Assembly (NCBI GenBank): GCA_050084515.1
Contig: CM114271.1
Span: 8,184,001-8,248,000, forward strand
Length of the DNA: 64,000 bases
Direction of reading: 5' to 3'
Origin: Blasia pusilla
Taxonomy: Eukaryota
The translations under genes were made by a program, and so were the position numbers. This document shows, piece by piece, positions 1-64,000 of the stretch; the stretch's first letter is position 1, and each line of letters begins with the position of its first letter. The notes beneath the pieces are model-generated. The model did no database searches. It worked only from the letters and a program-made list of their open reading frames with translations, and had not been told where the DNA came from.

Positions 1-129
1 ACCGTCTCGCTCTCGTTCCCTCCTATCGACTCGCGATGTGTCGCCGCGTGAAGTGCCCCTTCGTATCTGATCAGCTGCTGCGCGGGAGAGTGAGGAGTGA
101 GGAATGAAGATCACGAAATGAGAAACCGG

Positions 130-225
130 AAATGAGCGATTTCTGCCCTATTTATACTTTTCTAGCCGTTGGGCTGACCGTTGGGTCCCGTCGTCCTTTT
201 GACGGCGACGTGCCGGATGTTACGG
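130..225 (-). promoter_or_regulatory. TATA-box region (TATAAATA on - strand, ~149-156) of the accessory gene of copy 1, which would lie left of the window
   Basis: AAATGAGCGATTTCTGCCCTATTTATACTTTTCTAGCCGTTG is homologous to 10408-10450, which lies ~350 bp upstream of the accessory-gene ATG. Confidence 0.5.
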
Positions 226-245
226 AAGTCCGAATGTGAAAAATC

Positions 246-962
246 GCAACCCGTTGGAGTCCAACAAGTTGCGCGGCTCCGCCATCTTGTGTCCGTCGCC
301 ACGTGCGCGAGCAACCCGTCGGAGACCGACGGGTTGAGCGGCTCCGTCGTCTTCGGAAAAGAACGCGAGGTTCCCGCGCAACCCGTCGGAGACCGACATG
401 TTGCGCGCCTCCGCCATCCTGGGTACGTCGCCACGTGCGCAAGCAACCCGTCAGAGACCGACAGGTTGAGTGCCTCCGTCGTCTTCGGAAAACAACGCGA
501 GGTACCCGCGCAACCTGTCGGAGCCCGACATGTTGCGCGCCTCCGCCGTGTTTGGGACGGGAACTGGACGTTTCTTGGGCAATCCGTCGGAGACCGTTGG
601 GTTGCACGCTTCCCTCATCGAGGGTTAGGAACGAGGGCTTCCCGTGCAAGTCGTCGGAGTCTGGCTGGCTGCACCACAAGGCGAGTCCCTTGCGCAACCC
701 GTTAGAGGGCAACGGGTTGCACGCCTCGCCTCTTTGGGCTAAAAGGCGACGCACCCGCGGAACTCGAAGAGAACAGACGGTTTGCACGCCTCCGGCATCT
801 TCGGGCAAGAAGGATCGGTATCCAAGCAACTCGTCGGAGAGCGACGGGTTGCTCACTTTGACAATGTTTAGCAGAAGCCTGCAACCCGTCCGATGCCGAC
901 TGGTTGCAGGCTTCGGTTAGCTTCGGGTAATTTCGGAGTTACCACGACTCCGACGGGTTCCA
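246..962. repeat. Array of ~12 palindromes GCAACCCGTCGG-NNN-CCGACGGGTTGC at ~65-67 bp spacing (132-bp higher-order repeat at the left)
   Basis: Copies start at about 246, 311, 378, 443, 510, 579, 646, 694, 826 and 881, plus degenerate copies. Confidence 0.9.
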
Positions 963-1183
963 AGTGTGATGCGCAACCCTCTGCTTCCCAAATCCGGTAA
1001 CATATTGCAACAGAATTGAATGTGTTACGGTGGATCCATTGTGTCGACAATGTCACCCACCGAATTCATCTTGTCGGTAAAAAAATGTCAGAGTATCTGT
1101 TTCCTATTCACTATAAATTAAATATTCTCATTCTCATTCTCATTCTCGTCTCCTCCCGTTGGAATCTTCTTGAATGGATAATT

Positions 1184-4100
1184 ATGTTAAGCTCACTTGT
1201 GGCGGTCATCCGTGCCCTTCCTCAATCGGAAATCATTCGACCCCAAGCTCGTGAGTCTTTCATAGTAGTGGATGAAAATTTTCTGTCTGTTCGATTTCTT
1301 CTTCAAATTGGAACCATCTTTGTATCCAAAGATGTTAGGGTGGACGGTACGGAAGACATAATAGGTGAGATGGCCCAGCCAGTGACCTCAGACCGTAAAG
1401 TATGGAATCTCCTACCTCTACCAAATGGTCAATACAGAGTTTACGGCCTGCCCCTGAATTCGTCTGTTTCCCAAGTAGACGGTCTAGAATTTCCTAGTGC
1501 TCCAAGCTCTACGTTTGCAACTCCAAGCTCTGCAGATCCGGCTTCGACTCCAACTTTGCACGCTCGTGACAATGTTGTTTTTCCAGAAGAGATTCCGGAT
1601 GTTATCAACCTCAGTGGATCTGTCAGGCACCAATCGAGCCCTCTGTCCGCCTACTCTTTCCTCTTGCGAGTATCAGGCAATAGTTTGCTTTCGTCTCTGC
1701 CCTTGAAAATGTTCAAGCACATTCTTGTTGACGAGCTGCCGCCCACGTACGATGGTAATTGCATTTTTGAGTTGCCTCCACTTGCTGCTCATGCTCAAAA
1801 GAAGGATGGAGGATGCCTGAAGGGTATGGACAAAAAGTCTGATTGTCATGGATGGTGCAGGCTTCAACGGACCAGTGCTTCCATCCCAGATGGTCCTTGG
1901 ATTGTCTCCCGCCGCCAATGCGTGGGAGCCTTGGAGTGTAGAAGTCCAGCATGCCCGTATCTAGAGCGCAACGGGCGAGTCAATACGTCGCAATTCCCCC
2001 CCAAGAATGCAGAAACTCCATACGAGGTGGGTGCCACAATACCACCGGGAGGCCATCGATGTCCTCATTGTCGCATCGCCTTACGCATTGGAGCGTGTCC
2101 TGCATACATATTTTTCATTGTCCATGACTTGGGCTCCACGCCGAGTATACAAGGTGGCGGTTCATGTTGGCTCGACACTCATCCTGTGACCGATGCAATT
2201 CAAAGACACATCAAGGAGGATGTGGCGAAGAAAGTAGCCGAGGTCTTGAAACTCTCCGGGTTCAAAGCCGGGGTGATCAAGCTCACAACGGCATCACAAA
2301 TTTGTGAACAATTGCTTGGAATCCTTGGGCGAGGCGAGATCACGGCGGTTGAGGAGAAACAACTCGGGAAAATCTCGCATTTCTCGCTGATCCCGAATGC
2401 TTCCGAATTTCTTGCGTCCGATACAAGTTTTGGATGGAAAACGGCCGAAATGGATGCCATCGCGTAATCAAGGCCAACTCCAGATTTCCATTCATTCGAG
2501 ATGGCGTTCATGGGCCAAGGAGGCGAGGATCCAGGGCCTATGTCTTCAAAATGTCAACCACAGTCCCTCGAGTGGCCTCGATCTTATAGATCAAATGAGG
2601 GAAGGGGAAGATCTTTCGGGGTGGTCGGCTTTGATATTTGCTCTGAGTGCTAAGCGAATGGTTGACGATGGGTGCTCACGTTTATGACCATGTGGAGAAG
2701 GGACTCAAAACTATATTTGTGTGTGAAGTAAAGGCGTAAGACGTTGGCGGTTTGAAGATGTCTTTGGTTACTCTTATTGGAGGTGGTGAAGGAAAACAAA
2801 AGGCCACCTCCGGAAATTTATGGGTTCATGGCGGACAATGCACAACCAAGGTGGATTGCTATCCGGGAAGTGTTCTGGGGTGGAGAGGTTCAACCGGAGA
2901 GGGAAAGGTTGGATGCTTTCCATTGGCAACAGTCTGTGACCCGGTACACCAAATCTTGCATCAAGGAGAATAAGAGGACAGAGCATGTCACTCTACTCCA
3001 ACGCTGCAAGGACAGCAAAACCTTGAAGCAGGCCATGGACTGCCAGGAAGAACTTCATGGGTGGTGGAGGAAGCTTGCGATTGAGGGGAAGTACAAAGAG
3101 TTGTGCTCTTGGTAGAGTTGGTGGACTGTACATATGAGACAATGGGGAAACTTCATGCGGCAGGTGAGTTCACTATTTTGTCTTGTCAAGCTCACGCTGA
3201 GAATTGTTTGTAAAGTTGTAGCTCAGGGTGAGAAGCGTGGGAATTATATGGATTTCAAACCCAAGAAACCAAGCAAGTTGTCGGATGCGACGGGTTGCCC
3301 GAGTGTGCAACCCGACGGAAACCGACGGGTTTCCCGAGTGTGCAACTCGACGGAAACCGACGGGTTGCCCGAGTGTGCAACTCGACGGAAACCGACGGGT
3401 TGCATCCAGATGTTTGGTGTCGTCCCGAGTGTGCAACTCGTCGGGACCCAACGGGTCACAAAGTCGTTCATGGGATGCCTCGGCCTTGCAACCCGTCAGG
3501 TTCCGACGGGTTGCAGTAGGTGGGTTTAAGGTTACAACACGTCGGGACCCGACGGGTCGCAGAGTCGTTCATGGGATGCCTCGGGCCTGCAACCCCTCTG
3601 GTTCCGACACGTCGCTTATTTCTTTGACTCCTGGGTTATTTTCGTTCCCTTCTAACATTGCCGTCGTTGCAGGGATTGAACGTTCATGAAAATGCCCTCC
3701 CCCAACACAAGTGGAGCGAAAGTGTTCATTCCTCTTGAGGTCGTCACAAGCATGCCAACGAATTTCACTTGTGGAGGCATGCCAACAAGACCAGGCAAGA
3801 GCAATGCTCTGATCTGCGACATCCCATATCTTTCTCACAAAAGGCATAACAAAAGGAAAAGGGCCGTCGATCTACGAGCTCTATGTCGGGGATTTGTGAG
3901 ATCTCGGTGATGAAAAATTGTATGTCGAAGCCTTCAACCGGTGCGTAGTGGAACTCCACTCGAGCAAGACGTACACATAGGTGGGGATATTCGTGGGCGA
4001 GTTTCAAGATGTCCCATCTGAGATGGTGGTAGAGCGTCGAACGAGACTCGTGGAGACCAGATAAGTATCTTGACTTGAGCGGTGGTGAAGAGGAAAAGAT

Positions 4101-5160
4101 CGAGGAACGAATCTGGTGATTGGTTTGGATGAGGAAATTACACCGCCAGGTATTCGGGGACCCCGGACCCGTCCCAAATCCGTGATGGAGTTACTTCTCC
4201 AAAATCAGTGAATGTTTTATTTCAAAAGCCCTCTGTTGTTGGAAGTTCGCAACATCCTCCTTTGGGGTGGTTCAACAATATGGGATTCGGTAATGGAGGT
4301 GGATTGCAACCTAAAACGGTGGCATATATCTCGGAGCAACCAGGCGTGGACCCACTGCAGGCAGGCGGGATCGATGGCATTAGGAGAGCATGCGGCACTT
4401 TCCTAAATAAGAACTGTACAAGGATCGGGCGACCCACCGCACGGGTTTTAGGGACTCAAAACCTTTGATCGTTTCACGAGGACCGGGATCAATTGAAGTA
4501 CTTCTTCTGCCCAAATGAATCTTGCGCTTTCGGAAGTCTTATCCGGCTGCCATTGAGCTCCGGGAATACCCCACGATTTGGCCCATCGCCGCAGTAGCAC
4601 GAATCGCACTCAAAGACAAGTGGACAATCTTACAAGTGTCGGTTTCAGACTCGTAGAGCGGGGAAGTTCGGAGCATGTTCGCATTCTGAGAGACCTTCGC
4701 ATTTAAGTATTCAACCCAAGATTGATCTCAACATGTACCCGGAGAAGGTGGACGATCTCAATCCATTATTTTGTTTGAGTCTAGAAATTGGGTGAAGAGA
4801 AAGAATGTGTAGCCCAACGGTGGAGAGAGCAAACAATTGCGGCACTCGGGAGGCAAAAATGGAGATCATCGCCATGAAAGATGTCCTGAGTGGCAATGGA
4901 ATAGGAAGGATGTATTGGGTCAGGAACAACACTGTAAATTCAAGTGTCACAGGGGTGTATGTGGTGCACATCTGTTGCTTTCCCACATGTTCATGTGATG
5001 ACTTTGTCCAAAGAGAGACAAATGGCAAAAGGTATTTCCCTTGTAAGCACATGTACTATGTGTTGCTGGTAGTTTTAAGAGAGTCGGAGGTAGGAGTAGG
5101 AATCCACCAACCAATTCATCCCTCAAAGAAGTTCGAAGTATTTTAAACAAACCACTTTGA
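1184..5160 (+). pseudogene. MULE-family transposase with GCM/WRKY-like Zn domain, DDE core and SWIM finger; frameshifted; intron 3164-3672
   Basis: QCVGALECRSPAC...RCPHCRIALRIGACPA...HVGxHTHP (GCM-like). HVYD, YGFMADNAQ and ERLDAFHWQQS resemble the MULE core. CSCDDF...PCKHMYYV is a SWIM finger. Splice sites CAG|GTGAGT and TTGCAG|G. Ends at TGA 5158-5160. Confidence 0.8.
3270..3612. repeat. Palindrome array inside the transposase intron, including a 34-bp tandem repeat
   Basis: (CCCGAGTGTGCAACYCGACGGAAACCGACGGGTTG) x3 plus further degenerate palindromes, all between donor 3164 and acceptor 3672. Confidence 0.85.
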
Positions 5161-5746
5161 GGATGCAAAATGAGGTTTTAGATTGTACTTTTATTTTTTT
5201 CTCAACCTTCACTGTGAGCTTGAACTCTATTCAGCCTAGGGCAAATGATAGATTTTTTCCAGACCTTGGATGGAAAAAGTGATTGGTTCCACACTTATGA
5301 TTCCACTAATTTTTCAGTTTTGTAAATTTTGTGCAATTTGCAACTCGTCGGACTCACAGGGGTTGCCAAAATATGGAAGAGGAAAAAAAAACTATGGGAT
5401 TGTTTAATAAATGAACAAAAAAGTGCAAAAAAATTCACACAAAAAGTTTCCTCTCTTCAACCCAACGGAAACTCTCTTCAAAAAAAAGTATCTATTTCGG
5501 TTGAAGGTAGTTTCCTCTCTCCTCTCTCCTCTCTTCCTCTCCTCTTACCGCACCTCGGGCCCCCCCTAGGTACACCATAGCGGTCCCATGTGTGATGATT
5601 TGAGTCCCGACGCCTTCCTCGGCAGTAAATCTTGTATGCTCTGCAAGGTGACACCCATCCAGTATCAATATGTGCTCCGCCATTTGAAACCACTAAATCC
5701 CAACTTCGAAATGCTTCAATCAACTGAACCCGAGAAAACTTTGAAC

Positions 5747-8700
5747 TCACTCGTCATCGTCTGAGAGCTCTTCCAGAATTACTATCGGCTTCGCCCTCCC
5801 AATTTTCAAAATTCCAAGAAGTGACGATGGTATCACTACCAAGGGAGGCTTTGCAGTTGCAGCACTAGGATTTGGAGGCAAATTGTATACTCCCACCAAC
5901 CTCTCCTAATTCACCTTTGCCTCTTTGCAAAGGTCAAAAAAGTTCAGGCCTTCCCTCAAGGCAGAGAATGTTCCTGCCACTTTGCCAGGGGCCTCTAATA
6001 CTCGCCCTTGATAGGCCTACCAAGTCAAAGACCAAGTCGCCTAGCCTTGAGCAAAGCTCCATGAGCGTCTACATCAGGGCATGTGACTTTTCCCTTCCTC
6101 CAAGTAAGGGGGTCCCTTCATGCATGGAAATTCCTGGGGGGGATTTGTAAAGACTATCTAATGTGTACCCATCGGAGCATGGATCCGGGATGTGGAACAC
6201 CTAGAAGTTGTGCTACAGTCTCACAAAGCAGTAGACATATGAGTGGTCCATCTGTGAACAAGACACGTGCAAAACTTAGTCAACATAAACAAAAGGTAGA
6301 AGATTGATGGTTTGCTCTGTAGATAGTGAGCTCATCTTCGCTCCCTCCAGTCAGCACTAGGAAACACCACCTATCATTAAGATATGCGTCTGCGAAAGAA
6401 AACATAAGAGCAATCTGGTCATAGGAAAGTGGGACATTCTAGTCTGGGACAGCCCTCTTGCTTGAAGACTCGGTCTCTTGCCTTGAAGACTCGGCCTATC
6501 TTCTTGAGGACTCAGCCTCTAAATTCTTCGACCCCTTCGCCTTTGCTTTCAAACCTGCTGTGGATTTGTCCTTGGCAGTGACTACCTTGGCCACCAACTC
6601 AGTTGTCTCGATGGCTTACTCCTCCACATCTCCTTCGAAAAATTCGTCATGCTTCACGAAGTTTGGAATGTCGTCCCTACCAACGATGATTGCCTCATAC
6701 ACCACGCGTAGGTTTTTTTCTGTCATCTCCTCTGGGTTGTTGAAGTCTAATCAGATTGGAAAATTCTATACCTCACACTCATACATGTCATGCCCCATCT
6801 CCATGTCATAGATGGAGAATCCCTCTCCATCAAGAGGAGAAGCCCATAATTTGCAGGCAGCCAGAAATTTGTGCTAGGTACTTGCATTCACACAATAGAT
6901 GAGGTGCATATACACCATCCACTGGGAAGCTCTTTGGCGGGATGACTCGACCGCTTGCTCCTAGAGATCCCGCTTCTTCTTTGCAAAATCCCGTTTATGC
7001 GCGGCAATTTCTTTGTCTAGATCTGCCTGCGGGAGGATGTGATTCTTGAACATCCGGAAGCCGTGACTTTTTGTCGGCTTATCCCTGATGTCATCAAGCT
7101 ATAGTTCAAAATCTTTTGCAACCTCCAGGTTGGCCTCCTCTAGAACTCGCTCAATCTTTTTGAGCTCCGCTTGTAGACCCACGATCATCGGCTTCCTAAG
7201 AAGTCACAGTGCGTCCTAGAAGGACCATTCTTCAAGCCAACGGAAGATCATTGGGTCTGATACTCACGGAGGGTGGTGTGCCGCCCGTTTTTGCGCCTTG
7301 GTGCCCTCGAGACTGATTTTCAATAGTTACATCCACCTAGACTTAGATTCGCGGACAATGCAAACCTGTGCACGCGATCCATAGAGACCTTCTCTCCGAT
7401 TCGACCATGTGGGTCTTTGTCCCTCTTCCACTTGCGCTTGATTATCGCCGTCAGCTCCTTGTAGAACTTTGGTGCCAAGTTCAGGGTTAAGGATTGCAAT
7501 ATATCGCTGCATCTTGCTTGCAGTGTACTTTGAAGCTGTAGACACGGCAGCCTGAATTAATTTAGACCGTTCTGACGCCAAGACATTTTCCCTTCGCTCC
7601 AATTCCAATGTGGTGCTCTTCTTGGCTCCTGGATCTTGGACCATCATAGAATCATGACTGCTGCATCTTGAAAGATGAAGGTATTTGCCCAAGTCTTCTT
7701 CTTTATTTGAGTGCCCTTCGCAAGCATCTCATTGACCGGGTCCTCGCCCGAGAATCCCTTGTGCTCTGACGGGTGCGTCGTAAGCACCTTCTTGACTCTA
7801 TCACATTCCTAGATCCAGTGGTGGATGACGTTCCCCTCAGATACAATCTTGCAAATGAAATGAAGAATAATGATCCCCTGCAACCTGTCAATTTCCGTTT
7901 AATTGCACCAAAGAGTTATGTGCAGAGTGAGTGTAACCCGTCAAACTCCAATGGGTTGCACCACTCTCAAAAAATTGCAAAGATGCGCAACCTGTGAGAC
8001 TCCAATTGGTTGCAACAATCTCTTCGAGTTGCAAAAGTCCTTGAGGCCCAATGTAGGATGTGCCACTCGTCAACGTCCGACGAGTAGCACATCAATATCC
8101 ATCACCATGAAGTGATGCAGGGTCCGACTGCAAAATTCCTTCTGGGGTCAAGGAGACCCCAGAAGCATAATTTAACGCTAATTTTGAACCAAAAGAAATT
8201 TGATTGCAACCCGTCGGACACCAAAGGGTTGCGAAATGACTCCAATTTTGAGTGAGTTTTCTAGATGAAACCTGTGTTTAGCAACTCGTCGGAGTCCGAG
8301 GAGTTGCACAATGGTCTTGTTTGTAAGTCATTGGAGGCCTAAAAGCAACTCGTTGGACTCCAACGAGTTGCAAAAGGTGAAATAATCACCAAGTAGGAGG
8401 CACTTTTGGGAAAATGCAACCTGTTAGAGTCAGACGGGTTGCTTATAGGCCAAAAGTGCCAAAAAACTTGGCAAGTATTTTACCTTTTGCAACTCGTCGG
8501 AGTCCAACAGGTTACTTTTAGGGCTCCGATGACTTATAAACCCTACCATTGTGCAACCATTCGGACTCCGACGGATTTCAGAACACAAGTGTCATCCAAA
8601 AACCTCACTTGAAATCGGAGTCATTTCGTAACCCGTCGGAGTTCGACGGGTTGCAAGATGGTCAAGCAAAATCTTATGGAAGACCTAGTTTCAACCCGTT

Positions 8701-10082
8701 GGAGTCCGACAGGTTGCTGGACTGTACCCAAATTTCCCATGCAAGGTCAAAAAGGATTGTGGCTATCAACACCTATGATTCCTGCCAATCTACAATCTAA
8801 CATTTTTGCAACCCGTCGGACTCTGACAGGTTGAAGCAAGCAAAAATTATTTAGAGAGAAATATCAACTTACGTATTCATAGAATGCATTGCCATCTCCA
8901 CCATTGCCATGTGATGCGGAAATGGATGGAGGACGACTTTCCTCACGCAAAAATGCACCTCCAATGAATTCTGGCGCTCCTCTGCAAACTGTGACCATGC
9001 CATGAACCGGTGGTTCCCATCCCACATGAAGAAGTAGAGGTTCCACATCCAGCTATAGTGGGTTCCTTCAATAGCTCTTCTGAATTCCTCGTCTCTGATC
9101 CTCCAAAATGTGTCCAAGGCCTCCAAGTCTTCTTCCGTCACCAGAGCATGCGTTCCATGTTCACCATAAGGCTGAACATAGAACGGAGGGAAGCTCTCAA
9201 CGTAGGATACTGTCGCAACCAACTGCTTTGGCTTTGCGATGTCCTCGTCTGACTGAATTTTGTGGACGTAATCCATTTTCCGCATCAACAAAGTGGAATT
9301 CTTGGGGACTTGTGATAGTCCACCACTGCCATATGCTTAACAACTTGCCATAATGCCGAGAATGTCAATAAGCTACTTTTTCATATTTTTCTGATGAAGA
9401 AAGGAATTGAGAATGCGATTTCAGATATGCCATTGTCTACTTACCCGCTTGAAAATTGGGTCGGTGCGAGGCTAGGAAGCTACATTGGGACAACAGCTAG
9501 CAAGTCCACAAAAAATTCATCGATGCGATAGAAATCAATTTCTTCCACCGGGCTCAATGGTGATGATGACTCTTCTCCTGCTTCTTCAGAGATGTCCACC
9601 ATCTCCACACTTTCTTGCCTCATGACCTCCTTGTCCGTCTCCTAAACTTCTACGCTTTCCTCAGCCAATTTTAAGGTCATCGTGTCCCTAGACCTCATCG
9701 GGGACACATCCTCCATCTCAACGTTGTCCGTAGGATAGGCGGCGCTTTCTTCCATGGCGATTGATTTTTCCCTCCGCGCTTTTGTCAATTCTGCTCTCTT
9801 GATGGAGGTGTCGAGATGCTTCTTCTATCGCTTCTCATCCACAACTCTTTTCTTCAAGGCCTTAGATGCCTCGGCCTCCGCGTTCTACCTTGCGAGCTCC
9901 TCAAGAGCAAGCTTTGCCACAACCTCCTACTCGTGCATTTTTACTTCCCTCTCCCGGTCCTCTATCTCTTGTTGCCTAATTTTTGCTGCCAAGCGAGGGC
10001 CAAGAGATGGCGACGCAGGAGTCCTGATGGACTTGGGAATGACGCTCCCAACCTTTGTTGCTTGTATTTTCTTCCTTGTCAT
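5747..10082 (-). pseudogene. Transposon accessory gene: coiled-coil + ParB/Srx-like domain + beta-class N6/N4 DNA methyltransferase-like domain; many stops and frameshifts
   Basis: ATG 10082 (MTRKKIQ...), then a charged coiled-coil. GTAAGT donors at 9444 and 8872. The exon between them has YFFMWDGNHRFMAW. Near the 3' end: REKSHALM*TLMELCSRLGDLVFDLVGLSRASIRGPWQSGRNILCLE (~6095-5955). Ends PIVILEELSDDDE-TGA at 5747. Confidence 0.75.
7880..8835. repeat. Palindrome array inside the second intron of the accessory gene
   Basis: About 12 copies, e.g. GCAACTCGTCGGAGTCCGAGGAGTTGC at 8281 and GTAACCCGTCGGAGTTCGACGGGTTGC at 8628, all downstream of the - strand donor at 8872. Confidence 0.85.
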
Positions 10083-10407
10083 TATGCACATTGATTGATT
10101 CTTTTTCCTTGTCAATGTTATCTGCACGTGTGCACTCCTAAAACTTTACTCAAATCCAATCGACTCAACTGCCCAACTCTCAAAGCGTCGATCGACTACC
10201 AAAACCCAACTCTCAAAGCATCGTTTCTTGGAGCGTCATTACCTTCCAAAAAAGGGGCTTGCCTAAACCCAACACTCAAACCATTGTTAATTTCCAACGA
10301 AGGGGCTTCGAGTAACTGACGTGTTCAACAGACGCGAGGACCTCAACTCTCGGGAGGACTCATCGATGGAGGAAGAGCTCCAACTGAAATCGTGGAATGA
10401 AAAAGGA

Positions 10408-10505
10408 AAATGAGCAAAATCTGTGCCTTATATACTTTTTGAGCCGTTGAGCTAACCCTTGGTTCGTGGGAACCATTGTATCGACGGCGACGTCAACCAT
10501 TACGG
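10408..10505 (-). promoter_or_regulatory. TATA-box region (AAGTATATAAGG on - strand) of the accessory gene
   Basis: Conserved with 130-225; lies between the accessory ATG and the palindrome array. Confidence 0.5.
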
Positions 10506-10539
10506 TGCTTTGCACGTGGGACATCAAGGCGAGGTCCCC

Positions 10540-11105
10540 GTGCAACCCATCAAACTCCCACGGGTTGCAAGGAAGAAGCGGCCATCATGCAACTTAACAG
10601 AACTAGATAGGTTGCACGGGCAAGGGGTACCGACCGAGAACCCTGTGCAACCCAACCGACTCCGACAGTTTGCACCACGTGCAACTTGTAGAACTCTGAT
10701 GGGTTGCAAGGATGAAGGTGGCCAAGGGGTTGCAAGTTTTTGGATTTGTACGGGTCCCAATCATTGTCGGGACTTCCCGAGACCCCACGCAACCCTTTGC
10801 ACTCCGATGGGTTTGCAACATGTCGAACTCCAACGGGTTGCAAGTTGTCAGAGTCAGAGTTTGCAAGGGGACGGATTCCGGAAATTTGCAACTAATCGAA
10901 CTCTGTTGGGTTGCAACTTGGCAGAGTCGAACAATTTGCAAATTGTTAGATTCCAAAGATTTGCAACCAGAGGAATTTCGTGGGTTTGCAACCACTCAGA
11001 CTTTGATGGGTTGCAACTAGTCAGAGTACGACGATTAGCAACCATTCGGATTCTGAAAATTTGCAACCAGATGGCCAACCTGAGCCAATCCGAAAACTTT
11101 CAACA
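10540..11105. repeat. Degenerate palindrome array between the two divergent transposon genes
   Basis: About 15 copies of TGCAAC...GTTGCA, some overlapping head-to-tail at 23-bp period (~10887-11065). Confidence 0.85.
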
Positions 11106-11133
11106 ATTCAACGTAATCAATCCCAAGGGAAAG

Positions 11134-12395
11134 TGTGATAACCCACTCTAGTGAGAATTTTGTATTTTGGATGTTTTTTGTACATAAATAGGTAAAAGTC
11201 TTTAGGAGGGAAGATTGAAGATTTTGTAGAAGATTGTAAATATGAATAGAGGAAGAGAAATAGTTGGAAGAGTACTTGATAAGGCTATTTAGTGAAACTC
11301 CATTGAGAAGACAAGGAAATTGGAAGATCAAGGAAGTGTCTTGGATGAGTGAAAATGATTGTAAAGACTGTCAAGCAAGACTGTAAAGACTTCTTCTTTG
11401 CAGCCAAAGTTCCAAAGGAGTCTTCGTGTGAAGACTGTAAACAAAGATCGAAGAGCGAAGACCAAAGAACGAAGAACGAAGATCAAAGAGTCTTCACGAA
11501 GATACGACTGCGAAGAGTGCGAAGATTGTGAAGACCGAACGGTCACAGCGGTTTCGCAAGCCGAAATGGAGCGGCACAGCAGTTTAAAAAGAAGCGAAAA
11601 TGACTGGCCAGGGAAACCAACTATCTTAGGAAGATGGAGGGTTGCAGAATTTGAATCGAGGAGGTTAGGATTATCAGCCAGAAATCTAGAGTAGAATCGG
11701 AAGATCAATCAGGAATTGTAAGAGGCTATTTAAAGAATAAATTAGAAGAAGAAGGGATTCCCCAGTACTGTTGGTTAGCATCAATTCCTTGTATCTTGAG
11801 TTTACCATTAGTCTTGGTGGGTTGTGTAAGGATTTCTTTGGGGATGATCCAAGGTGAAGAGTCTTTTACTTTCTGAAGCTTGTAATACTTTCTAGTTCTT
11901 TCCACTCTTTGATGCAGAAGAAGAGTCTTCTCTTATGCTTTTCTGATGTGCAAAGTTGAGTGTAAAATCTTATTGGGTTGCAGTAAAGATGAGAGTTGAG
12001 TCTTGTGATTTTGGAATTCCAGAAAATAATCAAGAAGAGCGTAGGAAAGCTATTAGACAGTGAGTAACCTGTCGTGACAGATTCAGTTCTGAAAGTAGGA
12101 TTAGCTGCCATTCTTGAGATCTCTTTGAGATCTTTGTTGGAGCTTTGTTATTCCATATTCAAAAGAGTCTTTGTGTGTACTTGAGAAGAGTCTTTTCCAA
12201 GAGGGAAAAAAACCTTTTATTCTTTTGTACTTGTAAAGAGTGTAGTTGTAGTTAGTCAATAAAGTCAGTGAAGAAGGAGTTATTCTTGTTATTTCTTATA
12301 AAACTTCTCTTTACTCAGGAAACAATGGTCTCTTGGGAACGAACTTAATACTTTTCGATTAAAGGAGTATCTTTTTCCTTGAGTTTTACATTACA
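11134..12395 (+). mobile_element. Solo LTR, family A (~1.26 kb)
   Basis: TGTGATA...ATTACA termini. Absent from copy 1. Homologous to 14701-17200. TSD not clean (GAAAG/GAATT). Confidence 0.7.
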
Positions 12396-13585
12396 GAATT
12401 TATTTGTATTGCACACAACGTCAGACAATCTCACCTACCAACCAACATCTTGTCATATAATTTATGTTAGGAGAATAACGGTCACTATTCACTACAAATT
12501 AAATATTCTCATTCTTACTCTCATTCTTATTTTCATTCTCCTACTGGTGGAATCATCTCCAAATGGATAATTATGTGAAATTCACATGTAGCAATCATCT
12601 AGCGGCCCTTCCTCAAGTAGAAATAATTTGACCGCAAGCTCGTGAGTCTTACATACAAGTGCATGAAAATTTCCTCTCACTCTGATTTCTTCTCCAAATT
12701 GGAAAAATCTTTGTTTCCAAGGAAGTTAGGATGGACGGTACGGAGGATGTTGTAGGTGAAACAGTCTAGCAAATGATTGGAGACTCTAAAGTATGGAATC
12801 TCCTACCTTACACAAATGGACAATACAGAGTTTATGGCTTGCCTCTGAAGCATTTTGTTTCCCAAGTGGATGGTCTGCAATTTCCTAGTGCATTGAGCAC
12901 GACATTTGCCACTCCTACATGTGTAGATCCAGCATCGACTCCAACTTCACATGTTCTTGACAATGTTATACTTCTTGAAGAGATTTCGGATGTCCTCGAC
13001 CTCACGGGATCTGTTGGACACCAACCGGAGCCTGCCTCTGCCTACTCATTCTTGTTGCGTGTTTCGAGCAATAGTTTGTTGTCATCTCTTCCCTTTAAAA
13101 TCTTCAAGCACATTCTTGTCGATGAGTTGCCCCCCACGTATGATGGTAATTGCATTTTTGAGTTGCCTCCACTTGCTGGTCCTGCTCAAAAGAAAGGTGG
13201 AGGACGCTTGAAGGGTATGGACAAAAAGTCTGACTGTCATCAATGGTGTAGGCTACAACGAACTAGTGCTTCAATTCCAGGTGGTCCTTGGATTTTTTCT
13301 CGTCGCCAATGCGTTGGAGCCTGGGGTGTAGAAGTCCTGGTTGTTCGTTTCTAGAGCGCAATGGGCGAGTCCATACATCGCAATCCCCCCCAAAGAATGC
13401 AAAAACTCCATATGAGGTTGGTGCTACCATACCGCCAGGAGGCCATCGATGTCCTCATTGTCAAGCATCCCCTTTCTTTGTTAGAGCGTGTCCAACAAAC
13501 ATACTTTTCATTGTGTGCGACTACAATTTTACATTCGAGTACACCAGGCTAGCAGTTCATGTTGGTTCCCACACTCATCTTGTTA

Positions 13586-14007
13586 TGTGAGAAAACAGAA
13601 AGTGACTAAATCACTGAAATCTTTACAAAAACTTAGAGATACAAAGTGGCCTAGTCCGTCCGTGCGCTCACAGAAGAGCTTTGATGGAACCTGAACTGGG
13701 AGATAACTCGACATACGAGAATGCGCTACCGCTGCGGCTCCCAACTATTTGACTACTCGGGAAAACTAGGATTTTTACCTATTTTTCTTCGTTTCTATTA
13801 ATAGAAAAATTTTGCATCAGGGTGCCCCGCACCCTGATGCAATATAGGGTTAGATAAACCTAGTAACGCTACTCCGTAAACCACCTACGTCATATTACTA
13901 TGACTCCTTCGACCTCTAAGTCGGAACCATCGATCTAGGCTTCTCCTCATACAAGGGGGCCGATCAAATCAATGGTGCTCAGAGGAGTGGATGTTGAGAA
14001 TCCAATA
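13586..14007. mobile_element. Solo LTR, family B (422 bp)
   Basis: Exact 5-bp TSD TGTTA (13581-13585 and 14008-14012). TG...TA termini. Removing it restores colinearity with copy 1. Confidence 0.8.
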
Positions 14008-14700
14008 TGTTACCAGTGCAATTAAGAGACACATCAAGGAGGATGTGGCAAAGAAAGTGGCTAAGGTATGTAGAAATTCTCTGAGATCAAAGCCTGGGTG
14101 ATCAAATTGACAACAACATCACAAATTTGTGAACAATTTCTTGGAATCCCTGGCTAGGGCGATAACACGGTTGTTGAGGAGAAACAACTATGGGAAAATC
14201 TGGCATTTCTTGCTGATCCTGAATGCTTCAGGAACTTGATGCGTCAAATACGAGTACTTGATGGAAAGACGGCCGAAATGGATGCCTTCGCCAAGATCAA
14301 GGCTAACTCCAGATTGCCATTTATTCAAAGATGGTAGTTCATGGGCCAGGGAGGCGAGGGATCTAGAGCTTATGTCTTCAAAATATCTATGATAGGGTCA
14401 AATGAGGGAAAGAGAAGATCTTTACGGCCACCGGGTAAGTTTTGATATTTGGTGTACGGCACTGAATGGATGGTTAACCATGGGTGCTCACGTTTACGAC
14501 CATATGGAGAAGGGACTCAAAACCATATTTGTCGGTGAGGTAAAAGCATAAGACGTTGGCAGTTTGAAGATGTGTTGGTTACTCTTATTGGAGGTGGTGA
14601 AGGAAAAAAAAGGCCACCTCCTGAAATTTATGGGTTTATGCCAAAAAATGCACAATCGGGATGGATTGCTATCATGGAAGTGTTCTAAGGTGGAAGAGTT

Positions 14701-17200
14701 TGTGGTGCCCGCATTTTTGAAATTTTGGTAGAAAGATTTTTTTTGTACAGAATTGTAGTAAAGTCCTCATCGATTGAAGACTAAGGGCTCAAGATTGGAA
14801 GTAAAGAGGTATACTTTACAGAAATTGTGGAAGCATGGAATGGAAGATCTTTGTTGAAAGGACAAGAGAGAGTGAGAAATTGAGGACCGTCTTGGAGGAG
14901 TGAGAAGGATGTAAGAATACGAAAGAAGAATGAAAGAAGAAGTAAGAGTACGAGGCGCGGGTGCTTCGTAGCGAAGACCACAGTACGGAAAGATAGTGAA
15001 AGACTGTTAAGCAAAGATGGTAAAGGACATCTTCTTTGCAACAAAAGTTCTAAGGGAGTCTTTGCGTGAAGACTATGAACAAAGAACAAAGACCGAAGAC
15101 CAAAGAGCAAAGACTAAGAAAGCAAAGAAGCAGAAGAAAGAAGAAGAAGGAATCAGAGAGTCTTCACAAAGCATAAAGATGTATGAAGAATAGGAATAGA
15201 AGAGAAATAAGGTTTTGAAGAAAGTGGATGGAAGTGAAGTCACGAGGAGGAATTCTTCGCGGTGGCAAAAGAAGTAATATAGTGCTTCACGAAGATATGA
15301 TACGAGTGCTTTGCGAAGATATGATAGGAGTGCTTTGCGTTCAGCGAAGACTGTAGATAGTGGACCGTCGTAAAAGTTAGAAATGTAAGGACACCGTGGT
15401 TCAGATGGAAGCGGAAGGGAATCAACAGAGAAATCAACCAAATCAAGGGAAAGGAAGGGTTGAAAGATCTGAACCGTGGGATTGACAGTTAGAAATCTAG
15501 AAGGAAGTAGAAAGAGCAGCCAAAAATTGTAAAGAGACTATTTAAAGGATAAAGCAAAAGAGCACGGGGTCATTCCCTTGTGTCTTGAGTTATTAGTACT
15601 TTTGTTGATTGTGTGAAGAATTTCTTTGGGGATGATCCGAGCCGAAGAGTCTTGTTCCCTATGAAGCTTGTAATACTATCTAGTTTCCTCCACTCTTCGA
15701 TGCAGGAAAAAGTGTCCTCATTCATTCTTTCTGATGTGCTTCACTAACTCCAGTAACTAAATCTTCACTAAGATAAAAGAACAAAATGATTTTCTTTCCT
15801 CTTGGAAAAGACTCTTCTGAAGTGCATATGAAGACTCTTGCGAATTTGCAATAACAAAGCTCCGCGAAGACCTCAAAGAGACCTCAAGAATGGCGGCTCA
15901 CCCTACTTTCAAAACTAAATCTGTCATGGTAGGTTACTCATTGTCTAACAGCTTTCCTACGCGTCTTCCTGATTATCTTCTAGAATTCTGAAACTACAAG
16001 ACTCAACTCTCATCTCTACTGCAGCCCAATAAGATCCACATTCAATTCCGCACCTCAGAAAGAATGAGAGAAGATTCTTCTTCTACATCAAAGAGTGGAA
16101 AGAACTAGAAAAGTATTACAAGCTTTAGAAAGTAGAAGACTCTTCAGCTTGGATCATCCCTCAACCAAGCTTCCTACATACTCACCGAGACTGCTGGTAA
16201 ACTCAAGATACACGGAACAGTATTGAGGAATTCAAGACACAAGGGAATGATTCCTTCTTCTACTAATTTGCTCTTTAAATAGTCTTTTACAATCCTTGAT
16301 TGATCTTCCTATTCTAATCTAGATTTCAAACTGCTACTCCTAACCTACTCTATTCACATTCTCCAACCCTCCACCTTCCTAAGTCAGCTGGTTTAATTTC
16401 CCTAGCGTTTCATTTCCGCTCCCTTCTTAACCGCTGCGCTGCTCCATTTCCAGCTTTCAAAACTACCGCGATGATTCGGTCTTCACAGTCTTCGCAGTCC
16501 TATCTTCGCATTCTTATCTTTGCACGAAGACTCTTATCCTCTTGCCGCCGTGAAGAGTCCTCCTTTCTACTTTCTTCCATTCTATTGTCTTCAAAACATT
16601 TCCTATGTTTCTATCCCTATTCTTAATACACTTTTCCGCTTTCTAAAGACTCTTTGACTTCTTCTGCTTCTTCCTCTTCCTTCTTAGAGTTCTTAGTCTT
16701 TGCTCTTGGGTCTTTGCTCTTTGTTCTTTGTACTCGGTCTTTGCACAAAGACTATCTTCAGTCTTCTTTACAAAGAAGCTTTTTCTTAGTCTTTGTTGAC
16801 AGTCTTCACTGCCCTTCTTACTGCGGTCTTTTCTTACGAAGCACCCACGCTTCCTCTTCTACTTTCTTTTCCAATCTTTCACACAATTCTCACTCTTCCA
16901 AGACATTCCTTAATCTTCTAACATCTCTTGTCCTCTCATCAAAGTTCTTTTAGTCATTATTCAAACAATTTCGGTAAAGTAAGGCTCTTTACTTCCGATA
17001 TTGAGTCTTTCGTCCTTGCTCAATGAAGACTTCTAAACAAAACTTGATCTTTCTCTCAAAAATTCAAAAATGTGGGCACTACAAGTTATTCTTTATATTT
17101 TGTATAAAACCTCTCTTTTCTCAAGAAATAGTGATCTCTTGGGACGAACTTAATACTTTGCAATTAAGGGAGTACCTTTTTCCTTGAGTCGAATATTACA
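14701..17200 (+). mobile_element. Solo LTR family A with a nested inverted family-A LTR
   Basis: TGTGGTGCCC...ATATTACA termini; TSD GAGTT/AAGTT. Transposase sequence resumes at 17201. Confidence 0.8.
15740..17083 (-). mobile_element. Inverted, 3'-truncated family-A LTR
   Basis: 17083 reads TGTAGTGCCCACATTTTTG on the - strand, matching the LTR start. The body is the reverse complement of 11134-12270. Confidence 0.8.
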
Positions 17201-20200
17201 AAGTTCAACCAAAGAGGGGAAGGTCAAATGCTTTCCATTGGCAACAGTATGTGACTCTGTACACCAAATCTTGCATCAAGGAGAATAAGAGAACATAGCA
17301 TGTTGCTCTACTCCAACGTTGCAAGGATGAACAAAAGCTTGAAACATGCCATGGAGTGCCAAGAAGAACTTCATGGGTGGTGGAGGAAGCATGCGATTGA
17401 GAGCAAGTATAAAGAGTTGTGTTCCTGGCTCACTTGATGGACCCTATAAATGAGACAATGGGGAAACTTAATATGGCAGGTGAATTCACATTTTCTCCTT
17501 TCAAGCTCATGCTAAGAATTATTCGAAAAAAAATGTAATCCGTTTCGTTCTGAAAATGTGGTCTGAATCCCACATCGTTCTGAAAATGTGGTCGAAAAAA
17601 AATGTGGTCAGAATCCGACGAGTTGCACATGGATTTTCCAAGCCGGACTGGCCTCCTACTTGCAACGCGTCCAATTTTGACGAGTTGCAGTAGGAGGTTC
17701 TTGGGTGTTGCAACACATCAGAAACCGACGAGTTGCACATAGACATTCTTGGGATGCCTCCGACTTGCAACCCGTCGGGTTCTGACACGTTGCTATTTTC
17801 TTCGCTTACAGAGCTTTTTCCGTTCCTATCTCATATTTTTGTCTATGCAAGAATTGAACATTCATGAAAATGCCCTCTGCCCCAACAGAAGTGGAGCCAA
17901 GAGTGTTCATTCCTCATGGAGGTTGTCAAAAGCATGCCAAAAAATTTCACTCATGGAGGTATGCCAACAAGATCAGACAAGGGCAATGGTACAATTTACA
18001 ACATCCCATATCTTCCTCACAAAAGGCATAACCAAATGAAAGGGACCTTCCATTTACGAGCTCTATGTTAGGGCCGCTGTGAGATATGGTGATGAGATAT
18101 TATATATGGAAGCCTTCAATTGGTGCGTAGCCAAAACTTCCCTCGAGCAAGACGTCCACATTGGTGGGGACATTTGTGGGCGTGTTTCAAGACGTCCCAT
18201 ACAGATGGTGGTAGAGCAGTCTAAGCGAGACTCTTGGAGAAAAGATAAGTATCTTGACTTCAAGCATGTCAAGCGTCAACATCAAGGAACGAACCGGGTA
18301 ATTGATTTGGATGAAGAAATTACCCCGCCCAATTATTCGGAGACATCATATTGCTCCTAAATTCGAGTAGAAGTAACTTCTCCAAAATCATTGAATGTTT
18401 TATTTCAAAATCCCTCTGTTGCTGGAACTTCCCAACATCCAGTCTCAAGGGTAGTTTAACTGTATGGGATTCCGGTCATTGAGATGGATTGCAACCTTAA
18501 GAGGTGGCATATATCTCAAAGCAACCCAAGAGGTGGACCCACTTGTAGGATAGGATGCAATGGCATTAGAAGAGCATGTGGTAATGTACAAGGAATGGAT
18601 GACCACTCCTTGGCTTTTGGGGGCTCAAAACCTTTGATTGTTTTACCAGGACCAAGGATCAATTGAAGTACTTCTTTTGCCCAAATGAATGATGTGCTTT
18701 CTGAAAGTCTTATTTGGCTGCCCTTGGAGCTCCAGGAAATACCCCCACGATTTGGCCCATTGCTGCAGGTACCAATTGCACTCAAGAGGAAGTGAAAAAT
18801 CTTACAAGAGTCGGATTCTGACTTATAGACAGAGGGAGTTCGGAACATGTTTGCATTACAAAGACCTTTGCATTTCGGATCCAACCTAAGATTGATGTCA
18901 ACATGTATCCGGAGAAGGTGGATGATCTTAATCCACTATTTTTGTTCGAGTAAAGAAATGGGATTAAGAGAAATAGAATGTGTAGGCCAACGGTGGAGAG
19001 AGCAAAGCAAATCGCATCATCTCGTGAGGCAAATATGGAAATCATCGCCACAAAAGATGTTCATAGTGGCAATGGAATAGGAAGGATGTATTGGATCAAG
19101 AACAACACTATGAATTCAAGTGTCACAGGGGTGTATCTGGTACACATCGATCTGTTGCTTTCCCACATGTTCCTGTGATGACTTTGTCCAAAGAGAGACC
19201 AGTGGGAAAAGGTATTTCCCTTGTAAGCACATGTACTATGTGTTGCTTGTAGTTTTAAGAGAGTCAGAGGTAGGAGTAGGAATCCACCAACCAATTTTGT
19301 CCCTAAAACAAGTGCAAAGTATCCTAAACAAACCACTTTAAGGATGCAAAATGAGGTCTTAGATTGTACTTTGAAGTGCCAAAATGTTCACTATGAGCTT
19401 GAACTCTAATCAGCTATGGAAAAATGATGAATTTTTTTCAGACCTTGGATGGAAAAAGTGATTTGTACAACATTTTTTATTCCACTAATTTTTCAGTTTT
19501 TTTTATTTTGTGCAAGTTGCAACCCGTCGGATTCAGAGGGGTTGCTAGAACGTGGAAGAGAAAAAACCAATCTGTGCGAGTGACTAAGCACAGAGAACAA
19601 AATTGCAAAAATATTCATAGAAAAAACTTCCTCTCTTCAACCCAACGGAAACTCTCTTCAAATCACAAGAAGCTCTCTTCAAAAAATAAGTATCTCTTTG
19701 GGTTGAAGGTAGTTTCCTCTCTCCTCTCTTCCTCTCCTCTTACCGCGGCTCCAACCGATTGAGTTACATTCGCTATCAAATTAGAGATCTATGCAATTAC
19801 TAGAGAATAGGGAATGGATCCATGGGACCCACTCCTAAGTTCCACTTAATTATAATAACAAACCTCAAAAGAGGACAAAGAAAGGTATTAACATCTCAAA
19901 AGAGTAGGGGTCAAAAACTACATAATGGAATGCAAAAAGAAAATGGAACTAGCCAACACAAATACAAACTCAATAAGCTACACGATTGATAGCCTCAAAC
20001 AAATTTGACAAGAATTCTAGTGGTTGGTCAGACATGAACGGATGACAAGGCGATCCACCCCCACCACTTCCGCACGATATATCAATGCCAAAGCTTGTGC
20101 ACGTTTTAATGCCATTAAGATGCATTGCCCAAAATAAATAGTGACTACAGAGAGAGAAGGACTACATGAAGAGGCAAGGTGATGATTCTTCACGGAGTGG

Positions 20201-21196
20201 TGAGCACATGTTTTCAAGAAAGTATCAAAAGACACATGTAAATGACCGAATACTTCCACTGCAAAAGGAGTAAATCCATCGGTCTCATATCTCACAACAT
20301 AACTTAACTCCTTGATTCTTGGACCTACTTCGGCCATCAAACCTTTGGTATGTGCGGCTTGACACAACAAGTCAGAACATGTTGAATCAACAACCACCAT
20401 ATCACCTAGTGTCCAGAATCCACCTCGAGACATAATAAGATCAACTCTCTGGTGCGAGGTTGCTTGTGTAGTTGAAGGAAGGATATGGAGTTGTTCTTGC
20501 CCAACGGTGTACCTAGAAGTACGAGCTACTGATGCTACCGCCTCTCTAATGACATCATGTGAGGATGTTTGTTCTCCACCATATGCAGATCAGAGAATAT
20601 GGATATCCTTTGCATCAATGGGGTTCCTGCATATACAATTAAGCACACATAATAGAGAAGGATGGGGAACTCCAAGGCATAACAGCAAAGTTGTCAAGAA
20701 TATACTTCAAGGAAGACGAAATAGAAGAATAAGAGGATTTCCACTAAGCCATATAACTGTGCTTATACCCGCATATGAACGCAGACGAGCTTGATGAACG
20801 TTAGAGGTTGCCTAAGAGATAATGGTGGAAAAGTTGATTTGGTGCAAATTCTTGGAGGTATGATCTTGAAGTCGATCAAGCCCTTCCGTAATCAATTGAC
20901 TGAAAGCTTAAGGGGGTAGAAGTGCTTGTGTAGCAAGAGGAAGAAGAGCTCGGGCAGATCTTAGTTGTTGAAATAACACATCCCCCTCCTCTACATGAGC
21001 GACTTGATCCATCAAGATAGGTGTATCTCCTTGGAGAAACCTTGAATTCATAATCGGTACTACCAATGCCCAACTCCCCTGAAAAGCTACTAGAGCATAC
21101 GACTATGCATATGGAGGAAAGCCCCACCCTTCCAAAAGAAATAGGCAAGATAGCTCTATTGAAGATTGAGTTATAGTCAAGCTCATGAGACACTTG

Positions 21197-21460
21197 AACT
21201 GCTACATTTGGTACTCACACGAAGTAGGGAAGCTTAATCTTGGTTAGTCAGTTAAGCGCGATTATCTTAACTAGGGTTAGTTAATCATAGTTAGTCTAAC
21301 TTGAGACTATGGTTAAGGTTAGGGATAGGGTTTCTTGTACATACCCTATATAATTGAGAAGGGGACCAGCCTCCATTCATTCTCTCATCGCAAATTTCGT
21401 TCTCCATGATGGTGTGTGAGTGTGAGAGCCGTTTCCCACCAGTTATGCTTCTTTAGCAGT
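21197..21460. mobile_element. Short (~260 bp) insertion in the LINE (solo LTR/TRIM or MITE)
   Basis: Interrupts the LINE reading frame. Short inverted ends AACTGCTA...TAGCAGTT; internal TATATAA. No clear TSD. Confidence 0.4.
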
Positions 21461-22123
21461 TTTCCACAAGCTCGTCATGAAGCTAAGATACCATCCTCTC
21501 CCTCAAATATATTGAGGCCAAGAAGTTGACCAAAAGTTGCCAAGATAGAAGCCTCAAAAGAGGGCAACCAATATTAGAACGTTGAAGTGAGAGGACAAGT
21601 GCCAAGAAGGTAGGAGGGATGTCATAGAAAATATTGGGAGAGAATCCCATAAGCCACTTGGGGATCCCCTAGATGAGATTACAAATGAAGGAATTCTACA
21701 TCTTTCAAAAGGGCCTCATCCAAGAACTTGGAGACATAGTCGATGAAGCCAATTGGAACCCCAAGAACCCTAACCCCTTCAATGCAGATAGGAAAATCAA
21801 GAGTAGGCAGGGTGAATGTTGAGGGAAGGCATGAAGGAGACCACACCCGGTATTTACTAGGTTGGACTTTAAGGTTTAAGAAAGAGAGTTGCTCCAAAAA
21901 ATGGGTATCCGTAGGAACCACTTCAGAAGGATGACCTATAATATAAGTATCATTAGCAATAGAAGGGAAAAGACAAGATGGAAATGCTTGGGCTGATGCT
22001 CAAAGGACACAAAAATGTGCAATGGCAAAGAGTGGGCCACCCATGAGATCACCTTGACGCGTGCTATAAGATGATTGGAGAATACTATATTCTCCGGAAG
22101 TAGCATGATGAGAATAGATAATG

Positions 22124-23138
22124 TGTCGTGCGCCTACTCTCTTTGAACGTAAATCTTGTTTGTTGCGGAAGCGTCCGATCAATAGGTCACGCTCTCAACG
22201 CTGATCAGCATCCAAACACGCACTCTGGTTAGTCGCGTCTTGGATCAATCAGCGGGCTAACTTGCCGAGTTCTCGTCTCGGATTCTCATCAAGCTCAACC
22301 TTCCTAGTTTTGCGGTTTACAACACGGGCAAGTCTCGAAAGACTTGGGACAGACTTTATGGTTGGTTCAGGAACCTGAAACGGCGTTTCGTGCTTGGCGG
22401 TTCCAACTGTCCGATGGACATCCAATGAGTTCCTCACCAAGACTCGCACAAAGTGAATCTCGGGTTGGAATCCAAGTATGGCGTACAAAGTCCACTCCCT
22501 TGGATCAGGTTTGGGTTTCGAGTTCCAACGCAAAACTCCCGTTCCATCCCGTGCCTCTGAAACGCCGTTTGGCGCCGAAAGTGGGGATTCGTGTTCCGAG
22601 ACATCTCGGAGAAAATCCTCCCTTACTAGTACTTCTGGGAATCTCCGGGGGCCCCCTACATTTAGGGAAAGATACCCGGGCCTCTCCAATTGGCCCTCAA
22701 CCCAATTGCTCTCACAATCGTTTTGGGCCAATATCTCTTGTATTTATGTGTTTGCTGAGATCTTTGTGCGTTGGAAGCGTCTTGAGATAAGATTTCCAAC
22801 GCGCCCTTACTTGTCTGAACGCATCTTGGAGCTCAACGTTATGGTCCTAAACACAGTCAGATTCTCCCAAACGCTAGTCGTGTTCCAAACTCTTTGGCAA
22901 CCAACCTCCCAAGACTCAACTCATCTCAAGTCTTGGCTCACGTTTGGTCTAGGTTTCCTGGTCGCGACCGCTAACGCATGAAACGCACAACTCTATTCCG
23001 CGTTTCATCTCTTAGATTTTTCCAAGAGACCTTTCCAAACGTCTCTCCAAAGCGCAAACCACGTAGCGTGAGTTCACTTCAGTTCTGATGTTTTGCTTGG
23101 CGCCTATTTGGTGTTGTTTGGTTATGAGGGTCGCAACA
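22124..23138. mobile_element. Solo LTR, family C (1015 bp), inserted in the LINE RT
   Basis: TG...CA termini and exact TSD TAATG (22119-22123 and 23139-23143). Removing it rejoins RT ...YAYDTPI|IYSHH...RQGD. Confidence 0.85.
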
Positions 23139-26100
23139 TAATGGGCGTATCATAGGCATAGCAAGAGTAGACAAATGGAATGAGACCCACAAGTTGTCCT
23201 CCTACACAATGTAACTTGTGAAATATGGCCACACCAGAAACTGAATTGAATGCGTTAGCCACATCGACTTGAATTGCTACCCAGTCTGGATGAATATGAA
23301 GAGAGGAGCAAATCCCATGCACCACAGCCTCACAATCACCAGGGTTTCCACTCCAAATTGATGAGGAAATAAGTGGGCACTAAAGTAAGGATGAAATTGC
23401 AAGCATAAGGATCGACTAACCAAGCGGTATAAAACTTCTCCAATAGCCAAAGGGCGGACACGTGAAGGAGGCTTATCCATAGCCAATAAATCACAAGCCT
23501 CTAAGAGCCTAGAGATATAGAATGGGAGACAATATGCCGCAATGTATGCACACACCTTATATAGAGAGACAAAACCACTTGCTAAATTTGCCGGGATAAA
23601 GCAATCGCATGGATGCTAAAAATCCATCCCCAATACCCTGCTTGTTGATAAGCGAAGAGTATGAAGAAAAGCCCTTGTGGAAACCTCCAAGTTAATCTCC
23701 AAGTCAAGATCCGTTGTATAGTCTTCCACAAAGGGTGGTGCATCATCACTTGATCGAGGGTGAAGAGCTTCTAAGAGAGCCATTGTGTCCGCACTTGGAA
23801 CCGCCAGAGAGAGAGGACCCAATGCTCGAGCCGCACATGAAAACTCATGAACTTGCCCCAAAAGTAGACTTTGTCAAAGGCGTTGTTGTATTGAAGGTCT
23901 CCCATGATTGGCATGTTGAGTGGGATGAGTTGCAACTAAGGCCTTTTGCTCGAAGTAAATGCTCATTCTGAAGATTCTCCTAATCTCAAAACATAAAGCT
24001 ATGAATACCTCTGGAGGTTTCACGATAATCCGTCGTACCATCCCTTGGAGGGAGGACTAAAATCCATTGTGGGAAGAGTAATAGGAGATACCAAGCATTG
24101 GTATCTATGGGATCACGCGCTAACCTTTCTAATGGGAAAAGCAATGTTTGTTGGGTGATGGGGTGAAGAGCAATAAGAATGCAAGTGTGTGAGGACAAGG
24201 GAGACCCAGATAGAAAGAGTGAAGGAAATCAATTTGGCTTAACTAGGTCCAAGAAATTGTTATGGGGAGTACAATAGGAGGTGGTATCCGGTTAGGGATT
24301 GAAGGTCCATGCATGGATTGACAGTATCGTTGATGTCTTTTGATCCCTTAGGAGCAAACTCATTACCACAAGGTTTGCAACGAAATTTTGGCACAAATGC
24401 AGAAGTAGAAGGATTACAAGGAGAGGAGGTGGGAGGTGCATGAGGTGGTGATGGACGACGATGAGGGGATAAGTAGGAGGAAGAAGAAGGGAGATATGGG
24501 TAGAATAGATGAGAGTTGGAAGCAAGGGCACAGATGAGATATATGAGGATGGCAAAGTAGTAGAATTCGGAAATAATGGATCGAGATTAGGTTCAATAGG
24601 AAGAGACAAAGAGGAGAGAAAAGGAGAATATGGAAGAAATGTAGCGAATGTAATCAATCTATTAGTAACTGGAGGAAAATGGTGAGATCAACGATGAAGA
24701 GGGAAACCACGGGGAGAGGTTATGGATGTAGGAGGACATGTAAAACCAAAGAAGCAAGTAGATGGATTATCCAATTCCATCTCGATAACTACTATGAGGG
24801 AATGAGATCATAATTTTGGGCCTAATCCATAGTAAAGTATTGAGAAAAGCAAGAGGAATCCTTTGAACCAATGATAACCCACAATCACACTAGAACCTAA
24901 ACATGGGCATGCAAGTGCAATAGATGGCCATTCCTATCCTTGAAAGTAATTTACAGCACCCATTCCTCTCCTTAAAAGTAATTGACAGCACCTGCGGCGT
25001 GCATGCTCTGCCTGAAAACGAAAACGTAGAATGTTTTGGATATTTACCCGAACAACGAATGTTCGGAGTACGGACCAAATCCCAAGAGCTTGCAATCTAC
25101 AGAAACGCAAGCCCTAGTGACGTGATCGCATCTCCGTTGTGGGCGGTACGTGATCGCCAACGAAAGTGCTCTCGAGTCTCGTGCAGATTTTTTCGCTTCC
25201 AAGTCTTCCATCTCTCCCTTCACTTTCGTACCCAGTACGCTTTCTTGATGACGATGATTTTACGTGGGTTAGGCTTTATTTGTGACTGAGATTGTGTGTT
25301 GAGTTCTTCGAGGAGAAAGGTGAGAGAAGATGGCCGGCGTCGTAATGAATGGGGCTGTTGGAAATCCTGTCACAGAGCAGCGGAGGAAGAGATGTCAGGT
25401 GCAAGGCGACTTCCTATGCTGCAGCGTCTGGGAGTTCTTGCGGCTTTTAACGTATCTGTGTACTTCGCGTATGTTTCAGTAATTGAGGTCAGTAGCGGTT
25501 TCCTGTGGAGTTAAATTGTGGAAATTTCCAAGAAAAAGAATAGGAATCTACCTGCATTCATGAATCGGATGAAATTGTTTTTTTCTTCTTTCTTTCTTTC
25601 TCTGAGTATGTGGAATGTTCCTTATTCTCTGGGTTTCAAGTTGTGCTCCACTGTATAGTTGGCAACCAGTTTCATCACAAGGAATTACGTTTCCCCCTTC
25701 TTTTCTTTTCTTTTTTTCATTCTATTCGGAGAGCAAGATGTATGTGTGCTAATGTACATGTGCAAATTAGTGGTCTGTCTGTCAATTTACCAGGCTGATG
25801 GTTTATTTTTCCATGACCGATCTAATTTTCGTTGAAAACATTCAAGGTGTGGGAATAAACCTGTTGCAAACCACACACTACCCGGCAGTCTGCGTGCCTC
25901 TGAGTCCATAGTTTATCATTACACGAGAGGTTACTAGTTAGTTCTGAAAAGGATGGTACCGAGTTGTAGAATGGATTCTTTGAGTGGAAAGATGGCCTTT
26001 TTTCTGAATGTTTTTTTAATATGATCTGAATTCAGTGGTGCATGATGACACTCCTATGATTCTGGTCTTGTAGCCTGTTTCAAGATCGTTGCACTAGCCC

Positions 26101-26824
26101 GACCCCTCCTTGTCAGATAACGCTGAATTACATGGAAGCTGATTTTATTTCGTTTCCTCTGAGTTCCCTCATTCGTAGTAGCTTTTGGGCAAGATTACAA
26201 TCATCAAAATGACGTCCAGATGGTCAAGAGTTCTCTACCTATCAGGAAGCGATTTGGATTCCCTCCTTCATTCTTGAAATCACTGCCCACAACACTCGAT
26301 TGTGCTTCTTAACATGGTTGGTATTTCTTGGTCATATTATGCAGCGGTCAAAGCAAAGAGGAGGGAGTTTTTCAAAAGACGGATACGACTTTTGGAGCAT
26401 GTTTAAAGAGCCAAAGCACATCCGTGAACTGAAGGACAAAGCAGGAGCCGACAAAAGTCTAGATGAATGAGATGATTAAATGCTTAATTAAATCTTTATA
26501 TCATCACATCCATTTATTTCAATGCATGAAACCATTACAGCGACAGTAATTGTTGATTCATCTATCTCTACCCTTTTGTTACACTTTGAGTGAACCCACT
26601 GGTACATAGTTCGTTTTAGATGGTTTGTGCTCATTTTCCCGTAAGGCAATTTGGTGATAGGTAGGCTGGTACCGCAGCGATAAGGAACAGGTCATCCCAG
26701 TGGGGAACATTTAAAGCGAAGTTTGGAGTTGTTTGTTTGGATTCATGGAAGTGCGGTTGCTTATTTAATCCACGATCTTTTTGATGTACCGCTTAGTTTT
26801 CCGTGATCTAAGAAGCTAGGAGAG

Positions 26825-28109
26825 ATGGACAGTCAACAGGTTTCCTGCAACGACTCACTTTCACAGTTATCCATCATGGAAGAGATTTTGGTTGATGAAG
26901 GCAGCAGGTGTAGGACCTGTAGTTTGGAACAAGGGCAAGGGGCTAATAACTCGCAAGCAGGTCGAAATGTTCTGGAAGAACGTAATGGTGAAGGAAGTGT
27001 GCAGTCATGGAGTATATTTGCACCCTGTGAAACTAACGCTTGTGAAAGTGGAGAAGGTGAACAACATAATGCCCATAGAGGAAGTGGAGACCATAGTGAC
27101 TGTGGTCTTCCAGATGGGTTTGAGCTTGTTTTACGTTACATGGATTTGAAGTCTCTCCTGTGTCTTGAGAGGGTATGCAAGCCCATGCAGCAAGCAGTGA
27201 AGGATGTACTTCTGTGGCAGGAGGTATGCGTAGAGCCACCTCTTAACAGAAAGTTCACAGACGATATCCTTTTGGCCCTTGTTGGAAGGGCGGATGGATG
27301 CTTGAAGTTCCTTGTTCTCGTGAAGTGCTTGGGAATAACTGTAGCAGCAGTGGAGCGAGTCCTCTCTCTTAATCCAGGGATTGAAAAGGTATGTATTTGG
27401 GTATTCTTTGTCGAGAGTTGTTTTGTGTTAGCTTCTATCTCCTTTAGGTTATGCTCTCAATTGTACCGTGCGACCAACAGTCAGTAATTTACTCTTACAG
27501 GTGTTTTTTAATTTGCAGCTATCTCTGCCTGGGTGCACTGGAGTTATTGTCGAAGAACTTGTGACAATGGTTCAAGAACACTCTCTTGACAGTAGGGCAA
27601 AAGGTTTTGCAAGTATGAAGCAGCTGAGAGTCAAAGGTATGTACAAAATCACTCGCGAGCATCTGAACGTGCTACAAACTGTGATACAATCCAGCAACTC
27701 AGACCAGGTCACTCCCACGCAACCTCTATACTGGAGTGGGCATGACGGATATGTACTTCCAGATGGGCGAGCAATCGATGTTGACCTGTGTCCCTTGTGC
27801 AAAACTGGGAGGATGGTCTACGACTGCACTCTGGAAGAGCTGGACGAGACAGATTGCTGGAGACATGTCAAGGATCCTTGCCGCGAGTGTTTGCTCTGTA
27901 TACTCAGATGCTTTATCTGTGGCCGGTGCTTAAATGTCTCTATATACGGTGATGACGAGTGTGGATTCCCGTGTTGTCCAGAATTGAGAGTCTGTTGGCC
28001 CTGTGGGGTGTCCTTCACCAGATGCAATGAGTGTCATCTCCCTAGCTGTGGACGACACTGTAATGGAGCTTCTTTTACATGTGAGAATTGCGCTGGCAGA
28101 AAAATCTAG
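26825..28109 (+). CDS. F-box protein with C-terminal Cys-rich region (SKIP14/SKIP28-like); exons 26825-27388 and 27519-28109, ~384 aa
   Basis: F-box LPDGFELVLRYMDLKSLLCLERVCKPMQQAVKDVLLW, then LSLPGCT and IDVDLCPLC...VYDC...CRECLLCILRCFICGRC. In-frame GT-AG intron. Confidence 0.85.
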
Positions 28110-29200
28110 AGACAACTTCTGATCTGAGTGCCTAAGATCTTTCTGCTCCATAGAAAACGTCTGAATGTGTTCAGATACCGTTTGGCTTAGAGATTCAGAA
28201 CTTCAAAATCACTATCTTTTGCACGTTTACACAGGTTTAACCATTGTCACTGTTCCCATTTGAGATGTTAGGACTACACTTTCAAAGCTATGATCCCTAA
28301 ACTTTTCAACATTCAAGACAATCTTGGGTATTTCTTTTTTCAAATTTCTTCCCAGAAATGGTTGCCTATTTGGCTCGATGTGAATTCTCATTTCTTTCAT
28401 GTGAAATCCCAAGCACTCCGTATGTGTAATGTGTCCATCATGTTTTGGGGTGGGATGGGAGTGAAATTTGTCATTCTGTACTATATGAGCTTACGTTGAG
28501 TAACATCAAGGGTTTGAATCTACACGGGGGGTGGATGCTGGGTAGTTGATTAAAGGTAACTATATATGGGAAAAATCAGGTTCAAATTTTGGGCGTTCCA
28601 AAACTGTCAATGCATGGAGCTTAAAATTTTTTTTGCAGCCTTAACTGTCTCACTTGAGACATCTTCAATATATCCCAGTCTGGGCGCCCTTGCTAGGGCA
28701 ACCATAGCCAAATCGAGATTCAGACGTTGGTATCCGATGGCCCAGATATGCGTTTGGCGCAGGGGAGAATATAAGTAACACCTCAAAATGGTGAGCAAGG
28801 CTGTCAACCTAAAAAGTAGATAAAACCCTTTGTACAAGATTTTTTCAGAATTGTGATATGAAATAGCTTTAAATTTATTTTAATGTAGATGCTTGAATTT
28901 TTCCCTTGTGGTATAAAAAGTCCTAGCATTACTGACCAGCTACAAAGTTTTACGTGTCTTTCAAAAAACTCCAGAACATAATTTAGGTAGGTTTCCAATA
29001 TCCTTTTTTTTATCTTTTGGATAGATTGGCTTTCAGGGACTGGTAACTCGTAAAATTGAGAGATGATCTAGGAGATGGATAATTATCAAGGAAATTGAGG
29101 ATATGGAAAATTCGTATCCTCCACTCTTTCCTTTCATTTGCTACCAAGTTCTCATATAGAAACTATCCCAGAATGTGTTCGATATGTACTTGGCTAAATG

Positions 29201-29262
29201 GAAACTGTGTACTCGTGATACTGAACTGTGTACTCGTGATATGAAAACTGTGTACTCGTGAT
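29201..29262. repeat. Short tandem repeat (AACTGTGTACTCGTGAT) x3
   Basis: Three copies at 21-23 bp spacing. Confidence 0.8.
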
Positions 29263-30501
29263 GATTCACTATCATCCTTCACGGATATGAATTGATATTT
29301 TGTTTACTCGTGCAACAGTTTTGAAAAGTGTGACGATGAAACGATATACCCCACCTACGTCCGATAGATTGTATTATGTGAAACTTGGCCAGGACATGTT
29401 CCGTTACTACATCACCGTTCCAATCTATAGCCAGTCTGGCACATGTACCCTCTCAGCGTAAACAGACGAGGGCCAACATTTTCCAACCATAATGGCCACT
29501 TCCACTCTTTACGAGTGCACAATAATATTCTCTAAATTTGCCAGATCTCCAAAAAAGAGAAATATGATTGGGGTGTATACACCGACTGCATATTTCAGCA
29601 GATACATAGGACTTCGGCAGACAACTAAAACACTAGCATTCCTGGCGAAAAGTTGTCCCTACCGACCTATCATCACCATCTTCCACTAGCTCAGACTTTA
29701 GGAAGTCACCTGAGCCATGATGAATTCAACTGAAACTTTGAACAGACCTGGATATGCATGTTGCACTTGACTAGGTCTATAATGTCAGGTCGTAGGTGCT
29801 ACAGAGACATGTCAAGGCCCAAGATCCTCAATTTACAATAATGTACATGACCAAGGGTCACTTGCTTGACCCTGGACACAACTTGAATACTTCCGTTACA
29901 ATGGGCATCCAATAAGTTGTTTTAAGCATGGTGCCTGCTCGAGCATGTGTAAATGTAAACAATTTAATCATCAAATGCCTTCTGTTGCAGACTTGTTTAT
30001 GCCTCTAGATTCCCTGCCCTCCTTTGCACTTGAAATCAGGAATCTGTACTCCTTTGACTGGAATCAACAGTCAGAGTAACCAAGTGCACGCCACCTCGTG
30101 ACAACTATTGGCATTACTTAAGACTGAATTGATGTCATATCTTTACCCGTCTTGCGCTTGCAGAGACGAACATCGTGAGTTGCTTGGCGATTGGCTGTGA
30201 CCCATCCAAGGGATATCAAGAGTGGTCCTATGCCGCCAATACTACTTCTTGCCCTGCACTCATGTCCCTGCTGTATTCCAAAAACCTTGCTCCCTGAGGA
30301 ATTAACCAAAAACTTCTCCTGGATTTGAAAAGTACTTGGTCATAGGAAACAATTTTTGGCTCTCCACCAGCACCCTCAGCACCCTCGAGTAAAAGGTGTA
30401 CACAACAATGCTGCCTTCCACACTACAAACATATCCTGGACTAGAATGCTCAAGGAATTGTGCAGAGAGTAAATCTTCTCAACATTCAAATGAGTTTCCA
30501 C

Positions 30502-33500
30502 TCATTCAATTTGCCACTCATTCAATTTGCCAGTTAGTTGGATCGGAATTGGGCAGCCCAAGGAATTTGCGGCATTGGCCAACAAAGAGATGGACATACC
30601 ACCAGCTCGACGGCAGTGCACCTCCCATACAACACATTGCTCAACATATCTTCTCCAGTTAATCCCGTTTTGATCCTCCCTCTCTTCACTTTCGGAAACT
30701 TTGTTAGAGCTGTTAGACCTGAGTGACTCCATGAACAGCATATCCCTGAGACGGGCCACACTCATTGCCCGTACATGAGTACTGTGGTGCGAAAGGCACC
30801 GGACTGTGGCAGGAAGTCGCTCCTGCTCACAAAATTCAAGGTATTATTTACTCTAACCAAAAGATTTCTTCACTCAAAGAATTTTCTTCACACGGGCAAC
30901 CACTTGGTGACTATCCTGCAGAAATCAACATGCCTGAACACATACTCTTTCAAACACATGCTAATCTTATGCTGTTGTTAAATGTTAGATGGAGGCTAAG
31001 GGTATCACTCCAAACATGAACATAGTATTCACTGACCAAAATCTATGGGTTCATCAGATAGAGAAACCAGCAGAAGAGGTAGTTATAATCTTTTGCTTTG
31101 AACGAGGAGAATTATACAGACAAACAACAGCAAGATTTGAACAAGAAACTGAATCAACGATTGTGAATGCTGTCTGGTCAAGGGGCTACGTCAAACTTGT
31201 TTCCAGACTAACAAGGGCTTCACCAGCAAATTCCTCAGTTGAAAGCAATGGTTCAATGGATCCCAATCGGCTACCTCTGAAAGTAACCTGAAAGCAGTGT
31301 CTATCATAGTGCCCACCATAGGTTTAGTCACACTCTTACATACTGTAAGTGCATACCAAACAGAGTTTGTCCATAGTTTCAAGTTGCCAACCAATATAGC
31401 CTTCCAGCCATAATAACCCTTACCTGAGCGAGAACAAAAGTGAAGTAAGGTTTCTAGGGTATTGTGTTGTCTAAGATGAGGCCCTCGGCCACTTCAGCTG
31501 TCTTCCTCTGGCTCCGCTCCACAACCAGATCCCACACCATCCCACATCAATTTAAGCCAATCTGTCTGTTTGACATACATATCCCAGACTACTCTGCCGT
31601 ACACCAATGAGGAACTAATAGTATGTAAGACTACAGGCACTCAACTCAAAGAAACCTTTCAGAGCCCTCCACTATCATGGTTCTTCACTGGAGTCTCATT
31701 CATGTAGGCATCCAAGTACAATCCAGTCAGAACTAATGCCTATTTAAGGGTAAGTTGAACCAGTGGAGTCTACAGTTCTCACTAATACCCAGTGATGGGT
31801 CGTAACGGTTGATGATAACCATGTCGTACTAAATAACACTTTTCTCCATTTCCCACATCATCAGACTTGGGGAGAACTCTGCTATTGGAGCAGATCGCCA
31901 ATTTCATAGAACCGGAAGAAATAATTCAACCAATCACTATGGCATTGCTGTCCATTCCCAGTAGGCAAGAAAGAAAAGCCCAAAGCTGTACATATGATGT
32001 TGAACGACACATATCCACTGGGATATCCCCACAAAACACTAGCATAAATAGGGGGGTGATAAAACGCTCTTCATCCTACTGGAAAGGGTGCTGGGGTTCA
32101 TGAACCGCAACTAATATATGTGCTTATCATTTCTCCTCCCAACTCCGTAATGTTCAGCCTCTTTAGATCCCCTTGCTAGAGACGGTACACTCCACTGAAG
32201 TTTGAGAATTGGCATAGATTGACCTCTGACCAGCACTTCTGTATGGTTTTGGCAAACAGATATGAATGTTAAGCTCCTGCCCAGCTGTTTTGTTTGTGCA
32301 GTGTGGCTGAATTCATACCGTACAATGCTAAAGTCGCACAATTGTTCTGCCCACAGTGAGAAGCTCCAGAATTAAGCTTTAAAGATGGGTTGTAGATTCA
32401 GTTTCAGAAAAGGTAGAGGTCTCCAGTTCCCCTAGATACTACATCCACTGAAAGCCTTACTGGTGACATCCATGGATGAAGTCACTTCACGTACAGGCAC
32501 AACCCACACATGCTTTCCAAAAGGGCTAGGATCTTATCCATTTTGCACTTCAGTTGCTACATGTGAGGTAGCCTTTCAGAGGTCTCATCTCTACAAGGGC
32601 CCTTGGAGGCTGTTTACAAGCATTTATGGCCAGATAGCTAGACAACTTTCTCTTGGTGAATTCTCTTTTTTACAGATCTAGCAGCATTTAAAACTGTCCT
32701 GGAAGAGCTGTTCTCCAAGGCAAACACCTGGTAATCTTGGAGTGAATCTTGCTCTTCCTGCAGAGAATATCTTACATGTGAGGTGCAGAATTAGCAAACT
32801 GGTTGGACTGTGCTAGAGACTGGGACAGGTCCATAGGGAGGATATGGACGAGAGGGGGGAGAAACTATGTACTAAGTAATGCCTGGCATAGTCTAGCAAC
32901 TATAGACCTCACACTCTGGCTAGACTCTGTGACTGGGATGGATTCAGAATAATAAAGTGACCCAGGTATCATCGAGAGAGGGGAATGCTCTAATACAGAG
33001 TGCATTTGATCACCATACAGAGACATAGTGCAGAGCTTCCAGAGGAAAACCACATGAGAAGATGATGAGAGAAATTACTCTGAGGAGTGCAAATAGCTTG
33101 TCTGCAATTTCTTCATCAGGCTCGTCCCATTTCAAGGCCATCTGAGCTGCCAGTGCTGCTGCCTCTAACAGCTGTACATCAAGGATGAGTCACATCACTA
33201 CTGGATTCCCACAGTAACTAACACTTCACATCCATTGCAGGGAGGGAAACCGAAAATTAACAGATCCACCTCTGAAACGGCTGTCATATTGTTATGATCA
33301 TATTTGGTTGAATAGTGCACTCCATACTAAGGCGCATTACCATATGTGGGAATGCTAACAACAGGAACAATTTTCAGTCGAAACTTATTTTAAGTCCAAA
33401 GAGTGCTTACCTCAAGTTGTGGTAATTTACAAGTTTCTCCATCCAAAGTCATACCATCAGTTGCCCGTTTAAGAAGACCGTCATCTTGTACAACAACTTT

Positions 33501-36500
33501 CACAATATCTGGTATATGATTCATTCGTAGAAGCTCAGATAAAAGACCAACAATACGGGAGTTCACACTCCATACAGACTGCTGGCATTGTCCACTATCC
33601 TTGACAGTCCATGGTTGAAGCTCTGTCTCCGCCTACCTCCCAGGGACAACCACCAAATCACCAGGTTCAGGTGACAATTGTTCTTCAAACCATCCCCTCA
33701 AGTTTTCCATCTAGAATTATTTACGTACCCAACCTTGAGCAGAAATTTCATTCGTAGCTTATCACATTAGAGTAAGTCCATCATGAGCCAGGTTAAAGAA
33801 ATCTTCTCCACAAATGATAAATTCCTGCCTCTCCTAGTCACCAAAACGACATGAGCAAATCTCACATAAGAAGTGCGATTTTTCACCTGAGAGACAATGA
33901 AACGTCCAACCTTGAATGGGAAGATAGCTGAAAGACTGCATAGAGCATCCACCACCTGATTGAAGATTGAATGGAGTAAATGTTAAAACACCTGTAGAGA
34001 AAAAATCATCCTTGTTCCCTCCTTGTTCCAAAGCCAAATAGCTTGACCGACTCACAATCACAGTGGAAATAGGCTAGACTTATATGCTCAGATAAAGATA
34101 ATCGACATACAGAAACGAAGAATGGTTTATGGAAATGCGCTTAGTGTAAAAAAAGCGCACCTGAACCCAACCACATTCCATAGAACTTTGTTCACTACCC
34201 CACGGGATCTCAGGGGCTACAACAAGCCTCTGAAACAGTAATGCAGCAGCACCAACCGCCAGGTGCTGTTTCGCGATTAAAACACACTTCAGCGACTCAT
34301 TGCTATTTAGACCATTGTGTCTCTCCTTGCATAGAAGAGATGCCACATCGGTGGCTTCTAAGGGAAATTCCGTTACATGGTCTTCAACATGACCATTAGA
34401 GGTCCTGCACCCTTCGTCATTCACTTCAGGAGTACCTTCACTTTTACAATTAGTAGGTTTCTGAGATGTAGAATGATTGAGTAGGTTTTCACTCGAAGGC
34501 TTCCCAACCTGATCTGAATCTCTGGAAAATAGTTTTGAGCGTTTGGTCATGTTCCCTGCCATGGCATGATCTGTACTTCCATACCCATTGTTCCCCCGAG
34601 TTGCCAAGGACACTAGATCACCATTCCTTTCTATTGCCGATAGTACTGCTGACGCTTTAACACATGTACCTGGATCCCATTTGCACCTCATAATTCCTGT
34701 CAAAGAATGCAGACATGCTCTTGAATGTCCGAGTAGATCTGACATGTGCGCAGCAACAACTGCATTTCCCAGGATTTCATTTGTCGTACTGCTGTCAGCA
34801 TTTTGGGTTCCAGAAGGGCCAGGTGAAACAACTAAAAGCAGTTCTAGGATCCCAAGGAGCCTCTTGGTATGTTCCACCACACTAGTGACACCGAAGGGGA
34901 AGCAACTAGCCAACACTGACGAAGATCTTTGAGGGTCCTGGGGCCCTCCATTGCCGACAATTGGACCTTCGATTTCCACTTTCGCCATTTCTGCTGAAAC
35001 TGGCTTTGGAATGGTAAAATATGCTGGAGAAAACGGAAGTAGTTGGACCTCACAAGCTAGTGCACAAACTGCTGCAATGACGTAAGAGTCAAAAGTTGCC
35101 ACAGCACCTCGCCGTTTGTTCACCCCTTCGCACAGCGGCCTGCACAAGTACTTGTCTCCATGCCTCCCATCTTCCATGAATGACAAGCTCCCAATCATTC
35201 CATCTTCCAGCAGTGGTCTTGATTTGTTTAGCCATATGGCATCATGGGACAGACAGAGACTGAGAGCACTGGAAAGCAATTGTGCTGCAAGCTTAGGTGA
35301 GAGAAAGGTCTCTGTGAATAAGCAGTGAACCATAGCGCGAAGTTCTGCCATACCAACACTCTTAGCACCAATTCCACCTGCCCTAGATTGTGAACTTTCA
35401 ACTATTCCATCCTTCTGTTGCTGAACTTCACCATAAGGGAATGTTCCCCTCAAAATGCCTTGTACCGTTGCGGAAAATATCCGCCTCAAGCAAGCCTGCG
35501 ATGGGCCGTCAGGTGGAAGGTATTCTATTATCCGAAAAGAGCTGTAATACATTCCATGACAGCACTGGGGCTGCAGAGGAGTTGATAATAACAGCTCAGG
35601 TAGGCCAACTGTAGAACTCAATGGACGCAATCCATAAGCTGACTCCCACAAAGCACACATGCGCCGTTCCACATCTGGTCCATGCTCAACCATCAGTGCT
35701 GCTAAGCCTTTAGCAGTTGCTTCTTCATTTGCTTGGGCTGCAGCCGCCTTTGCCTATAGAAAACATCTCCAGTCAGCCATAAAGACATGGAAAGCTATAC
35801 CATCATAGAAAACTAAGTCCAATAAGTAAATTTTCTACAAATACCTTTTGGACAATCAGTTGGATAAGTTGCTAATTAATTATCTCCTGGAATACTCTCA
35901 TGATTACAGAATCAATAATGAATGTTGTTAAGATTCACACATGTGAACTCTATGATGTACCCTTGCAAGATGCAGCCTAGGAAAATGTTCAATTACTTAG
36001 TTGAGATGATATGGTAACAACTATCAAACCTCACCTCTTCTGTATTCGCAGGCAGGCTTACAGACCCATACAATGATCGCGTTGCAAACACCCCCTTAAA
36101 TTGTGAAGGAGGGGAGAAGAGCAACACAGGTTGAGAGAAGATGTGAAAGAGGAGTGCTGCGGCTGCATCTGCAGCAGTACCTGACCTCTTAGCCAAAGCA
36201 GCACCAACTGGCCTCAAGAAGTGAATGTTCAACCAATCTGGAGGGAGCTGCAATAAGAGAAACAAAACACTTTACTTTTAATACTGTTAGACACCATGAT
36301 GTTCACTCAGAAGAAAAGATTAAGAATCTTACTGCAGAAACTAGATAAGTCAGGATAGGAAAGGGCCCTGTGACAGAGAAAAACTCTGACCTGCCAACAA
36401 CACTACTATCAAATTACCATCAATAAACCTGAGGTCAAGGAAACGAAATGTCTGGTTTCATGTAAAGATTACCATCTATAGCCTTTCCACATTCGCCTAA

Positions 36501-39500
36501 CTATGCTTCATCTCCCTGATTCAGAAAGGATATGGGATTCTATCCAATGCCACTTGAAAAAAATCAACAAGATCTCCGCACAGGAATGCTAGGTGCACAA
36601 ACCTAATTCCACAGTCTTCAAACAGAACAACTACTGAAATAAATGATAGAAAGACTGCAACATCCTCCTCCAATACTGTTTCAAGACCAGACTTAACCTT
36701 AAAATCCAAGCTTACCTGCACAGCAGAGTTGTAATCATCAGCTGCCCTTAATAGCTCTACTAGCCCCACAGCAACTACCAGTGCATCTGGAGACCAAGTA
36801 GGAGGAGCTTCCAGAAGGCCAAACAATAGTCTCTGTGTTGCTCCTGGCGTTGCAACAGCATAATATCTGGAACCTCATTCGAAAGTGTATCAGACCAACA
36901 GATGCCAGAACCACAGCACAATGATCTCAAAGCTGAAGCTAGCACACACAGCAAAGCTCTACAAAAGTCTGAAATTTCATAGTAAGAACCTGCCTGTGAA
37001 ACAGATGCGCGTACGGTTCCAAAAGAGGCAGCCCAGACACCATCAGATGCTCATTTGGAGCTGTTGGAGGAGGAATCAAAAGAGCAGGAACAGCTGCTGC
37101 AGTCAAATCTGCTGTCTCGTGGCGGGCTACTTCATCATCACAAACACTCAAGATAACTGCAGCACCATTGGCCACAGCCCATCTCGGTGTTGATGGTAAG
37201 AGCTGCGGTTGTTTCCCTTGACTCTGTCCTCCAACTGTTATCATGAAACACAGAACAATCATTCTTTGTAACACATTTACTCACCCCAATTGGTCCCAAA
37301 CAATTTCACAGGGTGCCACCTTCATTTTACTTGAACTGCAAAGCATGCGTTCGGTAACTAGCTTGTACCAAAATAAAATATGGCCATACTTCAGTCATAC
37401 AAATGACATTCATCACAACTGACTTTGAGGATCTAATATTTCCCAGTGATGTCTGACACACCTTCACCAGATTGGAACACTTGGTAAACCCACAGATCTT
37501 TAATGTGACAACATGCACTAACAAAATATTGTGTGTACCTGTCGTTGGAGGCCTCAGCTCTTCTCCAGCAGCATACTCACCCATTACACCACCACACCTT
37601 CACAAAACCCAAGCCATACATTACAGGTTAGATTTAATGCATGTCTTCTAGAAAATTTGGTGATTGAAATGGACCACCATGCAAAGCCAACAGAACACTA
37701 ACACCACAATCAATCCAAGCATTGAAGTGAAGATCAACCAAATCTTCTGCTCTTGAACTTTCACACACCATTGAAAGTAGTCACTACGTATAGATGGAGG
37801 CGCAGCAAGAAGACTGTCTGTGATCCAAGGAGTGAGCAGCCTCGTGGGCGACCTTTCCTGTTTTTCCCAGCCAGGTCCCTCCTGGTAACCCTTCCCCGGA
37901 CCATCTCCACTGGTGCTAGGACTGTGATTACTTCCTGAGGGTTGCCCATTGTCACTCTTGAAGGTGGGACGATTGTAGTGAGTCAGAACTCTTAAAATTT
38001 CTGCACAAGCATGGGCCCACTGCTCTGAAAACTCCCTCTGCAAAGATAGCAATAACAGGCAGCTTTTAATAAAGAACCTCATAAAGTTCTTCAACACACT
38101 CATCTCTAATCCCTAGATGAATCAGATAATCCGAGGTACATAAGTAATCTACAGCAAGATCTAGGAGTGAGAGTGACCCAAACAGAAGAGAGAGCACTAC
38201 AGAGATCTAAGTAAGAAATAATTGTCAAATGAAGTGCTACAATTGATGCTGCAAGCTTCATAAGTACTCTCTACTTTTAAAACAAAACCCATCTATTCAG
38301 TGACATGTACTCATCAGTGTTTCAAACTAGACGCTGGTTATCAGAATCAACCTAGCTACTTATTAAAGTCGCCTAGGATATCAATATTGCCATACATCTT
38401 GTCCAACTTTCCTGTTTTTTTCCATGGACTGATTACAACTTCCATGCACATAATGATGAAACTAAAGAGGTTAGAGGTAAGAGATCAAGACATAAGTAGA
38501 GAGACCCCTGAAGTGGAGCTCTGCCTGAATTTCTTTAGTAGGAGCTGTCATTGGGGGTTGGACAACCATGGGTCCCAGGTACTGCATAGTTCCCTTCATG
38601 TACTTTAAACTCAAATCAGATTTTCTACATGTAGCAAAAACGTGGATCATGTTTGGCATCCACTTCCCAGCATAACCATGTGCCCTAGTTCGACAATCTA
38701 AGTAACTGATACAGGTGCAGGGGTGAATAAGTGCAATAAAAGAGGAGGAAGGCCTCCTGCTGTAGTGAGAGACAGTACACCAAGAAGGGCATAAAGTAGC
38801 TTGCTATTTCCACTCAGCTGAATGCTCAACCTTGACTGACACACATGCATATGTAACAACTTCACAATTTGAACTTCCCCCCAAAGTAGACATCAAAGCA
38901 CTCAGGAAGATAAGTGGTTCAAGGAGTTCAATGCTAACCCTTTGGACTCTTCCTTAAGAAATTTATAGTTAGTAAGCTTATTAACTTTACTGAGACCTTG
39001 TTTTCCACAAATGCCTACTTAAGAAATGTCAAATACTTCTCATACTTTTTGTATAATTTCATTCAAATTTTGAGTACCATTTCCCTTATCCTTTGTTTCA
39101 TAAATTTTAGGAAATAAGAACTTTTGGCATGGTATCCTTTATCATCGAGTTCGATGCTACAGCAATCTCTACAGAGTCCAATCTTCTCTTTACGTGGGCA
39201 GAAACTTTCTTCATTCCCACTCTAGTCCAGGCAGTCTTTGAAGCTTCCTAGCCATCATAAAATACTGAAAGGCTTGTCCAGTTGATCCCTCAACATTCCT
39301 AAAGTATCTTCTTCTCAAGTATCCCTTTCCTGTGGTCTACCAGAGTCAGGTAATAAGCACTCTGCCCTGAGCCCTGTAAGGATCCCATAAGAGAGAGATA
39401 TGGCCATTGTGCAACCATTATGACAGACTCTTGCAAAAATCTTATAGCACACTTTCAATTAACACTTTGGAAGTACTATCTGCGATCACAGTACCAGTTC

Positions 39501-42500
39501 TTCCAACAATCAAGAGAACTGCCTTTAAAGCTTCAAAGACTCTTGCAGATGGTACTCACGAAGTAGTGTCAGTCTTATACATGCAGCATTAAACTTAGAG
39601 CTTGAATCTCTTCCAGAGAACAGAAATCCGTCTCAAACTTCGCTACTAAAACGTTTTTGAATCACAGTGGAACTGCCTCACATGCCAGTTTTAAAATCAG
39701 TGCATGATATTACAGATCATCCAGTGCTTTCCTGCAATCTCTTTTTACGTGGAAAGTTTAAGTATGCCTATATCACAATCTGGCCACAGGTTGATCAGCC
39801 CCATAGTGACAGTCATAAGTTCCATGACCATAGACTGTTCAGACATGCACGGATATCAGACTGTGCCAGGACCCAAGAAATTATAGCAGAACATAGGTAG
39901 GCCCACCTCAGAGGCCCATGGTGTCATGGGACAATAAATCCTCTAGACATTCTACTCAAGGTCACAATTCTGGATAGAAATTTAGTTATTTGAACCTGCC
40001 CCCTGAAGGATATTGCAGCACTCACAACTTAGAGGCAACTTGTTTAGTTTGGGATTGTATTTTATATACAGTGCCTCTCCATCCACCCAGGAGAGCACAT
40101 AGGTTTGACTTCACTTCCCAGACCAGGCCCCTCAATTCAGACTTACCTGACCTTCACAGGATAATTCTGTTTTTGATATAAAACAATATCTACATGCAGT
40201 GCATCTTCATAAACCCGGAAGAGCACAGAGCCTCCAGCTCCACCCCACATAATTTAGGTTTATGTGGACTACCCATCGGAGACAAGCTGTAAAAGTCTTC
40301 TCGGCACATCTATCGAGTAATCCAACACTGAAGTGGAACTCTCAATGTTCACTCTGGTATGTCCTCTGGATGTGAATAAGATCCCAGTGGTGTTGTAAGA
40401 ACTCTACCAGCAACCTACTGATATAAAAACTAAGCTATTTGACCCTAATTCCTACTGGAAATGAAAGCACTCACAGTCAGGGTGGCACCCTGGAATAGTT
40501 CAGATACCCTTCAAAGTATTCTCAGAGACTGTACTCATTAAGTACCAGCCGTAGCCTTGTAACCATAGACACATAGATAGCATCTTGAGTAGGTGAAATT
40601 TGGGTTCACGTCCAGGACAGTGTGTAGACTAGCAAAGTATGAGACATACCTCAGTGGATGGGCTGAACAAAGACACGAACGATCCAAATGGAGGAGTCTG
40701 CTTATTGTATATCACAGTGCCATCAATCACGCAAGAGAGCAGTGCATGAAGAATAGCATGTCCATGTTCCGGGTGGTGAAGAACAAAAGTTGCTGCAAAA
40801 TATCCAAACCACAAAATAACACATAGCAGCAACCCAATTAGGAAAACATGGCCCCACCCAGATATCCCATCTGTTGCACTACTACCAGAAAGCTTACCAA
40901 TAAAACAATTACAAGCTGAACATTCTGAATAGAGCACATTCACACTAAAACTTGGGGAAAAGTGGAATGCACTTACCCAGGACATCATCGAGAAGACAAT
41001 GCTCATTACTTGGATAGTGGCCACGTACTAGCTGCAAAAGCGAAAAATATTGGAAGCAAGTGAGTGACCACCCACAGAGGAGCAGTCGATCAAACTTCTT
41101 CAAGTTTTGTAATGCTGGCTAAATCAAGTGTCAAGAATGCCAACTGACAATTCTGAGGCAGTAGCCCCAAATGTGGACTCAGAGATTCATCTGAGCACTC
41201 AAACTTGAACTCAGAAGCATGGCTAAAAGGAACACACCTCCCCAATATCATCCACAAATGAATCGGATGCAGACTGTCCAAAAAGCTCCACATAAGCCAA
41301 TATTTCATTCTGTGTCAAAAGCCATTAGTACACATTCAACATCAGTACTTATTCTAAACCTTATGTACCAAAACTCAGCTATTTGTTACTTGCACAGAAG
41401 ACTTGCTCCATGCCATGAAGGACAAAAGGCACATTATCAGGACATGTGTTACTTGAAACAACTTCAAAGTTTGAAAGGAGGTGGAAGTATAAGTATTAAG
41501 GTCATGATGACTTATGCTAGAAGAATGTCTGGCTTGACCTTCATCAAAAGCAATAAGACATCTTAACTTGAACTTTGGCATTATGGACATTATCTCAATA
41601 CACATACACAGCTGATCTCTTGACAACTTCACAACAGCATATGCATGATTATAAAAGATCCCACTAAAATGGTTCACCAGTCAGTGGTCGTTCCACTGAC
41701 TGATAAACCTGCCATGAGAAGATTTTTTTATGGGACATAAAGAAAAAGGTTGGAAGGCCATGTAAATGTATGCTAATGAATTGGTCAAAGTTGAATCCTT
41801 GGACTAGAAATCTGTAGTATGCAAGAGTGAGCAAAAGGGTATCATAACCAGGAGTTTCTAAGATACAGGAAGCTATGTTCCAATACACCTGACTCAAGAA
41901 CTACACCAAGAATAGATCTTCAAAACATCAGACTTCTGTAGGATTAGGAATCTTCTGTTGGGTATTAGCCATTGAAAACATGAACAAAAACCTCTATTGG
42001 ATAGCAAATAACATATCACATTCACGAAACCTCTCTCTGGAATTGGTAAAACTTGGGAGGAAACTGTGAGGCTGGAGAGGTTCATGAGGTCAAATTGGCA
42101 AAATAATTCAATACGCTGCATATCTCCTGGTATCTCCTGTACCAGGAGATACAAGTTGTCCCAAACATAATCACCCAAGTCTGGAATGTTGAAGCTTTTC
42201 AAAGACATTCCTGTAATAAAAATCGCTGTTTACTCACAGACTCCACAGCAAAGCTCCCGAATTACCAGAATTATCAACATGCTTTAATAAGTTGCAATAC
42301 ACTTGGAAAAGGTACCTACTTCAATAAGATGGGGAGCACAGGAGCTACAAGTTGTCTCAATCTCATAAACAATCACTTAGGTCTAGATGGAAATTTCCAA
42401 CCACATTACTGCAAAAAGCTTCAATCTTCCCTTGTAACTTCTCCTATGCACGTACTGTAATTCCAAAAGTGCAACATGCGAATTTCCGCAACTTCACCTG

Positions 42501-44816
42501 GCATTTCCTACGCATGATCCCAAGAGGTATGGCAATTCCTCTAAAGCCATCAACCACATGGTTCATCCATGACCACTCTTGGACTCTTAATCTCGGATAT
42601 GAAATCAACAAAGAAGTTATCTCTGAGGAGAATGATTAAAAATCATTGGACGTCTTGCTTACACACTACAGTTTTACTCCCCGATGAGGCGATAACTGTG
42701 TGCTCAGACTGACTGAAACCGGCTGCCAGGTACAAGTTTGAAAAACTGAAATTGAACAAGTTCATGCATCAGAGAAACATGGAGACCTGTGCATGAATGT
42801 TAGCAAGAGCTTTAACAAGGATGGCAATCTAACTTGTTAAGCTCAAACGCCTTCTTTGCCAAGGACTTGCTTAGCATTTCCAAGGAACTTGAGTAGCCTT
42901 GCTCTTCTTTACATAGAGGTTATTGTAAGCCTCCATTTCTGAGAGTCAGGTGTCATGAATTTTTCACATTCTGATCAATGACCATTCGTCGTAAGTATCT
43001 ACATCAATATTACCCTTTTGACAGTTAAAATCTTAACCACCTCAACGGCTTGACAGAGGGTTTAAGGCCCAATGTAATTAGACAGGGCATTTCCAATACC
43101 CAATAAAAACAAAAGAACTATTACACACAGTTCCAAAGAAATAACAGACCATGTCCAAATCATGGCATCCCAAGATAAATCCATATGAGGATTAAGAGAC
43201 ATTAACACAACTGTGCTCACCGATAATTTTTTAATAAAGCTGAGAGAAAAGCGGTGATATGATTAAACTCTGAAGGAAAAGAAATCTTTCAAACCGGAGG
43301 TTTCGGACACTGATGACAACAGATGATCAAGATTATTTTTTTTTCAAATTGAGCCACATAGGAATGTCATAGTCAACATCTCCATACACAAAGTTTGATA
43401 TGACATTGGAGGGTTGAGATATTGAAACAGGGAGTGTTGATAGACCCCTTAAGCAAACAAGATAATTGCTTCTGCTTCCTTTCTTCAAGTCAGAACCAGT
43501 GCAACAAGACCTCCACAAGGCTACTTCATGACATTAGTGAGATTTATACTACCCTTCAATAACAAGAGTAAACCTTCACGAAATCAGAAGTTTGCATAAT
43601 CTTTAGGGTCGCACTGTGAATAATACTTCTGCACATGCACTCATCTTGATGGTTAACACATAGTTGAATCTCAGTTGCAAGTCTTGTTGAAGCCTTCATT
43701 CTGTTTGATACCAGTTAAACTGGGTGATATTTCACAGGGTGGGACGTCCAGACAGCTCTAAATGTAAACAAAACTGACGGAGCAACAGTGCTTGTAAGAT
43801 CTTAAAGCGCTCAAAATATAATCAGGGCAACTATGCAGTGACCCCAAATCGTATACAGTTATCCATCTCAGGGTCCACAATCTGCATGTTGGATCATTCC
43901 GCCACGAATCATGAGCGTGTAATACCCGTCCGATAAAAAAATATCAGTCGACCGAAAACGAGACACTAGAATAGAGACGTAAGATACGTATAGAGCATGC
44001 TGTTCGGTAGCTTTCCCACCTCCTGGGATCCGCTGCGAATACTGACAGAAGGTCTAAATGTGGTACATGGCCTGCCCAGCAATTATTTAGCAAAGGAGTT
44101 GGAACACCAGGCACACGTCGCCACTGCAGACAAAACCATAGCTGAAGGATTCAGCAGCACATCAGGTCACCACTTGCGATCAAGTACACCGGCACTACAC
44201 CCTCTATGACTAAACATGACGCCACAACACCATGAACGGACGTTACGCTCTTCAAGGCGTTCGTCGATGCTAGTCAACGTCAGATCATGCGTCACCTTCC
44301 GATCATGGAGCGGAACTCGACACCAGGTCCCTCCTGGAGATCTTCATGATCCAAATACATTGCACAAAGTCTCAGAAAAGACACACTCCTCGAACAAGGC
44401 CTTAAATGCCCGGCGACTTCCGAACGAATACCAGCATCAATTTGGCCCGGGCTACTTGGGCGTGGGTGCTGACTTGCCTATTACAGGTAACTGGAATAAC
44501 TTCACTCTGGCCTAACCAGTTCGTGAAAACATCTCTCACTGGACAAGACATGTCTCGCAGTCCGTTCTCGGACACTCTGGACTTGCATTACGTAATTACC
44601 CAGAAACTTGAAGGAGTCTTTTTATCTTCCAACTTGAGGAAGAGGAAGTCACTGAAGGACGACGTTGGCTTCGACAACACAAAGAAGGCCCCGGCCACGG
44701 GCTTCCAAACTGTGTAGAACTCATCATACCTGTTTCCGTGAGGCACTTTCGGGCGGCGGCCGATACAGCGGAGTCGATTGAAGGCCAGGAAGCCATTTCT
44801 GCCTGGGTGCTGACAT
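30502..44816 (-). CDS. GI: GIGANTEA, 14 coding exons (44816-44730, 41309-41238, 41031-40977, 40792-40650, 38037-37769, 37597-37539, 37234-36994, 36866-36716, 36247-36035, 35753-34161, 33955-33887, 33632-33411, 33171-33079, 30822-30502), ~1195 aa
   Basis: Diagnostic GI peptides: AYVELFGQ, FVLHHPEHGHA, SEQWAHACAEILRVLTHYNRP, STPRWAVANGAAVILSVCDDEVAR, ATFDSYVIAAVCALACEVQL, ATDGMTLDGESCKLPQLE, RLPATVRCLSH. All exon phases are consistent. Confidence 0.95.
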
Positions 44817-45719
44817 AGGGCCAATCGCTTGAACACTTCAACGTTCTCGCTCCCCCTCTCCCTCTCTCTATCTCTCTGTCTCTCTGTCGCGTCGACCGCA
44901 CAAAAACTAAGCACTTCACCAAATACCAATGTCCAACAAGCTGTGCACCTGTAATCCCCGCGCGCTTACACTGAACCACTACATAGACCTGAACCGAAAT
45001 CTCCACATTGCGCTCCTCAAAACGATCCACGAAACAATCCAAGACTCGACCCCTTGCTCAATCCCAAGGCCTGCCCAAGCGGACATCTTAAGATCCACCA
45101 AGCATCAAGCTCCTGGCTCCTTTCCTACATCCTCCTCTTCCTTCTCCCCAACATACAACCTGTGAACCTCACGTACCTAGCCCCTACGCCAACCTTCCGC
45201 AATGCTCAAATTCTCCCTGCGTCCAAAACTCACGAGAACACCCGAACGACCGCGCAACCTCCGCAACACAACGCCCCCCGATCCCTCTCTTTTGCTCCAT
45301 TGCCTGCACCCTTCGACCAACCAAACCATAATCTGTCTCCTGGATGCACCCGACCCACACACGCCCGAGGTTGATCTGGAAGAAAATACAAACCGGCCGC
45401 TGCTCTTCGCCGCTTCAACCTTCCTCTTCGTCAAATCCCTAAGACCCTTAACTCTTCGGTGCTGTGCTCGCCTTCCGTGTCTAGCATGGCGTGGCAGTGA
45501 GAGAGGCGCGGTGTTGCCGCTGCATCGCAGGAGGAAGACGAGAGCGTCGGAGCGAATAACCCCAACAAGGCTTTGGCAGGCACTGGCAGCGGTGCCAATG
45601 TGGCAGGGGCGAGGCGGACGTAGAAAGTGGTGATGATGAGCTGGCTGACACGAAACGACGAGCTACATGTGCTACTCATTTTAGATAGGACTGATGAGAA
45701 GATCTAGATGGAGCATCGG

Positions 45720-46100
45720 CGAACTGCACCGCGACACGCGTTCATGATTTCGTGACGTGTCTCCCTACCCATCCAGATATTGATTAGATGCGGTTTGGCA
45801 CCCACCTCAGCTTGTCAAACTGCCTCACCCGCTTGGCATTCTCTGCAGATATCTCGGCCGCGATCCCCTGTGACTCCCCTCTGTCACGAGAATTCTTCAC
45901 TAGGTTGTGATTGGATCCCATCCCTGTGACCTGTGACGACACCTCCCCACAAAATTCTTAACTAGCCCGTCATTGGATACGATCTCTGTGACTGTTCCCC
46001 ACGCACAAACAAGCCTCCCAACTAATCCGACGTGACCATGCAATACACCATGACGACGCTGACCGATACACAGAATATTCGGAGCATAACTACAGAAACG
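45720..46100 (-). promoter_or_regulatory. Putative GI promoter with evening-element core, CCAAT, ACGTG and GATACG motifs
   Basis: AATATCT at 45775-45781 (-), CCAAT x2 in a duplicated ~65-bp block, TGACGTG, and GATACG at 45976. A putative 5'UTR intron donor lies at 45176. Confidence 0.4.
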
Positions 46101-48894
46101 AGCGAGTATTCACAAAGGCGGCTGAAAGGCCTCCCGTAACACTCTCCTGTATCGAACTTCTGTCCTTACAACCGAGAGACACTCGCTACAGAGACACGTT
46201 CATGATCTCCCTTTGTCCTTACTGAACGGAGAGGGGAGGAGTAGCAGTCGCCAATCGCAATTCCTGTCCTGCCGTGGGTGTGCAATAGCGCTACCAGCAG
46301 CATTGTCGTCGGTTCGAAGGAGTGCAGAGGTGAATTCGACGACAACACTTTTGGATGGATGATCTATTTTCTTTTCTACGGAAGGTATGAGTGCTTCTCT
46401 GTCTGGACGACTGGCGATTTCACGGGATTGTTGCAACCGTGAAAATTGATTTTGCTGTAAAGCTTGTTCGTGTGGGAGAAGAATGAAGACCTAATGAGAG
46501 AGCGATAGCAATGCATTCGAGTCCAACCGTTGTACTACTAGATGCATCTTCGAATCCTTCACCTCCTTGTAACAGAGAGCATTGACGATGAATGGCAAAG
46601 GATGGCTGAATGACTAGAGCGTCTTGGGATCTCTCCTCACAGAAAATCAATATGCTGGTCTAGTATGTGATTTACTGTAAGCAGCAGTCATCTCGGAAGG
46701 AATTGAGTTCCACAAAGAAGAGAAGTTGCGGTCTTGAACACCCGTTTTGATCTGAACGAAATTTAGGTTTATCAAATAGAGGAGGTCTTGCCCTTAATAA
46801 TTGGCACTGCTGACAACCGTGTAGAGTTTGGCCTGACCATCGACTAACATCCAACGTCTCGGGAGACGCGGGTGCTCTGGCTGCCCCTCCCGTTCTTCGA
46901 CTGGCTATCAAATCTCTTGTCAATCCGAGACACTTCCCTGCCCATCGTGTTCTCTTCCCTGGTGGATTCGATTTTCTTTCACGGTACTAAGCATGATCCG
47001 CCGAAGATAACCACACCAGCTTCCGATCCTGAAATGAAAAATTTAGTAGGATGGAATCTGAAGTTCAAAATCTATTCGTCAGGATTCCAAGAAATGATTG
47101 TCGAAATCCGTGGAATCAGTCAAAGCAACCGGCTTGGGACTGGGAAATCGGACAGGTCAAAGAGCTTGCTAGTTCGTCGAAGCGATCCAACTTCCTCGCC
47201 ATTTCCACCAGTTTTCAAGTTGTATGTGTGGACAACTGTTGTCACGATGAGGTGTTGGTCTTTTGAGAATTAACACCAGTTTTTTGTCTGGGTTTCAAAT
47301 ATTTATGAATGTGCTACAGCAGGTTTAAATTACCCTTCATTGAAATGTGAGCCATTCCCAATTGCGGTTTTTCGTTTTGTAGATTTAAAACACTGGACCC
47401 TCTACTCTAATCCCCACTGTTTTCTGTAGTACCGAGTATGAGTACTTTTTCTCCAGGATCCTGAACCAAGTTTGCATGAAGCTACCAATGCCGAGAACTT
47501 ACAGCTCAATGGGCTTATCTTTAGGCCCATTTCAGACACCGATCAATAACTAGATTCTGAGACGAGCTTCACAAATCAAATTTCCAGTTCCACCGTTGAA
47601 AAATTGCAAGCTTACATATCAGCTATGAGAAGCGTTCCCACAGTCAAATTTAATTGCTCTTGGTAACAAGTTAGCAACTATGCATATGGGCAACATGACA
47701 GGCCAATGGGACAAAGGGATGAGATCTACCTATAGTCAGTTTCTGCTACTCATGCCAATGTTTGAAGCACCTATTTGGCAGTCTGTCTACCTCTTCTGAT
47801 GTTTGACATTCCTCTATAGACTCAGGACGTTCGAGACTGAGCAAGGAAAACAGCGCGGAGTGGCTACACGTGAGAGCATACACATTTTCTGCAATAGTTT
47901 TTTGTCGACATGGATCAAACTCCATCTCAAGTCTCAAGAAAGTGTCTCTTGAGGCTCAAGTGTGTTAAATTTTGTGTAGAGTAGGACTCCGTTGGAGATC
48001 ACGCATTCCTACGAGGCTGGAGGATTATACTAGTCAACCATGTGACGTGGTTATCTAAGAGCATCCCACTACAAAAAGTGGGGAGTAGGAGCGAAAATGT
48101 GACCGTACTAGACACTCTAAATAACAATGTAAAATGAGAGAGGCCATGGAACTTCGCTTGTATATGGAGCCAGGTAGATTTTACGAGGGATGGGTCCATG
48201 TAAAGAAGAACTAGTCCTTATGTTCGGGAGATGCAAGTTGAAAGCAATCAATCATCGAGTTGGTGTGTGATGCGAGGTCAAACTAATCCTTTAATCAACC
48301 AATCATCGGGTCGGCATGCTTATCCAAAGCAGCATCATAACATTCTTATCGTCAATCATACAATTTTTTATACATCGTGAGAAAATAATCATACAATTTT
48401 TTATAACCCATGAGCATTTTCTGCGTTGGATAATTGGGATTAGTCTCAAAGACAGAAATCTGGAAAAGGATTCATTACAAAATTTCCTCCCATGGATTTA
48501 GATTCAACCTTCCTTCCCCAAAAGAACCACCTCCTAAACCACTACCTCATGGTTAAAATCTACCTACTCATTTGGCCGTCCCTAATACTAAGTTACAATT
48601 TAAATTCATGGTGGTCCATAAAGATAAGTTATCATAAATTTCTTTGGAAAAAGAAGGAAAAATATCCATCAAGACGAATACAATTGAACTCGCTAAATTA
48701 TCATTGACTTACATGGTGGTCCATAAAGTTAATCTATCAAGAATTTGAATAAAAAAGAAGAAAAATGTGCATGAAACCCAACACCATTGAGGCACTATAT
48801 GTTGGAAGATAAATTTATTTTAATAAATTTTTGAATACTAGATTTCTTAACCAGTGTGCGGCCTCTACGATGGGTGAAGAGAATAATTAATACA

Positions 48895-49021
48895 TAGAAG
48901 TTCCTCTCATATTTTTTCCCTCTACAAGTTCCTCTCATATTTATATGGCCTCTACAAGTTCCTCTCATATTTTTTCCCATGAAAAAATATGAGAGGAACT
49001 TGTAGAGGCCGTAATCACTAG
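48895..49021. repeat. Tandem CTACAAGTTCCTCTCATAT repeats and a 30-bp-stem hairpin next to the duplication junction
   Basis: GGCCTCTACAAGTTCCTCTCATATTTTTTC-CCAT-GAAAAAATATGAGAGGAACTTGTAGAGGCC (48947-49010), then CACTAG. Confidence 0.8.
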
Positions 49022-49053
49022 AAAATATTTATTTTTTTACAAAGAGTGCTTAC

Positions 49054-52000
49054 CTCAAGTTGTGGTAATTTACAAGATTCTCCATCCAAAGTCATACCAT
49101 CAGTTGCCCGTTTAAGAAGACCGTCATCTTGTACAACAACTTTCACAATATCTGGTATATGATTCATTCGTAGAAGCTCAGATAAAAGACCAACAATACG
49201 GGAGTTCACACTCCATACAGACTGCTGGCATTGTCCACTATCCTTGACAGTCCATGGTTGAAGCTCTGTCTCCGCCTACCTCCCAGGGACAACCACCAAA
49301 TCACCAGGTTCAGGTGACAATTGTTCTTCAAACCATCCCCTCAAGTTTTCCATCTAGAATTATTTACGTACCCAACCTTGAGCAGAAATTTCATTCGTAG
49401 CTTATCACATTAGAGTAAGTCCATCATGAGCCAGGTTAAAGAAATCTTCTCCACTAATGATAAATTCCTGCCTCTCCTAGTCACCAAAACGACATGAGCA
49501 AATCTCACATAAGAAGTGCGATTTTTCACCTGAGAGAAAATGATTTTTCACCAGATAGCTGAAAGACTGCATAGAGCATCCACCACCTGATTGAAGATTG
49601 AATGGAGTAAATGTTAAAACACCTGTAGAGAAAAAATCATCCTTGTTCCCTCCTTGTTCCAAAGCCAAATAGCTTGACCGACTCACAATCACAGTGGAAA
49701 TAGGCTAGACTTATATGCTCAGATAAAGATAATCGACATACAGAAACGAAGAATGGTTTATGGAAATGCGCTTAGTGTAAAAAAAGCGCACCTGAACCCA
49801 ACCACATTCCATAGAACTTTGTTCACTACCCCACGGGATCTCAGGGGCTACAACAAGCCTCTGAAACAGTAATGCAGCAGGACCAACCGCCAGGTGCTGT
49901 TTCGCGATTAAAACACACTTCAGCGACTCATTGCTATTTAGACCATTGTGTCTCTCCTTGCATAGAAGAGATGCCACATCGGTGGCTTCTAAGGGAAATT
50001 CCGTTACGTGGTCTTCAACATGACCATGTACCCTTCACCCTTCGTCATTCACTTCAGGAGTACCTTCACTTTTACAATTAGTAGGTTTCTGAGATGTAGA
50101 ATGATTGAGTAGGTTTTCACTCGAAGGCTTCCCAACCTGATCTGAATCTCTGGAAAATAGTTTTGAGCGTTTGGTCATGTTCCCTGCCATGGCATGATCT
50201 GTACTTCCATACCCATTGTTCCCCCGAGTTGCCAAGGACACTAGATCACCATTCCTTTCTATTGCCGATAGTACTGCTGACGCTTTAACACATGTACCTG
50301 GATCCCATTTGCACCTCATAATTCCTGTCAAAGAATGCAGACATGCTCTTGAATGTCCGAGTAGATCTGACATGTGCGCAGCAACAACTGCATTTCCCAG
50401 GATTTCATTTGTCGTACTGCTGTCAGCATTTTGGGTTCCAGAAGGGCCAGGTGAAACAACTAAAAGCAGTTCTAGGATCCCAAGGAGCCTCTTGGTATGT
50501 TCCACCACACTAGTAACACCGAAGGGGAAGCAACTAGCCAACACTGACGAAGATCTTTGAGGGTCCTGGGGCCCTCCATTGCCGACAATTGGACCTTCGA
50601 TTTCCACTTTCGCCATTTCTGCTGAAACTGGCTTTGGAATGGTAAAATATGCTGGAGAAAACGGAAGTAGTTGGACCTCACAAGCTAGTGCACAAACTGC
50701 TGCAATGACGTAAGAGTCAAAAGTTGCCACAGCACCTCGCCGTTTGTTCACCCCTTCGCACAGCGGCCTGCACAAGTACTTGTCTCCATGCCTCCCATCT
50801 TCCATGAATGACAAGCTCCCAATCATTCCATCTTCCAGCAGTGGTCTTGATTTGTTTAGCCATATGGCATCATGGGACAGACAGAGACTGAGAGCACTGG
50901 AAAGCAATTGTGCTGCAAGCTTAGGTGAGAGAAAGGTCTCTGTGAATAAGCAGTGAACCATAGCGCGAAGTTCTGCCATACCAACACTCTTAGCACCAAT
51001 TCCACCTGCCCTAGATTGTGAACTTTCAACTATTCCATCCTTCTGTTGCTGAACTTCACCATAAGGGAATGTTCCCCTCAAAATGCCTTGTACCGTTGCG
51101 GAAAATATCCGCCTCAAGCAAGCCTGCGATGGGCCGTCAGGTGGAAGGTATTCTATTATCCGGAAAAGAGCTCGCAATACATTCCATGACAGCACTGGGG
51201 GCTGCAGAGGAGTTGATAATAACAGCTCAGGTAGGCCAACTGTAGAACTCAATGGACGCAATCCATAAGCTGACTCCCACAAAGCACACATGCGCCGTTC
51301 CACATCTGGTCCATGCTCAACCATCAGTGCTGCTAAGCCTTTAGCAGTTGCTTCTTCATTTGCTTGGGCTGCAGCCGCCTTTGCCTATAGAAAACATCTC
51401 CAGTCAGCCATAAAGACATGGAAAGCTATACCATCATAGAAAACTAAGTCCAATAAGTAAATTTTCTACAAATACCTTTTGGACAATCAGTTGGATAAGT
51501 TGCTAATTAATTATCTCCTGGAATACTCTCATGATTACAGAATCAATAATGAATGTTGTTAAGATTCACACATGTGAACTCTATGATGTACCCTTGCAAG
51601 ATGCAGCCTAGGAAAATGTTCAATTACTTAGTTGAGATGATATGGTAACAACTATCAAACCTCACCTCTTCTGTATTCGCAGGCAGGCTTACAGACCCAT
51701 ACAATGATCGCGTTGCAAACACCCCCTTAAATTGTGAAGGAGGGGAGAAGAGCAACACAGGTTGAGAGAAGATGTGAAAGAGGAGTGCTGCGGCTGCATC
51801 TGCAGCAGTACCTGACCTCTTAGCCAAAGCAGCACCAACTGGCCTCAAGAAGTGAATGTTCAACCAATCTGGAGGGAGCTGCAATAAGAGAAACAAAACA
51901 CTTTACTTTTAATACTGTTAGACACCATGATGTTCACTCAGAAGAAAAGATTAAGAATCTTACTGCAGAAACTAGATAAGTCAGGATAGGAAAGGGCCCT

Positions 52001-55000
52001 GTGACAGAGAAAAACTCTGACCTGCCAACAACACTACTATCAAATTACCATCAATAAACCTGAGGTCAAGGAAACGAAATGTCTGGTTTCATGTAAAGAT
52101 TACCATCTATAGCCTTTCCACATTCGCCTAACTATGCTTCATCTCCCTGATTCAGAAAGGATATGGGATTCTATCCAATGCCACTTGAAAAAATCAACAA
52201 GATCTCCGCACAGGAATGCTAGGTGCACAAACCTAATTCCACAGTCTTCAAACAGAACAACTACTGAAATAAATGATAGAAAGACTGCAACATCCTCCTC
52301 CAATACTGTTTCAAGACCAGACTTAACCTTAAAATCCAAGCTTACCTGCACAGCAGAGTTGTAATCATCAGCTGCCCTTAATAGCTCTACTAGCCCCACA
52401 GCAACTACCAGTGCATCTGGAGACCAAGTAGGAGGAGCTTCCAGAAGGCCAAACAATAGTCTCTGTGTTGCTCCTGGCGTTGCAACAGCATAATATCTGG
52501 AACCTCATTCCGAAAGTGTATCAGACCAACAGATGCCAGAACCACAGCACAATGATCTCAAAGCTGAAGCTAGCACACACAGCAAAGCTCTACAAAAGTC
52601 TGAAATTTCATAGTAAGAACCTGCCTGTGAAACAGATGCGCGTACGGTTCCAAAAGAGGCAGCCCAGACACCATCAGATGCTCATTTGGAGCTGTTGGAG
52701 GAGGAATCAAAAGAGCAGGAACAGCTGCTGCAGTCAAATCTGCTGTCTCGTGGCGGGCTACTTCATCATCACAAACACTCAAGATAACTGCAGCACCATT
52801 GGCCACAGCCCATCTCGGTGTTGATGGTAAGAGCTGCGGTTGTTTCCCTTGACTCTGTCCTCCAACTGTTATCATGAAACACAGAACAATCATTCTTTGT
52901 AACACATTTACTCACCCCAATTGGTCCCAAACAATTTCACAGGGTGCCACCTTCATTTTACTTGAACTGCAAAGCATGCGTTCGGTAACTAGCTTGTACC
53001 AAAATAAAATATGGCCATACTTCAGTCATACAAATGACATTCATCACAACTGACTTTGAGGATCTAATATTTCCCAGTGATGTCTGACACACCTTCACCA
53101 GATTGGAACACTTGGTAAACCCACAGATCTTTAATGTGACAACATGCACTAACAAAATATTGTGTGTACCTGTCGTTGGAGGCCTCAGCTCTTCTCCAGC
53201 AGCATACTCACCCATTACACCACCACACCTTCACAAAACCCAAGCCATACATTACAGGTTAGATTTAATGCATGTCTTCTAGAAAATTTGGTGATTGAAA
53301 TGGACCACCATGCAAAGCCAACAGAACACTAACACCACAATCAATCCAAGCATTGAAGAGAAGATCAACCAAATCTTCTGCTCTTGAACTTTCACACACC
53401 ATTGAAAGTAGTCACTACGTATAGATAGATGGAGGCGCAGCAAGAAGACTGTCTGTGATCCAAGGAGTGAGCAGCCTCGTGGGCGACCTTTCCTGTTTTT
53501 CCCAGCCAGGTCCCTCCTGGTAACCCTTCCCCGGACCATCTCCACTGGTGCTAGGACTGTGATTACTTCCTGAGGGTTGCCCATTGTCACTCTTGAAGGT
53601 GGGACGATTGTAGTGAGTCAGAACTCTTAAAATTTCTGCACAAGCATGGGCCCACTGCTCTGAAAACTCCCTCTGCAAAGATAGCAATAACAGGCAGCTT
53701 TTAATAAAGAACCTCATAAAGTTCTTCAACACACTCATCTCTAATCCCTAGATGAATCAGATAATCCGAGGTACATAAGTAATCTACAGCAAGATCTAGG
53801 AGTGAGAGTGACCCAAACAGAAGAGAGAGCACTACAGAGATCTAAGTAAGAAATAATTGTCAAATGAAGTGCTACAATTGATGCTGCAAGCTTCATAAGT
53901 ACTCTCTACTTTTAAAACAAAACCCATCTATTCAGTGACATGTACTCATCAGTGTTTCAAACTAGACGCTGGTTATCAGAATCAACCTAGCTACTTATTC
54001 GTCGCCTAGGATATCAATATTGCCATACATCTTGTCCAACTTTCCTGTTTTTTTCCATGGACTGATTACAACTTCCATGCACATAATGATGAAACTAAAG
54101 AGGTTAGAGGTAAGAGATCAAGACATAAGTAGAGAGACCCCTGAAGTGGAGCTCTGCCTGAATTTCTTTAGTAGGAGCTGTCATTGGGGGTTGGACAACC
54201 ATGGGTCCCAGGTACTGCATAGTTCCCTTCATGTACTTTAAACTCAAATCAGATTTTCTACATGTAGCAAAAACGTGGATCATGTTTGGCATCCACTTCC
54301 CAGCATAACCATGTGCCCTAGTTCGACAATCTAAGTAACTGATACAGGTGCAGGGGTGAATAAGTGCAATAAAAGAGGAGGAAGGCCTCCTGCTGTAGTG
54401 AGAGACAGTACACCAAGAAGGGCATAAAGTAGCTTGCTATTTCCACTCAGCTGAATGCTCAACCTTGACTGACACACATGCATATGTAACAACTTCACAA
54501 TTTGAACTTCCCCCAAAGTAGACATCAAAGCACTCAGGAAGATAAGTGGTTCAAGGAGTTCAATGCTAACCCTTTGGACTCTTCCTTAAGAAATTTATAG
54601 TTAGTAAGCTTATTAACTTTACTGAGACCTTGTTTTCCACAAATGCCTACTTAAGAAATGTCAAATACTTCTCATACTTTTGTATAATTTCATTCAAATT
54701 TTGAGTACCATTTCCTTATCCTTTGTTTCATAAATTTTAGGAAATAAGAACTTTTGGCATGGTATCCTTTATCATCGAGTTCGATGCTACAGCAATCTCT
54801 ACAGAGTCCAATCTTCTCTTTACGTGGGCAGAAACTTTCTTCATTCCCACTCTAGTCCAGGCAGTCTTTGAAGCTTCCTAGCCATCATAAAATACTGAAA
54901 GGCTTGTCCAGTTGATCCCTCAACATTCCTAAAGTATCTTCTTCTCAAGTATCCCTTTCCTGTGGTCTACCAGAGTCAGGTAATAAGCACTCTGCCCTGA

Positions 55001-58000
55001 GCCCTGTAAGGATCCCATAAGAGAGAGATATGGCCATTGTGCAACCATTATGACAGACTCTTGCAAAAATCTTATAGCACACTTTCAATTAACACTTTGG
55101 AAGTACTATCTGCGATCACAGTACCAGTTCTTCCAACAATCAAGAGAACTGCCTTTAAAGCTTCAAAGACTCTTGCAGATGGTACTCACGAAGTAGTGTC
55201 AGTCTTATACATGCAGCATTAAACTTAGAGCTTGAATCTCTTCCAGAGAACAGAAATCCGTCTCAAACTTCGCTACTAAAACGTTTTTGAATCACAGTGG
55301 AACTGCCTCACATGCCAGTTTTAAAATCAGTGCATGATATTACAGATCATCCAGTGCTTTCCTGCAATCTCTTTTTACGTGGAAAGTTTAAGTATGCCTA
55401 TATCACAATCTGGCCACAGGTTGATCAGCCCCATAGTGACAGTCATAAGTTCCATGACCATAGACTGTTCAGACATGCACGGATATCAGACTGTGCCAGG
55501 ACCCAAGAAATTATAGCAGAACATAGGTAGGCCCACCTCAGAGGCCCATGGTGTCATGGGACAATAAATCCTCTAGACATTCTACTCAAGGTCACAATTC
55601 TGGATAGAAATTTAGTTATTTGAACCTGCCCCCTGAAGGATATTGCAGCACTCACAACTTAGAGGCAACTTGTTTAGTTTGGGATTGTATTTTATATACA
55701 GTGCCTCTCCATCCACCCAGGAGAGCACATAGGTTTGACTTCACTTCCCAGACCAGGCCCCTCAATTCAGACTTACCTGACCTTCACAGGATAATTCTGT
55801 TTTTGATATAAAACAATATCTACATGCAGTGCATCTTCATAAACCCGGAAGAGCACAGAGCCTCCAGCTCCACCCCACATAATTTAGGTTTATGTGGACT
55901 ACCCATCGGAGACAAGCTGTAAAAGTCTTCTCGGCACATCTATCGAGTAATCCAACACTGAAGTGGAACTCTCAATGTTCACTCTGGTATGTCCTCTGGA
56001 TGTGAATAAGATCCCAGTGGTGTTGTAAGAACTCTACCAGCAACCTACTGATATAAAAACTAAGCTATTTGACCCTAATTCCTACTGGAAATGAAAGCAC
56101 TCACAGTCAGGGTGGCACCCTGGAATAGTTCAGATACCCTTCAAAGTATTCTCAGAGACTGTACTCATTAAGTACCAGCCGTAGCCTTGTAACCATAGAC
56201 ACATAGATAGCATCTTGAGTAGGTGAAATTTGGGTTCACGTCCAGGACAGTGTGTAGACTAGCAAAGTATGAGACATACCTCAGTGGATGGGCTGAACAA
56301 AGACACGAACGATCCAAATGGAGGAGTCTGCTTATTGTATATCACAGTGCCATCAATCACGCAAGAGAGCAGTGCATGAAGAATAGCATGTCCATGTTCC
56401 GGGTGGTGAAGAACAAAAAGTTGCTGCAAAATATCCAAACCACAAAATAACACATAGCAGCAACCCAATTAGGAAAACATGGCCCCACCCAGATATCCCA
56501 TCTGTTGCACTACTACCAGAAAGCTTACCAATAAAACAATTACAAGCTGAACATTCTGAATAGAGCACATTCACACTAAAACTTGGGGAAAAGTGGAATG
56601 CACTTACCCAGGACATCATCGAGAAGACAATGCTCATTACTTGGATAGTGGCCACGTACTAGCTGCAAAAGCGAAAAATATTGGAAGCAAGTGAGTGACC
56701 ACCCACAGAGGAGCAGTCGATCAAACTTCTTCAAGTTTTGTAATGCTGGCTAAATCAAGTGTCAAGAATGCCAACTGACAATTCTGAGGCAGTAGCCCCA
56801 AATGTGGACTCAGAGATTCATCTGAGCACTCAAACTTGAACTCAGAAGCATGGCTAAAAGGAACACACTCCCCAATATCATCCACAAATGAATCGGATGC
56901 AGACTGTCCAAAAGCTCCACATAAGCCAATATTTCATTCTGTGTCAAAAGCCATTAGTACACATTCAACATCAGTACTTATTCTAAACCTTATGTACCAA
57001 AACTCAGCTATTTGTTACTTGCACAGAAGACTTGCTCCATGCCATGAAGGACAAAAGGCACATTATCAGGACATGTGTTACTTGAAACAACTTCAAAGTT
57101 TGAAAGGAGGTGGAAGTATAAGTATTAAGGTCATGATGACTTATGCTAGAAGAATGTCTGGCTTGACCTTCATCAAAAGCAATAAGACATCTTAACTTGA
57201 ACTTTGGCATTATGGACATTATCTCAATACACATACACAGCTGATCTCTTGACAACTTCACAACAGCATATGCATGATTATAAAAGATCCCACTAAAATG
57301 GTTCACCAGTCAGTGGTCGTTCCACTGACTGATAAACCTGCCATGAGAAGATTTTTTATGGGACATAAAGAAAAAGGTTGGAAGGCCATGTAAATGTATG
57401 CTAATGAATTGGTCAAGTTGAATCCTTGGACTAGAAATCTGTAGTATGCAAGAGTGAGCAAAAGGGTATCATAACCAGGAGTTTCTAAGATACAGGAAGC
57501 TATGTTCCAATACACCTGACTCAAGAACTACACCAAGAATAGATCTTCAAAACATCAGACTTCTGTAGGATTAGGAATCTTCTGTTGGGTATTAGCCATT
57601 GAAAACATGAACAAAAACCTCTATTGGATAGCAAATAACATATCACATTCACGAAACCTCTCTCTGGAATTGGTAAAACTTGGGAGGAAACTGTGAGGCT
57701 GGAGAGGTTCATGAGGTCAAATTGGCAAAATAATTCAATACGCTGCATATCTCCTGGTATCTCCTGTACCAGGAGATACAAGTTGTCCCAAACATAATCA
57801 CCCAAGTCTGGAATGTTGAAGCTTTTCAAAGACATTCCTGTAATAAAAATCGCTGTTTACTCACAGACTCCACAGCAAAGCTCCCGAATTACCAGAATTA
57901 TCAACATGCTTTAATAGTTGCAATACACTTGGAAAAGGTACCTACTTCAATAAGATGGGGAGCACAGGAGCTACAAGTTGTCTCAATCTCATAAACAATC

Positions 58001-60440
58001 ACTTAGGTCTAGATGGAAATTTCCAACCACATTACTGCAAAAAGCTTCAATCTTCCCTTGTAACTTCTCCTATGCACGTACTGTAATTCCAAAAGTGCAA
58101 CATGCGAATTTCCGCAACTTCACCTGGCATTTCCTACGCATGATCCCAAGAGGTATGGCAATTCCTCTAAAGCCATCAACCACATGGTTCATCCATGACC
58201 ACTCTTGGACTCTTAATCTCGGATATGAAATCAACAAAGAAGTTATCTCTGAGGAGAATGATTAAAAATCATTGGACGTCTTGCTTACACACTACAGTTT
58301 TACTCCCCGATGAGGCGATAACTGTGTGCTCAGACTGACTGAAACCGGCTGCCAGGTACAAGTTTGAAAAACTGAAATTGAACAAGTTCATGCATCAGAG
58401 AAACATGGAGACCTGTGCATGAATGTTAGCAAGAGCTTTAACAAGGATGGCAATCTAACTTGTTAAGCTCAAACGCCTTCTTTGCCAAGGACTTGCTTAG
58501 CATTTCCAAGGAACTTGAGTAGCCTTGCTCTTCTTTACATAGAGGTTATTGTAAGCCTCCATTTCTGAGAGTCAGGTGTCATGAATTTTTCACATTCTGA
58601 TCAATGACCATTCGTCGTAAGTATCCACATCAATATTACCCTTTTGACAGTTAAAATCTTAACCACCTCAACGGCTTGACAGAGGGTTTAAGGCCCAATG
58701 TAATTAGACAGGGCATTTCCAATACCCAATAAAAACAAAAGAACTATTACACACAGTTCCAAAGAAATAACAGACCATGTCCAAATCATGGCATCCCAAG
58801 ATAAATCCATATGAGGATTAAGAGACATTAACACAACTGTGCTCACCGATAATTTTTTAATAAAGCTGAGAGAAAAGCGGTGATATGATTAAACTCTGAA
58901 GGAAAAGAAATCTTTCAAACCGGAGGTTTCGGACACTGATGACAACAGATGATCAAGATTATTTTTTTTTCAAATTGAGCCACATAGGAATGTCATAGTC
59001 AACATCTCCATACACAAAGTTTGATATGACATTGGAGGGTTGAGATATTGAAACAGGGAGTGTTGATAGACCCCTTAAGCAAACAAGATAATTGCTTCTG
59101 CTTCCTTTCTTCAAGTCAGAACCAGTGCAACAAGACCTCCACAAGGCTACTTCATGACATTAGTGAGATTTATACTACCCTTCAATAACAAGAGTAAACC
59201 TTCACGAAATCAGAAGTTTGCATAATCTTTAGGGTCGCACTGTGAATAATACTTCTGCACATGCACTCATCTTGATGGTTAACACATAGTTGAATCTCAG
59301 TTGCAAGTCTTGTTGAAGCCTTCATTCTGTTTGATACCAGTTAAACTGGGTGATATTTCACAGGGTGGGACGTCCAGACAGCTCTAAATGTAAACAAAAC
59401 TGACGGAGCAACAGTGCTTGTAAGATCTTAAAGCGCTCAAAATATAATCAGGGCAACTATGCAGTGACCCCAAATCGTATACAGTTATCCATCTCAGGGT
59501 CCACAATCTGCATGTTGGATCATTCCGCCACGAATCATGAGCGTGTAATACCCGTCCGATAAAAAAATATCAGTCGACCGAAAACGAGACACTAGAATAG
59601 AGACGTAAGATACGTATAGAGCATGCTGTTCGGTAGCTTTCCCACCTCCTGGGATCCGCTGCGAATACTGACAGAAGGTCTAAATGTGGTACATGGCCTG
59701 CCCAGCAATTATTTAGCAAAGGAGTTGGAACACCAGGCACACGTCGCCACTGCAGACAAAACCATAGCTGAAGGATTCAGCAGCACATCAGGGTCACCAC
59801 TTGCGATCAAGTACACCGGCACTACACCCTCTATGACTAAACATGACGCCACAACACCATGAACGGACGTTACGCTCTTCAAGGCGTTCGTCGATGCTAG
59901 TCAACGTCAGATCATGCGTCACCTTCCGATCATGGAGCGGAACTCGACACCAGGTCCCTCCTGGAGATCTTCATGATCCAAATACATTGCACAAAGTCTC
60001 AGAAAAGACACACTCCTCGAACAAGGCCTTAAATGCCCGGCGACTTCCGAACGAATACCAGCATCAATTTGGCCCGGGCTACTTGGGCGTGGGTGCTGAC
60101 TTGCCTATTACAGGTAACTGGAATAACTTCACTCTGGCCTAACCAGTTCGTGAAAACATCTCTCACTGGACAAGACATGTCTCGCAGTCCGTTCTCGGAC
60201 ACTCTGGACTTGCATTACGTAATTACCCAGAAACTTGAAGGAGTCTTTTTATCTTCCAACTTGAGGAAGAGGAAGTCACTGAAGGACGACGTTGGCTTCG
60301 ACAACACAAAGAAGGCCCCGGCCACGGGCTTCCAAACTGTGTAGAACTCATCATACCTGTTTCCGTGAGGCACTTTCGGGCGGCGGCCGATACAGCGGAG
60401 TCGATTGAAGGCCAGGAAGCCATTTCTGCCTGGGTGCTGA
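49054..60440 (-). pseudogene. GI: Duplicated, 3'-truncated GIGANTEA (exons 1-12 only); as assembled it lacks the ATG and has frameshifts
   Basis: The junction lies 14 bp into intron 12. A 2-bp deletion removes the ATG at ~60441. 1-bp indels in exons 2 and 4, a 4-bp insertion in exon 5, and a damaged exon 11. Confidence 0.85.
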
Positions 60441-63400
60441 TAGGGCCAATCGCTTGAACACTTCAACGTTCTCGCTCCCCCTCTCCCTCTCTCTATCTCT
60501 CTGTCTCTCTGTCGCGTCGACCGCACAAAAACTAAGCACTTCACCAAATACCAATGTCCAACAAGCTGTGCACCTGTAATCCCCGCGCGCTTACACTGAA
60601 CCACTACATAGACCTGAACCGAAATCTCCACATTGCGCTCCTCAAAACGATCCACGAAACAATCCAAGACTCGACCCCTTGCTCAATCCCAAGGCCTGCC
60701 CAAGCGGACATCTTAAGATCCACCAAGCATCAAGCTCCTGGCTCCTTTCCTACATCCTCCTCTTCCTTCTCCCCAACATACAACCTGTGAACCTCACGTA
60801 CCTAGCCCCTACGCCAACCTTCCGCAATGCTCAAATTCTCCCTGCGTCCAAAACTCACGAGAACACTCCGAACGACCGCGCAACCTCCGCAACACAACGC
60901 CCCCCGATCCCTCTCTTTTGCTCCATTGCCTGCACCCTTCGACCAACCAAACCATAATCTGTCTCCTGGATGCACCCGACCCACACACGCCCGAGGTTGA
61001 TCTGGAAGAAAATACAAACCGGCCGCTGCTCTTCGCCGCTTCAACCTTCCTCTTCGTCAAATCCCTAAGACCCTTAACTCTTCGGTGCTGTGCTCGCCTT
61101 CCGTGTCTAGCATGGCGTGGCAGTGAGAGAGGCGCGGTGTTGCCGCTGCATCGCAGGAGGAAGACGAGAGCGTCGGAGCGAATAACCCCAACAAGGCTTT
61201 GGCAGGCACTGGCAGCGGTGCCAATGTGGCAGGGGCGAGGCGGACGTAGAAAGTGGTGATGATGAGCTGGCTGACACGAAACGACGAGCTACATGTGCTA
61301 CTCATTTTAGATAGGACTGATGAGAAGATCTAGATGGAGCATCGGCGAACTGCACCGCGACACGCGTTCATGATTTCGTGACGTGTCTCCCTACCCATCC
61401 AGATATTGATTAGATGCGGTTTGGCACCCACCTCAGCTTGTCAAACTGCCTCACCCGCTTGGCATTCTCTGCAGATATCTCGGCCGCGATCCCCTGTGAC
61501 TCCCCTCTGTCACGAGAATTCTTCACTAGGTTGTGATTGGATCCCATCCCTGTGACCTGTGACGACACCTCCCCACAAAATTCTTAACTAGCCCGTCATT
61601 GGATACGATCTCTGTGACTGTTCCCCACGCACAAACAAGCCTCCCAACTAATCCGACGTGACCATGCAATACACCATGACGACGCTGACCGATACACAGA
61701 ATATTCGGAGCATAACTACAGAAACGAGCGAGTATTCACAAAGGCGGCTGAAAGGCCTCCCGTAACACTCTCCTGTATCGAACTTCTGTCCTTACAACCG
61801 AGAGACACTCGCTACAGAGACACGTTCATGATCTCCCTTTGTCCTTACTGAACGGAGAGGGGAGGAGTAGCAGTCGCCAATCGCAATTCCTGTCCTGCCG
61901 TGGGTGTGCAATAGCGCTACCAGCAGCATTGTCGTCGGTTCGAAGGAGTGCAGAGGTGAATTCGACGACAACACTTTTGGATGGATGATCTATTTTCTTT
62001 TCTACGGAAGGTATGAGTGCTTCTCTGTCTGGACGACTGGCGATTTCACGGGATTGTTGCAACCGTGAAAATTGATTTTGCTGTAAAGCTTGTTCGTGTG
62101 GGGAGAAGAATGAAGACCTAATGAGAGAGCGATAGCAATGCATTCGAGTCCAACCGTTGTACTACTAGATGCATCTTCGAATCCTTCACCTCCTTGTAAC
62201 AGAGAGCATTGACGATGAATGGCAAAGGATGGCTGAATGACTAGAGCGTCTTGGGATCTCTCCTCACAGAAAATCAATATGCTGGTCTAGTATGTGATTT
62301 ACTGTAAGCAGCAGTCATCTCGGAAGGAATTGAGTTCCACAAAGAAGAGAAGTTGCGGTCTTGAACACCCGTTTTGATCTGAACGAAATTTAGGTTTATC
62401 AAATAGAGGAGGTCTTGCCCTTAATAATTGGCACTGCTGACAACCGTGTAGAGTTTGGCCTGACCATCGACTAACATCCAACGTCTCGGGAGACGCGGGT
62501 GCTCTGGCTGCCCCTCCCGTTCTTCGACTGGCTATCAAATCTCTTGTCAATCCGAGACACTTCCCTGCCCATCGTGTTCTCTTCCCTGGTGGATTCGATT
62601 TTCTTTCACGGTACTAAGCATGATCCGCCGAAGATAACCACACCAGCTTCCGATCCTGAAATGAAAAATTTAGTAGGATGGAATCTGAAGTTCAAAATCT
62701 ATTCGTCAGGATTCCAAGAAATGATTGTCGAAATCCGTGGAATCAGTCAAAGCAACCGGCTTGGGACTGGGAAATCGGACAGGTCAAAGAGCTTGCTAGT
62801 TCGTCGAAGCGATCCAACTTCCTCGCCATTTCCACCAGTTTTCAAGTTGTATGTGTGGACAACTGTTGTCACGATGAGGTGTTGGTCTTTTGAGAATTAA
62901 CACCAGTTTTTTGTCTGGGTTTCAAATATTTATGAATGTGCTACAGCAGGTTTAAATTACCCTTCATTGAAATGTGAGCCATTCCCAATTGCGGTTTTTC
63001 GTTTTGTAGATTTAAAACACTGGACCCTCTACTCTAATCCCCACTGTTTTCTGTAGTACCGAGTATGAGTACTTTTTCTCCAGGATCCTGAACCAAGTTT
63101 GCATGAAGCTACCAATGCCGAGAACTTACAGCTCAATGGGCTTATCTTTAGGCCCATTTCAGACACCGATCAATAACTAGATTCTGAGACGAGCTTCACA
63201 AATCAAATTTCCAGTTCCACCGTTGAAAAATTGCAAGCTTACATATCAGCTATGAGAAGCGTTCCCACAGTCAAATTTAATTGCTCTTGGTAACAAGTTA
63301 GCAACTATGCATATGGGCAACATGACAGGCCAATGGGACAAAGGGATGAGATCTACCTATAGTCAGTTTCTGCTACTCATGCCAATGTTTGAAGCACCTA

Positions 63401-64000
63401 TTTGGCAGTCTGTCTACCTCTTCTGATGTTTGACATTCCTCTATAGACTCAGGACGTTCGAGACTGAGCAAGGAAAACAGCGCGGAGTGGCTACACGTGA
63501 GAGCATACACATTTTCTGCAATAGTTTTTTGTCGACATGGATCAAACTCCATCTCAAGTCTCAAGAAAGTGTCTCTTGAGGCTCAAGTGTGTTAAATTTT
63601 GTGTAGAGTAGGACTCCGTTGGAGATCACGCATTCCTACGAGGCTGGAGGATTATACTAGTCAACCATGTGACGTGGTTATCTAAGAGCATCCCACTACA
63701 AAAAGTGGGGAGTAGGAGCGAAAATGTGACCGTACTAGACACTCTAAATAACAATGTAAAATGAGAGAGGCCATGGAACTTCGCTTGTATATGGAGCCAG
63801 GTAGATTTTACGAGGGATGGGTCCATGTAAAGAAGAACTAGTCCTTATGTTCGGGAGATGCAAGTTGAAAGCAATCAATCATCGAGTTGGTGTGTGATGC
63901 GAGGTCAAACTAATCCTTTAATCAACCAATCATCGGGTCGGCATGCTTATCCAAAGCAGCATCATAACATTCTTATCGTCAATCATACAATTTTTTATAC

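Follow-up and report, generated by a model that had tools for sequence, protein, structure and literature searches.

The window analysed here, a stretch of DNA of 64,000 nucleotides, holds on its minus strand an interval that a first-pass annotation had translated through stop codons and assigned to an amino-methylase domain of the beta-class PF01555 type. Does this interval really descend from such a domain and, if so, what gene did it belong to and what became of that gene? Cases in which eukaryotes have recruited a prokaryotic amino-methylase are rare and topical, among them N4CMT, DN4MT1 and methylase-bearing retrotransposons. The window contains a GIGANTEA gene and the host is therefore a plant. 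The reading that we favour, to which we give a probability of about three in four, is that 5934-6468 (minus strand) is the C-terminal part of a decayed copy of a repeated ParB-methylase-like gene spanning roughly 9336 to 5750.

The methylase-like piece and its homologue L084

Re-translation of the window reproduced exactly the minus-strand translations of the first-pass annotation. NVPLSYDQIALMFSFADAYLNDRWCFLVL... occupies 6438-6280 in a single frame, YVYCFVR starts at 6239, and GGREKSHALM*TLMELCSRLGDLVFDLVGLSRASIRGPWQSGRNILCLE runs to 5937 in a frame other than that of 6438-6280, a second frame in which all stops are TAG. The blocks compared below are:

8869-9336, minus strand: ORF of 155 aa for the N-terminal domain, with the FFMWDGNHRFMAW box (a probable Box II of ParB/Srx type), identified as an open frame and by homology to L084
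6355-6468, minus strand: homologue of L084 exon A (F.FAD.YL.D...), 39 aa at 36% identity (E 0.042), colinear with two stronger blocks
6024-6194, minus strand: block homologous to L084 exon B, from motif X (REKS..LM.T..E) into GDLVFD, 62 aa, E 9e-6, also found by tblastx
5937-6068, minus strand: eroded motif I and motif II/III, GDLVFDLVGLSR....GRNILCLE, from alignment to PF01555 methylases

The block at 6355-6468 lies between motif IV and the middle of the methylase-like domain, and that at 6024-6194 aligns to the QKP..L..LI....GD.V.D block of PF01555 methylases.

Taken alone, the methylase-like piece offers borderline sequence evidence for anything more than chance, i.e. for anything other than non-coding DNA of which a six-frame translation happens to mimic the GD.V.D...GR..I..E block of PF01555. 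The first-pass annotation had named the lack of a significant profile match as counting against its claim, and a PF01555 profile search of the interval gave no match. Likewise, the window pieces match nothing in Pfam, PHROGs or NCBIfam at E<=10, and a PDB sequence search returned nothing relevant. An exhaustive phmmer search of 1.84 billion protein representatives yielded two matches, both judged spurious (bacterial repeat proteins aligned in several stretches), and a word-indexed protein search in 'longer' mode yielded nothing for the 101-aa read-through. In a phage collection, the best tblastn match had an E of 0.2; among the 20 matches listed of 97, annotated methylases account for 13, unannotated records for 6 and hypothetical proteins for 1, and three of the phage methylases matched were confirmed as PF01555, aligned on the same block. 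Under a 17-sequence HMM of the methylase C-half, no six-frame tile anywhere in the window scored higher than the piece (11.3 bits, with the next locus at 4.0); once the families of the best hits were left out, the piece scored 4.4 bits and was not top. An HMM of 10 distant methylases, which were not selected by the query, gave 2.0 bits (rank 42 of 4249 tiles), and BLASTP aligned only 3 of those 10 to the piece at E<=0.1. By hhalign, the piece reached 80%; a first hhalign comparison was biased, its methylases having been picked by the query.

The chance explanation has to contend with L084. L084 and L085 are intron-bearing eukaryotic metagenome contigs reached through the upstream ORF at 8869-9336, and L084 was found with that ORF, not with the methylase piece, and with no reference to methylases. 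It shares with the window three colinear blocks, on one strand and in the same order: its exon 1 aligns to 9204-8875 (tblastn, 112 aa, E 4e-11), and exons A and B align to the two blocks listed above (E 0.042 and 9e-6, respectively). The spacing is equal as well, from 449 to 3367 in L084 (2918 nt) and from 9033 to 6113 in the window (2920 nt). Judged by homology and colinearity with L084, the N-terminal and methylase-like blocks belong to one gene. The introns of L084 are of the spliceosomal type (GT..AG), and its spliced C-domain is 256 aa long. Between L084 and L085, dN/dS is 0.12 over 180 codons, all in the N-terminal exon; by this sequence measure, the two have diverged under purifying selection and represent a real coding family.

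Methylase ancestry and the catalytic motifs

In a Pfam search, L084 exon B returned PF01555 as the sole family (E 0.021, 15.2 bits, profile positions 163-194), a score below the Pfam gathering cut-off of 26.7. When the three L084 exons were compared with 15 phage methylases by hhalign, three colinear matches were obtained, at the place of motif IV (E 0.053), from motif X to motif I (E 3.6e-5, 71.5%) and from motif I to motif II/III (E 0.0036). The spliced C-domain scores 26.8 bits on the 17-sequence HMM, where the top of 2000 shuffles reaches 7.3, and 20.9 bits on the HMM of 10 distant methylases (top of 2000 shuffles, 5.6); hhalign gives 93.6% and E 2e-7 and, at a loose setting, a colinear alignment of the entire domain. 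The N-terminal half of the L084 methylase domain, at -0.7 bits on the methylase HMM, has no independent signal, so that the placement of motif IV depends on the weak match at E 0.053 together with colinearity.

On this homology, the C-domain of the family descends from a beta-class PF01555 N6-adenine/N4-cytosine methylase. The doubt about chance attached to the window piece is settled by L084, found independently and with matching exons that themselves match PF01555. The piece is homologous to an L084 exon, stands in register with two more blocks at equal spacing and exists in hundreds of diverged copies, which leaves mimicry by non-coding DNA very unlikely. Thus, the ancestry proposed by the first-pass annotation is supported through L084, whereas the window piece by itself has no significant profile match.

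L084 keeps the beta-class order of motifs IV, X and I; the motifs that could be placed in the window are X, I and II/III. What has been kept in the X-I-II/III block is a recognisable SAM-side scaffold, made of motif X, the GD.(I/V).D strand and GR..(I/A)..E. The place of motif IV in L084 reads DIPE, as against the canonical (D/N/S)PP(Y/F/W), and the translation of the window piece contains no DPPY or SPPY. Motif I reads DWNASTG in L084 and DLVGLSR in the window, with FxGxG lost in both; in the 15 phage methylases, F..GSG is invariant at this place. The degenerate FxGxG and the missing (D/S/N)PP(Y/F) reported by the first-pass annotation are therefore features of the window copy and of the better-preserved L084 alike. 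From DIPE at motif IV and the loss of FxGxG at motif I, we infer that canonical methylation has been lost in the family.

One stretch further upstream may retain a trace of motif IV:

6616-6750, minus strand: piece with ...AIIVGRDDIPNF..., possible motif IV relic, in frame with 6438-6280

As candidates for motif IV, DDIPNF was rejected, as it aligns neither to L084 exon A nor to the methylase profile where motif IV would be expected, and SFPPFY in the 155-aa ORF, the best window tile of an N-half HMM (7.9 bits), was rejected because it is not kept in the related protein P0003, in L084 or in L085.

We also considered whether the family might be one of active amino-methylases with unusual motifs, the window holding a dead copy of a working gene. 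L084 carries IPPW (..NDVIPPWN..) 14 residues after DIPE, and a stop codon of the window (6439-6441) falls on that W. The family keeps motif X and the GD..D strand, the N-terminal exon (and that exon only) provides the dN/dS of 0.12 that speaks for purifying selection, and the algal transposon proteins discussed below are described as predicted N4/N6 methylases. However, the PP of IPPW is not preceded by a canonical D/N/S, both glycines of FxGxG are missing in L084 and in the window, and methylase HMMs fail to recognise the N-half of the domain. On these sequence grounds, retained activity seems unlikely. A host enzyme of the N4CMT/DN4MT1 kind, precedents raised by the first-pass annotation, is not supported either, the window holding a dead copy of a high-copy repeat with no TSPPY. 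Marchantia DN4MT1 is an expressed host enzyme and does carry TSPPY, according to bioRxiv 10.1101/2021.02.12.428880. Like the window family, DN4MT1 and bdelloid N4CMT are eukaryotic genes derived from prokaryotic beta-class amino-methylases; unlike them, the window family has DIPE, a ParB-like N-domain and the character of a high-copy repeat.

Decay of the window copy

The state of the window copy is described by the following features:

6454-6520, no strand assigned: 21-bp tandem repeat, 3.2 copies, within an insertion relative to L084, of which the matching exon is without it
6439-6441, minus strand: in-frame TAG stop, at the W of IPPWNV in the alignment with L084
6201-6215, minus strand: TAG stops at 6213-6215 and 6201-6203, both in frame, in ...FVRL*HNF*VFH...
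6069-6071, minus strand: in-frame TAG stop in motif X (HALM*TLMEL), private to the window copy, L084 having K here
5934-5938, minus strand: stop codon and one-base length difference relative to many other copies, from contig comparison in X1 and X2
5747-5905, minus strand: possible C-terminal tail in a shifted frame, ending ...EELSDDDE*

The window copy is non-functional: its reading frame is broken and contains four TAG stops, and it carries insertions (the 21-bp repeat and the palindrome arrays listed at the end). At position 6071, nearly all other copies have another letter, at 704.0 of 710.5 depth over 16 contigs in sequencing run X1 and 562.5 of 562.5 over 14 contigs in run X2. At 5936, X2 lacks a base in 235.7 of 271.7 depth and X1 does so in 43.4 of 401.5, and this one-base length difference breaks the frame at 5934-5938. 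Reading resumes after the break in the next frame (...NFFDLCKEAKV...); the putative tail at 5747-5905 has no match in Pfam. The 'ESSR repeat' of the first-pass annotation is present and corresponds to the 21-bp unit at 6454-6520. The 5934-6468 locus is a dead copy with no function of its own, and its value is that of a pointer to the family.

A probable ParB-like domain in a high-copy repeat

At the other end of the gene, the 155-aa ORF has P0003 as its sole match in the word-indexed protein search in 'near' mode (E 1.3e-4), the 'longer' mode giving nothing. FF.WDGNHR..AW is invariant in all four N-domain members. By hhalign, the DGNHR box aligns to LIADGEHRWRAA of phage ParB-methylases, within their ParB_N part (E 0.0021, 13%), the phage proteins used being Pfam-confirmed ParB_N+PF01555 fusions, and DGNHR in the family faces DGEHR in the phages. 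Atlas feature and structure leads for the domain are ParB, DUF3723 and DUF6551, and the Atlas model of L084 exon 1 compares to ParB family clusters with a TM of 0.54, to be taken as a lead only. The nearest clusters by language-model features are those of fungal DUF3723 (PF12520), with values of 0.93 (window ORF) and 0.95 (L084) and 180-188 features in common; an HMM for PF12520 gave no match to the N-domains and this relation too is a lead only. Neither Pfam nor PHROGs gives a ParB_N (PF02195) match for the window ORF or for exon 1 of L084 or L085, and P0003 matches a PHROG ParB-like family at E 0.3. In the PDB, nothing relevant was found for the upstream ORF by sequence or for the four-member N-domain profile. 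AlphaFold models of the N-domain had a pLDDT of 38 with a two-sequence alignment and 36 with a four-sequence alignment, too low for use. Tblastn of the 155-aa ORF against phages found no match, and N-domain relatives were found neither in 2.9 million viral contigs nor in prokaryotic genomes. Based on the box alignment and the Atlas leads, the N-domain is probably of the ParB/Srx fold. The pointer of the first-pass annotation to phage ParB-methylases was thus apt, as the same gene begins with a probable ParB-like domain. The family protein would then consist of the DGNHR-box N-domain, a long middle part and the C-terminal PF01555-derived domain.

The gene is present in very many copies. At likeness of at least 80%, 1351 contigs (X1) and 845 contigs (X2) were placed on the stretch, of which 654 and 416, respectively, are less than 90% alike and 66 and 42 at least 99% alike; at single positions, 14 to 30 distinct contigs share one alternative letter. 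These contigs being mostly less than 95% alike, the ParB-methylase-like gene is a high-copy repeat family. Introns in L084 and evolution under constraint would also suit an ordinary host gene, present in a single copy and turned pseudogene, that by chance lies between transposons, but contigs of graded likeness in such numbers in two runs, and the sharing of alternative letters by distinct contigs, make that origin extremely unlikely.

The gene lies next to another repeat:

1104-5551, plus strand: repeated element with a weak SWIM zinc-finger match (Mutator-like, tentative), from self-BLAST, with homology ending at about 5548

Its SWIM match (E 0.0042) is below Pfam's cut-off, and a second copy, about 80% alike, is found at 12485-19746. 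Element and gene are arranged tail to tail on opposite strands. Self-BLAST finds no ParB-methylase-like gene after the second copy, and a search around the Mutator-like copies and around the gene-bearing stretch detected no terminal inverted repeats.

Fusions of ParB_N and PF01555 are enriched in phages, as described in PMC12704722, and phage and prophage fusion methylases of this kind constitute the ParB-Tls loci (PMC4738411 and PMC12704722). Phage fusions such as L086 and L096 have the same architecture as the window family, and their motif X and GD.V.D...GR..I..E block align with it. They are, however, intronless proteins of about 400-460 aa with canonical DPPY and FxGSG and clear Pfam matches, whereas the window family has an intron-bearing gene of about 3.7 kb with a long middle part and eroded motifs. 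The stretch could accordingly be the relic of an endogenised virus, with a phage-like or giant-virus gene set, and not the passenger of a cut-and-paste transposon; this would fit the enrichment in phages, the presence of such fusions among the viral contigs searched, the second Mutator-like copy devoid of the gene and the lack of terminal repeats in the window. Against this stand the spliceosomal-type introns of L084, the absence of any relative from the 2.9 million viral contigs, a very high copy number with the graded divergence typical of a transposon family, and the adjoining Mutator/SWIM-like repeat, and we consider a viral relic quite unlikely.

A repeated gene carried by a transposon has a counterpart in algae. 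PMC12477816, a paper that has Iyer 2011 and Petroll 2025 among its references, describes an accessory protein of giant algal DNA transposons with a ParB-like part and a predicted N4/N6 DNA methylase, exemplified by Ectocarpus Sola1-1_Ec32 (1104 aa), and cites similar proteins for green and red algae. As far as the descriptions there allow a comparison, these proteins resemble the window family in being long and in having the ParB-like part before the methylase, and their class resembles the window gene in lying on the strand opposite a neighbouring transposase-like element and in being repeated in the genome. The window family differs in being found in a plant and in having a methylase domain that is sub-threshold in Pfam and is without DPPY and FxGxG. 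By this analogy, we infer a transposon-passenger role for the gene, and the family looks like a diverged, probably non-catalytic plant variant of the algal ParB-methylase transposon proteins.

How might such a protein work? The former methylase domain may have been retained to bind DNA or a cofactor in concert with the ParB-like part, and the protein may bind its own element, by analogy with the algal accessory proteins. A fuller proposal, which we put forward tentatively and at clearly less than even odds, is that of a high-copy, intron-bearing plant family of ex-phage-type ParB-methylases, under purifying selection and with its catalytic motifs gone, in which the domain would now be a DNA- or SAM-binding module and would mark or tether the palindrome arrays of the element together with a ParB-like clamp. 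If true, such proteins would form a new class among transposon accessory proteins, non-catalytic and without precedent outside algae. The DNA transposons hitherto reported to carry a ParB-plus-methylase passenger are those of brown, red and green algae, and a diverged, intron-bearing, high-copy relative in a genome that also contains GIGANTEA would extend the algal class to plants. It would, in addition, be a natural example of a methylase domain that is without catalytic motifs and yet constrained.

The arrays in question are:

7878-8815, no strand assigned: arrays of palindromes of about 30 nt (GCAACCC..GGGTTGC), largely specific to the window copy

Inverted-repeat arrays have also been noted beside the ParB-bearing red-algal gene PAG3. 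Within 7878-8815 lies a 191-nt inverted repeat (8204-8394 and 8466-8656). Depth over the arrays falls to 1.6-77 in six of seven bins, as against hundreds to thousands in the flanks, the exception being the bin at 8280-8413, which keeps 588-687.

The piece and its direct comparison with databases

The first-pass annotation had proposed a beta-class N6-adenine/N4-cytosine methyltransferase fold at 5945-6455, and its minus-strand translations proved exact when 5700-6800 was retranslated. NVPLSYDQIALMFSFADAYLNDRWCFLVL is read in one minus-strand frame (6438-6280), and YVYCFVR (from 6239) and ...GGREKSHALM*TLMELCSRLGDLVFDLVGLSRASIRGPWQSGRNILCLE (to 5937) in another. The latter frame holds three in-frame stops, all TAG, with a fourth TAG at 6439-6441. 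The "ESSR repeat" that had been reported is also present:

6454-6520: 21-bp tandem repeat, 3.2 copies

Searches of Pfam, PHROGs and NCBIfam returned no methylase family for the pieces or for a read-through of 101 aa in which X stood for each stop; this held up to E 10, with the HMMER filters hiding most matches above ~0.1. A PDB sequence search gave nothing relevant and a word-indexed protein search no match. Exhaustive phmmer (1.84 billion representatives) returned two bacterial repeat proteins, matched in several stretches and regarded as spurious. The proposal had named the lack of a significant profile match as its refutation, and the piece alone has none in the curated libraries.

Using tblastn, 97 weak matches were obtained in 50,697 phage records (best E 0.2); the 20 listed comprise 13 within annotated methylases, 6 within records that have no annotation and 1 within hypothetical proteins. 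Pfam assigns three of these methylases (from Bacteroides, Escherichia and Rhodococcus phages) to PF01555 (N6_N4_Mtase), and their alignments with the piece share one block, QKP..L..LI....GD.V.D.FGGSG....GR..I..E. Comparison by hhalign gave 91.8%, a value that is biased because the phage methylases compared were chosen by the query. On an HMM of ten distant relatives not so chosen, the piece scored 2.0 bits (rank 42 of 4249 six-frame tiles), and at E<=0.1 only 3/10 of these relatives aligned it by BLASTP. A 17-sequence C-half HMM ranked it first in the window, with 11.3 bits against 4.0 for the next locus, a signal that drops to 4.4 bits without the families of the best matches. Since the direct tests are mostly negative, with a weak positive signal, the window copy alone would constitute borderline evidence for methylase homology.

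One gene with a probable ParB-like and a methylase-like domain

On the same strand as the piece, a 155-aa open frame (8869-9336) contains FFMWDGNHRFMAW; its single relative in the databases is P0003 (E 1.3e-4). Scanning metagenome contigs with an alignment of the two yielded L084 and L085, both eukaryotic in build, with short GT..AG introns. L084, in whose retrieval no methylase played a part, shares three blocks with the window, all on a single strand and in a consistent order.

Matching blocks between L084 and the window
Block 1: DGNHR domain, 112 aa, E 4e-11
Block 2: F.FAD.YL.D, E 0.042
Block 3: REKS..LM.T..E....GD...D, 62 aa, E 9e-6

Blocks 1 and 3 are separated by 2918 nt in L084 and by 2920 nt in the window. 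Given this colinearity and matching spacing, the upstream ORF and the interval belong to a single gene.

PF01555 is the sole Pfam family matched by exon B of L084 (E 0.021, profile positions 163-194), at 15.2 bits, below the Pfam cut-off of 26.7. Against 15 phage methylases, the three C-terminal exons gave three colinear hhalign matches.

Matches of L084 C-terminal exons to phage methylases
Match 1: FDLVIADIPEN on VDCVITDPPY (motif IV), E 0.053
Match 2: motif X-I, E 3.6e-5, 71.5%
Match 3: motif I-II/III, beginning at the end of match 2, E 0.0036

Spliced by coordinates (2768-3115, 3232-3472, 3575-3753; 256 aa, no stop), this C-domain scored 26.8 bits on the full HMM, 20.9 on the unbiased ten-sequence HMM and 23.8 on the C-half HMM from which the top families had been removed; the maxima of 2000 shuffles on the first two were 7.3 and 5.6 bits. 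It reached 93.6% by hhalign (E 2e-7) and, at a loose threshold, aligned colinearly across the whole 240-column domain, the N-terminal half of which gives no signal by itself (-0.7 bits). Judged by these matches of L084 to PF01555 methylases, the beta-class amino-methylase domain first proposed appears real but deeply eroded, and the interval is very likely homologous to such domains.

The family retains a scaffold made up of motif X, the GD.(I/V).D strand and GR..(I/A)..E. Motif IV of L084 reads DIPE, with IPPW 14 residues further on. Motif I is F.GSG in 15/15 phage enzymes but DWNASTG in L084 and DLVGLSR in the window, in agreement with the degenerate FxGxG noted earlier. The family thus appears related to PF01555 through its fold and does not qualify as a member enzyme, and its methylase-like domain is probably no longer catalytic.

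In the N-terminal domain, FF.WDGNHR..AW is invariant in 4/4 family members. Profile searches of Pfam, PHROGs and PDB with this domain found nothing. Two leads, and leads only, are language-model searches pointing to ParB/Srx-type families (ParB_N, DUF6551, DndB, fungal DUF3723) and the Atlas model of L084 exon 1, which aligns with a ParB family cluster (TM 0.54). As comparators we used viral contigs (L076, L083, L086-L091) distantly related to the Bacteroides phage methylase; they encode ParB_N + PF01555 fusion methylases with a common box, LIADGEHRWRAA, and two were confirmed as such by Pfam. Against their ParB_N part, hhalign pairs the DGNHR box with LIADGEHRWRAA at E 0.0021 but 13% probability. 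We lean towards a ParB fold for this domain.

State and copy number of the window copy

Of the four in-frame TAG stops in the window copy, one coincides with the W of IPPWNV and another interrupts motif X. Its two C-terminal blocks lie in different frames, and no phase-compatible intron was found between them by eye. An insertion of ~70 codons includes the 21-bp repeat, and palindrome arrays (7878-8815) stand in place of the poorly conserved middle of the gene. The ~30-nt palindrome, GCAACCC..GGGTTGC, has 6 strict-pattern matches in the window vs 0.02 expected:

152-916, 3116-3689, 7888-8833 and 10456-11151: palindrome arrays

Contigs from two sequencing runs of the same organism were placed on 5600-9600 at 80% or more, 1351 and 845 in number; 654 and 416 are less than 90% alike and only 66 and 42 reach 99% or more. 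They span 5600-7877, 8280-8413 and 8816-9351, and thin out over the palindrome arrays. At position 6071 nearly every other copy has a different base, so the stop there is private to the window copy; many show a one-base length difference at 5936, where the window's frame breaks. These counts and the graded likeness of the copies indicate that the stretch very probably belongs, as a decayed copy, to an old repeat family of high copy number. Comparing the first exons of L084 and L085 over 180 codons gives a dN/dS of 0.12, synonymous sites being close to saturation; it follows that the family codes for a protein under constraint, or did so until recently. At 3036-3038 L085 carries an in-frame TAG in place of the leucine of L084; L085 may be a decaying copy too, or the TAG a sequencing error. 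Overall, we read the interval as the terminal part of an inactivated copy of the repeated ParB-like/methylase-like gene (probability about 0.9).

Known systems and surroundings

Phages are described as enriched in ParB-fold + PF01555 fusions (PMC12704722), Iyer et al. catalogue eukaryotic methylases derived from phage ParB-Tls loci (PMC4738411), and DN4MT1 retains TSPPY (bioRxiv 10.1101/2021.02.12.428880). The closest known system is an 1104-aa Ectocarpus protein that combines a ParB-like domain with a DNA methylase domain of predicted N4/N6 type, its gene lying opposite a transposase in a 21.5-kb Sola1 element (PMC12477816). A Bostrychia preprint describes accessory genes with ParB and with N6A-methylase, and inverted-repeat arrays beside the ParB-bearing gene; the window's palindrome arrays recall these arrays of red algal transposons. 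The literature searched yielded no land-plant example of such a gene, which is weak evidence of absence. Our preferred reading, by analogy, is that the gene encodes a plant form of the accessory proteins known from algal transposons, and we slightly favour its being a transposon passenger.

The gene ends ~20-200 bp from the end (~5548) of an opposite-strand repeat:

1104-5551, opposite strand to the gene: 4.4-kb repeat, tentatively Mutator-like, weak SWIM finger (E 0.0042)
12485-19746: second copy, ~80% alike, interrupted at 14694-17203

Pfam detected no transposase domain in either copy. Because the ParB-like/methylase-like gene is absent after the second copy, and a search around the gene and both copies found no terminal inverted repeats, physical linkage of gene and repeat in one element is unproven. 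Both the Mutator-like element and the ParB-like gene contain palindrome arrays and have others alongside.

Elsewhere in the window, ORF 34080-35753 matches GIGANTEA (PDB 7wa4_A, E 7.5e-69), pointing to a plant-like genome. It lies in a 15-kb direct duplication (33397-48373 and 49040-64000, 99.6% identical), each copy of which has a GIGANTEA-like gene (the second at 50035-51384); this either arose very recently in tandem or was introduced by the assembly. ORFs at 26807-28109 (plus strand) encode an F-box domain (E 1.2e-5) and, after it, a cysteine-rich region; they are probably a host gene.
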